Source: Eubacteriales bacterium (GTDB lineage Bacteria; Bacillota; Clostridia; Oscillospirales; CAG-272). From it: a stretch of 42,449 bases of DNA. The notes beneath the pieces were generated by a model. The model searched no databases, was not told the DNA's origin, and saw nothing but the letters and a program-made list of their open reading frames with translations. The position numbers and the translations under genes are program-made. The stretch covers positions 1-42,449 of the forward strand of contig DBGFNI010000116.1 of assembly GCA_048527645.1 (NCBI GenBank), given 5' to 3'. This document shows, one piece after another, positions 1-42,449 of the stretch. Positions within the stretch are counted from its first letter, which is position 1, and each line of letters starts with the position of its first letter.

Positions 1-228
1 AATACGGTTTTGATCAATTCTTCACTTTTTTGCTTTTTGCTGCATTTTACGGAAAAAAATTCATAATTGCCGATTTGTTTTTTCCGCGTCCTTCCTCAAA
101 CAAGCAAATCAGTGCGCTGCTTTGTTCTTCGCGCCGATTCAATTCCCGAAAAAACCCAATATTAACAATATATTAACAAAAAACGCTTCGTAATATGTTA
201 TACTGATCATAGTGTAATTTTTTGAAAG

Positions 229-795
229 ATGTCCCGGACTGACGGGAAATACAGAATGATGCCCGAAATCAAGAATGACCGTGCGCATGCTGAATTTTTG
301 CCGGTGTTCCGCATCAACCATTCACATGGCACGCGCGGCGAGATGAAATGCGAGCTGCTGTGCGACAGCATGGAGTCCGTCGCAAAAATTCAAACGCTAT
401 ATTGGGACATGCTCGGAGAACATCAGGCGCGTGTCCTGTCGCTCCGCGGCTGCGCCGCGTCTGTGATTCTCCGTGTAGAGGGAGTGGATTCCCCGGAGCA
501 GGCGCAGACGTTGCGGGGAAAATATCTCTATGCCCGGCGCGGGGAAATCCGCATTGCACCCGATCAGTATTTTATCTGCGATCTGATCGGCCTGCCGGTG
601 ATTGACGCCGGGACCGGACGCAAATACGGCGTTTTGCAGGATATCACAGACAATCCCGCAAATCAGCTCTATCATATCAAAACCTCCGGCGGCATTGTGC
701 TCTTCCCTGTTGTCAAGCCGTTTATTGATCATATTGATTTAGAAACCGGAATTTATATTTCTCCGATTCCCGGTTTTTTCGATGAGGAAACGTGA
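229..795 (+). CDS. rimM: 16S rRNA processing protein RimM
   Basis: The N-terminal barrel motif 'HSHGTRGEMKCEL' and the C-terminal PRC-barrel region 'DLIGLPVIDAGTGRKYGVLQDI' are typical of RimM. The stop overlaps the trmD start (TGATG). The true start is uncertain (ATG at 229, 256 or 259). Confidence 0.85.
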   Translation: MSRTDGKYRMMPEIKNDRAHAEFLPVFRINHSHGTRGEMKCELLCDSMESVAKIQTLYWDMLGEHQARVLSLRGCAASVILRVEGVDSPEQAQTLRGKYLYARRGEIRIAPDQYFICDLIGLPVIDAGTGRKYGVLQDITDNPANQLYHIKTSGGIVLFPVVKPFIDHIDLETGIYISPIPGFFDEET

Positions 796-1505
796 TGCGC
801 TTCGATGTAATGACCCTGTTTGCGGACATGGTGCGTACAGTTTTGGATGAAAGCATACTGGGCCGTGCGCAAAAAAAGCAGCTGATTCAGATCGGCGTGC
901 ATGATATCCGCGCCTTTGCCGTCAACGACTACGGTCGCGTGGATGACACACCGTACGGCGGTGGAAAAGGCATGCTGATGATGGCGCCGCCGATTTACGA
1001 CTGCTATCAGAGCATCCTGCGAGAATATCCCGTCCCGCCGCAAAACAGACGTGTGATCTATCTCTCCCCGAAGGGGAAAACCTTTACGCAGTCAGACGCG
1101 CAGCGCCTGTGTGGCTATGAGCAGCTTATCTTTTTGTGCGGCCACTATGAAGGGGTCGATCAGCGCGTACTGGACGAAATTGTTGATGAAGAAATCTCTG
1201 TGGGCGACTATGTGCTGACAGGAGGAGAACTGCCTGCCTGCATCGTGATCGACGCGGTCAGCCGACTGATCGACGGCGTTTTGTCCGACAAGGTATGCTA
1301 TGAGGAGGAGAGCTTCAGCGAGGGACTGCTGGAGTATCCGCAGTATACCAGACCGTATGAATATCACGGCAAAACGGTGCCGGATGTCCTCATCAGCGGT
1401 CATCATGAAAACATCAGACTTTGGCGGCACGAACAATCTGTTGCACTGACGCGGGAACGACGCCCGGATCTTTTGCAGAATGTCCATACCGAACAAAAAG
1501 ATTGA
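795..1505 (+). CDS. trmD: tRNA (guanine37-N1)-methyltransferase TrmD
   Basis: Carries the motifs 'RVDDTPYGGGKGMLM', 'LCGHYEGVDQRV' and 'SVGDYVLTGGELPA'. Conserved rimM-trmD order. ATG at 795 overlaps the rimM stop; the ORF track started one codon earlier at GTG 792. Confidence 0.95.
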   Translation: MRFDVMTLFADMVRTVLDESILGRAQKKQLIQIGVHDIRAFAVNDYGRVDDTPYGGGKGMLMMAPPIYDCYQSILREYPVPPQNRRVIYLSPKGKTFTQSDAQRLCGYEQLIFLCGHYEGVDQRVLDEIVDEEISVGDYVLTGGELPACIVIDAVSRLIDGVLSDKVCYEEESFSEGLLEYPQYTRPYEYHGKTVPDVLISGHHENIRLWRHEQSVALTRERRPDLLQNVHTEQKD

Positions 1506-1526
1506 ATTTGAGAAAGGAGTGGTATC

Positions 1527-3440
1527 TTGAATCAATCGAATTCCCGCAGTCATCTTTGGGAAGGCTTGAAGCGCTTGCTCTCGCAAAGTGTCATTCTTGC
1601 TTTTTTATACCGTCTTTGCTGCCTGATTTATCAAAAAGCGCGGCAAAGCGCAATCGGCACGTTTCTTTGCGCTTATGACGAAAATAACGGTCTGATCAAA
1701 AACAGCTTCGCCGCGCATATTTTTTCCCGCATTTCCGTCAAGCAGAAAATTCTGCGTCCTTTAAAGTTTTTCTTTGCAGAGGCGTTCGGCAACAGTTTGA
1801 TCTGCAATAAAATCCGTTCCGGTATTCTGTCTTTCACCAGGATTTCTTCTTCGCAGATCGGGCTGTCTCTGCTGTTCTTTTCCCTGTCCGCTCTGACAAT
1901 GGAGGGCATCTCTGCGATCCGCGCCGGGCTTGACGCAATGTCCGGCACGAATCTGATTGTCTCTTTGGTGATTCTGATCAGCAGCTTCACCTTGCTCGGA
2001 ACGCGCCAGCCGATCGGTATCTGCGTGCTGCGCAGCCGCTTTTTGGGACCGATTTTGTTCGATATACTTGACATCGACGGCAATTATATAAACGACGAAA
2101 CGCCTGTCAAGGCATATCCTGTCGTATCCATTGTGATCGGCACGGTGTGGGGTCTGCTCTCTTTCTTTGTTCCGTTGCTATATCTGGTTGTGCTCCCGTT
2201 TGCTCTGCTGGCGCTGTATCTGATCCTGTGCCTGCCGGAGACCGGCGTGGTGCTTTCCCTGTTTGCTGCGCCCTTTTTGCCGACGATGGTTATGGTTGCG
2301 ATCATCTCGTATGCCTTCTTGTGTTATTTTATCAAGCTGATCGCCGGGCGCCGGATCATGCGCTTCGAGCCGTTGGATTATGCGGTTGTGCTGTTCCTGT
2401 TCCTGTATATTCTCGGGTCGTTTACGTCGATTGACTTTTCTCTCTCCGTACTTCCGACGCTTGTTTTCACCTGCTTTATACTGGGCTATTTTTTGGTCGT
2501 CAATCTGATTCGGGACGAAAAGTGGTTTCGCCGCGCGCTCACCGCGCTCACCCTTTCCGCTTCTTTTGAAGCATTGTACGGCATTTATCAAAACTATTTT
2601 TCCAAAGCAGACAACACCTGGCAAGATACGGAAATGTTCGACGATATCGCGGGACGCGTTGTTTCCACGCTGGAAAACCCGAATGTTTTGGGCGAATATC
2701 TGATCCTGTGCCTGCCTCTGCTCTTTTTGTCCATTTGGATCGGAAACGGCACGCAGGAGAAATTACGTCGGTGCATTCCGTTTGTTCTGTGCAGCACATG
2801 TCTGATTTTCACATGGTCGCGCGGCGCTTGGCTCGGTTTCATCTTTTCCATGATCGTGCTGCTCCTGATGCTCAGCCGCAAGAGCCTGATGCTGTGCTTT
2901 GCCGGCGTTGCTGCGGTTCCCTTTTTACCGTTTGTTTTGCCGCCGAATATTCTGCACCGCTTCACCAGTATCGGAAATCTGAAGGATTCCTCAACAAGCT
3001 ACCGTGTCAGCATTTGGAGAGGCACCCTGCGAATGCTGAAAGATCATTTTTTCTCCGGCATCGGCAGCGGAATTGATCTGTTCCCGTTGGTCTACCGTGA
3101 CTATTCTCTGATCGGTATTGAAAAGGCGCCCCATTCACATAATTTGTATTTACAATTGCTTGTAGAGATGGGAATCTGGGGCTTGCTTGCATTTCTCCTG
3201 ATCGTCCTTTTCTGTGCCAAGACAACCTTCCATACCGTAAACCGTGACAAAATGGATCGCAACAGATTGATTTCTGCCGGACTGTTCTGCGGTATACTGG
3301 CGGTGCTGATACAGGGTATGACCGATTATATCTGGTATAACTACCGCATGTTCCTGATTTTCTGGCTCTTCGTGGGGCTTCTCTCCGCCGCCGGAAAAAT
3401 CGCATCGAAAAAAACAAGCGTGCTTGACACCTTGATGTAG
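1527..3440 (+). CDS. O-antigen ligase / Wzy_C family polytopic membrane protein
   Basis: Many hydrophobic helices. Wzy_C-type core 'TWSRGAWLGFIFSMIVLL' and 'HSHNLYLQLLVEMGIWG'. TTG start lies 8 nt after AAAGGAG. Confidence 0.75.
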   Translation: MNQSNSRSHLWEGLKRLLSQSVILAFLYRLCCLIYQKARQSAIGTFLCAYDENNGLIKNSFAAHIFSRISVKQKILRPLKFFFAEAFGNSLICNKIRSGILSFTRISSSQIGLSLLFFSLSALTMEGISAIRAGLDAMSGTNLIVSLVILISSFTLLGTRQPIGICVLRSRFLGPILFDILDIDGNYINDETPVKAYPVVSIVIGTVWGLLSFFVPLLYLVVLPFALLALYLILCLPETGVVLSLFAAPFLPTMVMVAIISYAFLCYFIKLIAGRRIMRFEPLDYAVVLFLFLYILGSFTSIDFSLSVLPTLVFTCFILGYFLVVNLIRDEKWFRRALTALTLSASFEALYGIYQNYFSKADNTWQDTEMFDDIAGRVVSTLENPNVLGEYLILCLPLLFLSIWIGNGTQEKLRRCIPFVLCSTCLIFTWSRGAWLGFIFSMIVLLLMLSRKSLMLCFAGVAAVPFLPFVLPPNILHRFTSIGNLKDSSTSYRVSIWRGTLRMLKDHFFSGIGSGIDLFPLVYRDYSLIGIEKAPHSHNLYLQLLVEMGIWGLLAFLLIVLFCAKTTFHTVNRDKMDRNRLISAGLFCGILAVLIQGMTDYIWYNYRMFLIFWLFVGLLSAAGKIASKKTSVLDTLM

Positions 3441-3473
3441 CCGATATTGCAAAGCAGAAAGGATAAATAAAAA

Positions 3474-3986
3474 ATGGCTGATGTGAAAAGTAAAGGAAAG
3501 CGCCTGAACGGATTTGATATTTTTCTGATTGTTTGTGTTGCTCTGGTTTTATTGGCAGCTGCTGCAATTTTTGTACTGCCGAGGTTTTTCGGAGACAATC
3601 AGGGCGCCGGGGAAAACGAAAATGTCAAGATTCGTTATGTTCTGCGTATAGAAAGCATTCCAAACGCGGCGCTGATTGACATCCAAAACGGCGAAACCGT
3701 AATGGAAAATTTAACCTGTGACCCGTTGGGCACCATCGTTGATGAGCCAACAATCTTTCCCTCTGTTACAATGGGAAAAAATATGCAAAACGGCGAGTTG
3801 TTTGAAACAAAGATTCCCACTCAAAAAACAGTGGAATTAACGGTTGAGAGCGATGCGCTCAGAGATACCTCGAATTACGAAATCAACGAGCATGAAATCG
3901 TCGCGGATACCTATATTTCCATTCGTACAAAAAATTTTTACGGCTATGCGCTGATCGAAAACATTGAGGAGGTGGAAGCAGAATGA
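3474..3986 (+). CDS. membrane-anchored protein, DUF4330-like
   Basis: Basic N-terminus plus a single TM ('RLNGFDIFLIVCVALVLLAAAAIFVL'), then a ~130-aa ectodomain. This pattern matches DUF4330 proteins of Clostridia as I recall them. SD AAAGGA is present. Confidence 0.5.
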   Translation: MADVKSKGKRLNGFDIFLIVCVALVLLAAAAIFVLPRFFGDNQGAGENENVKIRYVLRIESIPNAALIDIQNGETVMENLTCDPLGTIVDEPTIFPSVTMGKNMQNGELFETKIPTQKTVELTVESDALRDTSNYEINEHEIVADTYISIRTKNFYGYALIENIEEVEAE

Positions 3987-4579
3987 ACGAAACAAAGAAA
4001 ACACACCGCTTCAATGTGGTAGATTTGATTATCGTCATTGTTCTGATCGGTTGCGTTGTCGGCATTGTTCTCCGCGAATACAGGAAGACAACCTTAGAAA
4101 ACGGCTCGCTGACAGAAGACGGAAAGATTACCGTTTATGCAACGGCTGTCATACCTTATGTGGAAAATGAGCAGATCAGCATGCTGCAAACCGGACAAGA
4201 CTTTGAAGAGGCAACCGACGACGGCGGCTCGTACGGAACGCTGTACTACTATTCCGCCATTGCCGACGCGCGTGAGCGCTATGCGCTCAACGACGGGCGG
4301 CAGTATACCACCGTCAACCCCAAGCGAAAAGATGTATACTGCGTGCTGGAATTTCGTGTCACCGATACAGAATTCGGTTATCTGATTGATAACCGTCGCT
4401 ATCTCGACGCAAATTCTGCAAAATCCGTTACCAACGGCGCAGTGAAAAAGAATCTTACTGTCCTGCAGGTTTTCACCGACAGCAAACTGGCTGTCGCATT
4501 TGCCGACGAACTGGCATCAAACCCGAAGAAGTATGATTATCAGGAAGGCTCCGACGTTTATGCCCGCGTTGTTGATTGA
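3983..4579 (+). CDS. membrane-anchored protein, DUF4330-like paralog
   Basis: 'HRFNVVDLIIVIVLIGCVVGIVL' N-terminal anchor with the same architecture as the preceding gene. ATGA overlap with its stop. SD GAGGAGG. Confidence 0.5.
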   Translation: MNETKKTHRFNVVDLIIVIVLIGCVVGIVLREYRKTTLENGSLTEDGKITVYATAVIPYVENEQISMLQTGQDFEEATDDGGSYGTLYYYSAIADARERYALNDGRQYTTVNPKRKDVYCVLEFRVTDTEFGYLIDNRRYLDANSAKSVTNGAVKKNLTVLQVFTDSKLAVAFADELASNPKKYDYQEGSDVYARVVD

Positions 4580-5447
4580 TGCATTGATCGATACGCTGAA
4601 AGACTGCCTGCGGCTCTTGCCGTTTCTCTTTCTGACGTATCTGTTCATGGAATATCTGGAGCATAAAACGCAGAAAAAGACCGTTTCCATGCTGCGTCAC
4701 GCCGGACCCCTCGGTCCCCTGATCGGCAGTGTGCTCGGCGCTTTTCCGCAGTGCGGTTTTTCCGCGGCGGCAGCGGGCTTTTATGCCACAGGTGTGATAT
4801 CCTGCGGCACGCTGATTGCGGTTTTTCTCTCCACCTCAGATGAGATGCTGCCCATCTTTCTTTCCGCGCTGGCAGAGCATTCCCTTTCCCTATCCGCGAT
4901 CCTGAAAATTATCGGGATCAAGATTTTGCTGGCGTTTCTATTCGGCTGTCTGATCGACGCGGTATTGCACCTGTTGCTGAAAAAGCGCGACCCCGCAGCC
5001 CATGAAAACATTCACGCGGTGTGCGAAAAGGAGCATTGCCACTGTGAAAACGGTATTTTGCGCTCTGCACTGCATCACACCGCTAACATTCTATTTTTCC
5101 TCTTTGTTATCATTTTTCTGCTGAATGCAGCCGTCGCGCTGATCGGAGAAGATCGCATCAGCAGCTTTGTCGCTGACACCGGTGTGCTCTCCGTGTTTCT
5201 GACCCCTTTGATCGGTCTGATTCCGAACTGTGCGGCAAGCGTCGTGATCACACAGCTGTTTTTGGAGGGAATGATTGATTTTTCCGCTATGATGGGCGGA
5301 CTGCTGACCGGCAGCGGCGTCGGGCTGTTGGTGCTGTTTCGGCAAAGCGGCTCGTTGAAGCGAAATCTGTGCATCACATGCGTCATGTACCTGATCGGCG
5401 CTTCCGTCGGGATTATCATGCACGCACTTGCCTTTTCACCGGTATAA
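4560..5447 (+). CDS. ArsP_2-type putative 10-TM metal/metalloid permease
   Basis: The N-terminus 'MPALLIDALIDTLKDCLRLLPFLFLTYLFMEYLEHK' resembles the ArsP_2 (putative manganese/arsenic efflux) family, and the protein is polytopic. I chose the internal ATG at 4560 (SD AGGAAGG) because the ORF-track start at 4500 lies inside the previous gene. Confidence 0.55.
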   Translation: MPALLIDALIDTLKDCLRLLPFLFLTYLFMEYLEHKTQKKTVSMLRHAGPLGPLIGSVLGAFPQCGFSAAAAGFYATGVISCGTLIAVFLSTSDEMLPIFLSALAEHSLSLSAILKIIGIKILLAFLFGCLIDAVLHLLLKKRDPAAHENIHAVCEKEHCHCENGILRSALHHTANILFFLFVIIFLLNAAVALIGEDRISSFVADTGVLSVFLTPLIGLIPNCAASVVITQLFLEGMIDFSAMMGGLLTGSGVGLLVLFRQSGSLKRNLCITCVMYLIGASVGIIMHALAFSPV

Positions 5448-5504
5448 CGAAAACATTTTAAACATTAATAAATCAAAAATTATTGTAAGGAAGGAAACAT
5501 AATT

Positions 5505-6230
5505 ATGATGGAATACGGACTGCAGCTTTACAGCGTCAGAGACGCAATGGAAAAGGATGTGTACAGCACGCTCAAGGCGGTTGCACAGATCGGTTATACC
5601 AGCGTGGAATTTGCCGGCTTTTTCGGCGTCGAAGCGCCGACCATGAAGGCGTGGCTGGATGAGCTGGGGCTCAAAGCCAGTGGCACGCACACAACCATTT
5701 ACGAGGTGCGGGATCATTACGATGAAATTGTTGCCTACCATAAGACCATTGACTGTAACAATCTGATTATCCCGTGGGCTGATATGTCCTCGCCGGAAAA
5801 GATCCAGGAACTGCTTGGCCTGATCCGAGAATATCAACCGCGTCTCGCTGCGGATGGAATCACACTCGGATTCCACAATCACGCACAGGAATTTGAGGTA
5901 GATGCAACCGGCACACTGCCCTACGCAATCTTGGAATATTGCACCGATCTTTCCTTGGAAGTAGATACTTATTGGACCTTTGTCGCAGGCTTGGATTCTC
6001 CCGCTGTCATCGAACGACTGCGTGACCGCATTCAGTTCATTCACCTCAAGGACGGCACGGCGGATAAAGTCGGCAAGCCGCTCGGAACCGGCGAAGCTCC
6101 GGTTGCTGCGGTAGTCAAAAAAGCGAAAGAACTCGGATTCTCCATGATCGTTGAGAGTGAAAACCTCTTCCCTGACGGATTGACAGAAGTGAAAAGCTGC
6201 TTTGAATATCTGAAATCCCTGGAAGCATAA
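5505..6230 (+). CDS. sugar phosphate isomerase/epimerase (xylose-isomerase-like TIM barrel)
   Basis: 'GLQLYSVRD...IGYTSVEFAGFFG' N-terminus, then 'GFHNHAQEF' and 'IHLKDG' metal-ligand-type motifs typical of AP_endonuc_2 / IolE-like proteins. Confidence 0.75.
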   Translation: MMEYGLQLYSVRDAMEKDVYSTLKAVAQIGYTSVEFAGFFGVEAPTMKAWLDELGLKASGTHTTIYEVRDHYDEIVAYHKTIDCNNLIIPWADMSSPEKIQELLGLIREYQPRLAADGITLGFHNHAQEFEVDATGTLPYAILEYCTDLSLEVDTYWTFVAGLDSPAVIERLRDRIQFIHLKDGTADKVGKPLGTGEAPVAAVVKKAKELGFSMIVESENLFPDGLTEVKSCFEYLKSLEA

Positions 6231-6255
6231 AGTTTCATACACGCAAATAGATTTA

Positions 6256-6293
6256 TGCCCCGGCATTCCTGATTTTTCAAAGCAGCCGGGGTA
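6256..6293 (+). terminator. weak hairpin after the isomerase gene
   Basis: tgccccggc (6256-6264) pairs with gccggggta (6285-6293). The loop is long (20 nt) and a T-rich tail follows. Weak. Confidence 0.3.
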
Positions 6294-6356
6294 TGCTTCT
6301 TGACAAACTGCCTGCAATCATAGAATGTCATAGAAAGATTGAAAGAAGTGAACAGA

Positions 6357-9300
6357 ATGAAAAACTATCTTCAACGTGTTCTCCCTCTGCTTTTGGCGTT
6401 TTCTCTGAGCATTTCCCTGTTTGTTCCCGCCGCCGCGCTCACAGCGGACGCAAATGAGCCGGCGCAAGCCCTTTCCGACGGCGTGTATATGCTGCTTGAC
6501 CCGGTTACGGGTATGGCCCTGTATCGGACAGACAGTGACACCCTGGGGGCGAGATCTCCCGACGGATCTGAACTATTTACCGTTTGCAGCACAGACGGCG
6601 GCTTTCTCCTCTCTGATCAGGAAAGCGGAAAAGCCCTGAGTGATCGGGCAACCTTCACTGCAAATGGCAGCGTCTTATCGCTGACATGTTCGGCAGGCGG
6701 CAAGGTGTCGGTTGCTTCTGCTGACGGCTTGGCATTAACCAGAAGCGGCGACCGAATCCTTTTTGCTGACACAGACGACGCTGACAGTACACTTTGGCAG
6801 CTTTTGGCGGTCGATACCTCCTTTGCTGATGCAAAACAAACCGATGCAACGGGATCTGAAGGACAAGCAGAGCTGAGCGGGTCATCTATCTATTTCCCTT
6901 TAGCACGTTCTGCGGCAAGCTCCACTGTGTATGCTTGGGGCATTGACGTTTCAAAACATCAGGGGACGGTGAACTGGACCAGCGTTGCAAATTCCGGCGT
7001 TGATTTTGCAATCATCCGGATCGGCTACGGTTCTTCAAACTCTGCCTCTATCACGATTGATTCGCAGTTTTATACCAACCTCAACGGCGCGTTGAATGCC
7101 GGACTTGACGTCGGACTGTATTTGTACTCCTACGCGATAAATGCTACGAGTGCAACCTCTGAGGCAAATCAGGTGGTTTCGATCATCAAGAACTACCCGG
7201 GCAAAATTACATATCCGATCTTTATGGACATCGAAGATTCCGTGCAGGCGTCTGCCGGCAAAACGAATAACACCGCTGCCATTCGCGCTTTTGTTTCAAC
7301 TGTAAAAAGCGCCGGATATTACTGCGGCTACTACTCCTATCTGTCTTTTATCAATAATTATTTCAACAAATCGCAGCTGACAGATATTGATCTCTGGATC
7401 GCTGCCTACGGCGCCAATGACGGCTTGCCGCACAGCAGCGTTCTCTCCGGTTTCACCAGCAATACCTATCAGATGTGGCAATACACCTCGCGTGGCGCCT
7501 CTAAAGTGTCAGGAATTTCCAGCTCGGGCTTGGATCTTAACTATGCTTATGTCAACTATCCGTCGATTATCAAAAGCGGCGGCTATAACGGATTTTCAAA
7601 TGTCCCCCAAGACGACGGAAAGAGCACCTATTTCACGGCATGTCCGTCCTACTGCACGACGATCACGGAGGGGCTGAACGCCATCGGCGTGAACAGCAGC
7701 TACTCCTACCGCGCACAAATCGCGGCATACAACAATTTCACAAACTATACCGGCACACCGGAACAGAACACCACGATGCTCAATATGCTCAAGGCCGGCA
7801 CGCTATTGCGCCCTGTCACCTCCTACACCGTCACCTTTAACGGCAACGGCGGCTCTGTCACCGCCTCCTCCAAGACGATGGCCTCCGGCAGCAGCGTAAA
7901 CAGCGACAGCGGCGTGAGCGCTACGCGCACCGGCTACACCTTCGTCGGCTGGTCGGCAGCCAACGACAACACCGTGGATTCTTCCCTGACCGTCACCGGC
8001 AATATGACCGTGTATGCCTGCTGGAGCATCAAATCCTACACCGTCACCTTCAACGGCAACGGCGGTTCCTCCTCCACGACCTCAAAAGCCCTTGCCTATG
8101 GGGTCAACGTCAACAGCAGCGGCGTGACTGCCACTCGCATCGGTTATACCTTCCTCGGCTGGTCGGCGGCAAACGACAATACTGTAGATTCTTCGCTGAC
8201 GGTGACCGGCGCCTTGGCTGTCTACGCCTGCTGGAGTGTGAACAATTATACCGTCACCTTCAACGGCAACGGGGGTACGCCCTCCGCCGACTCCAAAACC
8301 ATGTCCTATCTGAGCGTTGTCAACACCGACAGCGGCGTGAGCGCCTCCCGCACCGGCTATACCTTCCTCGGTTGGTCGGCGGCAAACGATAACACCGTCG
8401 ATTCCTCTCTGAAGGTCACTGCCGATATGACCGTGTATGCATGCTGGAGCACCAACGCCTACACCGTCACCTTCGACGGCAACGGCGGCACGCCCTCCTC
8501 TGCTACCCTTTCCCTGGAATACGGCACGGACGTGTTGGATGCAGGGGTAAGTGCTACCCGCACCAATTACACCTTCCTTGGCTGGTCGGCAGCCAATGAC
8601 GGCACGGCAGACAGCTCCATTCCCGTCACGGCAGATATGACCGTATACGCCGTATGGCAGGCGGGAACCCATACGATCACCTATCTGTCTGATGGCGTGA
8701 GCGAAACGCAACAGGCAGTCATCGGATTTTCCATCACCTTCCCCACACGCACCAAGAACGGCTACGCCTTTGGCGGCTGGCTGTGCCTGGCAGACGGCAT
8801 TCTCTATCTGCCGGGTGAGACCTTTGTTCCCTCCGGTGATGTGACCTTCGTGGCACAGTGGACGGAACAGCGCACACAGACGGTCAGCCTTGTCAATGAG
8901 GGTGAAACAACCAAGCAAACCGTGGAAAAGAACAGCGCATTTGCGTTGCCGACGCTGACGCGCAGCGGATATGCGCATGACGGCTGGCTGTGCGCGCAGG
9001 ACGGATTGTTCTACGCACCGGGCGAGAGCGTTACCGTCGCCCAGGATCTGACCTTTACCGCTCTTTGGACGCAGAGCGAAGCGCCGGCGCAGCCGATTGA
9101 AACAACCGTCGGCTTCGCACGGAACCTGCAGCTGCTCAACTGCATTGATTTCAATGTGATTGTCAAGGCAGATCAGCTGCCCGCCGGCGCAACCGACTTC
9201 CGCATGGAGATCGCACGCGAGATTGACGGCACGGTCGGCGACTATGCAGAGGCGGCGCTGAACACGGCAAACACCACTTCTACCCGCCTGTACTACTGTG

Positions 9301-10007
9301 TTCCCGGGATGGCGGCGGCATGGATGACCAATGAGATTCATGCGAAGTTCTACTTCACCGCAGACGGCGTGGAGTATGTCAGTCAGGAATATGTGACCAG
9401 CATCGAGAGCTACGCCGTGGCGCTGCTGGGCGTCTCAGGCGACGCAACGCTCAACACCCTGCTGGTGGATATGCTCAACTACGGTGCAACCGCACAGACC
9501 ACCTTTGACGTCAAGACAGACACCCTTGCAAATGCAAATCTGACCGAAGCACAGAAGGCGCTTGGCACGCAGCAGACGCCTGCGATGACGAACATCGCCG
9601 GAAGCGAGGGGACGGGGTTAAACATCACCAATTCCGTCGCGCTGAGCGATAACATCCGCCTGGCATTTATTCTCAAGAGCGCAGATGTTGCAAACGCGGG
9701 CATTGACATTGATCAGGTGGTGTGCAAGCTGACCCGCGCGGACTACGGCACGACCGTGGAGGTTTCCGATTACAGCGTGGTCAACGGCAACTACTACTTC
9801 TACTACGACGAACTGGCGACCGCACAGTTCGGCGTTGCAGTCACCTGTGCGGCATTCGTGGGTGACGAGCAGATTTCCGTCTCTAAGACGATGTCTGTTG
9901 AGTCCTACCTCGCGGTGATGACCTCCTACGGATCCGATATACCGAACTACGATCTGTACGTCAACATGATGAAGTACAGCAATGCAGCGAAGGCTTACTT
10001 CGGATAA
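6357..10007 (+). CDS. secreted multidomain GH25 muramidase (lysozyme) with Listeria-Bacteroides (Flg_new) repeats and an unknown C-terminal domain
   Basis: Signal peptide 'MKNYLQRVLPLLLAFSLSISLFVPAAALTA'. GH25 core 'YAWGIDVSKHQGTVNWTSVANSGVDFAIIRIGYG...IFMDIED...WQYTS'. Six repeats of the type 'YTVTFNGNGG...TRTGYTF(L/V)GWS...VYACW'. About 320 aa at the C-terminus have no motif I recognise. ATG 6357 is preferred over the ORF-track TTG at 6339. Confidence 0.85.
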   Translation: MKNYLQRVLPLLLAFSLSISLFVPAAALTADANEPAQALSDGVYMLLDPVTGMALYRTDSDTLGARSPDGSELFTVCSTDGGFLLSDQESGKALSDRATFTANGSVLSLTCSAGGKVSVASADGLALTRSGDRILFADTDDADSTLWQLLAVDTSFADAKQTDATGSEGQAELSGSSIYFPLARSAASSTVYAWGIDVSKHQGTVNWTSVANSGVDFAIIRIGYGSSNSASITIDSQFYTNLNGALNAGLDVGLYLYSYAINATSATSEANQVVSIIKNYPGKITYPIFMDIEDSVQASAGKTNNTAAIRAFVSTVKSAGYYCGYYSYLSFINNYFNKSQLTDIDLWIAAYGANDGLPHSSVLSGFTSNTYQMWQYTSRGASKVSGISSSGLDLNYAYVNYPSIIKSGGYNGFSNVPQDDGKSTYFTACPSYCTTITEGLNAIGVNSSYSYRAQIAAYNNFTNYTGTPEQNTTMLNMLKAGTLLRPVTSYTVTFNGNGGSVTASSKTMASGSSVNSDSGVSATRTGYTFVGWSAANDNTVDSSLTVTGNMTVYACWSIKSYTVTFNGNGGSSSTTSKALAYGVNVNSSGVTATRIGYTFLGWSAANDNTVDSSLTVTGALAVYACWSVNNYTVTFNGNGGTPSADSKTMSYLSVVNTDSGVSASRTGYTFLGWSAANDNTVDSSLKVTADMTVYACWSTNAYTVTFDGNGGTPSSATLSLEYGTDVLDAGVSATRTNYTFLGWSAANDGTADSSIPVTADMTVYAVWQAGTHTITYLSDGVSETQQAVIGFSITFPTRTKNGYAFGGWLCLADGILYLPGETFVPSGDVTFVAQWTEQRTQTVSLVNEGETTKQTVEKNSAFALPTLTRSGYAHDGWLCAQDGLFYAPGESVTVAQDLTFTALWTQSEAPAQPIETTVGFARNLQLLNCIDFNVIVKADQLPAGATDFRMEIAREIDGTVGDYAEAALNTANTTSTRLYYCVPGMAAAWMTNEIHAKFYFTADGVEYVSQEYVTSIESYAVALLGVSGDATLNTLLVDMLNYGATAQTTFDVKTDTLANANLTEAQKALGTQQTPAMTNIAGSEGTGLNITNSVALSDNIRLAFILKSADVANAGIDIDQVVCKLTRADYGTTVEVSDYSVVNGNYYFYYDELATAQFGVAVTCAAFVGDEQISVSKTMSVESYLAVMTSYGSDIPNYDLYVNMMKYSNAAKAYFG
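7824..9072 (+). repeat. in-frame tandem coding repeats: four ~210-213-nt units, then two diverged units
   Basis: Units start at 7824, 8037, 8247 and 8460 with the recurring nucleotide string 'ta(c/t)accgtcacctt(c/t)(a/g)acggcaacgg'. Two looser copies follow at about 8670-9072. Confidence 0.85.
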
Positions 10008-10084
10008 TTTCTCCGCCGCTCGGGCAACTTTCCGAACCTCCGAAACCGCAAGTCGCTGTTTTCTGCACCCACAATAACAAAAGC

Positions 10085-10120
10085 GGCTCCCGCGCGATAT
10101 TTGCGTGGGAGCCTTTTTGC
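10085..10120 (+). terminator. intrinsic terminator of the GH25 gene
   Basis: 10-bp stem ggctcccgcg / cgtgggagcc (10085-10094 with 10104-10113) followed by TTTTTGCTTTCTTTTTTT. Confidence 0.8.
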
Positions 10121-10195
10121 TTTCTTTTTTTCGCTGCCGCTCCCCCCCGACGCGCTGCAAGCGCATCAAGGCAGTGGGCAAATCACATGCGAACC

Positions 10196-10229
10196 CTCAA
10201 AAAGAATCCGCTCTCGTGAGAGCGGATTG
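10196..10229 (-). terminator. intrinsic terminator of the SPFH gene
   Basis: Stem aatccgctctc / gagagcggatt (10205-10215 with 10219-10229). On the minus strand it is followed by CTTTTTG. Confidence 0.8.
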
Positions 10230-10267
10230 CTTCAGGGATAAGCGCCTGCCGCAGCGCTGTTTTCTTT

Positions 10268-11176
10268 TTATTCCGCGCCCGCCGCGTCAGCCGCCTGCGA
10301 CGGAATCAGAATGGATGCGGCATCCTCTCCCGCGACAACACCGGGCAGTTCACCGTTCCATTTTTCTATGTATTTTTCCTGCAAAATTTTGTCGGTCAGG
10401 GATTTTTCCAGCAATGCGTTGGCCTGTGCCTGCGCCTCCGCCTCAATCAATTTCGCCTTGGCGTCTGCCTCTGCCTGCGCAACCTTGGTTTGATTTTCAT
10501 ATTCCGCCTTCAGCTGCTTCTGCTCGGCGATCATTTTTTCCTCCACCGCGAGTTCAAACGCGTCGGAAAAGTCGATGTTTGTCAGGACAACTGCGGTAAC
10601 GTTTACATAATACTCGTCCCCTACCGCGTCCTTAATCGCACTTTCCACCGCAGGAGACATCGACGCGCGATCTGCGATGATGTTCATTGCCTTGTGAGAA
10701 GAAAGCACTGCCTTTGTCTTTTCGGTCGCGATGGACTGAATGCGGTTCTGCAAAATTTCCAGTGAGCCGTACTGGTTTGCGATGTCAATCACATGATCCG
10801 CCATAATCTGATATTGCAGCGTCATCTGAATATCCATCGTCTGCGCATCACTGGAATAAGCCGAGGTCAAAATTTCCACATTTTGCACCTTGACATCATA
10901 TTTCTGATACGTATTGGTCAGCCAAAAATCAAAATGGGTGCCGGCAGTGCGAATATCCCGCGCGCGTCCCAAATGCTTCACCACAGCGACCTCACCGGTG
11001 TCCACCGTGCGAAAACTGAGCGGAACCAGAGCCAACGCAACCGCCATCACCACGGCAAAGATGCCGGCAACCATTCCCGCCCGCTTCTCCTTTTTCGCAA
11101 ATGCCTTGATTGCCAAATATAGTCCTGCGGCAAGCAGAATCGCGATCAACGCTGCAAGAATCATACTGATAGCCAT
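10268..11176 (-). CDS. SPFH/Band-7 (prohibitin-like) membrane protein
   Basis: N-terminal TM helices, then 'FRTVDTGEVAVVKHLG' (SPFH start) and an Ala/Glu/Lys/Gln-rich coiled coil 'QKQLKAEYENQTKVAQAEADAKAKLIEAEAQAQA'. SD AAGGAGA. Confidence 0.85.
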   Translation of the reverse strand: MAISMILAALIAILLAAGLYLAIKAFAKKEKRAGMVAGIFAVVMAVALALVPLSFRTVDTGEVAVVKHLGRARDIRTAGTHFDFWLTNTYQKYDVKVQNVEILTSAYSSDAQTMDIQMTLQYQIMADHVIDIANQYGSLEILQNRIQSIATEKTKAVLSSHKAMNIIADRASMSPAVESAIKDAVGDEYYVNVTAVVLTNIDFSDAFELAVEEKMIAEQKQLKAEYENQTKVAQAEADAKAKLIEAEAQAQANALLEKSLTDKILQEKYIEKWNGELPGVVAGEDAASILIPSQAADAAGAE

Positions 11177-11200
11177 AAAATTTGTCTCCTTACAGTTATT

Positions 11201-12259
11201 TTATTTCGTCAACAGTCGGATATCGGCATACGCGCCGACGCAGAAAACATCAAAATACAGTTCTTCCGCCGCAAGCCTGCTGCGCGTTTCGGCATCCGCC
11301 GCAAGGCGCTTTTTTTGCCTGTCAGCAGTAATATCCATAAATATTTTCAGATGGCTGACATCCGCCCAAGCCGGGTACATGGCGTAGGTTCCCTCAAAAA
11401 TCTGCAGCCGCTTCGGCATGACAAATGCGTTTTCATGCACACCGGTGTACGGATTTTTTCGCTCGTACATATAGGGAAGCCGCGCGTTTATCCGGGAGAC
11501 CACCTGACGGCGGAACCGCTCGGTGTCCAAATCTGCACACAGCGCCTGTCCGTAAATCCTGTCTAAAAATGTATCTGCCGGATTCAAACGAAAGTCGTCC
11601 ATGTGGAACACATTGCAGTCATAAAGCTGTCCCAACAGAGCCGCCAACGTGCTTTTGCCGGCTGCCGCGGGTCCGTCAATCGCGACGACCGGACGCCTTT
11701 TGTGGGTGGAGAGCAAGCGTTCCACCGCACAAATCGCCTCAAAATACTGAACAAAGCGTGCGGATACCAGCCGATAACACGGATGATACGCCTGACGGTA
11801 TGCTTGAGAATGATGGACCGGCTCATAGCCGTTTTTAACATAAAAATCAAGATACTGCGCCATCTGTTTGCCGCTAACCGCAAGCAACCCCTCGTCTGCG
11901 TACTGCTGCAGCTGCTTTAGCTTGCGTGCGAAGCGTTCGTCACGCCCCCGCCGCATCTCGCCGGTGCGGATAAACATCGCCGTCACCGTTGCCGGTGAAA
12001 CGCTCTCAAAGAGCTGCCGGGACAGATTCATCCGATACATTCTCCCGCCGACCGCTTCAAATAAAGGCGCCTGACATGCAGTCTGCGCGCCCAGCCGACG
12101 GATGTCCTGCTGCAGCAGAAGCAGCGCCTGCTGGCGGTCCCAAATCATGTGACCGCCGCCGAACTCACTGTGATATACCAGCTTGACATAATCCACAGGC
12201 TCCATTTGCGGATAGCGCCGGGTATGCTCCAGCAAAATATCTTTCATTGTGCTCTGCAT
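11201..12259 (-). CDS. two-domain protein: unknown N-terminal domain fused to a P-loop nucleoside/nucleotide kinase-like domain
   Basis: Walker A 'AIDGPAAAGKSTLA' at about residue 195, with uridine-kinase-like spacing ('FHMDDF'). The first ~190 aa carry 'YHSEFGGGH' but no family I can name. Confidence 0.6.
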   Translation of the reverse strand: MQSTMKDILLEHTRRYPQMEPVDYVKLVYHSEFGGGHMIWDRQQALLLLQQDIRRLGAQTACQAPLFEAVGGRMYRMNLSRQLFESVSPATVTAMFIRTGEMRRGRDERFARKLKQLQQYADEGLLAVSGKQMAQYLDFYVKNGYEPVHHSQAYRQAYHPCYRLVSARFVQYFEAICAVERLLSTHKRRPVVAIDGPAAAGKSTLAALLGQLYDCNVFHMDDFRLNPADTFLDRIYGQALCADLDTERFRRQVVSRINARLPYMYERKNPYTGVHENAFVMPKRLQIFEGTYAMYPAWADVSHLKIFMDITADRQKKRLAADAETRSRLAAEELYFDVFCVGAYADIRLLTK

Positions 12260-12278
12260 CCGTGCACCTCACAATCCA

Positions 12279-12986
12279 TTATAAAATATGACAGATTTCT
12301 TCCAGCGTATGCACCGTATAATCTGCCTGCCCGCGCAGCGCGCAATCCTCATCCGATTCTGTTTCCGCCTGCCGGCAAAACCAAATCGTCTGCATGCCCC
12401 ATGCATGCCCCCCGGCGACATCCGCCGTCAGAGAATCCCCGATCAAAATCATTTCCGACGGCTTCAAATCCGGCAAGTCCGTACAAAGAGCAGAAAAGCA
12501 GCTGTCGAAAAAAGCCTTTTGCGGTTTTTGTGCGCCGAGCTCCTCCGAAACAAAAATATGAGAAAAATATCGCAGCAAGCCCGCACGTTCAAGTCTCCCG
12601 GTCTGCTGGTGCATCGCCGCGTTGCTTGCCGCCGCCAGCAGATATTTCTTCCAGGATAAATGCTCCAGCAGGGCGTCCGCCCCCGGAATTTTCACATTGC
12701 TGCGGCAGAGATTCTCAAAAAAGATATGCTCAAACGCTTCGCCGTCGTATACAATCCCCAATGCCTCAAAGATAATCTGCCAGCGCACCCGGTGCAGCTC
12801 CGCCTTGGTCAGCGTTCCCTCTTCTATTTGTCTCCACAGCATATTGTTGATCTGCGTAAAGGTTTCAAATTTCTCTTCGGAATACAGCAAGCCGACCTGC
12901 GCAAAGCCCTGTTGCATTGCCTGCCGCGCGCACAGATGAAAATCCAGCAGCGTGTTGTCCAGATCAAGCAGAACTGCACGAATCAC
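12279..12986 (-). CDS. HAD-IA hydrolase, YjjG-like nucleotidase family
   Basis: Motif I 'LLDLDNTLLDF', motif III/IV 'LIGDSLTADVAGGHAWGMQTIWF'. GTG start after GGAGGTG. Overlaps the upstream MBL gene by 23 nt. Confidence 0.85.
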   Translation of the reverse strand: MIRAVLLDLDNTLLDFHLCARQAMQQGFAQVGLLYSEEKFETFTQINNMLWRQIEEGTLTKAELHRVRWQIIFEALGIVYDGEAFEHIFFENLCRSNVKIPGADALLEHLSWKKYLLAAASNAAMHQQTGRLERAGLLRYFSHIFVSEELGAQKPQKAFFDSCFSALCTDLPDLKPSEMILIGDSLTADVAGGHAWGMQTIWFCRQAETESDEDCALRGQADYTVHTLEEICHIL

Positions 12987-13821
12987 GCGCGATCACCTCC
13001 TGCAAATCATCCGCAAGCGCGGTAAAGGTATCCGGTTTTGCCACGCGGATCCGCTCGGACGCATCATCGATTCCCGCCAATTGCAGCGCGGAAAGCACGG
13101 TTTGACGGGCAAGCAACGGCGTGTTGTTATTTTCACTCAGATGCGCCAGTAAGATCCGCTCCGTTCCGTTTTGCAGCAGCTCCACCGCAAGCGCCGCCGC
13201 ATCATCATTGGACAGATGCCCGCGCCGGGATAAGATGCGCCGCTTCAAATGATACGGATAGGGGCCGAGCAACAGCATATTTTCATCATGGTTGGACTCC
13301 AGCACCACATATTTGGCGCCCAACAGATTCTGCCGCACGCTATCGGAAACATATCCCATATCCGTCGCAACCGCAACCGCCAGATTCCCCGCGCTAATGC
13401 GATAGCCGACGCTCTGCACACTGTCATGTGAGGTTGGAAAAGAAGACACCGTGACCCCTCCCACCCGCTCGGAAAACACCGACGGATGACAGACAATACG
13501 CTCCGCGTCGACGCCCGCGTTTTCTGCGCAGTAGGCATCGGCAGTAGACTGCGTCATATGTATCGGAACGCGGTGCTTTTTCATCAGCATCTTCAATCCG
13601 CGCACGTGGTCGGAGTGCTCGTGCGTAACAAAGACGCCGTCCAGATCATCGGGGGTTCTGCCCTGCTGCGCCAACGCCGCCGTCAGGGCACGGCAGCTGA
13701 TCCCGCAGTCAATCAAAACGGATGTGCCGCCGTATTCAATATATACCGCATTCCCCTTCGATCCGGAGCACAGCGTCCCCACCCGAAGGGGAAGCTGGCC
13801 TTCATCCATTGTATCCATCAC
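12964..13821 (-). CDS. MBL-fold metallo-hydrolase (YycJ/WalJ-like)
   Basis: 'VFVTHEHSDHVRGL' HxHxDH motif. 'GSKGNAVYIEYGGTSVLIDCG' N-terminus. 'HLSNDDAA' at the C-terminal part. Confidence 0.85.
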   Translation of the reverse strand: MMDTMDEGQLPLRVGTLCSGSKGNAVYIEYGGTSVLIDCGISCRALTAALAQQGRTPDDLDGVFVTHEHSDHVRGLKMLMKKHRVPIHMTQSTADAYCAENAGVDAERIVCHPSVFSERVGGVTVSSFPTSHDSVQSVGYRISAGNLAVAVATDMGYVSDSVRQNLLGAKYVVLESNHDENMLLLGPYPYHLKRRILSRRGHLSNDDAAALAVELLQNGTERILLAHLSENNNTPLLARQTVLSALQLAGIDDASERIRVAKPDTFTALADDLQEVIARDSCSSA

Positions 13822-13848
13822 CGTGTTCCCTTTTTTGGTAAAATAATC

Positions 13849-14400
13849 TTAATTTGCCGCGATTTTCACATGCGGGCGAACCAGAATCAGCAGCGGCACC
13901 GCGATTGTTGCCATCACAACCGCACTGATGGCGCCGGTGCCAAGACGGACAAAGAAATCGCCGAACACATATGCCCAGGAATAATAGCCGTACAGCTTGC
14001 TGTCTACAAAATTGACCGCCGTATTACCAAGGGTGGTAAGCAGTCCGCCGGCAATGCACGCACCGTACATAAAGTGGGGCTTGCGCTCCAGCGCAACCGC
14101 CTTTTTCCGGTAAAATGCTCCGGCGACCAAGCCGACCGTCAGCGCGTACAGCATAGGCGGAATCAGATACAGAACCGTCGTCGCCGTAAAGCCGTAGGAC
14201 AAAAGCTGGTTGAGCAGCTCACCGCACGCCGCGATAATGCATCCGTCCACCGCTGAAAACAGCGTGGCGCTAACCACAAGCGTCAAAAACTTGAAGCCAA
14301 TATGCACATTTCCCAGTTTCAGCGTAAAGAGGCTCAGCACAAAGTACAGAGCGATCATCACCGCATCCAGAACCAATCTTTCCAATCGTTGTTTTGTCAT
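13849..14400 (-). CDS. folT: ECF-transporter substrate-binding (S) component, folate family
   Basis: 183 aa with about 6 TM helices and S-component-like composition. It lies directly downstream of a THF riboswitch. The start is set at the ATG (14400) preceded by GGAGAGG. The 70 upstream codons in the ORF track are the riboswitch read as protein. Confidence 0.8.
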   Translation of the reverse strand: MTKQRLERLVLDAVMIALYFVLSLFTLKLGNVHIGFKFLTLVVSATLFSAVDGCIIAACGELLNQLLSYGFTATTVLYLIPPMLYALTVGLVAGAFYRKKAVALERKPHFMYGACIAGGLLTTLGNTAVNFVDSKLYGYYSWAYVFGDFFVRLGTGAISAVVMATIAVPLLILVRPHVKIAAN

Positions 14401-14520
14401 AAAAATATACCTCTCCAATATGATATTTTGACAATATTCGTTGCAGTCGTTGTCCTGCAAACAATATTGCCGGAGAGGCATATCGTTTATCATAGAACAG
14501 CGGGATGCGACGTTTGTACC

Positions 14521-14610
14521 GCAAGGAGACGGATGGTGTCCCGCGCCTTTTCGTTTCCGGATCAACTCCCCGTTCCCGGAACACTTAACGCACAAACATC
14601 TACTCTGCAT
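14521..14610 (-). promoter_or_regulatory. THF (tetrahydrofolate) riboswitch aptamer
   Basis: The minus-strand RNA reads 'GCAGAGUAGAUGUUUGUGCGUUAAGUGUUCCGGGAACGGGGAGUUGAUCCGGAAACGAAAAGGCGCGGGACACCAUCCGUCUCC'. It follows the recalled THF-riboswitch sequence block by block: GAGUAGAUG..GCGUUAAGUGU..GAA(U/C)GGG..CGAA..GCGCGG..CAUCCG.CUCC. Downstream, 'CCUCUCC' (14471-14480 region) can pair with the SD 'GGAGAGG' (14410-14416). Confidence 0.85.
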
Positions 14611-14628
14611 CTTTCAATTGTCTATTGT

Positions 14629-14657
14629 ATTTTATCATATTCTTGCGCAAAATTCAA
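14629..14657 (-). promoter_or_regulatory. sigma-A-type promoter for riboswitch-folT
   Basis: On the minus strand: TTGAAT (14657-14652), 17-nt spacer, TAAAAT (14634-14629). It sits about 20 nt upstream of the aptamer 5' end. Confidence 0.6.
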
Positions 14658-14695
14658 CCGTTTGATACAACTTTTGCAAATTCGGAAAAACCACC

Positions 14696-14726
14696 GAAAA
14701 GAAAGAGCCCGATTTCGGGCTCTTTC
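14696..14726 (-). terminator. intrinsic terminator of the SLH-GH5 gene
   Basis: Minus-strand RNA GAGCCCG-AAAU-CGGGCUC followed by UUUCUUUUCGG. Confidence 0.8.
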
Positions 14727-14741
14727 AATATTCTGTTCATT

Positions 14742-17135
14742 TTATTTATCGTAGGGCTTCCATTGCGGCAACGCACCCAGTTCATCAATAATAAGCTGAT
14801 CGTAGTATGCGTCGTTCTCTTCGTGCCAACGTGTGAACCAGCTGCCGTCCTCCAGACCCGCACGGGTGCGGAACCAGTGGTGCATATATTCGCCGTTGCA
14901 CGTGAATTGATCGTCCGTCCAGCCGGATTTTTGCTCATTCGTGATCTCGCCGTATGCAAAAATACAGCACTGACCGCCAGGGTTCATGGGATGCTTCGAA
15001 TCAAATTGCAGCCAGAAATAATTGTAGTTAACCTCATATGCATTGATGATGTTGTTCAGATAGTCTTCCCAATAATTGTGCATATACCATATGGTGTTTT
15101 CGACATTCGCCTCAATTCCCAAATATTCATATGCGCCACCCATAACCGGATAGAATCCGGCTTCGGTATTATACAGGCAAGCGCCTCTTTCCATCGCCTG
15201 AATCACGCGGGCATTGCATACCTTTTCCATGATTCCGTCACTCCACATATGCACGCTGTATGCAACATTGTTGTAATCGGTGATCGGCCAAAGAATGGAA
15301 ACCTCAGCATGCTGGCCGGCCTCAGGCGTGTTGGCGATCAAAATGGAATCGGGGTCATGTTGGCGGATAATATCAAACATTCTCTTATATACAGGAACCA
15401 GGATTTCATTCCAGGTATACTCATATCCCGCAAGCGTGGTGACATATCGGCCGGTGACATCCTTGAATCTCTTTTCTCCTGACTCAAACTGCGGATAATT
15501 CTTTCCGCCGGTCGGCTCGTTATACATCTCGAAAAGGATGTGATCCGTGTCTCCGAAGCGCTTCATGAGGTTTCCCCAAAATTCTGCCTCCTGATCCTCG
15601 TAAATGCGGGGGTCGGCTCTGACATAAGCGGGATCGGCATTTTCAGCTTTTTCCTGATCCAATGCCATCGACCCGTCTTCCAGATAGCCGTGCCAGTCAA
15701 CGCAAACATACAGCCCGACCTTTTCTGCATTTTCAATCAGATCGTACAAATCCCGGAAAATGGTTTCACGGTAATTCTCGTCGTTGCGTTCATACAGTTC
15801 AGTCAGCTCCAATTCTGCACGGATGGTATTGATGCCCCAGTCATCTCTGAGCCATTTCAACTCGCTGTAATCGCCGCAGAAGGTGGTTCCGTCGTCCAAA
15901 GTCATTGCAGCATCCTTCCAGGTTGTTACGAATACACACAGACCTGACACGACAAATTTTTCGCCCAGCTCATTGACAAAGTGGTTGTCTTCCACCGACA
16001 GCGCGCCGTTCAGCGCCAGGGGACTCTCATCCATCAGATCATACAGTCCCACATCGCTGTAATCACCGCTGAAGGTCACAGCCGTCGCACAAACCGCCGT
16101 TTCGGGCGTCTGATATTCGATCTCCGTCAACAGCGTTTCGCCGGTAACCTCGATGGTGGTATATGTGCGGTCTCTGCCCAGCACATCCACGCGTTCGCCG
16201 TCGCAGTAAAACACAACTGCATTGTTGTCTCGCCAAATGACATCATAGCTGTGCGCCTGCCCGTCAACGGTGAAGTGATCGGCAGCGTTGATGCGCTTGA
16301 GATTTTCTTCTTCTGTGTCTGGCGTTGACAAAATCACGGCGGATTCGTCTGTCAGAGTCGCGTTGAAATGAAGTCTGCCCGTGGTGAAGGACAACTCAGA
16401 AAGATCCTCGGTGTTCAGATTTTTCTTCAAGAATCCGACACAGCGCACTGCAGGTGCATCCTGCTCCTCCGGGCGAATCAGATCATAGATTCTGCGGTTG
16501 AGAGAAACCGCAGCGGCACGGTCTGTTTCTGCCTTGGGATTCAAGTAACCTCTGTCATCGCCCTTGAAAACGCCCAGGGCAGACAAAGCGGTGAAGGATT
16601 CCCGCGCATATTCCGATATGCTTGCCCGGTCAGGGAACATAACCGCACCCTCTGTGCCGATTTCACACTCCAGATATCCCGTCAAAAAACGGTACAGCAT
16701 GGTACTTGTCTGTTCTCTGGTAATCGACGTGTCCGGCGCAAAAATAATTTTCCCGTTTCGGATGCCGACGCCATCGGTAATGCCGTTCTCATATCCCCAC
16801 AGAGCAGCCGTGTATTGCCATGCAGCAGTCTTCACATCGTCAAAGGGATTGCCTGCATTTTCCGTCTTTACATCGCATCCGGCAAGGCGTGCCGCACGAT
16901 ATAAAAAGGTGATGAACATTCCTCGGGTCAATGTCGTGTCCGGCGCAAATTTTTCGTTGCTCACGCCGGTGGCGATATGGTTTTCATACGCCCAGAGAAT
17001 GTCATCCTTTGCCCAGGATCTCGTAATATCCTCAAACGGCAATTCAGACTCCTCGGAGGATGCGGCCATGGGGCCGACCGCCAGGCATGACAGCAGCATA
17101 ACGATTGCGAATAGTGCGCTTAAAAATCTTTTCAT
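14742..17135 (-). CDS. S-layer-homology (3x SLH) anchored glycoside hydrolase family 5 enzyme
   Basis: Signal peptide 'MKRFLSALFAIVMLLSCLAVGPMAA'. Three SLH repeats ('FEDITRSWAKDDILWAYENHIATGVSNEKFAPDTTLTRGMF', 'FDDVKTAAWQYTAALWGYENGITDG...', 'FPDRASISEYARESFTALSALGVFKGD...'). GH5 signatures 'NTIR', 'VDWH', acid/base 'FEMYNEP', 'SVHMW', nucleophile 'YNTEAG'. The start is taken at the internal ATG 17135. Confidence 0.85.
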   Translation of the reverse strand: MKRFLSALFAIVMLLSCLAVGPMAASSEESELPFEDITRSWAKDDILWAYENHIATGVSNEKFAPDTTLTRGMFITFLYRAARLAGCDVKTENAGNPFDDVKTAAWQYTAALWGYENGITDGVGIRNGKIIFAPDTSITREQTSTMLYRFLTGYLECEIGTEGAVMFPDRASISEYARESFTALSALGVFKGDDRGYLNPKAETDRAAAVSLNRRIYDLIRPEEQDAPAVRCVGFLKKNLNTEDLSELSFTTGRLHFNATLTDESAVILSTPDTEEENLKRINAADHFTVDGQAHSYDVIWRDNNAVVFYCDGERVDVLGRDRTYTTIEVTGETLLTEIEYQTPETAVCATAVTFSGDYSDVGLYDLMDESPLALNGALSVEDNHFVNELGEKFVVSGLCVFVTTWKDAAMTLDDGTTFCGDYSELKWLRDDWGINTIRAELELTELYERNDENYRETIFRDLYDLIENAEKVGLYVCVDWHGYLEDGSMALDQEKAENADPAYVRADPRIYEDQEAEFWGNLMKRFGDTDHILFEMYNEPTGGKNYPQFESGEKRFKDVTGRYVTTLAGYEYTWNEILVPVYKRMFDIIRQHDPDSILIANTPEAGQHAEVSILWPITDYNNVAYSVHMWSDGIMEKVCNARVIQAMERGACLYNTEAGFYPVMGGAYEYLGIEANVENTIWYMHNYWEDYLNNIINAYEVNYNYFWLQFDSKHPMNPGGQCCIFAYGEITNEQKSGWTDDQFTCNGEYMHHWFRTRAGLEDGSWFTRWHEENDAYYDQLIIDELGALPQWKPYDK

Positions 17136-17290
17136 AAATGTACCCTCATAATCATCACGGTAACCAACATTGTAGCACAGTGTGTCATTGGACACGCTGA
17201 TCCATCAAAATTTTAACAAAAAAAGGCAACCATTGTCAATCCCTTTCGGAAATAATTCATTGAATTTTTTAGTAATAAGATTTTGTGAAG

Positions 17291-17328
17291 AAAGCGAAAA
17301 GAGCCCGGAATCGGGCTCTTTTCGCTTT
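17291..17328 (-). terminator. intrinsic terminator of SLH-GH16 paralog 1
   Basis: 17-bp inverted repeat aaagcgaaaagagcccg / cgggctcttttcgcttt. On the minus strand the core GAGCCCG-AUUC-CGGGCUC is followed by UUUUCGCUUUCUU. Confidence 0.8.
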
Positions 17329-17341
17329 GTATTACATGTTG

Positions 17342-19015
17342 TTACGATCCGAAGTGCGGCGGAAATTCATCCATATACTCCGCCAACTGGTAAACATGGA
17401 TATAATCAATAATATACGCCGTGAAATCGCCTTTTTCATAGTCGGCGCGTACCTCATCCTCCGTCATGCCGAATTTGGTCGGATCAAACCAAATCTGATT
17501 CGTGTTCGGCCAGGTATCATCCGCATAATAGCAGCTGAGGAAGATCATCGAGGGCGCCTCGCTCAAAGGCGTCTCCGGGAAGGTACCGATCAGGTTTCCG
17601 TCGTAATAAATCGCATATCCTTCCTGCGTCCACAGATAGCCAACCGTGTGGAACTGCCCATCAAAGAAAGACGAATCGGGAATCGCATATGCCATTTCGG
17701 TGGCAGTATCGCTCCGTTTCATGCGGTTTCCGAGGATGTACCACTGATCGCTCTGATACGGCAACCCCTCCACATTCCAGTGCCCTGTGGAGAAAAACTT
17801 GCCGCGCTGTTCATCGAATGTTCCGGTTGCTACCGTCTCGTGCGGCAGCGTCTCAAAAATATCCATCTCCACAAACGGCTTTGTCTGTGCCGGGTTGTCC
17901 GCCTCATAATAGCGATCCGCACCGACTGAAACCGTCCAGAAGGTCGAAATGAATCCGGCAGCCTGAGAAGGCTTGAAGCGAATCTCATAATAACCGTATG
18001 TCTGATTGAATCTGCCGTTGCCCGTATCGAGTCCGGCAATTCCGTTGTTGTGGTTGATACCGTTGTCAACCTCGTCGTCCTCGTCGTCATCATAATAATG
18101 CTCGGGATAGGTGCCGGTCATATACAGCATACCATCCTGTGTGTACATACGCTCGGACAAGGGCAACTGCCAGTATGGTTTATTCTCTGTCTCCGCGTCC
18201 GGGTATTCTTGTTTGCCCCAGATATCGTCGCGCCAGCCCTGCTTGCCCTCGCCGTCAAAGTCCTCGATCATCGTGGGCACCAGCTGAAGCGCCGGATCCA
18301 GATAGCACTGCCAGGTACTGGAATAATAGCGGTACAGCCGCTCTGCCAGCACGGCAATCTGCGCACGCGTCGCCTTGCCGTTGGGTCGGAAATTGCCGTT
18401 GTCGCCCTGATACAGTCCGATCGCCGTCATTGTGCTGACTGCCGTCTGTGCCCATTTGCCGATCTGTGCGGCGTCGTGGTATGTCTGTGCCAAATCCACG
18501 CGCGCCTCGCTCAAATCCACCTTGAAATACTGTGTGAGCAGATTGTACAGCAGCTGGGCGATCTGCTCCCGGGTGATGGAGGCATCGGGCGCCATGATGC
18601 CACCGCCCATGCCGCCGATCACGCCGTTTTCATATGCCCATGTCATCGCATCCATGTACCATGCGCCGTCGTGCAGATCTGTGAACGGCAGCGTCTGCGT
18701 TTCCACGCTCATGTCCCGCTCCAGATTCTTCACCAGATTATAGCACAGCTGGGTGTACATTGCGCGGGTCATGTCGCGATCCGGCTCAAACGCACGCACG
18801 TTGCCCAGTCCCGACATGATGCCGTTTGCCACGCACCAGTAGATCCCGTCATAGCTCCATCCCGCCTGATCTGACGCGCTCTTGGGCACGTCGCGCAGAT
18901 AGACATATTTTTTGTAGTTGGGTTCGTACCACGCGCCGGCAAACGACGCCAGGGTGCCGACGAGCAGCGCGGCTGTCAGCAGCACCGCCAAAATTTTTTT
19001 TGCGGTATGTTTCAT
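17342..19015 (-). CDS. SLH-anchored GH16-family glycoside hydrolase (beta-glucanase-like), paralog 1
   Basis: Signal peptide 'MKHTAKKILAVLLTAALLVGTLASFAGA' and three SLH repeats. GH16 jelly-roll motifs: 'GYYEIRFKP', catalytic E-x-D-x-x-E 'EMDIFE', and 'FHTVGYLWTQEGYAIYYDG'. Confidence 0.8.
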   Translation of the reverse strand: MKHTAKKILAVLLTAALLVGTLASFAGAWYEPNYKKYVYLRDVPKSASDQAGWSYDGIYWCVANGIMSGLGNVRAFEPDRDMTRAMYTQLCYNLVKNLERDMSVETQTLPFTDLHDGAWYMDAMTWAYENGVIGGMGGGIMAPDASITREQIAQLLYNLLTQYFKVDLSEARVDLAQTYHDAAQIGKWAQTAVSTMTAIGLYQGDNGNFRPNGKATRAQIAVLAERLYRYYSSTWQCYLDPALQLVPTMIEDFDGEGKQGWRDDIWGKQEYPDAETENKPYWQLPLSERMYTQDGMLYMTGTYPEHYYDDDEDDEVDNGINHNNGIAGLDTGNGRFNQTYGYYEIRFKPSQAAGFISTFWTVSVGADRYYEADNPAQTKPFVEMDIFETLPHETVATGTFDEQRGKFFSTGHWNVEGLPYQSDQWYILGNRMKRSDTATEMAYAIPDSSFFDGQFHTVGYLWTQEGYAIYYDGNLIGTFPETPLSEAPSMIFLSCYYADDTWPNTNQIWFDPTKFGMTEDEVRADYEKGDFTAYIIDYIHVYQLAEYMDEFPPHFGS

Positions 19016-19107
19016 GAAAAATCCTCCTGATTCTATTCACAACGCCGAAAAGACGCCGTTATGGGTTTCACTCCGAGGCCAGCGCCCCGATGGCTTCCGT
19101 ATAATAT
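18228..19107 (-). repeat. copy A of a ~0.88-kb direct repeat (offset 1729 nt)
   Basis: Covers the 5' half of GH16 paralog 1, its upstream spacer and the first 40 nt (3' end) of paralog 2. It aligns by eye, nearly base for base, with 19957-20836 apart from scattered substitutions and one 11-nt indel (19048-19058 region, 'gccgaaaagac'). Confidence 0.85.
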
Positions 19108-20744
19108 GCGGGAACTTCATTTCCGTAATAATTCGGTGCATACTCCTCTGTATACTCTGCCAGCTGATACACATGCACATAATCAATCACAAACTGGGAG
19201 ATACCGTTTTCGTCGAAATCTTCCCGATAGCAATCTCCGTTGTACGGGCGCTCCGCGTCGGTATTCCAATAATAAAGGTTCAGACGCAACACCGCAGACA
19301 TGTCAGACAGCGGTGCCCGTGAAAAATCGCCTGCGTAATTTCCATCATACCAAACCTGATAGCCGTCTTTCGTCCACAGAAAGCCAACCGTGTGATACTT
19401 TCCGTCAAACATGGAGGAATCGGGAATGAAATACGGATTGTCCTGCTCACGCTCCAGACACATTTTATTGTGTGCGACATACTGATGCATTTGCTTTTCG
19501 GAGGAGTTACCCTGCCAGTGGTTCCAATGCAGCGTGGTTGTGAGCTTATCGCCCTTGATCGGCACCTGCACATTATTCCGGCTGGTTTCGAAAATGTCCA
19601 TTTCAATAAAGTTTTCATACGGGTCAAGCTCGCTGACATCGACATCCTGCGCAGGATTGCCCGAACCGTCGGTCGGCCACTGGGGATACCCGTGCGCATT
19701 GGTGGTCAGCCACCACGCGGAACATATCGCACGCGCGGGGCAGGGCTTGAACCGGATTTCATAATAGCCAAAGGACTGTGAAAATTTATTTGGAACATCG
19801 TGCCCGCTGAACAAACCGCAGATACCGTTATCATTCGTGTTGTTGTCTCCGGGCCAGTAAGCGTTCATGTACAGATTTCCGTCCTGCGTATACATCCGTT
19901 CCTCCTCCGCAGGCAAAAACGACGCGGAAGAATAGGAGCATGGCGTCCAGAAATTGTCGTTCCAGCCCTGCTTGCCTTCGCCGTCAAAGTCCTCGAGCAT
20001 CGTGGGCACCAGTTGAAGCCCCGGATCCAGATAGCATTCCCAGGTTCTGGAATAATAGCGGTACAGCCGCTCCGCCAGCACGGCGATCTGCGCACGCGTC
20101 GCCTTGCCGTTGGGTCGGAAATTGCCGTTGTCGCCCTGATACAGTCCGATCGCCGTCATTGTGCTGACTGCCGTCTGTGCCCATTTGCCGATCTGTTCGG
20201 CGTCGCGGTACGTCTCGGTCAAATCCACGCTCGCCTCGCTCAAATCCACCTTGAAATACTGCGTAAGCAGGTTGTACAGCAGCTGCGCGATCTGCTCACG
20301 GGTTATGGATGCGTCAGGCGCCATGATGCCGCCGCCCATGCCGCCGATCACGCCGTTTTCATATGCCCACGTCATTGCCTCCATATACCATGCGTCGTCG
20401 TTCAGATCGGTAAACGGCAGCGTCTGCGTCTCCACGCTCATGTCCCGTTCCAAATTCTTCACCAAATTATAGCAAAGCTGCGTATACATCGCGCGGGTCA
20501 TGTCTCGATCCGGCTCAAACGCGCGCACATTGCCCAGTCCCGACATGATGCCGTTTGCCACGCACCAATAGATCCCGTCGTAGCTCCATCCCGCCTGATC
20601 GGACGCGCTCTTGGGCACGTCGCGCAGATAGACATATTTCTTATAGTTGGGTTCGTACCACGCGCCGGCAAACGACGCCAGGGTGCCGACGAGCAGCGCG
20701 GCTGTCAGCAGCACCGCCAATATTTTTTTTGCAGTATGTTTCAT
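19068..20744 (-). CDS. SLH-anchored GH16-family glycoside hydrolase, paralog 2
   Basis: The first 114 residues are identical to paralog 1. There are about a dozen substitutions through residue ~255, after which the catalytic half is diverged. It keeps 'GYYEIRFKP', 'EMDIFE' and 'YHTVGFLWTKDGYQVWYDG'. Confidence 0.8.
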   Translation of the reverse strand: MKHTAKKILAVLLTAALLVGTLASFAGAWYEPNYKKYVYLRDVPKSASDQAGWSYDGIYWCVANGIMSGLGNVRAFEPDRDMTRAMYTQLCYNLVKNLERDMSVETQTLPFTDLNDDAWYMEAMTWAYENGVIGGMGGGIMAPDASITREQIAQLLYNLLTQYFKVDLSEASVDLTETYRDAEQIGKWAQTAVSTMTAIGLYQGDNGNFRPNGKATRAQIAVLAERLYRYYSRTWECYLDPGLQLVPTMLEDFDGEGKQGWNDNFWTPCSYSSASFLPAEEERMYTQDGNLYMNAYWPGDNNTNDNGICGLFSGHDVPNKFSQSFGYYEIRFKPCPARAICSAWWLTTNAHGYPQWPTDGSGNPAQDVDVSELDPYENFIEMDIFETSRNNVQVPIKGDKLTTTLHWNHWQGNSSEKQMHQYVAHNKMCLEREQDNPYFIPDSSMFDGKYHTVGFLWTKDGYQVWYDGNYAGDFSRAPLSDMSAVLRLNLYYWNTDAERPYNGDCYREDFDENGISQFVIDYVHVYQLAEYTEEYAPNYYGNEVPAYYTEAIGALASE

Positions 20745-20836
20745 GAAAAATCCTCCTAAATTCTATTCACAATGCCGTTATACGGTGTTTCACTCCGAGG
20801 CCAGCGCCCCGATGGCTTCTGTATAATATGCGGGAG
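19957..20836 (-). repeat. copy B of the ~0.88-kb direct repeat
   Basis: Covers the 5' half of GH16 paralog 2, its upstream spacer and an orphan 47-nt GH16 3'-end fragment. See copy A. Confidence 0.85.
20790..20836 (-). pseudogene. orphan 3'-terminal fragment of a third SLH-GH16 copy
   Basis: 'tcactccgaggccagcgccccgatggcttctgtataatatgcggga' differs at one position from 19068-19113, which is the stop codon plus the last 14 codons ('PAYYTEAIGALASE') of paralog 2. No ORF body follows. The fragment ends 3 nt from the GRE stop codon. Confidence 0.8.
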
Positions 20837-20839
20837 CTG

Positions 20840-23203
20840 TCAGCAGGAAATGCACGTGGATTTCAAATCCAGGCGTTTGATGATATCCTGCTGAATTGCA
20901 GGGGACAAATCCAGAAAATTGACAAAGGTGCCATGAATCCGCATGATATATACGCCGCTGGGCGCATACTTTTCCGGATCCGCCAAAACCTTGCGTAGAA
21001 TTTCCGGGGTTGTGACATTGACATACAGATAGAATGGGCTGACGCGCTCGGTGTTTTTCTCATTGAAAAACAGCGGCGCGATGACACGCTCATAAAATTG
21101 CAACCCCTTTTCTGCATCGGTTTTGCCGTTGAAATACTGTGGGTCAATGCCCAGATGAGAAGCATACCCGCCGCTCATCTTTTCAAACGGCAGCTCCATA
21201 TTGGAAAGCATGCGGAAGCCTAAACCGTTTTCTGCGCTACCCCACAGTGGATCGACGCCGTAATTCACCATTTCGCGGGACTTTCTGCCGTCCGGCGTTG
21301 CACCGACCCAGTATCCGTACAGCAGATGTGTGGACGGGCTGCTGAAATCAGGGCGAAAGGCATTGCCCAAATTGTTTTTGAGCGAGGCAACAATATCAGC
21401 CGCACGGTTTGTCACCTCCGCGCACTCGCGGTCAACGCCCTCGATGTGATTGCCAAATTTGTCTGCGTCCAACAAAAACTGATGCAGCTGCTCATACCCC
21501 TCAAAGTTCGCGCGCAGCGCGGGCAAGAGCTGATCTTGCCATTCCGGCTTCTCTGCAAGCAATCTGTCAATGGCAACAAGACTGTCCGCCACCACGGAAA
21601 CGCCGTGAATCAGGCATCCGCTGCCGTTATATTTCGTTCCCTGCCGCGTCACATCGCGCACATCAATGCCGCTCTCCACACCGCCCATGACACAGGAGAG
21701 AAACGGAACGCGCAAATGGGACAGCGCTGCGGTCGCACCGTTTGCCGATTTCGCCATCGACGCGGCAACGCGCTCCACATTGCGCCAGTATACCTGCCGC
21801 ACTGCATCCAGCGGCGCTTGCTCTAAGTCAAGCAATTTCTTTCCCGTGATCAGCGAGGTTCCGCCCGTCAGCGTCAACTCCAGAATCTTTGGGAGATTCA
21901 GCCAGCTGTTGGTCGTGTTCCCGTTGTCCTTTCCCATGATCAGCGGTTCCTGACAGCCGGCAACGGAGGTATCCTTGATGTCGGTCAGCGCCACGCCGCG
22001 TCTGCCCATGATGGAAAACAGCGAATCATCGTTGAACAGCGACGGGGTCAGCACACCGGCGCCGAAGAAGAAACGTCCCATCTCCTCATACAGCTTTTTG
22101 GGTGTGTTCTGATGCAGCTTCACTGACAGAATCGGCTGCGGCAGATTCATATCGTAATACGCATCCAAAAGGGCGTAACTGCATTCATTGGTCAAATCAC
22201 AGCCGTTCTCGTCTCTGCCGCCGATCAGCACATTCTGCGAAATCGCCCAGCTGCGATCTGCCACATTGAAGAACACCAGAAAATGACGGAACAGCGCGGC
22301 AGCCTCCTCGCGGGTCATTTCACCGCGGTACGGCTCAAAAATCCGATCTGCGTTGCCGACGGAGAAGGCAAAGGGATTGGGCGCCTGCTCCAGACACATG
22401 CACTGCCACAGCAGCAAAAAGGACTGAATTGCCTCAAACAGATTCTCCGCGCCGTGCGCAGGCACCTTTTCCAGCGTGTCTGCCAGCAGCTGCAACTGTG
22501 CGCGTCGCGCCTCCCCTGCCTGCTCCATCTGTGTCAGTGCAAGCTCGCGGTAGCGGCGTGCAAAGATCAGTGGCGCCTCCAGCGCCTTGGCGAAGGCTTC
22601 AAAGCCGCGCTTTTTCTGTGCATCCTGTTCGGTCTGCGCCTTTGCAAGCAGGTCATCTCGCGTCTTGCACACGCCGTTTTTCAAAAGCGGGCGCATGTCA
22701 GGAATCAGATGCCCCGTCACCTGCTCCACAAAATAAGCAACCTCTTCCGTATAGGGCTCTGCCTCTTCGTAAACCTTGGTCAGATTGGCAACATATGCGC
22801 TGCGGCGGCTCTTTTCCCGCACCGCGTCAATCCGCTCCTGCGTGATGGTTTCATCCGGTTCAATGTCGCCGAACACCGCAGTCGGATCGCAATATCCGCT
22901 GAACTCTTCCACCTTGAAGGAAGGATTAATCAGCGCGTAGCTCCGTGCAAACGCATCATCCTGTGTGCCGGCAAACACATGGTTCTCCGTCAGCTCCAGC
23001 GGCAGCATCTGCGCAATCTCGCACAGCGCTGCGGCAGCCGCATACTCTTCCCCTTTTTCCAGATATTTTTCCTTTGCGGGATAAAACGCCTCCTGCGCCA
23101 AAAACCATCCGTCCAGACGAGTCTTTGCACGCTCGTGGCGGAACAAACGCTTTGCCATTTGAATCAGTTCTTCTGTTTTGTATACCTTGTTCATCGTGAT
23201 CAT
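20840..23203 (-). CDS. glycyl radical enzyme, PFL2/glycerol-dehydratase-like class, substrate unknown
   Basis: About 787 aa. Catalytic loop 'VAGCQEP' (Cys-x-Glu, as in eliminase-type GREs). 'ATPDGRKS'. 'NLPKILELTLTGG'. C-terminal glycyl-radical segment 'YIMRIHGTFVNFLDLS'. The start is ambiguous: ATG 23203 or 23194, with SD AAGGAG just upstream. The ORF-track start 23317 lies inside the activase gene. Confidence 0.88.
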   Translation of the reverse strand: MITMNKVYKTEELIQMAKRLFRHERAKTRLDGWFLAQEAFYPAKEKYLEKGEEYAAAAALCEIAQMLPLELTENHVFAGTQDDAFARSYALINPSFKVEEFSGYCDPTAVFGDIEPDETITQERIDAVREKSRRSAYVANLTKVYEEAEPYTEEVAYFVEQVTGHLIPDMRPLLKNGVCKTRDDLLAKAQTEQDAQKKRGFEAFAKALEAPLIFARRYRELALTQMEQAGEARRAQLQLLADTLEKVPAHGAENLFEAIQSFLLLWQCMCLEQAPNPFAFSVGNADRIFEPYRGEMTREEAAALFRHFLVFFNVADRSWAISQNVLIGGRDENGCDLTNECSYALLDAYYDMNLPQPILSVKLHQNTPKKLYEEMGRFFFGAGVLTPSLFNDDSLFSIMGRRGVALTDIKDTSVAGCQEPLIMGKDNGNTTNSWLNLPKILELTLTGGTSLITGKKLLDLEQAPLDAVRQVYWRNVERVAASMAKSANGATAALSHLRVPFLSCVMGGVESGIDVRDVTRQGTKYNGSGCLIHGVSVVADSLVAIDRLLAEKPEWQDQLLPALRANFEGYEQLHQFLLDADKFGNHIEGVDRECAEVTNRAADIVASLKNNLGNAFRPDFSSPSTHLLYGYWVGATPDGRKSREMVNYGVDPLWGSAENGLGFRMLSNMELPFEKMSGGYASHLGIDPQYFNGKTDAEKGLQFYERVIAPLFFNEKNTERVSPFYLYVNVTTPEILRKVLADPEKYAPSGVYIMRIHGTFVNFLDLSPAIQQDIIKRLDLKSTCISC

Positions 23204-23211
23204 TGCTCCTT

Positions 23212-23913
23212 TTAGGTCTGTATCAATTGAATGCCGTCTGCGCGCAGCGCCTGTGCAAAGGCGTCTATCTGCGCCGCGGACACAAAACCGTCTGTGACGG
23301 TATACGGTTTTTCCCATTTGTCCCGTCCGTACTCATGATAGGGCAAGATTTCCACCTGCAAATGCGAACGGTTGCAGGTGTTGAAAAATGCAACGAAGGG
23401 TGTGGGATCCGTGTTGATATGATTGATCAGGGGGATGCGAACCAAAATATCCTTTCCGTTCTGTGTCAATTTGCGGATGTTTTCCCGGGTCTGCTCCCCA
23501 TCGTTTCCGGTATACCGGCGGTGCCGTTCCCCGTCCGCCAGCTTGCAGTCGACAATCAGATAATCAATCAGCGGTGCAAGCTCCGTCAGGCGCGGGTGCG
23601 AGCCGTTTGTTTCCAGGCAGGTGTGGATGCTTGCCTCGCGCAGCAATATCAGGCACTGTCGCAGCTGATCAAACTGCAGGGTTGCCTCTCCGCCGGTGAA
23701 GGTCACGCCCCCGCCGGAAAAAAACATCATTTCCGACCGCTTGGCAAGGTGCACAATTTCTTCCGGCGTCATTTCCCGCCGCTGTGTGCATATCTCCATG
23801 CTTTCGGGATTGGAGCACCAGGGACAGTGAAAATTGCAGCCCTGGGTGTGAATCACCAGACGGTTGCCCGGTCCATCCTGAGAAAAATTGAAGCCGGTTG
23901 TTAAGATATTCAT
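23212..23913 (-). CDS. glycyl-radical enzyme activating protein (radical SAM), short PflA-type
   Basis: 'DGPGNRLVIHTQGCNFHCPWCSNPES' carries the CX3CX2C cluster motif, and 'GVTFTGGEATL' is the SAM-binding motif. The protein is 233 aa with no additional CxxCxxCxxxC ferredoxin-type motifs. Confidence 0.9.
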   Translation of the reverse strand: MNILTTGFNFSQDGPGNRLVIHTQGCNFHCPWCSNPESMEICTQRREMTPEEIVHLAKRSEMMFFSGGGVTFTGGEATLQFDQLRQCLILLREASIHTCLETNGSHPRLTELAPLIDYLIVDCKLADGERHRRYTGNDGEQTRENIRKLTQNGKDILVRIPLINHINTDPTPFVAFFNTCNRSHLQVEILPYHEYGRDKWEKPYTVTDGFVSAAQIDAFAQALRADGIQLIQT

Positions 23914-23917
23914 GCCG

Positions 23918-25057
23918 TCACAAGCCCATAATATCGTAGGTCAGATCGCGAACCGGCGCATGCATCTCCAAAGGGTCCGGCCAGTTCTGCACATGCTGCA
24001 TGTATACAATGCTCAGATGCGTTTGAGGATCGCAAAGCAAATATGCGCCCGCGGCACCGTCCCATCCGAACTCACCCAAAGAACTGCGTTGGCCGTCGCT
24101 GCGGTCTGTCAGAACGCGCACGCCCAAGCCGTAACTGTAGCCCGGACCGGCTGAGCAGCAGAATGCGGGATTTTTCAAAAGCTTGTGCAGTTGCTCGGTT
24201 CGCATCTGCTCCACGGTTTTCTCCTCCAGTATCCGAGCGCCGTTTGCACCGCAGCCACCGCATGCCATTGCGTCCGCAAAGCGGGCGTAATCCTCCGTGG
24301 TACTGATAAGTCCCGCGCCGCCGCTCTGATAATCGCGGTTGAACACAAAGACGTTTCCGTTGCCGTCCACCTGATCCATGCCGTTTTCGCCCCAGTAGCG
24401 GTATTGCTCCACCATGTTGTCCGGCACCTCGCCCTTTTTGGCAAAATAGGTGTGCTCCATGCCCAGCGGGGCAAAAATATTCTCCCGGAGAAAATCGCCG
24501 AACCGCATGCCGCTGACGCTTTCGATCACCGCGCCCAGCACATCGTGGCACAGGCTGTATTCGTAGCGCTCACCCGGCCGAAACAGCAGCGGATCCCGGG
24601 CAAACGCGCTGACCACCTCCAAAGTCGAAGCTTCCGGCTTTCGTGCGAGCAGTGCGCGAACCGCGGGACGATCCAACTGATAATCCAGCCCGGCGCTCAT
24701 GGTGAAGAGATGACGAACCGTCATTTCCTCTCCCACGCAGATTTTTTCACCGTTTTCCACCACAAAAGCGTCGCGGAAGGCAGGCAGATAATTGCCCACC
24801 GGCGCGTCCAGTTCCAGTTGCCCCCGCTGCACCAGCAGCATGGCTCCCGTCACAGTGATCGGCTTGGAGCAGGAATACAAATAGTACGCCGCCTTGTCTG
24901 TCAGCGGTTTAGTTTTTTCCAGATCCGCAGTTCCCGTAATATAGCGGAAAATCTGCTCGTGCTCCCGATAGATCAGCACATCGCATCCGGGCGCCGCGCC
25001 CTTTGCGCATACATTGTCCATCCAGTTTTTCAGTCTTTGAAAATCATACATATACAT
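23918..25057 (-). CDS. beta-lactamase-fold serine hydrolase (class C/EstB-like)
   Basis: S-x-x-K nucleophile motif in 'YLYSCSKPITVTG', plus 'GGAGLISTTEDYARF' and a C-terminal 'FGWDGAAGAY' box. The gene ends 4 nt before the activase start. Confidence 0.8.
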   Translation of the reverse strand: MYMYDFQRLKNWMDNVCAKGAAPGCDVLIYREHEQIFRYITGTADLEKTKPLTDKAAYYLYSCSKPITVTGAMLLVQRGQLELDAPVGNYLPAFRDAFVVENGEKICVGEEMTVRHLFTMSAGLDYQLDRPAVRALLARKPEASTLEVVSAFARDPLLFRPGERYEYSLCHDVLGAVIESVSGMRFGDFLRENIFAPLGMEHTYFAKKGEVPDNMVEQYRYWGENGMDQVDGNGNVFVFNRDYQSGGAGLISTTEDYARFADAMACGGCGANGARILEEKTVEQMRTEQLHKLLKNPAFCCSAGPGYSYGLGVRVLTDRSDGQRSSLGEFGWDGAAGAYLLCDPQTHLSIVYMQHVQNWPDPLEMHAPVRDLTYDIMGL

Positions 25058-25190
25058 TCGCCCCTATTCTGTCATGACAGCGCGTTCCCGCGCCCGTTAT
25101 CCGACTGATTCGGTATACTTGCCGCCGGGAAAAGCCGCAGAGAATTTTCCCGCCGCATCACCGCGCGGTGCGCGCTGTCCATCTATTGCC

Positions 25191-25219
25191 ATTTTACCAT
25201 TTCCGACAGCAAATTGCAA
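25191..25219 (-). promoter_or_regulatory. sigma-A-type promoter of the hydrolase-activase-GRE operon
   Basis: On the minus strand: TTGCAA (25219-25214), 17-nt spacer, TAAAAT (25196-25191). It lies just downstream of the cbp terminator. Confidence 0.6.
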
Positions 25220-25244
25220 TAGCAAACACACAGTTTTTTTACAG

Positions 25245-25279
25245 AAAAAGCCGCAGCGGCTTGCATGTGCCGCTGCGGC
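25245..25279 (-). terminator. intrinsic terminator of cellobiose phosphorylase gene
   Basis: 11-bp stem gccgcagcggc / gccgctgcggc (25250-25260 with 25269-25279). On the minus strand it is followed by TTTTTCTGTAAAAAAA. Confidence 0.85.
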
Positions 25280-25297
25280 TCAAAGCTGCCTTGCGCC

Positions 25298-27733
25298 TCA
25301 ACCCATTGTAACGCTCACCGCATAGGTTTTTCCCGTGCCGCTGCCGCGCAGGACATTGCCCGATACGGCTTCGCCGTCCACGGTCATATCGGCAACACCC
25401 TTGCAGACATGCGCCGGGTTTTTCACCGTGATGACATAGGTATCGCCGCGGAACTTTCTGGTCACCTCAAAGCCGTCCATTTCCGCCGGGATGCACGGGT
25501 CGACCTTCAGCCCGTCATATTCGGGCATGATGCCGAGAATGTAACGGGATACGTTATAAAACGTCCATGCCGCCGTTCCGGTCAGCCAGGAATTTTTTGC
25601 TTCGCCGAAATTGGGCGCGTCCCGCCCGGCAATCATCTGCGAATAGACATACGGCTCCGTGCGGTGAATTTCACTGATCTGCTCCAGATACGCGGGGCAG
25701 GTCTTGCGGTAAACCGCAAACGCCTCGTCGCCGCGTCCGATCATGGTTTCCGCAATGGAAATCCACGGGTTGTTATGACAGAAGATGCCGGCGTTTTCCT
25801 TATAGCCGGGCGGATAGGAGGAAATCTCTCCCAGTTCCTGATGATACCGGGTATATGCCGGCTGATTGAGCACAATCCCGTACTCGGTATCGAGATACCG
25901 GTGCACACTGTCCAGCGCCTGCTTTGCCTTGCCGTCGTCCAGACCGATGCCGCCGATCACACAGAAGCCCTGCGATTCGATGAAAATCTTGCCCTCCTCG
26001 CAAAATTTCGATCCGATCTTATTGCCGTATGCATCGTATGCGCGCAAAAACCACTCGCCGTCCCATCCGGCGCTGCACACCGCCTGCTTCATTTTTTCCG
26101 CCTCTTCGCGGGCATATGCCGCCTCCGCGTCAAGGCCGCTCTTTTCACAGAAATGAATGTAGTCGGGCGCAACCGCACAGAACATGCCCGCGATAAAGAC
26201 AGATTCCGCCACGCCGCTCTCAAAGTTTGCCGTGGTCTGGAAGGACTCACCGGGCGTTGCGGAGAAGCAGTTGAGATTCAAACAGTCGTTCCAGTCTGCT
26301 CTGCCGATCAGCGGCAGACCGTGCGGGCCGAGATTGTCCGGGACATGGTGAAAGCACTTTTTCAGATGGTCCATCATGCTGTCCGTGTGACTTGGGTCGC
26401 AGTCATACGCCACCTGCTCCTGCAAAATGCTGTAGTCGCCCGTCTCCTTGATATATGCCGCCACGCCGAAAATCAGCCAAAGCGGATCGTCATTGAAGCC
26501 GGAGCCGACATCCATATTTCCCTTTTTGGTCAGGGGCTGATACTGATGATATGCGGAGCCGTCCGCCATCAGCGTCGCCGCGATATCCAAAATCCGCTCT
26601 CTTGCACGCGCAGGGATCAGATGCACAAAGCCCAAAAGATCTTGCGAAGAATCGCGGAAGCCCATACCGCGTCCGATTCCGCTTTCAAAGTAAGAGGCGG
26701 AGCGCGACATGTTGAAGGTCACCATGCACTGATACTGATTCCAGGTGTTGACCATGCGGTTGAGTTTTTCATCTGCGGAGCGCACACTGTAGGTTGAGAG
26801 CAGATCGTTCCAGTATGCTTTCAGCTCGTCCAGCGCCGCATTGACCTGCTCGACCGTGCGGAATTTGGCAAGCATCGCCTCGGCAGGGGCTTTGTTGATG
26901 ACGTCCTGCGCCTCCCACTTCTGATCCTCGGGATTCTCGCAATAGCCCAGCACGAATATGTATTCCTTTTCCTCGCCGGGGGCAAGCGTCAGATTGATCT
27001 GGTGCGCACCAATAGGCGCCCAGCCGGACGCCACGGAATCCGTGCATTTCCCGCGGATCACGGCGTCGGGTGCGTCAAAGCCGTTGTACAAGCCGAGAAA
27101 GCTCTCACGGTCCGTATCAAAGCCGTCGACATCACAGTTCACACTGAAAACAGCATAGTGATTGCGCCGTTCGCGATATTCCGTTTTGTGATAAATCGTC
27201 GAGCCGATCACCTCGACCTCGCCGATGGAGAAGTTGCGCTGGAAGTTGGTCTGATCGTCCCAGGCGTTCCACAGGCAGAACTCCACAAAGGAAAACAGCT
27301 TTAACTCCTTTGTGTCCTGCGTTTCGTTTTTCAGGCGCAGACGGTGCACCTCGCACGGCGTTCCCACCGGCACAAAGGAGGTCTGCTCGGCGCGCACACC
27401 GCGCACCTTGGAGGCAATGACGGTATAGCCCAGACCGTGCCGGCAGGAATATGACTCATATTCCGCCTTGACCGGCATCCAACCCGGCGTGAAGATGCCC
27501 GCGCCGTCATTGATGTAAAAATATCTGCCGCCGCCGTCTGTGGGCACATTGTTGTAGCGGTAGCGGGTCAGACGCAGCATCCGCGCGTCCTTATAAAAGC
27601 AGTAGCCGCCGGAGGTGTTGGAGATCAGGGAGAAGAAGTCCTCCGAGCCGAGATAGTTGATCCAGGGATAGGGCGTGTCGGGGCGGGTGATGACATATTC
27701 CCGCGCCGCGTCGTCAAAATGGCCGAATTGCAT
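25298..27733 (-). CDS. cbp: cellobiose phosphorylase (GH94)
   Basis: 811 aa. Collinear with my recollection of Clostridium thermocellum Cbp along the whole length, for example '[17 protein letters not shown]', 'RYRYNNVP', 'NFQRNFS.GEVE', '[34 protein letters not shown]', '[15 protein letters not shown]', '[16 protein letters not shown]' and '[11 protein letters not shown]'. Confidence 0.92.
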
Positions 27734-27808
27734 GGTGAAAACCGTTCCTTTCCTTTTTCACGCAAGCCGCCGCGGCAAAAGCGCCGGCGCTTTTGTGTTG
27801 TCCCCTTC

Positions 27809-27837
27809 ATTATATCGGATAATACCGAAAAAGTCAA
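27809..27837 (-). promoter_or_regulatory. sigma-A-type promoter of cbp
   Basis: On the minus strand: TTGACT (27837-27832), 17-nt spacer, TATAAT (27814-27809). Confidence 0.65.
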
Positions 27838-27884
27838 AGGGTTTTGGCAGAAAACCGAAAATGCAGGAAAATTCAGAAAAATGC

Positions 27885-27913
27885 TTGACAAAGCGCAAAA
27901 TGTATGATACTAT
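27885..27913 (+). promoter_or_regulatory. sigma-A-type promoter of tRNA-Glu
   Basis: TTGACA (27885-27890), 17-nt spacer, TACTAT (27908-27913). It sits 28 nt upstream of the mature tRNA 5' end. Confidence 0.65.
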
Positions 27914-27940
27914 ATTGGAGCGTGAAACGCAAATCCATCC

Positions 27941-28015
27941 GGCCCGATGGTCAAGCGGTCAAGACACCGCCCTTTCACGGCGGTAACGGGGGTTCGATTC
28001 CCCCTCGGGTCACCA
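27941..28015 (+). tRNA. tRNA-Glu (anticodon UUC)
   Basis: The cloverleaf was folded by hand. Acceptor GGCCCGA/TCGGGTC. Anticodon stem CCGCC/GGCGG with loop CTTTCAC. T arm GGGGG-TTCGATT-CCCCC. Encoded CCA. Near-identical in layout to Bacillus tRNA-Glu. Confidence 0.97.
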
Positions 28016-28020
28016 AAATG

Positions 28021-28056
28021 AATCCGAACGTCGGCAAGGTGTTCGGATTTTTTGTT
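28021..28056 (+). terminator. intrinsic terminator after tRNA-Glu
   Basis: Stem aatccgaac / gttcggatt (28021-28029 with 28041-28049), then TTTTTGTTTT. Confidence 0.8.
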
Positions 28057-28119
28057 TTCAAACCCGTGCCGATGCTTTCCACCCCGCAACCAAACGTATG
28101 ATGCAGAACGGAGACCTCT

Positions 28120-28917
28120 ATGGAAGCGCAGATCCAACCGACTGAGAAAACGGCAGAAGTGCCCAAGGCGCGCCGCTATCGGCGTGCAACCCTTTTGGAT
28201 ACCTGCCGGGGCATCGCAGTTGTCAACATGATCTTTTATCACCTGCTGTATGATTATCAGGTGTTGTTCGGCAACAACCGCGCCTGGGACGAGCAGACCC
28301 GGGTGCGCCTGTGGCAGCAGCTGATCTGCTGCTCCTTTGTTCTGCTTTCCGGCTGGGTGTGGCGGCTGGGCAAGCGCAACAACCTGCGCCGCGGCGTGAT
28401 GCTGAATCTGCTCGGTTTCATCATCACCCTTATCACGCTGCTCCTTTTTCCGCAGGCGCCGATATGGTTCGGCATTTTGAACTTCATCGGCTGCGCGGTG
28501 CTGCTGATGATCCCGCTGGAAAAGCCGCTGCGGCGCATCCCGCGCCTTGTCGGCGCCGCGGTCAGTCTGCTGCTGTTCATCCTGACATATTCCCTGCCAA
28601 ACGGCGCTGTCGGTCTGCCCATGCTGCTCACGATCCGTCTGCCCCGTGCGCTGTACCGTTTTCCTGCGCTTGCTTTTCTGGGCTTTGCGCCGCAGAATTT
28701 CTTTTCCGCAGATTATTTCCCGCTCCTGCCGTGGTTTTTCCTCTATCTGTTCGGCTATTTTTTGGGCGGATTCTGTATGGCGCTGCCCGGCTTTGAGCAG
28801 ATCGCCCGCTGCAGGCTGCCGCCGTTTGACGCCGTCGGACGCTACAGTCTGTGGATTTATCTAGCGCACCAGCCGCTGTGCATGGCAATCTGCTGGATGC
28901 TGGTCAATCTCCCCTGA
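28120..28917 (+). CDS. DUF1624 / heparan-alpha-glucosaminide N-acetyltransferase-like membrane protein
   Basis: 'LLDTCRGIAVVNMIFYHLLYD' N-terminal signature of the DUF1624 (HGSNAT catalytic) family, followed by multiple TM helices. Confidence 0.7.
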   Translation: MEAQIQPTEKTAEVPKARRYRRATLLDTCRGIAVVNMIFYHLLYDYQVLFGNNRAWDEQTRVRLWQQLICCSFVLLSGWVWRLGKRNNLRRGVMLNLLGFIITLITLLLFPQAPIWFGILNFIGCAVLLMIPLEKPLRRIPRLVGAAVSLLLFILTYSLPNGAVGLPMLLTIRLPRALYRFPALAFLGFAPQNFFSADYFPLLPWFFLYLFGYFLGGFCMALPGFEQIARCRLPPFDAVGRYSLWIYLAHQPLCMAICWMLVNLP

Positions 28918-28922
28918 AATCC

Positions 28923-28951
28923 TTGACATGCCCCTATGCGGGTGTTATAAT
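28923..28951 (+). promoter_or_regulatory. sigma-A consensus promoter of aspS
   Basis: TTGACA (28923-28928), 17-nt spacer, TATAAT (28946-28951). Confidence 0.7.
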
Positions 28952-29016
28952 TTAATGAAACGATCATATCCCCGTCGCACACCGTGCGCAAGGGAAAGAA
29001 AGGACGCGTCATCAAC

Positions 29017-30804
<1,788 letters not shown>

Positions 30805-31797
30805 ATGCGCACGCTGACCATCACGGAAAACGACGCCGGACAGCGTCTGGATAAGTTTTTACAAAAGGCGCTGCCGCTTTTGCCGGTACCGCTGATGTAC
30901 AAATGCATCCGTCTGAAAAAAATCAAGGTGAACCGCAAGCGCGCCGAGCAAAAATATCATTTGCAGGTCGGTGATACCGTACAGCTGTTCCTCGCCGAGG
31001 AGTTCTTCGAGCAGGTGGATGCCGATAACGCGTTTCTGCGCATCACACCGCATCTGCAAATCGTGTATGAGGATGACGCCGTGCTCATCGTCAACAAGCC
31101 GGAAGGGCTGATCGTGCACGCCGACCGAACGGAAGAGGTCAACACGCTGATCAATCATATCAAAGCGTATCTGGTGCAAACCGGCGCATATCGCCCGCAG
31201 GACGAGCAGTCCTTTGCGCCCGCGCTGTGTCACCGGATCGACCGCAACACCTGCGGGCTGGTGATCGCGGCGAAAACTGCCGCCGCGCTGCGCGCGGTCA
31301 ATGAGATGATCCGCCGAAACCAAATTCACAAGACGTATCTGTGTCTGACGCACGGCACTTACAGCGAGAACGAAAAGCAGCGCGTCTTGCAGGGATACCT
31401 TTGCAAGGACAGCGCGCAGAATCTGGTCACAATCCGCCAAACGCCGCCGCAGACCCCTGCGGAGCGCGAGGTGTGGAAAAAAATCGTCACCTCCTATCGG
31501 GTGCTGCAAAGCCGGGGCGACATTGCTCTTGTTGAAATCGAGCTGCTGACCGGGCGCACGCATCAGATTCGCGCCCACATGGCGTTTGCCGGGCATCCTC
31601 TGGTGGGTGACGGCAAATACGGCGTCAACCGGCAGGACCGTACCTGCGGATATGTGCACCAAGCGCTGTGCGCATACCGCCTCACATTCGACCCCGTCGC
31701 GCCGGATTCGCCGCTGGCGGCGCTGAGCGGCAAAACCGTCGCTCTCTCCCCCGACGACATTTGGTTCGTCCGCACATTTCACGGGCATCAGCCGTAA
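30805..31797 (+). CDS. RluA-family 23S rRNA/tRNA pseudouridine synthase with S4 domain
   Basis: S4-like 'GQRLDKFLQKAL'. Catalytic 'HRIDRNTCGLVIAAKT'. 'GRTHQIRAHMA'. The start abuts the aspS stop. Confidence 0.9.
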   Translation: MRTLTITENDAGQRLDKFLQKALPLLPVPLMYKCIRLKKIKVNRKRAEQKYHLQVGDTVQLFLAEEFFEQVDADNAFLRITPHLQIVYEDDAVLIVNKPEGLIVHADRTEEVNTLINHIKAYLVQTGAYRPQDEQSFAPALCHRIDRNTCGLVIAAKTAAALRAVNEMIRRNQIHKTYLCLTHGTYSENEKQRVLQGYLCKDSAQNLVTIRQTPPQTPAEREVWKKIVTSYRVLQSRGDIALVEIELLTGRTHQIRAHMAFAGHPLVGDGKYGVNRQDRTCGYVHQALCAYRLTFDPVAPDSPLAALSGKTVALSPDDIWFVRTFHGHQP

Positions 31798-31841
31798 AGC
31801 GCGAACGCAAACTGCGCGTGGCCGGCATTTCCCAACAACCG

Positions 31842-31872
31842 AAAACGACCGGGCGACCCGGTCGTTTTTTCT
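31842..31872 (+). terminator. intrinsic terminator of the aspS-rluA-like operon
   Basis: Stem aaaacgaccggg / cccggtcgtttt with loop cga, followed by TTTTTTCT. Confidence 0.9.
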
Positions 31873-31906
31873 ATCCGGGACAGCGCAAACGCGCCGTACG
31901 GCGTGA

Positions 31907-31927
31907 TTTGACAGTTTTATGACACTT
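31907..31927 (+). promoter_or_regulatory. direct-repeat box TTTGACAgTTTTATGACACTT upstream of the two-component operon
   Basis: Two (T/A)TGACA half-sites sit 11 nt apart (GACA at 31910 and 31921). The second half-site lies 50 nt upstream of a TACAAT -10 (31968-31973), which has only a weak -35. The box is 20/21 identical to the one at 34055-34075. Confidence 0.55.
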
Positions 31928-32094
31928 TTTATGCATTTTTTCGGTGAAAAGACAGTGTGCGTTCCGTTACAATATAAGCAGGAACCTCTCACACCCCCGA
32001 TCGGGCGGCGCGGGCAGCCGGTGTTCCGGCGCTGTCGCGTCACCGGCCGTCCGGACAGTTTATGCCGCCGCAAAGCTGCGGAAAGGAGACAAGC

Positions 32095-32802
32095 ATGCCT
32101 TATTCCATTTATATCGCCGATGACGAAAAAAACATCCGGGATCTGATCAAAAGCTTTTTGGAAAGCGACGGTTACCGCGTCTCGGAATTTGCAACCGGGG
32201 ACGAGCTGCTGGCGGCGTTCCGAGAGGAGCCGGCAGATCTTGTGATTCTGGACATCATGATGCCGGGCACCGACGGACTGAGCATTTGCCAGACGCTGCG
32301 CAAGGAAACGGATGTGCCGATCATCATGCTGACGGCACGGGATTCGGAATTTGACTATGTGCAGGGGATCACGCTGGGAAGCGACGATTATCTGACCAAG
32401 CCGTTCCGTCCCACGGTTTTGCTGATGCGTGTGCGCGCGCTGCTCAGAAGAAGCGAAATGGGCAGCAAAAAATCCGCTGATCCGAGCGGTGCAGATTGCC
32501 GGGTCGGCAACCTGATCTATTCCGCCGAGGCAAACGCCATTCTGTGCGGCAGCAGCGAGATCCCCTTCACCAAAATTGAGTTGAAGCTGCTCTCCTATAT
32601 GATGCAAAAGCCGGAAAAGGCCTATTCCCGTGAGGAACTGCTGGAAAAAATCTGGGGATTTGAAACGGAAGTGGAGACACGCGTCACCGACGAGACGCTG
32701 CGCCGCATCCGCAGAAAGCTCTCCCTTGCGAAAAGCAGCGTCAGCATTCAGACCGTTTGGGGATTCGGCTATCGGCTGCAAATCGCGGAGGATGCAAAAT
32801 GA
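32095..32802 (+). CDS. OmpR/PhoB-family response regulator
   Basis: Receiver 'IYIADDEKNIRDL...DLVILDIMMPGTDG...LTARD...DDYLTKPF'. Winged-helix 'LLEKIWGFE...RVTDETLRRIRRKL...IQTVWGFGYRL'. SD AAGGAGA before ATG 32095. Confidence 0.92.
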   Translation: MPYSIYIADDEKNIRDLIKSFLESDGYRVSEFATGDELLAAFREEPADLVILDIMMPGTDGLSICQTLRKETDVPIIMLTARDSEFDYVQGITLGSDDYLTKPFRPTVLLMRVRALLRRSEMGSKKSADPSGADCRVGNLIYSAEANAILCGSSEIPFTKIELKLLSYMMQKPEKAYSREELLEKIWGFETEVETRVTDETLRRIRRKLSLAKSSVSIQTVWGFGYRLQIAEDAK

Positions 32803-34034
32803 AACATATCAAAGGCAAAATCATCACCGTCATTTTGCTGTCCATCCTGCTCGTTTTTCTGACCTCCGTCGCGCTGGTCAACATCATGCTCCCGCACCGC
32901 TTTGAAAACGAAGCGAAACGCACGCTGGAATATGAAATTGACTATATCAACCGCTTCCCTTCCACCGCTGATCTGGAAAAGGACTTTGACGTTCTCGAAC
33001 AATATCTTGACAGCTATGAGGGCGGTTATTTCAGCGGCGACATTTCTTTCATCGACCTATCCGACAATTCCGGCTACAGCACAGGCTTTAACTCCAATGC
33101 CAATTTTGCGGAAATCGAGCTGCGCGACTACTGTGCCACGCATACCGTGAAAAACGAGACGTGTTACCGCTTGCGCACCAAACGCGGCTATTACATTTTT
33201 CTCCGATACGAGGAACAGCCCTTTGACGGTACAGAGACGACCGCGCCGATGCTCATGTATATCAATTTGCAGCCGATCATACAATACTTTCATTATCTCA
33301 ACCGGTTTTTCATCTTCGTGTTTCTCGGCATCGCCGTGGTCATGGGCGCCATCGGCTACCGTCTGGGCAAGATGATCGAGGACGCGCAGCAGACGCAAAG
33401 CCGCTTTTTTCAAAATTCGTCCCACGAGCTGAAAACGCCGCTGATGGCAATTCAGGGATACGCAGAGGGCATCCAGACCGGCGTCATCGACAGCCGCGTC
33501 GGCGCCGAGGTGATTTTGCAGGAAAGCGACCGCATGACGCGGCTGGTGGAGGAGCTGCTCTTTGTCTCCAAAATCGACTCGCACCGTCTGACGCTCAACT
33601 GCACGGGATGGGATGTGCGGGACATTCTGTATGACTGTCTGGAGTCCGTAACGCTGCTTCAGCAAAAGGAGAATATCCAGCTCATTCCCGACTTCACGGA
33701 GAGCAGCGTTGTGATCAGCTGCGACGAGGAGCAGCTGAGAAGAGCGTTTTTGAACATCCTGGTCAACGGTCTGCGGCACTGCAAAACCACGCTCACCGTT
33801 TCCTGCCAAGCAGAGAAAAATGACGTGGTCATTCGATTTGCAGACGACGGGGACGGCATTGCAGAGAAGGATCTGCCGCATATTTTCGACCGGTTCTATT
33901 CCGGGAGAAACGGGATCACCGGCATCGGTCTTGCACTCGCTTCGGAAATCGTGCATCTGCACCGGGGAACCATCACCGCACGCAACAGCGAAACCGGCGC
34001 CGTGTTTGAAATCCGCCTGCCGTTGGCAAAATGA
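32799..34034 (+). CDS. sensor histidine kinase (two TM, ~150-aa extracytoplasmic loop)
   Basis: H-box 'FFQNSSHELKTPLMAIQGYAEG'. N-box 'LNILVNGLRH'. G-boxes 'DDGDGIAEKDLPHIFDRFY' and 'GIGLALASEIV'. ATGA overlap with the regulator stop. SD GGAGGA. Confidence 0.9.
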   Translation: MKHIKGKIITVILLSILLVFLTSVALVNIMLPHRFENEAKRTLEYEIDYINRFPSTADLEKDFDVLEQYLDSYEGGYFSGDISFIDLSDNSGYSTGFNSNANFAEIELRDYCATHTVKNETCYRLRTKRGYYIFLRYEEQPFDGTETTAPMLMYINLQPIIQYFHYLNRFFIFVFLGIAVVMGAIGYRLGKMIEDAQQTQSRFFQNSSHELKTPLMAIQGYAEGIQTGVIDSRVGAEVILQESDRMTRLVEELLFVSKIDSHRLTLNCTGWDVRDILYDCLESVTLLQQKENIQLIPDFTESSVVISCDEEQLRRAFLNILVNGLRHCKTTLTVSCQAEKNDVVIRFADDGDGIAEKDLPHIFDRFYSGRNGITGIGLALASEIVHLHRGTITARNSETGAVFEIRLPLAK

Positions 34035-34054
34035 CACGGCGGCTCCCGATACAA

Positions 34055-34075
34055 TTTGACACTTTTATGACACTT
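34055..34075 (+). promoter_or_regulatory. direct-repeat box TTTGACAcTTTTATGACACTT upstream of the dlt-like operon
   Basis: Same box as 31907-31927, with one mismatch. The second half-site lies 49 nt upstream of TATAAT (34115-34120). An extra AATGACAC half-site sits at 34030-34037. Confidence 0.55.
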
Positions 34076-34087
34076 CTAACGCAGATT

Positions 34088-34115
34088 AACGGAGAAACCT
34101 TAAGGTTTCTCCGTT
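34088..34115. promoter_or_regulatory. perfect 28-nt palindrome AACGGAGAAACCTT|AAGGTTTCTCCGTT
   Basis: Both arms read as exact reverse complements. It occupies the -35 region and touches the first base of the TATAAT at 34115. It could be an operator, or a hairpin ending the kinase transcript. Confidence 0.5.
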
Positions 34116-34160
34116 ATAATATTATCAGAGATCGGTTGTTTTCGGGAAAGGGAGAATCAC

Positions 34161-35684
34161 ATGACCAAAAACGTATTATGCTATCTGGAAGCGTCCGCGG
34201 CAGCATTCCCGCAGAAGACCGCCGCGGCGGACGGCGCGGCAAGTCTTACCTTCTCCGACTTGCAGGAGCGCTGCGCCCGAATCGGCAGCGCCCTTGCCCG
34301 GGCCGGCGTCTGCCCCCGCGACGCGGTTGCAGTCTTCGCAGAGAAGAACACCGACGCCCTGTGCGCGATGCTGGGCGCCGTATATGCCGGCGGGTTCTAC
34401 TCGGTTTTCAGCACAGAACTGCCGCAACCCCGCCTGGAACAGATCGCGCAGGTTCTTTGCCCGAAGGTCATTGTCACCACCTGCGAGCTGCTGCAAACAG
34501 CGCAGCAGTATTTCCCGCACGCGGTGCTGTGCACCGTGGAGGCGCTTGCGCAGCAGGCGCCCGATCGCGCCCGGCTCGCTGCCATCCGCGGGCAGATGAT
34601 TGACACCGATCCGCTGTATGTCAACTTCACCTCCGGCTCCACAGGTACGCCGAAGGGGATTGTCGTCTCACACCGCAGTGTCATTGATTTTATCGGCTGC
34701 TTTACGGAGATTTTCGGGTTTTCCGCGCAGGATGTCATTGCCAATCAGGCGCCGTTTGATTTTGACGTATCGGTCAAGGACATCTATTCTGCAATGAAGA
34801 CCGGCGCCACGCTGCTGATTGTCCCGCGCCCGCTTTTCTCCGCGCCGGCTCAGCTGGTGGACTTTCTGTGCGCGCAGGGCGCGACCGCGATGATCTGGGC
34901 GGTCTCGGCGCTGTCGCTGCTTAGCACCTTTCACGCGCTGGATTACAAAACGCCGCAGAGCGTAAACAAAATCCTGTTCAGCGGCGAGGTCATGCCGTAC
35001 AAAGTGCTGCGGGATCTGCAGGCGCACCTGCCAAACGCGCTGTATGCAAATCTTTACGGTCCGACCGAAATCACCTGCAACTGTACCTATCATATTCTGC
35101 AAAAAGAGCGGGACTATTCCGCCGGCATCCCGATCGGCATCGCCTTTCCCAATGAGGATGTTTTTTTGCTCGATGCGGACAACCGTGCGCTGCGCGGTGC
35201 CGGCGAGACGGGAGAAATCTGCGTGCGCGGTTCGGCGCTGGCACTCGGCTATTACGCCGCCCCGGAGCAAACCGCTCGGCATTTTGTGCAAAATCCTCTG
35301 AACACGGCATACGCGGAGACCGTATATCGCACCGGGGATCTGGGCGCCTACAATGAAAACGGCGAGCTGATTTTCCGCGGGCGCAAGGATTTTCAAATCA
35401 AATATATGGGGCACAGGATCGAACTGGAGGAAATTGAGCGAGCTATGGCAGGCATCGCGGGCGTCGCAAGCTGCTGCTGCACGTTCGATGAAAAAAAGGA
35501 ACGGTTGTACGGCTTTTATGTCGGCAGCATCGACAAACAAACGCTGCACACGGTGATGAAGCAAAGCCTGCCCGCCTTTATGGTTCCCGGCTTTTTGCGC
35601 CGGGTGGAAGCGATGCCGCTGACCAAAAACGGAAAAATCGACCGAAAAATGCTATCGGAAAGCGCGGTGAAAAAGACATCTTGA
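34161..35684 (+). CDS. DltA-like amino-acid adenylation enzyme (carrier-protein ligase)
   Basis: 507 aa. AMP-binding core 'LYVNFTSGSTGTPKGIVVSH'. A4-type 'APFDFDVSVKDIY'. 'LYGPTE'. 'YRTGDLG'. 'GRKDFQIKYMGHRIELEEIE'. 'LPAFMVP...LTKNGKIDRK'. Confidence 0.85.
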   Translation: MTKNVLCYLEASAAAFPQKTAAADGAASLTFSDLQERCARIGSALARAGVCPRDAVAVFAEKNTDALCAMLGAVYAGGFYSVFSTELPQPRLEQIAQVLCPKVIVTTCELLQTAQQYFPHAVLCTVEALAQQAPDRARLAAIRGQMIDTDPLYVNFTSGSTGTPKGIVVSHRSVIDFIGCFTEIFGFSAQDVIANQAPFDFDVSVKDIYSAMKTGATLLIVPRPLFSAPAQLVDFLCAQGATAMIWAVSALSLLSTFHALDYKTPQSVNKILFSGEVMPYKVLRDLQAHLPNALYANLYGPTEITCNCTYHILQKERDYSAGIPIGIAFPNEDVFLLDADNRALRGAGETGEICVRGSALALGYYAAPEQTARHFVQNPLNTAYAETVYRTGDLGAYNENGELIFRGRKDFQIKYMGHRIELEEIERAMAGIAGVASCCCTFDEKKERLYGFYVGSIDKQTLHTVMKQSLPAFMVPGFLRRVEAMPLTKNGKIDRKMLSESAVKKTS

Positions 35685-36862
35685 ACAATATGACATATCC
35701 AACCGATTCCGCCTATTATCTCTTTGATCAGCAGGCGGTGACCAATCGTGTGGCGCAGCTGCGCGGTATGCTGCCACGTCAGATTTCTCTGTGCTACGCG
35801 GTCAAGGCAAACACATTTATCATCGACGCGCTGCGCGGAACAGTAGAACGCTTTGAAATCTGCTCGCCGGGGGAAGCGCAGATCTGCGACCGGCTCGGCG
35901 TGCCGCCGGAGCAGACGGTGATCTCCGGCGTGTACAAAACGCCGCAGGTGATCGAAAGCATGGTACGAAACGCCGCGGACAGAATTTACACCGTGGAATC
36001 CCTCACGCAGTTTGATCTGCTGCGAAGCCTGTCGGAATCATACCGGCGGCGCATCCCGGTTTTGCTGCGCCTGACCAACGGCAGTCAGTTCGGCATCAAC
36101 GAGGACGAGCTGGAGCAGCTCGTTGCCGCGCGGGAGCGCTGCGCCTATCTCGATTTGCGCGGCATCCAGTATTTTTCAGGCACGCAGAAAACCTCTCTCA
36201 AAAAACTGCAGCGCGAAATCGAGCATCTGGACCGGCTCTTGCTGCACCTGCAGCAAACCTACGGTTTCACGGCGCGGGAGCTGGAATACGGCCCGGGCCT
36301 TCCCGTGGCTTATTTTTCCGGCGACACGCTCGAAGAGGAAGCGCTGCTGTCCGGCTTTTCCGCGCTGCTCAACGGCATGTGCGCAAAGCCGAAGATCACG
36401 CTGGAGCTGGGACGCAGCATTGCCGCCTGCTGCGGACGGTACTACACCCATGTCGTTGACATCAAGCGCAACAACGGGCAAAACTATCTGCTGGTGGACG
36501 GCGGCATGCATCACATTGTTTACTTCGGGCAGCACATGGCGATGAAGCAGCCCTTTATCAGCGTTTGCGGAAAAGAGGCACAGCCGGCGACGGAAAGCTG
36601 GAATATCTGCGGCTCGCTATGCTCGATGAACGACATTCTGGCAAAGCAGGTGCCCCTGCCCGATATTCAGATCGGTGACACGCTTTGCTTTGAAAAAACA
36701 GGCGCATACTGTATGACGGAGGGCGTCTCCCTGTTTTTGAGCCGGGAGCTGCCGGCAGTCTATCTGCAAACGGCAGACGGCACAATCTGCCTGCGCCACA
36801 CGGTGCAGACCGCCCCTCTCAACACCCCGATTTTCAGCACAACCAATACAGAAAGGAACTGA
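35681..36862 (+). CDS. fold-type III PLP-dependent decarboxylase (Orn/DAP/Arg decarboxylase family)
   Basis: PLP-lysine motif 'LCYAVKANT'. 'YGPGLPV' phosphate loop. 'ELGRSIAA'. Active-site Cys region 'ICGSLCSMNDIL'. 'KTGAYCM'. TTG start 35681 overlaps the upstream stop (TTGA); ATG 35690 is an alternative. Confidence 0.85.
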   Translation: MNNMTYPTDSAYYLFDQQAVTNRVAQLRGMLPRQISLCYAVKANTFIIDALRGTVERFEICSPGEAQICDRLGVPPEQTVISGVYKTPQVIESMVRNAADRIYTVESLTQFDLLRSLSESYRRRIPVLLRLTNGSQFGINEDELEQLVAARERCAYLDLRGIQYFSGTQKTSLKKLQREIEHLDRLLLHLQQTYGFTARELEYGPGLPVAYFSGDTLEEEALLSGFSALLNGMCAKPKITLELGRSIAACCGRYYTHVVDIKRNNGQNYLLVDGGMHHIVYFGQHMAMKQPFISVCGKEAQPATESWNICGSLCSMNDILAKQVPLPDIQIGDTLCFEKTGAYCMTEGVSLFLSRELPAVYLQTADGTICLRHTVQTAPLNTPIFSTTNTERN

Positions 36863-36868
36863 CACATT

Positions 36869-37099
36869 ATGGAACAACTGCTTGCAATTTTAGAGGATAT
36901 TCAACCGGATATTGATTATACCGCCTGCGAAGGACTCATCGACGATCACCTGCTCGACTCGCTGTCGATCATTTCGCTTGTCGCAGAGCTGGAGGACGCG
37001 TTTGACATCACCATCCCCGCGGTGGAGGTCATCCCGTCGAATTTCAATTCCGCACAGGCAATGTGGAGCATGATTCAGCGTCTGCAAGAGGAGGAGTAA
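36869..37099 (+). CDS. DltC-like acyl/aminoacyl carrier protein
   Basis: 76 aa and acidic. Phosphopantetheine site 'DDHLLDSLSIISLVAELEDAF', with layout like D-alanyl carrier proteins. Confidence 0.85.
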   Translation: MEQLLAILEDIQPDIDYTACEGLIDDHLLDSLSIISLVAELEDAFDITIPAVEVIPSNFNSAQAMWSMIQRLQEEE

Positions 37100-37100
37100 C

Positions 37101-38735
37101 ATGCAGCTTTCCGCTCTGCTGTTTGCGGGAAAGTATGCGTCGCTGACCTCGTTTTTTTCCGTGGCGTATCTCGCCGTTTTCCTGCCCGTCTGTCTTCTTC
37201 TCTACTCGCTGATGCCGGGAAGGTGCAAAAAATACTTTCTGCTGCTTGCAAGCGCCGTATTTTATTGGCTGATCAGCGGAAGGCTGATTGTATATCTGGC
37301 ACTTTCCGTTCTGTCGGTGCATTATTTCGGGCTGTGGCTGGACCGTTTGCACATGCAGCGGGACGCACAGCTCAAAAGCGTTGAAAAGGAAAACCGGCGA
37401 AAATACAAAAAATTTTTTCAGCGCAGATGCCGCCTGGTTCTGCTCTTTGCCGTCGCGCTGCACATCGGCGCGCTGCTTGTGATCAAGTATTCCCCCTTCT
37501 TCACTTCAAACATCAACACCCTGCTGCGCGCACTGCACTGCTCGGTGCAGCTGGACATCCCGCGGTATCTGATGCCGATCGGCATTTCCTTCTTCACGTT
37601 GCAGGCGCTCTCTTATCTGATTGATGTTTACCGCGAAACGGAAAAGGCCGACGGCAACCCCTTCCGTCTGGCGCTCTTTCTCTCCTTTTTCCCGCAGATT
37701 ACGGAAGGGCCGATCTGCCGCTACCGTCAAACCGCGCCGCAGCTGTGGAGCGTGGGAAAAATCGAATATGCCAATCTCACCCTGGGGTTGCAGCGCATCC
37801 TGTTCGGCATGATGAAAAAGCTGGTTGTCGCCGATCGGCTCAATCCCCTGATTCAAGAGGTGTTTTCCAACTACCGTTCCTATGCGGGCGGCGTGATTGC
37901 CTTTGCGGCTGTCTGCTACACGATGCAGCTGTATATGGATTTTTCCGGCGCGATGGACGCGGTGAGCGGCACCGCGCAGATCTTCGGCATTGTCATGCCG
38001 GAGAACTTTCAGCGGCCGTTCTTCTCCCGCAGCATTTCGGAATTCTGGAAGCGCTGGCACATCACGCTGGGCGCGTGGTTTAAGGATTATATTTTCTATC
38101 CCGTGACCATGTCCTCCCCCTTGAAGCGCCTCACCGCTTCCGCGCGCAAAAAGCTCGGCAATCATTTCGGTCCCCTGCTCGCCGGCAGCATTGCGCTGTT
38201 CTGCGTGTGGCTGTGCAACGGGCTGTGGCACGGCGCCGCATGGAGCTACATATTCTTCGGCATGTACCATTTTGCACTGATTCTCGCCGGCAACGCCATC
38301 GCACCCGCCGTCAAAGCATGCAACCGCAAGTTGCACATCAATCCCGAAAGCCGCCCCTACCGGCTGCTGCAAATGCTGCGCACCGGTATCCTGGTGGTGA
38401 TCGGCGAGCTGTTCTTCCGTGCAGACGGCCTGCGCGCCGGACTCGCCATGTTTGGCAAAATGATCACCGATTTTCATCTTCCGTCGATCGACAACCGGCT
38501 CTTTTCCGCGCTGGGCGTCGACTGGATGGATCTTGTCATCGTCGGCGTCACGCTGCTGATCGTTTGGGTCGTCAGCCTGCTGAATGAAAAGGGGATCGTC
38601 GTCAGAGCGTCTCTGCGCAACGCGCCTGTCGTGCTGCGCTGGTGTGTGTTCTACGCGCTGATTCTGTATATTGTCATTTTCGGCGCATACGGTCCCGGAT
38701 ATGTCCCGGTTGACCCGATGTATGCGAATTTCTAA
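37101..38735 (+). CDS. MBOAT-family membrane O-acyltransferase (DltB/AlgI-like)
   Basis: 544 aa and polytopic. 'SISEFWKRWHITLGAWFKDYIFYP' and the catalytic-His region 'NGLWHGAAWSYIFFGMYH'. SD GAGGAGGAG. Confidence 0.9.
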   Translation: MQLSALLFAGKYASLTSFFSVAYLAVFLPVCLLLYSLMPGRCKKYFLLLASAVFYWLISGRLIVYLALSVLSVHYFGLWLDRLHMQRDAQLKSVEKENRRKYKKFFQRRCRLVLLFAVALHIGALLVIKYSPFFTSNINTLLRALHCSVQLDIPRYLMPIGISFFTLQALSYLIDVYRETEKADGNPFRLALFLSFFPQITEGPICRYRQTAPQLWSVGKIEYANLTLGLQRILFGMMKKLVVADRLNPLIQEVFSNYRSYAGGVIAFAAVCYTMQLYMDFSGAMDAVSGTAQIFGIVMPENFQRPFFSRSISEFWKRWHITLGAWFKDYIFYPVTMSSPLKRLTASARKKLGNHFGPLLAGSIALFCVWLCNGLWHGAAWSYIFFGMYHFALILAGNAIAPAVKACNRKLHINPESRPYRLLQMLRTGILVVIGELFFRADGLRAGLAMFGKMITDFHLPSIDNRLFSALGVDWMDLVIVGVTLLIVWVVSLLNEKGIVVRASLRNAPVVLRWCVFYALILYIVIFGAYGPGYVPVDPMYANF

Positions 38736-38746
38736 AGGAGGTTATT

Positions 38747-39712
38747 ATGCGATCGGCAGTCAAGCATGCGCTTTGCAGCACACTGTTCGTGCTCATTCTC
38801 GCCATTTTGCTGCTTGCGGTTTCCTGGGTTTTTCAGCCGAAGGGCAACGCTGCGCGGGACGGCATTCTCGATCAGTCGGCAAACGGCATTCTGGGAGAAG
38901 CGGAGCAGACCATCGACGTCTTGATCGTCGGAGACAGTGAGACATACAGTTCTTTTATTCCCCTGAAAATCTGGCAGGATTGCGGAATCACCTCCTATGT
39001 CTGTGCCACCCCGGCGCAAAAGCTCTATTATTCGTCTGAGTTTCTGCAAAAGGCCTTTGCGCAGCAAACGCCGAAGCTTGTCATCCTTGAAACGAACGCC
39101 GTCTTCCGCAATTTCACCTATGCGGATGTCGTCTTTCACAGTCTGGAACAGACCTTTTCCGTCTTTCGGTATCACAATCGCTGGAAATCTTTGCAGCCAA
39201 AGGATTTCACCCTGTATGTCAACAACACCAACACCGACAGCAGCAAAGGATATTCCTACAACACCGCCGTCAGCGCCGCGAATACCAAGGGCTATATGAA
39301 GCCAACGAAAAAGCAGCAGCGTATCTCGGCGAAAAATCAGCGGTACATTGAGGAGATGCAAGCCTTCTGTGAAGAAAACGGCGCGGCCTTTCTCCTGGTC
39401 AGCACCCCGAGCACCAAAAACTGGAATTATGCCCGGCACAACAGCATTGCCGCCCTTGCACAGCAGACGGGAATCCCATACATTGATATGAATCTGCTGC
39501 AAAAGGAAATCCCCATCGACTGGAAAACAGACACCCGCGACGGCGGCGATCATCTCAACCACGCCGGCGCCGTCAAGGTCACGGATTATCTGACGCAGTA
39601 TCTGCAGCAGACGGGAGCATTCACCGACAAGCGAGGCGATCCGCGCTACGCGGACTGGGAGGAAGCACTGCTCGCTTTCAACCGGGCAACCGCAGATTCC
39701 TTAAAGCCGTGA
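38747..39712 (+). CDS. membrane-anchored extracytoplasmic SGNH/DltD-like acyltransferase-esterase
   Basis: N-terminal TM 'LFVLILAILLLAVSWVF'. Block I 'VLIVGDSETYS'. Block V-like 'DGGDHLNHAG'. SD AAAGGAGG. Last gene of the cassette. Confidence 0.65.
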   Translation: MRSAVKHALCSTLFVLILAILLLAVSWVFQPKGNAARDGILDQSANGILGEAEQTIDVLIVGDSETYSSFIPLKIWQDCGITSYVCATPAQKLYYSSEFLQKAFAQQTPKLVILETNAVFRNFTYADVVFHSLEQTFSVFRYHNRWKSLQPKDFTLYVNNTNTDSSKGYSYNTAVSAANTKGYMKPTKKQQRISAKNQRYIEEMQAFCEENGAAFLLVSTPSTKNWNYARHNSIAALAQQTGIPYIDMNLLQKEIPIDWKTDTRDGGDHLNHAGAVKVTDYLTQYLQQTGAFTDKRGDPRYADWEEALLAFNRATADSLKP

Positions 39713-39796
39713 GCCCAGTCAAAAAGAGAACCTCCCCGGCGATTGGCAGGTATCCGTAAGACAGTATTGCACACAAACGGAAGAGAGAATATATGT

Positions 39797-40371
39797 ATGT
39801 TGAACAAGAAGATTACAATTCGTCCGGAAGAACATAAAGATTATAAGAGTATTGTTTCTCTGATTCTGCGTTCGTTTCAGAAGGAACCGACTATTCTGAT
39901 GGATCCGATATTATTGCATTAGTTGAGGAAATCAGAGATTCGAAATATTATATTCCCGAATTGTCCTTTGTTGCACAATTAAATAACAATGTGGTAGGAC
40001 ACTTTTTGTTTTCAAAATTTCCGCTATCTCCTACGCAGGAAGGCGGACATGATCATGATACAAATTCCGGAATTGTTATGTTAGCACCTGTATCTGTTCA
40101 TGCCGATTATTTTCGCCAAGGAATCGGAACCGCTATGCTTAACATGGGAATTGAGAAGGTGAGAGAATCGGGCTATAAAGGAATAACCGTTGAAGGAAAT
40201 TACAACTTTTACAATCGAGTCGGATTTCGGACATCATCAGAATATAACATTTTCCCAACGAGTGGCTATCCAATGGAAGAACCCCGATGCATGATGTGTC
40301 AGGAAACATATCAAGGATCCTTGGACGGCATACACGGTTATATCGTTTATGACATGTATTTCAATGCATAA
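39797..40371 (+). pseudogene. YhbS-like GNAT N-acetyltransferase, disrupted by a 1-nt frameshift
   Basis: Frame A (from ATG 39797) reads 'MLNKKITIRPEEHKDYKSIVSLILRSFQKE' and stops at 39920. The continuation 'GTDYSDGSDIIALVEEIRDSKYYIPELSFVAQLNNNVVGHFLFSK...GIGTAMLN...GYKGITVEGN..YY.RVGF' is in another frame, open from 39847. The shift lies at about 39878-39890. The region is visibly AT-richer than its flanks. Confidence 0.7.
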
Positions 40372-40568
40372 AACTGACGTTCTGTCGGTACAAAGAAACT
40401 GACAAATTCAGCTTTATCAGATTGTCGAAAATCCCTTCAGCACGAAAGGGCGCACTTCTATACAGGGGCAAAGCCCTGCTTGTGCGCTCTGGCAGCCAGA
40501 TAGCCTCCCGGATTGTTTTGTGTCACAACCTTTCATACAAAGGGATACCGCTTTGCGCCCAGTCCTGC

Positions 40569-40599
40569 AAAAAACCTCCGCATGATTACTCGTGCGGAG
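40569..40599 (-). terminator. orphan intrinsic-terminator-like hairpin
   Basis: Stem ctccgca / tgcggag (40576-40582 with 40593-40599). On the minus strand it is followed by GTTTTTTG. No gene lies between it and the rsgA terminator about 80 nt upstream. Confidence 0.5.
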
Positions 40600-40675
40600 A
40601 TTGAACTATTTTTGGGACACTGCCCGATACTGCCGGGGAGGTTTTATGTGCTGCGCGTGCCGCCGGGTGCAAATC

Positions 40676-40714
40676 ACAAAAACGGAGAATGACTGCCAGC
40701 AGTCATTCTCCGTT
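40676..40714 (-). terminator. intrinsic terminator of rsgA
   Basis: 13-bp stem acggagaatgact / agtcattctccgt. It includes the last rsgA codons and the stop codon, and is followed on the minus strand by TTTTTGTG. Confidence 0.85.
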
Positions 40715-41647
40715 CTTTTCCCATTCTTTTTTATCCTTCAGATCGCGGTAGATGGCGCAATAGCTTCGGTGGCGGCACCGGGCGATCTGCCCCGCCTCCA
40801 CCGCGGCGGCAATCGCGCAGCCGTCCTCTCCCGTATGGGAGCATTTTTTATACCGGCATTTTCCCAGATAGGGCGCAAATTCCCGGAAGGTCTGCGGCAG
40901 ATCCTGCAAAAAGAAAAAGTCAAACCGTTCAAAATCCAGCATCCCAAACCCCGGCGTGTCGGCGAGATACCCCGCGCCGCCGCAAAGGTCGTTTAGCGGA
41001 TACAGCTCCACATGCCGCGTGGTATGCTTGCCGCGGGCAATTTTTTCACTCAGCGACCCGGTCTGCAAAGCAAGCGTGGGGAACAGGCAGTTGAGCAAGG
41101 AGGACTTTCCGACGCCGGAGGCGCCGGCAAATGCGATCAGCTCCTCCGCGCGCATGCCGCAGACATACTGTGCAAGTGCGTCAATGCCGTTGCGGTGCAC
41201 CGTGTCGGTCAGAAACACGTCATATCCCGCCTTTTCATAAACCGCCGCAATTTTTTGCGCCTTTTCCGCGCCCTGATCCACCTTGTTGACGATGAGCGCC
41301 GTTTCGATGCGGTGATACGCACAAATGGCAATCATCTTATCCAGATACAGTGGGCTCGGCGCCGGGTCGGACGCCGCCGCCACCAACAGCAGCCGGTCAA
41401 GGTTGGCAACGGGCGGGCGGATCAGGATGTTCTTTCTCGGCAGAATCTCTTCAATCCGACCGGGCTGTTCTCCGTCGCCCGGCGAAAAGCACACCCGGTC
41501 TCCCACGGCAAGCGTCTCGTGCGCGTGCTTCAGCCCCCCCTTTGCCAGGCAGTGATGACGCTGACCGTTTTCTTCTCTCACTTCGTATCTGCCGCCGACC
41601 CCCTTGATCACACGGCCCTGCCGCAGCGCGGCATCGTTCTGTTTCAT
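40703..41647 (-). CDS. rsgA: ribosome small-subunit-dependent GTPase A
   Basis: OB-fold N-terminus 'GRVIKGVGGRYEV'. Circularly permuted GTPase motifs 'LIVNKVD' then 'FAGASGVGKSSLLN'. Zinc finger 'CRYKKCSHTGEDGCAI'. Conserved position downstream of prkC. Confidence 0.93.
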   Translation of the reverse strand: MKQNDAALRQGRVIKGVGGRYEVREENGQRHHCLAKGGLKHAHETLAVGDRVCFSPGDGEQPGRIEEILPRKNILIRPPVANLDRLLLVAAASDPAPSPLYLDKMIAICAYHRIETALIVNKVDQGAEKAQKIAAVYEKAGYDVFLTDTVHRNGIDALAQYVCGMRAEELIAFAGASGVGKSSLLNCLFPTLALQTGSLSEKIARGKHTTRHVELYPLNDLCGGAGYLADTPGFGMLDFERFDFFFLQDLPQTFREFAPYLGKCRYKKCSHTGEDGCAIAAAVEAGQIARCRHRSYCAIYRDLKDKKEWEKNGE

Positions 41648-41666
41648 GCTGCTGTTTCCTGTTCTG

Positions 41667-42449
41667 TCACGAATCTTTCCCCAGGCTGACGGTGAGATCG
41701 ATCTTGGTCGATCCGATGGGGACGGTGGTCAGCGGATTTTTGCTCTGGCTGATCACCGTGCCGTTTGGCAGCTCGCTCTCCACATAGGTGACTTTGCCCA
41801 GCGCAAGATTGCTTTCCAACAGCTTGCGCATCGCGTCCGCTTCTCCCAAACCCACCAGGTCAGGCACCTGGGTCTCTTTGATTTCCTGTCCTTTTGAGAC
41901 ATACAGCGTCACCTTGTCTCCCGCCATGGTTCCGCTGTGACTGTCTGTCTTTCCCGCACGCACCATTTCCCCCTTCGCGGGACTGGTGGAAATCACATAT
42001 CCCTCCAAAATGGTGTCATGGTACTGCTCCACGATCTCATACTGCAAGCCGCGCTCCTCCAGCTCCAGCCGCACCGCGCGGTTTTCTTCCATCGTGTAAT
42101 CATCCAGCGGGAACTCATCGCACCCCTGTGAAACATAGAGCACAACAGCACAGTTCTGTTCTCCCTCGATCACCTTGCGGCTCTGCCCGGCGGGCGGATC
42201 CTGCGCGAGAATGGTGCCCCGCTCCTCCGTCTCGCTGTACTGATATTCGATCTGGAAGGTGTAATATTTTTCGTCCAACTCCTGCGCAAACGTATCCGAC
42301 CACACCATGCCGACAAAGTCGCGCACCTCAATTTCCTTTGCGCTCTGTGCTTCATCCGCAGTGATCAGCTGGCTGAAAATGTAAAACGCCGCGATGCTGA
42401 ACGAAATCATGAAGGCAGTCGCCACACCGGCAATCACCGGCAGCATCGA
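41667..42449 (-). CDS. prkC: PASTA-domain C-terminal part of a PrkC-type Ser/Thr kinase (5' end outside the window)
   Basis: A TM segment 'LPVIAGVATAFMISFSIAAFYIF' is followed by PASTA-like repeats ('VRDFVGMVWSD...', 'LDDYTMEENRAVRLELEERGLQYEI...', 'VPDLVGLGEADAMRKLLESNLALGKVTYVESELPNGTVISQ'). The reading frame is open to the window edge. prkC-rsgA synteny. Confidence 0.8.
   Translation of the reverse strand, partial: SMLPVIAGVATAFMISFSIAAFYIFSQLITADEAQSAKEIEVRDFVGMVWSDTFAQELDEKYYTFQIEYQYSETEERGTILAQDPPAGQSRKVIEGEQNCAVVLYVSQGCDEFPLDDYTMEENRAVRLELEERGLQYEIVEQYHDTILEGYVISTSPAKGEMVRAGKTDSHSGTMAGDKVTLYVSKGQEIKETQVPDLVGLGEADAMRKLLESNLALGKVTYVESELPNGTVISQSKNPLTTVPIGSTKIDLTVSLGKDS

What the first reader, a model, noticed from the sequence alone, without database searches (positions are those of the whole stretch)
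20840..25057. Operon of a beta-lactamase-fold serine hydrolase, a minimal (PflA-size) activase and a divergent PFL2-class glycyl radical enzyme
Seen in the sequence: three minus-strand genes separated by 4 nt and about 8 nt, with one consensus-like promoter (25191-25219) and no internal terminators.
- The GRE keeps the eliminase-type catalytic loop 'GCQEP' (Cys-x-Glu) and 'ATPDGR'.
- Its glycyl-radical segment reads 'MRIHGTFVNF' instead of the usual 'RV(A/S)G(Y/F)S'.
- Its N-terminal third is only loosely PFL2-like.

Established knowledge: activases of characterised PFL2-class enzymes (CutD, HypD-AE, glycerol dehydratase AE, HpdA) are about 300 aa and carry a Cys-rich ferredoxin-like insert after the CX3CX2C motif. 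This activase is 233 aa and has no such motif, so it resembles PflA.

Inference: a serine hydrolase (esterase/amidase) translationally coupled to an AE-GRE pair suggests a two-step route. An ester or amide conjugate would be hydrolysed to release the alcohol or amine substrate of a radical elimination. I cannot assign the substrate from sequence. No transporter, microcompartment or aldehyde-processing genes are adjacent.
Basis: partly seen in the sequence, partly recalled or inferred. Interest (0 to 1): 0.65.

Follow-up and report, generated by a model that had tools for sequence, protein, structure and literature searches.

The report
Uncharacterised glycyl radical enzyme with short activase
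The three genes are real, but the radical enzyme and its unusually small activator belong to a large, unstudied family of gut Clostridia enzymes that normally sit beside a sugar kinase and a sugar isomerase, whereas the esterase-like neighbour occurs only in this bacterium and its sister species.

Summary
**Observation: confirmed.**
- Three minus-strand genes lie between a strong terminator with a promoter-like site and a downstream SLH-gene array.
- They encode a family VIII esterase-like serine hydrolase (379 aa), a 233-aa radical-SAM activase without a ferredoxin insert, and a 784/787-aa PFL-like glycyl radical enzyme (GRE).
- The GRE motifs GCQEP, ATPDGR and RIHGTF are present and invariant in homologues.

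**Interpretation: partly supported.**
- The GRE matches no characterised GRE. All NCBIfam equivalog scores are far below their cut-offs, and identity to solved GRE structures in the fold search is 14-23%.
- It belongs to a clade found in at least 527 species genomes of gut Clostridia.
- In that clade the conserved operon is short activase, GRE, FGGY kinase, PMI-like isomerase. The kinase follows in 74/75 loci and the isomerase in 69/70.
- The hydrolase is adjacent in 1 of 65 loci.

**Most likely function.** This is a radical C-O-cleaving enzyme (Cys-x-Glu plus the dehydratase His) acting on a carbohydrate-derived substrate. The hydrolase link is lineage-specific and unproven.

**Worth noting.** Relatives show a stepwise loss of the activase's ferredoxin domain.

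The parts
25248..25281 (-). Intrinsic terminator of the upstream GH94 phosphorylase gene; upstream boundary of the unit
   Evidence: 13-bp stem with 10 GC pairs followed by a T run
25191..25219 (-). Promoter-like site (TTGCAA, 17 nt, TG-n-TAAAAT) about 134 nt upstream of the hydrolase ATG
   Evidence: 9/12 consensus match with an extended -10 TG. This is a consensus match only. The 5'UTR has no Rfam hit and its fold z-score is -1.63.
23918..25057 (-). Cytoplasmic family VIII carboxylesterase-like serine hydrolase (beta-lactamase fold), 379 aa
   Evidence: PF00144, 201 bits. Best PDB hits are esterases 7pp3, EstU1 (4ivi), Est-Y29 and EstB. Motifs: S62-x-x-K65, Y167, W332-x-G. No signal-peptide-like N-terminus. 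Class C beta-lactamase models score far below their cut-offs.
23212..23913 (-). Radical-SAM GRE-activating enzyme, 233 aa, with the radical-SAM core only (no ferredoxin-like insert)
   Evidence: PF04055 and PF13353. TIGR02494 157.6 bits in two stretches that skip the profile's insert region; TIGR02493 147 bits. CX3CX2C at C26/C30/C33 and no other Cys motif. Directly upstream of the GRE in 70/71 related loci.
20840..23203 (-). Glycyl radical enzyme of the PFL-like/PFL2 class, 787 aa (784 aa if it starts at 23194)
   Evidence: PF02901, 316 bits. Aligns to glycerol dehydratase 1r8w over residues 160-778, E = 5e-51. Foldseek TM 0.63-0.68 to all PFL2-class GREs.
22709..22711 (-). His165, aligned with the general-acid His164 of glycerol dehydratase and with a His of HypD, in the invariant EQVTGHLIPD
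   Evidence: role of GD His164 from PMC13450708
21896..21961 (-). Cys loop AGCQEPLIMGKDNGNTTNSWLN (Cys417-x-Glu419), invariant in the clade
20873..20944 (-). Glycyl-radical segment MRIHGTFVNFLDLSPAIQQDIIKR. Gly758 aligns with GD Gly763.
20787..20838 (-). 52-nt copy (96% identical) of the 3' end of the downstream SLH gene, abutting the GRE stop codon. This is a rearrangement scar at the position where relatives carry the kinase gene.
   Evidence: Repeat family D3; sequence

Best explanation
**What it is**
- The locus is a transcription unit of a pig-gut Clostridia chromosome.
- Its core is an orthologue of a very widespread but uncharacterised GRE system, consisting of a ferredoxin-less radical-SAM activase and a GRE of about 785 aa.

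**How it most likely works (inferred from the family's chemistry)**
1. The activase uses its single [4Fe-4S]/SAM site to abstract a hydrogen atom from Gly758.
2. The glycyl radical generates a thiyl radical on Cys417.
3. The thiyl radical abstracts hydrogen from a hydroxyl-bearing carbon of the substrate.
4. Glu419 deprotonates that hydroxyl and His165 protonates the neighbouring oxygen leaving group.
5. The result is C-O cleavage, either dehydration or ring-opening isomerisation.

**Likely substrate class**
- Orthologues are almost always followed by an FGGY kinase and a class-I PMI-like isomerase, and often flanked by sugar regulators, sugar ABC permeases or a GH38 mannosidase.
- The substrate is therefore most likely a sugar, polyol or anhydro-sugar, with its carbon fed into glycolysis through phosphorylation and aldose-ketose isomerisation.

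**What differs in the window**
- In the window's lineage the kinase and isomerase genes are not adjacent; SLH/GH16-like genes follow instead.
- A family VIII esterase-like hydrolase gene is fused upstream with a 4-nt gap.
- The hydrolase may trim an acylated precursor, but the linkage arose once, so it could equally be a neutral gene-order accident.

**Shown versus inferred**
- Shown: gene structure, motifs, family membership, synteny statistics and purifying selection.
- Inferred: the chemistry, the substrate class and any role for the hydrolase.
For: **A distinct clade**
- Catalytic Gly, Cys-x-Glu and His are invariant in 16 aligned homologues and align with GD G763, C433/E435 and H164.
- At least 527 species genomes encode a relative.
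- In the 50%-identity representative library, bit scores fall from 1045 to about 290 within the group sharing AGCQEP and R[IV]HG. They then drop to about 230 or less for generic PFL2 proteins with GCVEP and RVAGYS.

**Synteny in the 80 best loci**
- The activase is present in 70/71 loci, the FGGY kinase in 74/75 and the PMI-like gene in 69/70.
- Gaps between the GRE and the kinase gene are mostly 9-15 nt.

**Sugar context around relatives**
- A ROK-type regulator lies directly upstream in 7 loci, and a GH38 gene overlaps the PMI stop in 14 loci.
- P0003: ROK, AP_endonuc_2 and FAD_binding_2 genes nearby.
- P0241: FGGY, activase, GRE, GntR, Fe-ADH, MFS.
- P0253: ABC sugar permeases, GRE, FGGY, long activase.
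- P0264: DeoR, activase, GRE, RuBisCO-like, transketolase-like, SIS, PfkB.

**The window's copy is functional and unchanged in its catalytic parts**
- pN/pS is 0.20 against the sister species and 0.03 within the species.
- Only 22 of 429 columns conserved in the main clade differ in the window's subclade, and none lies in the catalytic loops.

**The unit has its own terminator and promoter boundary**.
Against: - No biochemical data exist for any member, and I found no paper on this clade. The substrate is therefore unknown.
- The kinase and isomerase could act before or after the GRE.
- The window lacks the kinase and isomerase, so the pathway inferred from relatives may be incomplete or rewired here.
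- The AF2 model is only moderate (pLDDT 69.6) and is poor in the catalytic loops. Pocket geometry was therefore not inspected.
- The Gly segment fails PF01228.
- Co-transcription is not shown. Metatranscriptome contigs gave only short fragments from related organisms.
Confidence: 0.7

Rival explanations
1. **The first reader's model.** The serine hydrolase and the GRE form an obligatory two-step route. The hydrolase cleaves an ester or amide conjugate and releases the alcohol or amine that the GRE then eliminates.
For: - The hydrolase and activase genes are 3-4 nt apart in both species that carry the trio.
- The arrangement has survived until synonymous sites are saturated (pS 0.72-0.82), with the hydrolase under purifying selection (dN/dS about 0.09).
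- The hydrolase is a cytoplasmic family VIII carboxylesterase type with intact SxxK, Tyr and WxG motifs.
- Neighbouring genes are glucan-degrading (GH94, SLH-GH5, SLH-GH16-like), so acetylated sugars are a conceivable substrate.
Against: - The hydrolase is adjacent in 1 of 65 related loci, and only in two sister species, which is one evolutionary event.
- The downstream SLH genes, which are obviously unrelated in function, are conserved in the same two species. Gene order alone therefore explains the persistence.
- Homologues at 50-56% identity occur next to pyrimidine-biosynthesis genes or AraC and GFO/IDH genes, with no GRE nearby.
- The GRE's catalytic and conserved positions are unchanged relative to relatives that lack the hydrolase. 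This argues for the same substrate with or without it.
Confidence: 0.25
2. **Neutral adjacency.** A rearrangement placed the activase-GRE pair behind a housekeeping esterase gene and in front of an SLH-gene array. The kinase and isomerase genes were moved elsewhere or lost. The hydrolase is co-transcribed but functionally independent.
For: - A 52-nt remnant of an SLH-gene 3' end abuts the GRE stop codon, exactly where relatives carry the kinase gene.
- Upstream neighbours differ between the two species: GH94 in the window, flavodoxin and a sigma factor in L081.
- The hydrolase family is common in these bacteria in many different contexts.
Against: - The 3-4-nt hydrolase-activase spacing is conserved in both species.
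- No separate promoter for the activase-GRE pair was seen in the window.
- This model cannot be distinguished from functional linkage by sequence alone.
Confidence: 0.5
3. **A known enzyme.** The GRE is a member of an already characterised family, such as glycerol or propanediol dehydratase, HypD, CutC, a sulfonate lyase, the PflD/YbiW anhydrohexitol-phosphate isomerases, or PFL.
For: - The best sequence and fold match is B12-independent glycerol dehydratase (177 bits; Foldseek E = 5e-27).
- It shares the CxE motif and the His.
Against: - All NCBIfam equivalog scores are 42-189 bits against cut-offs of about 1000. Even the PFL2 subfamily model scores 241 against a cut-off of 678.
- Identity to solved GRE structures in the fold search is 14-23%, and the fold scores are nearly equal for all of them.
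- GD substrate-contact positions are replaced. H281/S282 correspond to F278/A279, and D447 to T431 (alignment; residue roles from my own knowledge).
- No BMC, aldehyde dehydrogenase or PTS context is present.
Confidence: 0.04
4. **A decaying remnant.** The activase-GRE pair in this lineage is an orphan that is degenerating after losing its kinase and isomerase partners.
For: The kinase and PMI genes are absent from the whole 42-kb window and from the flanks of the sister-species loci.
Against: - The ORFs are intact in two species.
- pN/pS is 0.20 between species and 0.03 within the species.
- All catalytic motifs are retained.
Confidence: 0.05

Closest known systems
B12-independent glycerol dehydratase (Clostridium butyricum DhaB1, PDB 1r8w) and other C-O-cleaving GRE 1,2-eliminases (PD, HypD)
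   Same: - Same GRE fold.
- The radical Gly, Cys-x-Glu and general-acid His align: G758/G763, C417/C433, E419/E435, H165/H164.
   Different: - About 23% identity.
- The Cys loop carries Gln instead of Val (GCQEP).
- His precedes the radical Gly, and Thr replaces the aromatic residue after it (RIHGTF against RVAGYS).
- Pocket positions differ.
- The activase lacks the ferredoxin domain.
- The context is a sugar kinase and isomerase, not diol or aldehyde genes or a BMC.
GRE isomerases PflD/YbiW (1,5-anhydromannitol-6-P and 1,5-anhydroglucitol-6-P ring opening; PDB 8id0, 8yjo, 8id7)
   Same: - PFL2-class enzymes with CxE that act on sugar derivatives within a sugar catabolic operon. This is the only precedent for carbohydrate-processing GREs (PMC13450708).
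- PflD aligns over almost the full length, residues 14-779.
   Different: - 166 and 90 bits only, at about 22% identity.
- Their partners are PTS and aldolase genes, according to my own knowledge. Here the partners are an FGGY kinase and a PMI-like isomerase.
- No NCBIfam or PDB score indicates orthology.
PFL-activating enzyme PflA (radical-SAM core only)
   Same: - Same size and architecture (233 aa).
- Same GxGxR...CX3CX2C N-terminal motif, with no auxiliary clusters.
   Different: - It scores 147 bits against the TIGR02493 cut-off of 232, and slightly better against the PFL2-type activase model TIGR02494 (157.6).
- Relatives show it derives from a ferredoxin-containing activase by loss of the insert.
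Family VIII carboxylesterases (EstU1 4ivi, Est-Y29 4p6b, EstB 1ci8, esterase 7pp3; NCBIfam AcmB methyl acetate hydrolase)
   Same: Beta-lactamase fold with SxxK, Tyr and WxG motifs, cytoplasmic, about 380 aa.
   Different: - Best hits are 169 bits (7pp3) and 141 bits against the AcmB cut-off of 550.
- The substrate is unknown, and it is not a class C beta-lactamase by score.

Membership tests
Glycyl radical enzyme superfamily (PFL-like, IPR004184/PF02901) | PFL-like catalytic barrel domain | tested here: met
   PF02901 316 bits, E = 7.5e-94. Foldseek probability 1.00 and TM 0.63-0.68 to solved GREs.
Glycyl radical enzyme superfamily (PFL-like, IPR004184/PF02901) | Conserved C-terminal radical Gly within the fingerprint RVxG[FWY]x6-8[IL]x4Qx2[IV]x2R (fingerprint recalled from my own knowledge) | tested here: inconclusive
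   Gly758 is invariant and aligns with GD Gly763. The L-x4-Q-x2-I-x2-R part is kept. However, the motif reads R-I-H-G-T-F, with no aromatic residue at G+1, and PF01228 gives no hit for this protein or any of the 120 closest homologues.
Glycyl radical enzyme superfamily (PFL-like, IPR004184/PF02901) | Catalytic Cys on the Cys loop | tested here: met
   Cys417 aligns with GD Cys433 and is invariant.
Glycyl radical enzyme superfamily (PFL-like, IPR004184/PF02901) | Dedicated radical-SAM activase encoded adjacently | tested here: met
   Present in the window and in 70/71 related loci.
Glycyl radical enzyme superfamily (PFL-like, IPR004184/PF02901) | Formation of a stable glycyl radical | not testable with these tools
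   Requires anaerobic reconstitution and EPR.
GRE 1,2-eliminases / isomerases (CxE class) | Cys-x-Glu motif on the Cys loop | tested here: met
   C417-Q-E419 is invariant. The motif is defined in PMC13450708.
GRE 1,2-eliminases / isomerases (CxE class) | Score at or above the NCBIfam PFL2-3 subfamily cut-off (TIGR01774) | tested here: not met
   241.4 bits against a cut-off of 678.2.
Characterised GRE equivalogs (GD, HypD, CutC, HpsG/HpfG, IAD, HPAD, PFL) | Score at or above the equivalog trusted cut-off | tested here: not met
   Best equivalog score is 189 bits against a cut-off of 1109. All others score lower.
PFL-activating enzyme (PflA, TIGR02493) | Radical-SAM core only, with CX3CX2C and no ferredoxin-like insert | tested here: met
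   233 aa. The only Cys motif is C26/C30/C33. Only these three Cys are conserved across 70 orthologues.
PFL-activating enzyme (PflA, TIGR02493) | Score at or above the equivalog cut-off | tested here: not met
   147.3 bits against a cut-off of 231.75.
PFL2-type GRE activases (TIGR02494 PFLE_PFLC) | Auxiliary ferredoxin-like domain with two CX2CX2CX3C motifs | tested here: not met
   Absent here. It is present in the activases of distant superclade members (P0253 and P0264 contexts) and reduced to 4 Cys in the P0241 and P0242 contexts. The score is 157.6 against a cut-off of 174.35.
Family VIII carboxylesterases / PF00144 serine hydrolases | Beta-lactamase fold with SxxK nucleophile motif, catalytic Tyr and WxG motif | tested here: met
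   PF00144 201.5 bits. S62-C-S-K65, Y167 and W332-D-G align with the corresponding motifs of esterase 7pp3.
Family VIII carboxylesterases / PF00144 serine hydrolases | Ester or amide hydrolase activity | not testable with these tools
   Needs an enzyme assay.
Class C beta-lactamase (resistance enzyme) | Score at or above the NCBIfam bla_class_C cut-off, and a secretion signal | tested here: not met
   45 bits against a cut-off of 415. The N-terminus MYMYDFQRLKNW... has no hydrophobic signal segment.
GRE-associated microcompartment (GRM) loci | BMC shell proteins and aldehyde dehydrogenase near the GRE | tested here: not met
   None in the 42-kb window or among the recurrent neighbours in 80 related loci.

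The most novel reading that the evidence does not exclude
**The reading**
- The RIHGTF/GCQEP clade (short activase, GRE, FGGY kinase, PMI-like isomerase) is a new, widespread anaerobic carbohydrate pathway of gut Clostridia.
- Its GRE catalyses a radical C-O cleavage on a sugar, polyol or anhydro-sugar that has not yet been described for any GRE.

**The activase series**
- The activase has dispensed with the auxiliary ferredoxin domain through a still-visible stepwise reduction: two CX2CX2CX3C motifs, then a 4-Cys remnant, then no insert.
- This gives a natural deletion series for testing what that domain does.

**The window's lineage**
- Here the system has been rewired behind an esterase, possibly to accept an acylated substrate.
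Probability: 0.45. Interest if true: 0.75.

Novelty: new variant of a known kind. Interest (0 to 1): 0.5.

Why it matters
**A clade without a function**
- GREs carry out key anaerobic reactions of gut microbes. The 2026 review (PMC13450708) stresses that whole clades still lack a function.
- This clade occurs in at least 527 species genomes from human and livestock guts.
- Its conserved four-gene operon points to sugar metabolism. The only sugar-processing GREs known so far are PflD and YbiW.

**The activase's ferredoxin domain**
- The same review states that nearly all non-PFL, non-RNR activases carry a ferredoxin-like domain of unknown function.
- Here a PFL2-class GRE works with an activase that has lost that domain.
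- Relatives preserve the intermediate stages, so the domain's role becomes directly testable by swapping activases among related GREs.

**The hydrolase**
- The hydrolase idea that made the locus look special is weak. Any value it has is limited to a lineage-specific rewiring.

Tried and rejected
**RNA evidence for co-transcription**
- Pig-gut metatranscriptome runs gave only 30-90-nt fragments at 90-95% identity from related organisms.
- Nothing spanned the gene junctions.

**Riboswitch or leader in the 134-nt 5'UTR**
- No Rfam hit reached even half of its family's gathering score, and the best E-value was 0.025.
- The fold z-score is -1.63.

**Structure-based pocket inspection**
- The AF2 model built from a 16-sequence alignment has pLDDT 69.6.
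- The Cys loop (413-433), Gly loop (753-761) and residues 621-668 are below pLDDT 50.
- I used the model only for fold assignment.

**Literature**
- No paper was found linking a GRE with an FGGY kinase or describing this clade.
- The primary PflD/YbiW paper is not in the library.

**Known functions and a resistance role**
- Assigning the GRE to a known function was rejected on NCBIfam and PDB scores.
- A beta-lactam resistance role for the hydrolase was rejected.

**Kinase and isomerase**
- Neither gene is in the window: tblastn at E = 1e-3 found none.
- Whether they exist elsewhere in the genome could not be checked.
- Both proteins have only remote solved relatives, at 26 and 52 bits. They do not reveal the sugar.

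Full report
**1. Observation**

The region holds three co-directional minus-strand ORFs:
- a 379-aa protein at 23918-25057;
- a 233-aa protein at 23212-23913;
- a long ORF ending at 20840.

The spacing is tight.
- The first two genes are 4 nt apart.
- The third gene starts at ATG 23203 (8-nt gap, 787 aa) or at ATG 23194 (17-nt gap, 784 aa).
- The 23194 start has the better distance from the AAGGAG Shine-Dalgarno sequence. It is also the start called for the 99%-identical database protein P0001.

Pfam assigns PF00144 (beta-lactamase fold) to the first protein, PF04055/PF13353 (radical SAM) to the second and PF02901 (PFL-like) to the third. The third protein has no PF01228 Gly_radical hit.

The quoted motifs are all present:
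- EQVTGHLIPD (160-169);
- AGCQEP... (415-436);
- ATPDGR (635-640);
- MRIHGTFVNF... (754-777).

The activase has only the CX3CX2C triad (C26/C30/C33).

Transcription signals:
- A strong terminator at 25281-25248 ends the upstream GH94 phosphorylase gene.
- Terminator-like hits inside the genes are short stems, and terminator-like hits overall are at chance frequency.

No BMC, aldehyde-dehydrogenase, transporter, FGGY-kinase or PMI gene for the system occurs in the 42-kb window.

**2. What the GRE is**

Against solved structures, the best match is B12-independent glycerol dehydratase (1r8w, 177 bits). PFL2 of Archaeoglobus, PflD, HypD and others follow.

In that alignment:
- Gly758 falls on the radical Gly763;
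- Cys417 and Glu419 fall on Cys433 and Glu435;
- His165 falls on His164, the general acid of the dehydratase according to PMC13450708.

HypD shares the same Gly-His.

The AF2 model is moderate (pLDDT 69.6, pTM 0.73). It matches every PFL2-class GRE about equally, with TM 0.63-0.68 and 14-23% identity.

All NCBIfam equivalogs are far below their cut-offs. The best scores 189 bits against 1109, and the PFL2 subfamily model scores 241 against 678. The protein is therefore a GRE of the Cys-x-Glu class but is not a member of any characterised family.

**3. The family**

The homologue search returned more than 120 clusters at 65-79% identity. They are about 774 aa long, all carry PF02901 only, and they are annotated as hypothetical or 'PFL family' in Clostridia MAGs.

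An alignment of 16 sequences shows the His segment, the whole Cys loop and the 30-residue Gly segment to be invariant.

Most are Acutalibacteraceae, Ruminococcaceae or Oscillospiraceae MAGs from human, pig, ruminant and horse guts. One cultured species, Sporanaerobium hydrogeniformans, is also among them.

In the 50%-identity representative library, the clade stands apart.
- Scores fall from 1045 to about 290 bits within a group that shares 'AGCQEP' and 'R[IV]HG'.
- They then drop to about 230 or less for ordinary PFL2 proteins with 'GCVEP' and 'RVAGYS'.

**4. Synteny test**

I clustered all ORFs of the 80 best loci.

| Gene | Position relative to the GRE | Loci with it / loci with enough DNA |
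|---|---|---|
| Short activase | directly upstream | 70/71 |
| FGGY kinase (~430 aa) | downstream, typically 9-15 nt | 74/75 |
| Class-I PMI-like cupin (~339 aa) | next downstream | 69/70 |
| Hydrolase | upstream of the activase | 1/65 (L001 only) |

- L001 is also the single locus that lacks the kinase and PMI-like genes.
- The kinase and isomerase are themselves divergent. They score XylB 83 bits and manA 77 bits, both below cut-off, and their best PDB hits are 26 and 52 bits.

Further context also points to sugar metabolism:
- A ROK-type regulator lies directly upstream in 7 loci, and a GH38 mannosidase gene overlaps the PMI stop in 14 loci.
- P0003 has ROK, AP_endonuc_2 and FAD_binding_2 genes nearby.
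- P0241 (59% identity) has FGGY, activase, GRE, GntR, Fe-ADH and MFS genes.
- P0253 (35%) has sugar ABC permeases, GRE, FGGY and activase.
- P0264 (32%) has DeoR, activase, GRE, RuBisCO-like, transketolase-like, SIS and PfkB genes.

The kinase link therefore holds at three depths of divergence.

**5. The hydrolase**

It is a cytoplasmic family VIII carboxylesterase-type protein.
- Its best PDB hits are esterases 7pp3, EstU1, Est-Y29 and EstB.
- The SxxK, Tyr and WxG motifs are aligned.
- Its best NCBIfam hit is AcmB methyl acetate hydrolase, at 141 bits against a cut-off of 550.
- Class C beta-lactamase models score far below their cut-offs.

Homologues at 50-56% identity are common in the same bacteria but sit in unrelated contexts.

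Searching from the hydrolase side, the order hydrolase, activase, GRE, SLH occurs only in two places:
- the window's own species (L083, 99% identical);
- one sister species (L001, L081, L095, L096; GRE 79%, hydrolase 64%).

That is one evolutionary event. The tight hydrolase-activase spacing is conserved in both species, but so is the obviously unrelated downstream SLH array. Conserved order alone therefore does not show a functional link.

A 52-nt copy of an SLH-gene 3' end abuts the GRE stop codon, where relatives have the kinase gene. This looks like a rearrangement scar.

**6. Is the window's GRE still the same enzyme?**

- pN/pS is 0.20 against the sister species and 0.03 within the species.
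- The hydrolase dN/dS is about 0.09.
- Of 429 columns that are at least 97% conserved in the main clade, only 22 differ in the subclade, and none lies in the His, Cys or Gly loops.

The enzyme is under selection and most likely keeps the family's substrate. This weakens the idea that the hydrolase defines a new substrate route.

**7. The activase**

Its architecture is like PflA, but it scores slightly better on the PFL2-type activase model with the insert region skipped.

Relatives show a reduction series:
- Activases next to distant superclade GREs (P0253, P0264) are 311-330 aa with two CX2CX2CX3C motifs.
- Those next to P0241 and P0242 (56-59%) are 288-298 aa, with an insert of about 50 aa that keeps 4 Cys.
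- The RIHGTF clade has no insert (233-234 aa), and only three Cys are conserved in 70 sequences.

The 2026 review states that only PFL-AE and RNR-AE lack the ferredoxin domain and that the domain's function is unknown. This clade is therefore a notable exception and a natural test system.

**8. Mechanism proposed**

This is inferred from the family's chemistry and is not shown here.
1. The activase makes the Gly758 radical.
2. A Cys417 thiyl radical abstracts hydrogen from a carbinol carbon of the substrate.
3. Glu419 acts as base and His165 as acid, promoting C-O cleavage (dehydration or ring opening).
4. The FGGY kinase and PMI-like isomerase of relatives connect the substrate or product to glycolysis.

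The substrate cannot be named. The PMI-like gene and the GH38 gene hint at mannose-related compounds, and PflD/YbiW are the nearest functional precedent.

**9. Verdict**

- The gene-level observation is correct.
- The hydrolase-coupled two-step route is not supported beyond a single lineage.

Novelty: a new variant of a known kind, namely an uncharacterised GRE clade with a ferredoxin-less activase. Interest is moderate.

Noticed in passing
window 20787-20838 and 19065-19116; genes 17342-19015 and 19068-20744: Two tandem paralogous SLH-domain, GH16-like genes form a repeat unit of about 1.73 kb. A 52-nt copy (96% identical) of the gene's 3' end sits immediately after the GRE stop codon. It looks like the remnant of a third copy or a recombination scar. 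A contig of run X8 also shows alternative joints here.
   Followed up: partly
window 14496-14609 (-): A THF riboswitch (RF01831, 83 bits) lies at the 5' end of the ECF-transporter S-component ORF 13849-14610. The real start codon of that (probably folate) transporter must therefore lie downstream of the riboswitch.
   Followed up: no
L101, L103, L089, L092, L079 (activase genes next to related GREs): The activases show stepwise reduction of the ferredoxin-like insert. Two CX2CX2CX3C motifs are present in activases of 311-330 aa. A 4-Cys remnant remains in those of 288-298 aa. No insert is left in those of 233-234 aa. The steps track GRE identity of 32-35%, 56-59% and at least 64%.
   Followed up: partly
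P0253, P0259, P0263, P0264, P0246 (representative library): A wider GRE superclade shares Gln in the Cys loop (AGCQEP) and His directly before the radical Gly (R[IV]HG). Its members sit in varied sugar-phosphate gene clusters, including one with a RuBisCO-like protein, a transketolase-like pair, SIS and PfkB genes.
   Followed up: partly
L010 12629-15094 and 13 other loci: A GH38 alpha-mannosidase gene overlaps the stop of the PMI-like gene by about 19 nt in 14 of the related loci. This extends the operon and hints at a mannose-related substrate.
   Followed up: no
window 34161-39712 (+): A gene set resembling a D-alanylation or O-acylation cluster follows a two-component system at 32062-34034. 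It comprises an AMP-binding enzyme, a PLP-dependent decarboxylase/racemase-like protein, an MBOAT and a weak GDSL-like match.
   Followed up: no
window 6339-10007 (+): A large (1222 aa) GH25 lysozyme-like protein carries six Listeria-Bacteroides repeat (Flg_new) domains.
   Followed up: no
L081 9879-10001; L095 and L096 about 6827-6950: In the sister species the activase and GRE genes are separated by about 121 nt, against 8-17 nt in the window. The hydrolase-activase gap stays at 3 nt.
   Followed up: no

Follow-up and report, generated by a model that had tools for sequence, protein, structure and literature searches.

The five co-directional, tightly packed genes located at positions 34161-39712 of the plus strand encode an adenylase, a PLP decarboxylase, a carrier protein, an MBOAT protein and a membrane-anchored SGNH protein, and very probably constitute a carrier-dependent system for extracytoplasmic acylation. 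The acyl group delivered by this cassette is likely something other than D-alanine. In our main reading, to which we give a probability of about 0.5, the cassette is a carrier-protein-dependent MBOAT-SGNH pathway, related to Dlt, that would deliver a different, tailored amino-acyl group to an extracytoplasmic envelope polymer. This reading builds on gene content, conservation, motifs, folds and clade membership, all of which were computed, and from which we infer the chemical steps, the substrate and the acceptor. The cassette lies on a 42,449-bp stretch of DNA from a member of the Clostridia, the whole of which is referred to below as the window.

Organization and conservation of the cassette

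The five open reading frames were all found on the plus strand with the spacing of -4 to +11 nt described in the first-pass annotation:

34161-35684, plus strand: stand-alone amino-acid adenylase of 507 aa, DltA-sized, with specificity code DVKSLSLCNK
35681-36862, plus strand: fold-type III PLP decarboxylase of the carrier-associated BtrK/TIGR03099 clade, 393 aa (390 aa from the ATG at 35690)
36869-37099, plus strand: carrier protein of 76 aa, with Ser31 as predicted phosphopantetheine site
37101-38735, plus strand: MBOAT protein of 544 aa; its core is DltB-like, and two TM helices lie in a C-terminal extension of 105 aa
38715-38732, plus strand: acyl-shuttle hexapeptide P-M-Y-A-N-F at the MBOAT C-terminus (residues 539-544, including Tyr541)
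38747-39712, plus strand: SGNH-fold protein of 321 aa with an N-terminal membrane anchor, a predicted transferase from a family without a Pfam model

Successive genes are spaced by -4, +6, +1 and +11 nt. The decarboxylase may start at the ATG at 35690 (390 aa, as in the public gene calls P0001 and P0002) instead of the TTG at 35681, so the 4-nt overlap with the adenylase is uncertain. The motifs previously reported for the five proteins (TSGSTGTPKG, FDFDVS, YAVKAN, ELGRS, CGSLCSMND, GAY, LLDSLSII, FWKRWHITL, LWHG, GDSETY and GDHLNH) were all present, and profile searches upheld the domain calls for the first four: AMP-binding (221.6 bits) and the amino-acid adenylation domain TIGR01733 (325.5 bits, cutoff 317.4) for the adenylase, Orn_Arg_deC_N (57.1 bits) and Orn_DAP_Arg_deC (55.6 bits) for the decarboxylase, PP-binding (23.8 bits, cutoff 20.8) for the carrier, and MBOAT (64.3 bits).

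Of 109 species-representative loci, nearly all have the order adenylase-PLP-carrier-MBOAT-SGNH, with protein identities of 42-68%, and this recurrence places it far beyond chance; it is kept in about 100 species-level genomes. Every locus examined in this neighbourhood survey retains the decarboxylase between adenylase and carrier, and the decarboxylase family is present in at least 575 genomes, among them that of Ruminococcus bromii ATCC 27255. A literature search for this five-gene architecture returned no description of it.

Two loci (L007 and L008) carry the adenylase-decarboxylase-carrier trio without an adjoining MBOAT-SGNH pair, and the two halves of the cassette are therefore separable. 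Together with the other partners that the trio has in other phyla, and with the antibiotic pathways that are the setting of BtrK and VinO, this would fit a trio whose product is a small molecule, either soluble or linked to a lipid, or one that feeds another acceptor, with the MBOAT-SGNH pair acylating a lipid or a protein. We consider this highly unlikely: the neighbourhood survey showed the cassette to be free of condensation, KS, thioesterase and reductase genes, the trio has no conserved partners other than the MBOAT-SGNH pair and a two-component system, and envelope polymers are the target of all characterised bacterial MBOAT-SGNH pairs (PMC12148441). Regarding the envelope polymer of our main reading, a secondary cell-wall polymer, proposed earlier on the basis of neighbouring SLH proteins, is only weakly linked to the cassette, as the SLH genes of the window are located more than 13 kb from the cassette on the opposite strand, and no conserved polysaccharide or acceptor-synthesis genes were found beside the cassette in the other genomes of the 109-locus survey.

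Relationship to the Dlt pathway and the adenylase pocket

With the Dlt pathway of teichoic acid D-alanylation the cassette has in common a stand-alone adenylase of approximately 500 aa, a small phosphopantetheinyl carrier, a DltB-like MBOAT and a membrane-anchored SGNH-fold partner, and would follow the same logic, in which the acyl group passes from the carrier thioester through the MBOAT His, a Tyr shuttle and the SGNH Ser to the polymer. It differs in gene order (A-PLP-C-B-D versus X-A-B-C-D), in its extra PLP decarboxylase, in having the shuttle motif fused to the MBOAT instead of a separate DltX, and in an SGNH protein that is not detectably DltD. That the cassette departs from canonical dlt operons was borne out computationally by the order, the PLP gene, the pocket and the Dlt equivalog scores, which stayed below cutoff for the adenylase (DltA, TIGR01734: 275.9 bits, cutoff 559.85), the carrier (DltC, PRK05087: 31.7 bits, cutoff 68) and the MBOAT (DltB, TIGR04091: 164.7 bits over residues 108-439, cutoff 375).

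The specificity code DVKSLSLCNK, read by motif alignment and not from a structure, is identical in 55 of 60 adenylase orthologs, while the pattern DVK...[LVI]CN was found in all 100 adenylases of a larger set, with Lys239 invariant. Extraction of the specificity pocket, which had been proposed as a check, yielded a code that has three of its ten positions in common with the verified code of B. subtilis DltA (3E7W; DLMSMCTVAK) and differs at the other seven; the D-Ala-selecting Cys269 of DltA is replaced by Ser, and Met at position 239 by Lys.

An ordinary D-alanylation paralogue, whose adenylase would load D-Ala supplied by a racemase-like PLP protein, is thus very improbable indeed. It would be in line with the name 'alanine racemase' that the decarboxylase bears in some public records, with the Ala_racemase_N match of that protein (39.4 bits), and with the DltA, DltC and DltB models being among the best NCBIfam matches of the respective proteins. 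However, every Dlt equivalog score is far under its cutoff, the code is unlike that of DltA at seven of ten positions including Cys269, and the PLP protein possesses the C-terminal sheet domain of the decarboxylases with the catalytic Cys and Tyr, while a profile search detected no Ala_racemase_C domain. All structural matches of its AlphaFold model (pLDDT 87.9) were decarboxylases, with a TM of about 0.8 to the LysA type, a search that did not separate BtrK from LysA.

In our main reading, the adenylase would activate a small acidic amino acid (in the likeliest case Asp, or else Glu) and load it on the phosphopantetheine of Ser31, a residue invariant in 64 carrier orthologs, probably via the side-chain carboxyl. 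The invariant Lys239 would suit an anionic substrate and also occurs in the Glu code DAKDLGVVDK; as judged from the code, a pocket combining Asp235 and Lys239 would fit a substrate still bearing an extra carboxylate, which is the amino acid before decarboxylation. On the other hand, the canonical Asp235 is retained and the code is nearest (6 of 10 positions) to what we take to be alpha-linked Ser codes, so canonical activation of the alpha-carboxyl is possible; an Asp or Glu tethered in this way could not be alpha-decarboxylated, which counts against decarboxylation on the carrier.

The decarboxylase and its carrier-associated relatives

The best NCBIfam match of the decarboxylase was TIGR03099 (175 bits, below cutoff), and the LysA model TIGR01048 scored 148.5 bits (cutoff 297.9). 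A profile of the cassette family scored BtrK at 163.6 bits, SbnH at 148.5 and LysA at 144 or less, a modest preference of approximately 20 bits for BtrK over LysA. The residues K42, E242, R245, C314, D318 and Y343, including the catalytic Lys, Glu, Cys and Tyr, are invariant in the family, which resembles LysA (meso-diaminopimelate decarboxylase) in fold, PLP Lys, and E-x-G-R, Cys and G-A-Y motifs. In contrast, the GMNDLxRPxxY motif of LysA is replaced by DGGMHH, as it is in BtrK, and the R-P-x-x-Y clamp for the distal carboxylate is missing. Among 80 sampled loci, the seven decarboxylases with the DGGxH[HQ] motif all adjoin a carrier and/or an adenylase, compared to none of the 73 others; the LysA-type genes of this sample have no such neighbours. 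Cassette decarboxylases and carrier-linked decarboxylases (BtrK and TIGR03099-type trios) formed one clade, separate from LysA, in 100 of 100 bootstraps in each of three subsamples of a simple neighbour-joining tree, whose outgroups were picked by similarity to BtrK.

The top scorers with the family HMM came from four loci (L113-L116) in which overlapping carrier-ligase-decarboxylase trios are located near glycosyltransferases. Their ligase passes TIGR03098, the partner of TIGR03099 in the 'exosortase A system-associated' pair, whereas the cassette adenylase scores below that cutoff (198.5 bits), has 25-29% identity to this ligase and displays a different pocket; both families thus match the cassette proteins below cutoff. 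These trios have the order C-A-PLP and no MBOAT or SGNH gene.

The BtrK-like precedent put forward earlier found computational support: BtrK is the best solved relative, the LysA clamp is absent, and the enzyme groups with the carrier-associated decarboxylases. BtrK, listed in the PDB as L-glutamyl-[BtrI ACP] decarboxylase, has only about 26% identity to the cassette enzyme, with which it has DGGMHH and clade in common. BtrJ is an ATP-grasp enzyme, unlike the NRPS/DltA-type adenylase that is the activating enzyme of the cassette. Further precedents for a carrier-tethered route, on 3-methyl-Asp or Asp, are VinN/VinL/VinO and the Asp-specific FlvN of macrolactam pathways (PMC11284099). As in the cassette, the BtrI/BtrJ/BtrK, VinN/VinL/VinO and FlvN systems place a fold-type III PLP decarboxylase gene beside a stand-alone carrier and a carboxylate-activating enzyme; the Btr and Vin products pass to an aminoglycoside or a PKS, whereas that of the cassette would pass to the MBOAT-SGNH export and transfer pair.

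We somewhat favour decarboxylation on the carrier, where the BtrK/VinO-like enzyme would strip the free alpha-carboxyl to leave an omega-aminoacyl thioester; that the product is of the beta-alanyl or GABA type is a tentative assignment. Alternatively, decarboxylation could precede loading: the PLP enzyme would convert a free dicarboxylic amino acid in the cytoplasm (Asp to beta-Ala, Glu to GABA, or DAP to Lys), and the adenylase would load the product for export in the same manner. Most characterised members of the fold (LysA, ODC, DOKDC) use free substrates, and which reaction comes first does not follow from gene clustering alone. This order is nevertheless unlikely, given the missing LysA clamp, the low LysA score, a clade whose members all adjoin carriers, and the poor fit of an invariant Lys239 to a substrate whose sole extra group is a cationic amine; in addition, we know of no fold-type III enzyme that decarboxylates free Asp or Glu.

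A second variant holds only a slim prospect. Here meso-DAP would be loaded via the carboxyl of its L-centre and lose the distal D-centre carboxyl, so that lysyl-S-carrier is formed and the polymer is lysylated. The DAP decarboxylases are, BtrK and SbnH aside, closest to the enzyme family, loss of the clamp is expected if the distal carboxyl is a thioester, and Asp235 and Lys239 could hold one amino-acid centre. Lys239 is, however, too close to the pocket entrance for a carboxylate seven carbons off, residues L299, S301 and L322 of the code presumably form a shallow pocket unlike those of Lys/Orn codes, direct activation of lysine would be simpler, and the route is without precedent.

Membrane components and putative regulation

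The only PDB sequence relatives of the cassette MBOAT are the DltB entries 8JEM and 6BUG (E about 8e-25). Its DltB-like core contains the predicted catalytic His377, in the LWHG motif, as well as His320, and additional TM helices are located at residues 476-494 and 510-528. Two such C-terminal helices, a terminal hexapeptide and a separate SGNH partner are also found in O-acetyltransferases of the PatA/PatB, AlgI/AlgJ/AlgX and WssH types, which use acetyl-CoA as donor and, according to the description in PMC12148441, have no carrier protein, whereas the cassette has its own adenylase and carrier and an MBOAT core nearest to DltB. The C-terminus P[IMLV]Y[AV]x[FY] is conserved in 92 of 93 complete orthologs; PMYANF of the cassette starts with Pro where FIYANF of N. 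gonorrhoeae PatA starts with Phe. The FxYxxF motif bears the acyl-Tyr intermediate in PatA and DltX (PMC12148441). No dltX gene accompanies the cassette, and in our main reading the terminal P-x-Y-A-x-F motif would replace DltX, the DltB-like MBOAT using His377 to carry the acyl group across the membrane to its own Tyr541.

The fifth protein had been described as DltD/SGNH-type; its SGNH fold was recovered, while membership of DltD was not detectable by profile, Foldseek or PDB searches. It has no above-threshold Pfam match (Lipase_GDSL_2 being sub-threshold), none of 120 homologs carries a Pfam domain, and no PDB sequence match was found even at E<=10. The AlphaFold model (pLDDT 94.5) displays an SGNH fold, with acylhydrolases of the TesA/GDSL type as best Foldseek matches (probability 1.00) and DltD absent from the top 50. 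The family, comprised of 2,536 clusters (50% identity) at E<=1e-30, conserves Ser64 (in G-D-S-E), D265, G267, H269 and N271; its block V reads D-x-x-x-H versus the canonical D-x-x-H, which counts against our main reading. There, the membrane-anchored protein would accept the acyl group on Ser64 and pass it on in ester linkage to a glycopolymer of the wall or membrane, which would thereby gain positive charge.

The region upstream of the cassette displays the following features, the last two read from the sequence:

32062-32802, plus strand: OmpR-family response regulator of 246 aa (Response_reg 107 bits, Trans_reg_C 72.3 bits)
32757-34034, plus strand: sensor histidine kinase of 425 aa (HisKA 56 bits, HATPase_c 76.6 bits)
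34057-34073, plus strand: direct repeats TGACAC-N5-TGACAC with an 11-nt period, a predicted response-regulator binding site
34090-34120, plus strand: perfect 10-bp hairpin CGGAGAAACC-TTAA-GGTTTCTCCG followed directly by TATAAT (34115-34120)

Two TM segments of the kinase (residues 22-40 and 181-199) flank an extracytoplasmic loop of roughly 140 aa. Of the 109 loci, 37 encode a homologous regulator upstream in the same orientation (23 of the 75 with enough upstream sequence to judge), accompanied by the kinase in 34. A third TGACAC copy is located at 34032-34037, and TTTGTGACA repeats with an 11-bp period lie between the kinase and adenylase genes of L005, L006, L022, L068-L072 (the R. bromii group) and L083 (four copies). 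The TGACA repeats are predicted to bind the response regulator, and the hairpin is possibly a kinase terminator overlapping the cassette promoter. In approximately one third of the genomes, the OmpR-type two-component system would govern expression via these 11-bp-spaced repeats.

Ruminococcus bromii is one of many Clostridia of the gut and rumen that carry the operon. Since a Dlt-like operon here combines a different amino-acid pocket with a built-in decarboxylase, the cassette probably decorates the cell surface of these bacteria with an unusual amino-acyl group.

Organization and conservation of the five-gene cassette

The region between positions 34161 and 39712 contains exactly five ORFs on the + strand, which agrees with the co-directional cassette proposed in the first-pass annotation; all the peptide motifs quoted there were likewise found in the sequence. 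The five genes are:

34161-35684, + strand, adenylase (507 aa)
35681-36862, + strand, PLP decarboxylase (393 aa)
36869-37099, + strand, carrier (76 aa)
37101-38735, + strand, MBOAT (544 aa)
38747-39712, + strand, SGNH protein (protein 5; 321 aa)

The junctions measure -4, +6, +1 and +11 nt, within the spacing of -4 to +11 nt described earlier, with the reservation that the value of -4 depends on the uncertain start of the decarboxylase: public gene calls of two near-identical proteins (P0001 and P0002, 390 aa) place it at ATG 35690, versus TTG 35681. Profile searches matched protein 1 to AMP-binding and AMP-binding_C, protein 2 to both halves of the Orn/DAP/Arg decarboxylase fold, protein 3 to PP-binding and protein 4 to MBOAT; the only match of protein 5 was to GDSL, below threshold. 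Public records give the proteins generic names such as "diaminopimelate decarboxylase" or "alanine racemase"; the SGNH protein has none.

A scan of one genome per species detected close relatives of the decarboxylase at 67 loci, and a profile scan put its family at 575 at least. Cultured carriers among the matches include Ruminococcus bromii ATCC 27255, Ruminococcoides intestinale and Pseudoflavonifractor sp. MSJ-30. When the neighbourhoods of 109 loci were surveyed, the order adenylase-decarboxylase-carrier-MBOAT-SGNH was kept, with few exceptions, wherever the contig was long enough, and the decarboxylase gene was located between the adenylase and carrier genes in all loci. Among the exceptions, the SGNH gene is located upstream at two loci (L101 and L102) and a downstream SGNH gene is missing from six. 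At two further loci, L007 (7400-13164) and L008 (3200-8951), both from MAGs, housekeeping genes take the place of the MBOAT-SGNH pair after the adenylase-decarboxylase-carrier trio (ThrRS, an AsnRS/AspRS-type synthetase and aspartate aminotransferase in L007; DnaJ, DnaK, GrpE and HrcA in L008), which indicates that the trio is separable from the export pair, provided that neither locus is misassembled.

Eight near-identical loci from a single "cleanbin" project (L015, L016, L018, L019, L024, L026, L042 and L044) are labelled Bacteroidaceae, Muribaculaceae, Paludibacteraceae, Butyricicoccaceae or Phascolarctobacterium. These labels, which are mutually contradictory and probably unreliable, were left out as evidence for a spread beyond the Bacillota.

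Proposed substrate loading and the decarboxylase subfamily

The adenylase passes the amino-acid adenylation model TIGR01733 (325.5 bits, cutoff 317.4) and its core residues D202 (= Asp235) and K492 (= Lys517) are invariant. In a ranking of PDB entries, NRPS A domains and beta-aminoacyl-ACP synthetases (7DQ5, 214 bits) scored as high as or higher than DltA (3FCC, 198 bits). The specificity pocket, whose extraction the first-pass annotation had recommended, was obtained by reading the ten Stachelhaus positions (GrsA numbering) through a motif alignment, for which the B. subtilis DltA sequence was verified residue by residue against 3E7W. The resulting code is DVKSLSLCNK, versus DLMSMCTVAK for DltA (3E7W): the two agree at three of ten positions, the D-Ala-selecting Cys269 has given way to Ser, and Lys occupies position 239. 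An assignment as D-alanine-specific DltA was rejected on the basis of this pocket, of the Cys269 replacement and of equivalog scores around half the cutoff (TIGR01734, 275.9 versus 559.85; NF003417, 278.2 versus 476). A D-alanylation paralogue in which the PLP enzyme serves as a racemase-like helper would fit the "alanine racemase" label of public records and, set against this pocket, is the least probable of the alternatives considered.

The code DVKSLSLCNK is invariant in 55 of 60 orthologs, and all 100 sequences of a larger set share DVK...[LVI]CN, despite an overall identity of only 50-65%, which argues for the conservation of a single substrate other than D-alanine. Lys239 also occurs in the glutamate code DAKDLGVVDK, and L299, S301 and L322 typically go with small polar substrates, for example Ser and Cys. 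A pocket that is small and combines the amine-binding Asp235 with a lysine suggests that the substrate is a small amino acid bearing an additional carboxylate. The adenylase may activate the alpha-carboxyl in the canonical manner, in which case alpha-decarboxylation would be impossible.

The 76-aa protein passes PP-binding (23.8 bits, cutoff 20.8), and its Ser31 is invariant. Judged by these matches it is a carrier, though not demonstrably DltC; both DltC equivalogs score below cutoff (31.7 versus 68 and 17 versus 52.35).

The description of protein 2 as a fold-type III PLP decarboxylase with an intact active site was borne out: Lys42 (YAVKAN), Glu242 and Arg245 (E-L-G-R), Cys314, Asp318 and Tyr343 (G-A-Y) are invariant, and the AlphaFold model (pLDDT 87.9) has the expected fold. 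Foldseek matched this model to LysA, BtrK, SbnH and D-Orn/Lys decarboxylase, all with E values of 1e-28 to 1e-26, and such equal matches mean that the fold alone cannot assign the subfamily. The best NCBIfam match is TIGR03099, an "exosortase A system-associated" decarboxylase (175 bits). LysA itself was rejected as the identity, since its equivalog TIGR01048 reaches 148.5 bits versus a cutoff of 297.9 and since the R-P-x-x-Y clamp for the distal carboxylate is replaced by DGGMHHIVYFGQ. The complete LysA segment, G-M-N-D-L-x-R-P-x-x-Y, corresponds to D-G-G-M-H-H-I-V-Y-F-G-Q in the window and to D-G-G-M-H-H-H in BtrK; the Arg and Tyr of the LysA segment bind DAP at its distal carboxylate. Conversion of DAP to lysine on the carrier is a distinctly improbable alternative.

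Several lines of comparison place the enzyme near BtrK, the decarboxylase named in PDB as L-glutamyl-[BtrI acyl-carrier protein] decarboxylase. The family profile scored BtrK best among solved proteins (163.6 bits), followed by SbnH (148.5 bits) and the LysA enzymes (110-144 bits). A genome scan with a BtrK-led alignment provided a sample of 80 loci, of which seven encode decarboxylases with D-G-G-x-H-[HQ]; all seven adjoin a carrier and/or an adenylase or ligase gene, versus none of the remaining 73 (30 with a recognisable R-P-x-x-Y) that adjoins a carrier or adenylase. An HMM of the window family ranks the carrier-linked decarboxylases first (135-181 bits, versus a LysA-type median of 116). 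In neighbour-joining trees, a simple method applied here to a biased sample, the window family, BtrK and the TIGR03099-type trio decarboxylases formed one clade in 100 of 100 bootstraps with three outgroup subsamples. By sequence, the decarboxylase thus belongs to the carrier-associated (BtrK/TIGR03099) clade, the tree agreeing with the motif and neighbourhood evidence.

Four of the seven loci (L113-L116; Margulisiibacteriota, Termititenax and Desulfosarcina) contain overlapping carrier-ligase-decarboxylase trios. At L114 (3239-7082), the ligase passes TIGR03098 (627.9 bits, cutoff 592.35), the decarboxylase is TIGR03099-like (404 bits), the carrier passes PP-binding, and a GT4 glycosyltransferase is encoded close by. 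These trios apparently put the tailoring module found in the window to another, likewise uncharacterised use. They adjoin an unannotated protein of approximately 303 aa, whose counterpart in L115 (trio at 2300-6218) has a weak GNAT match.

Two further sequence features were observed in the decarboxylase (35681-36862). Compared with BtrK and LysA, the window family has a 14-residue deletion in the loop that precedes Q-F-G (RLTNGS--QFG versus RINPDKSFGSTAIKMGGVPRQFG; alignment A4, columns 146-160), and in the motif G-x-x-x-[FYH]-x-G-[ST]-Q the variable aromatic position is Phe in the window family, Tyr in BtrK and His in LysA.

Precedents for an adenylase, carrier and PLP decarboxylase acting in this sequence are VinN/VinL/VinO, which convert 3-methyl-Asp to 3-aminoisobutyryl-ACP and in which the thioester must form before decarboxylation, with FlvN as their Asp-specific counterpart (PMC11284099). 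For the cassette, loading before decarboxylation is favoured because the pocket looks built for a substrate with its second carboxylate still on, because the decarboxylase falls in the carrier-associated clade, and because its gene is located between those of the adenylase and the carrier. The reverse order, in which the free substrate is decarboxylated and the product then loaded on the carrier, is an unlikely alternative.

The MBOAT, its shuttle motif and the SGNH protein

DltB is the only solved sequence relative of the MBOAT (8JEM and 6BUG; E ~8e-25). The conserved catalytic His of its LWHG motif lies in G-L-W-H-G, which aligns with G-F-W-H-G in DltB. An identity as DltB, a protein of about 400 aa without a shuttle motif of its own, was rejected: TIGR04091 falls short of its cutoff (164.7 versus 375 bits) and spans residues 108-439 alone, and the protein carries a motif-bearing C-terminal extension. 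This extension of 105 aa contains two hydrophobic TM helices (476-494 and 510-528) and ends in PMYANF (539-544); P-[IMLV]-Y-[AV]-x-[FY] terminates 92 of 93 complete orthologs.

The hexapeptide FxYxxF bears the acyl-Tyr intermediate in MBOAT pathways; it is located on the microprotein DltX in Dlt systems, and is fused after two extra TM helices in MBOATs of the PatA/AlgI type, the C-terminal end of N. gonorrhoeae PatA being FIYANF (Anderson et al. 2025, PMC12148441). The MBOAT of the window has this PatA/AlgI-type feature, two extra C-terminal TM helices and an FxYxxF-like end, with Pro instead of Phe as the first residue. The 126-nt gap before the adenylase gene and the cassette as a whole contain no separate dltX ORF. 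The PatA/AlgI-type pathways use acyl-CoA and hence no carrier protein (PMC12148441); the adenylase and carrier genes immediately upstream argue against an acyl-CoA donor for this MBOAT. Whereas Dlt combines a carrier-protein donor with a separate DltX, and PatA/AlgI systems combine an acyl-CoA donor with a fused shuttle, the cassette encodes a carrier protein, a fused shuttle motif and no dltX, a combination that is absent from PMC12148441.

Protein 5 had been labelled DltD/SGNH; the SGNH half of this label stood, and membership of DltD was not detected. Its AlphaFold model (pLDDT 94.5) matched TesA and GDSL enzymes in Foldseek with a probability of 1.00 and TMt up to 0.70, with DltD missing from the top 50 matches. 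The protein has an N-terminal TM helix, and G62-D-S64-E, D265, G267, H269 and N271 are invariant, with an atypical D-x-x-x-H spacing between the Asp and His of block V. Neither protein 5 nor its remote homologs matched a DltD model in Pfam or NCBIfam, none of 120 homologs contained a Pfam domain, and the family profile had zero sequence matches in PDB at E<=10. When 1.84 billion representatives were searched exhaustively with a profile, the only matches were to the protein's own family, which is without a Pfam model and counts 2,536 clusters at 50% identity (E<=1e-30). One representative of the SGNH family, P0242 (924 aa), is fused to DUF4300 (residues 368-607, 183.6 bits), with more sequence beyond; this fusion may hint at an acceptor or a partner protein.

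Genomic context, regulation and proposed pathway

Clustering of all flanking ORFs of the 109 loci revealed as the only recurrent neighbours an OmpR-type response regulator (37 loci) and a histidine kinase (34 loci), located directly upstream on the same strand; of the 75 loci whose contigs reach far enough upstream, 23 have regulator and kinase. The corresponding elements of the window are:

32062-34034, regulator-kinase gene pair
34032-34120, promoter region of the cassette, with three TGACAC copies
34057 and 34068, TGACAC copies 11 nt apart in the 126-nt kinase-adenylase gap; the third (34032-34037) is at the stop codon of the kinase
34090-34113, perfect 10-bp hairpin in the same gap, between the TGACAC copies and TATAAT
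34115-34120, TATAAT, directly after the hairpin
kinase-adenylase gap, ribosome-binding site GGGAGAA

The repeat boxes were spotted by reading the sequence and comparing loci. Repeats of TTTGTGACA with an 11-bp period recur in the same gap of many related loci, among them divergent ones such as the R. bromii group, and four copies are present at L083; in the eight near-identical "cleanbin" loci, the gap is approximately 70-80 nt long and has no repeat boxes. A promoter/terminator consensus scan gave nothing specific for the cassette promoter. By analogy with GraRS, which controls dlt, we infer that the TGACAC repeats are predicted binding sites for the adjacent OmpR-type regulator.

The same clustering found no polymer-synthesis genes linked to the cassette. 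SLH-anchored enzymes, cited in the first-pass annotation as a sign of a secondary cell-wall polymer, are indeed encoded in the window, but more than 13 kb away, on the opposite strand, and unlinked to the cassette in other genomes. They are three consecutive SLH-domain proteins (14742-20744, - strand), of which one contains a GH5 cellulase domain and another matches GH16 weakly, from which it follows that the organism has SLH-anchored surface enzymes. A small molecule or another non-polymer acceptor is a highly improbable alternative. Asp-related neighbours (AspRS in the window, the aminotransferase in L007) do not recur and were put down to coincidence.

Just downstream of the cassette, a GNAT acetyltransferase gene (39799-40371) is apparently split by a frameshift, its N-terminal piece beginning at ATG 39799 and stopping near 39921, and the part that matches Pfam lying in another frame at 39961-40371; it is possibly a pseudogene or a sequencing error, and its adjacency to the cassette is not conserved elsewhere. 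The window further encodes a Wzy_C/O-antigen-ligase-like membrane protein (1527-3440), a GH25 muramidase of 1,222 aa with five Listeria-Bacteroides repeats (6339-10007), a PFL-like glycyl-radical enzyme (20840-23317), a GH94 cellobiose/cellodextrin phosphorylase (25298-27733) and an HGSNAT/Acyl_transf_3-type membrane acyltransferase (28120-28917).

The best-supported reading of the cassette is a scheme of loading followed by esterification. The adenylase would load an acidic amino acid, candidates for which include Asp, Glu and DAP, onto the carrier, where the PLP enzyme would decarboxylate it to an omega-aminoacyl thioester; the acyl group would pass from His377 to Tyr541 of the MBOAT and on to Ser64 of the SGNH protein, and would finally be esterified to an envelope polymer. 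In its specific form, to which we assign a probability of roughly 0.4, abundant gut and rumen Clostridia, including Ruminococcus bromii, would decorate an envelope glycopolymer with a beta-alanyl/GABA-type omega-aminoacyl ester, made by decarboxylation of Asp or Glu on a DltC-like carrier and exported by a DltB-like MBOAT with its own tyrosine shuttle.

Full-text literature searches returned no description of this architecture. The kind of each component and the overall logic are already known; new is that a donor side of Dlt type is combined with a BtrK-like tailoring enzyme within the pathway, a fused shuttle of PatA type and an orphan SGNH family. The cassette bridges two classes, Dlt and PatA/AlgI, held distinct in the literature, and if the proposed reading is true, it would be the first MBOAT-SGNH pathway joining a carrier-protein donor to a fused shuttle, possibly the ancestral state of Dlt. 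It would also bring to cell-envelope biogenesis the on-carrier PLP decarboxylation known from the antibiotic pathways of butirosin and macrolactams. Five small proteins and a cultured strain would suffice for a direct test of the hypothesis.

D-alanylation is the standard means by which Gram-positive bacteria tune surface charge, cationic-peptide resistance and host interaction. The modification proposed here would be a new cationic one with greater base stability than D-alanyl esters have, and a dedicated two-component sensor would switch it on. Hundreds of species of gut and rumen Clostridia have the system, among them R. bromii, a keystone starch degrader; a second and chemically different carrier-dependent acylation system would represent an unrecognised surface chemistry in these organisms, with possible effects on immune recognition, colonisation and resistance to antimicrobial peptides.
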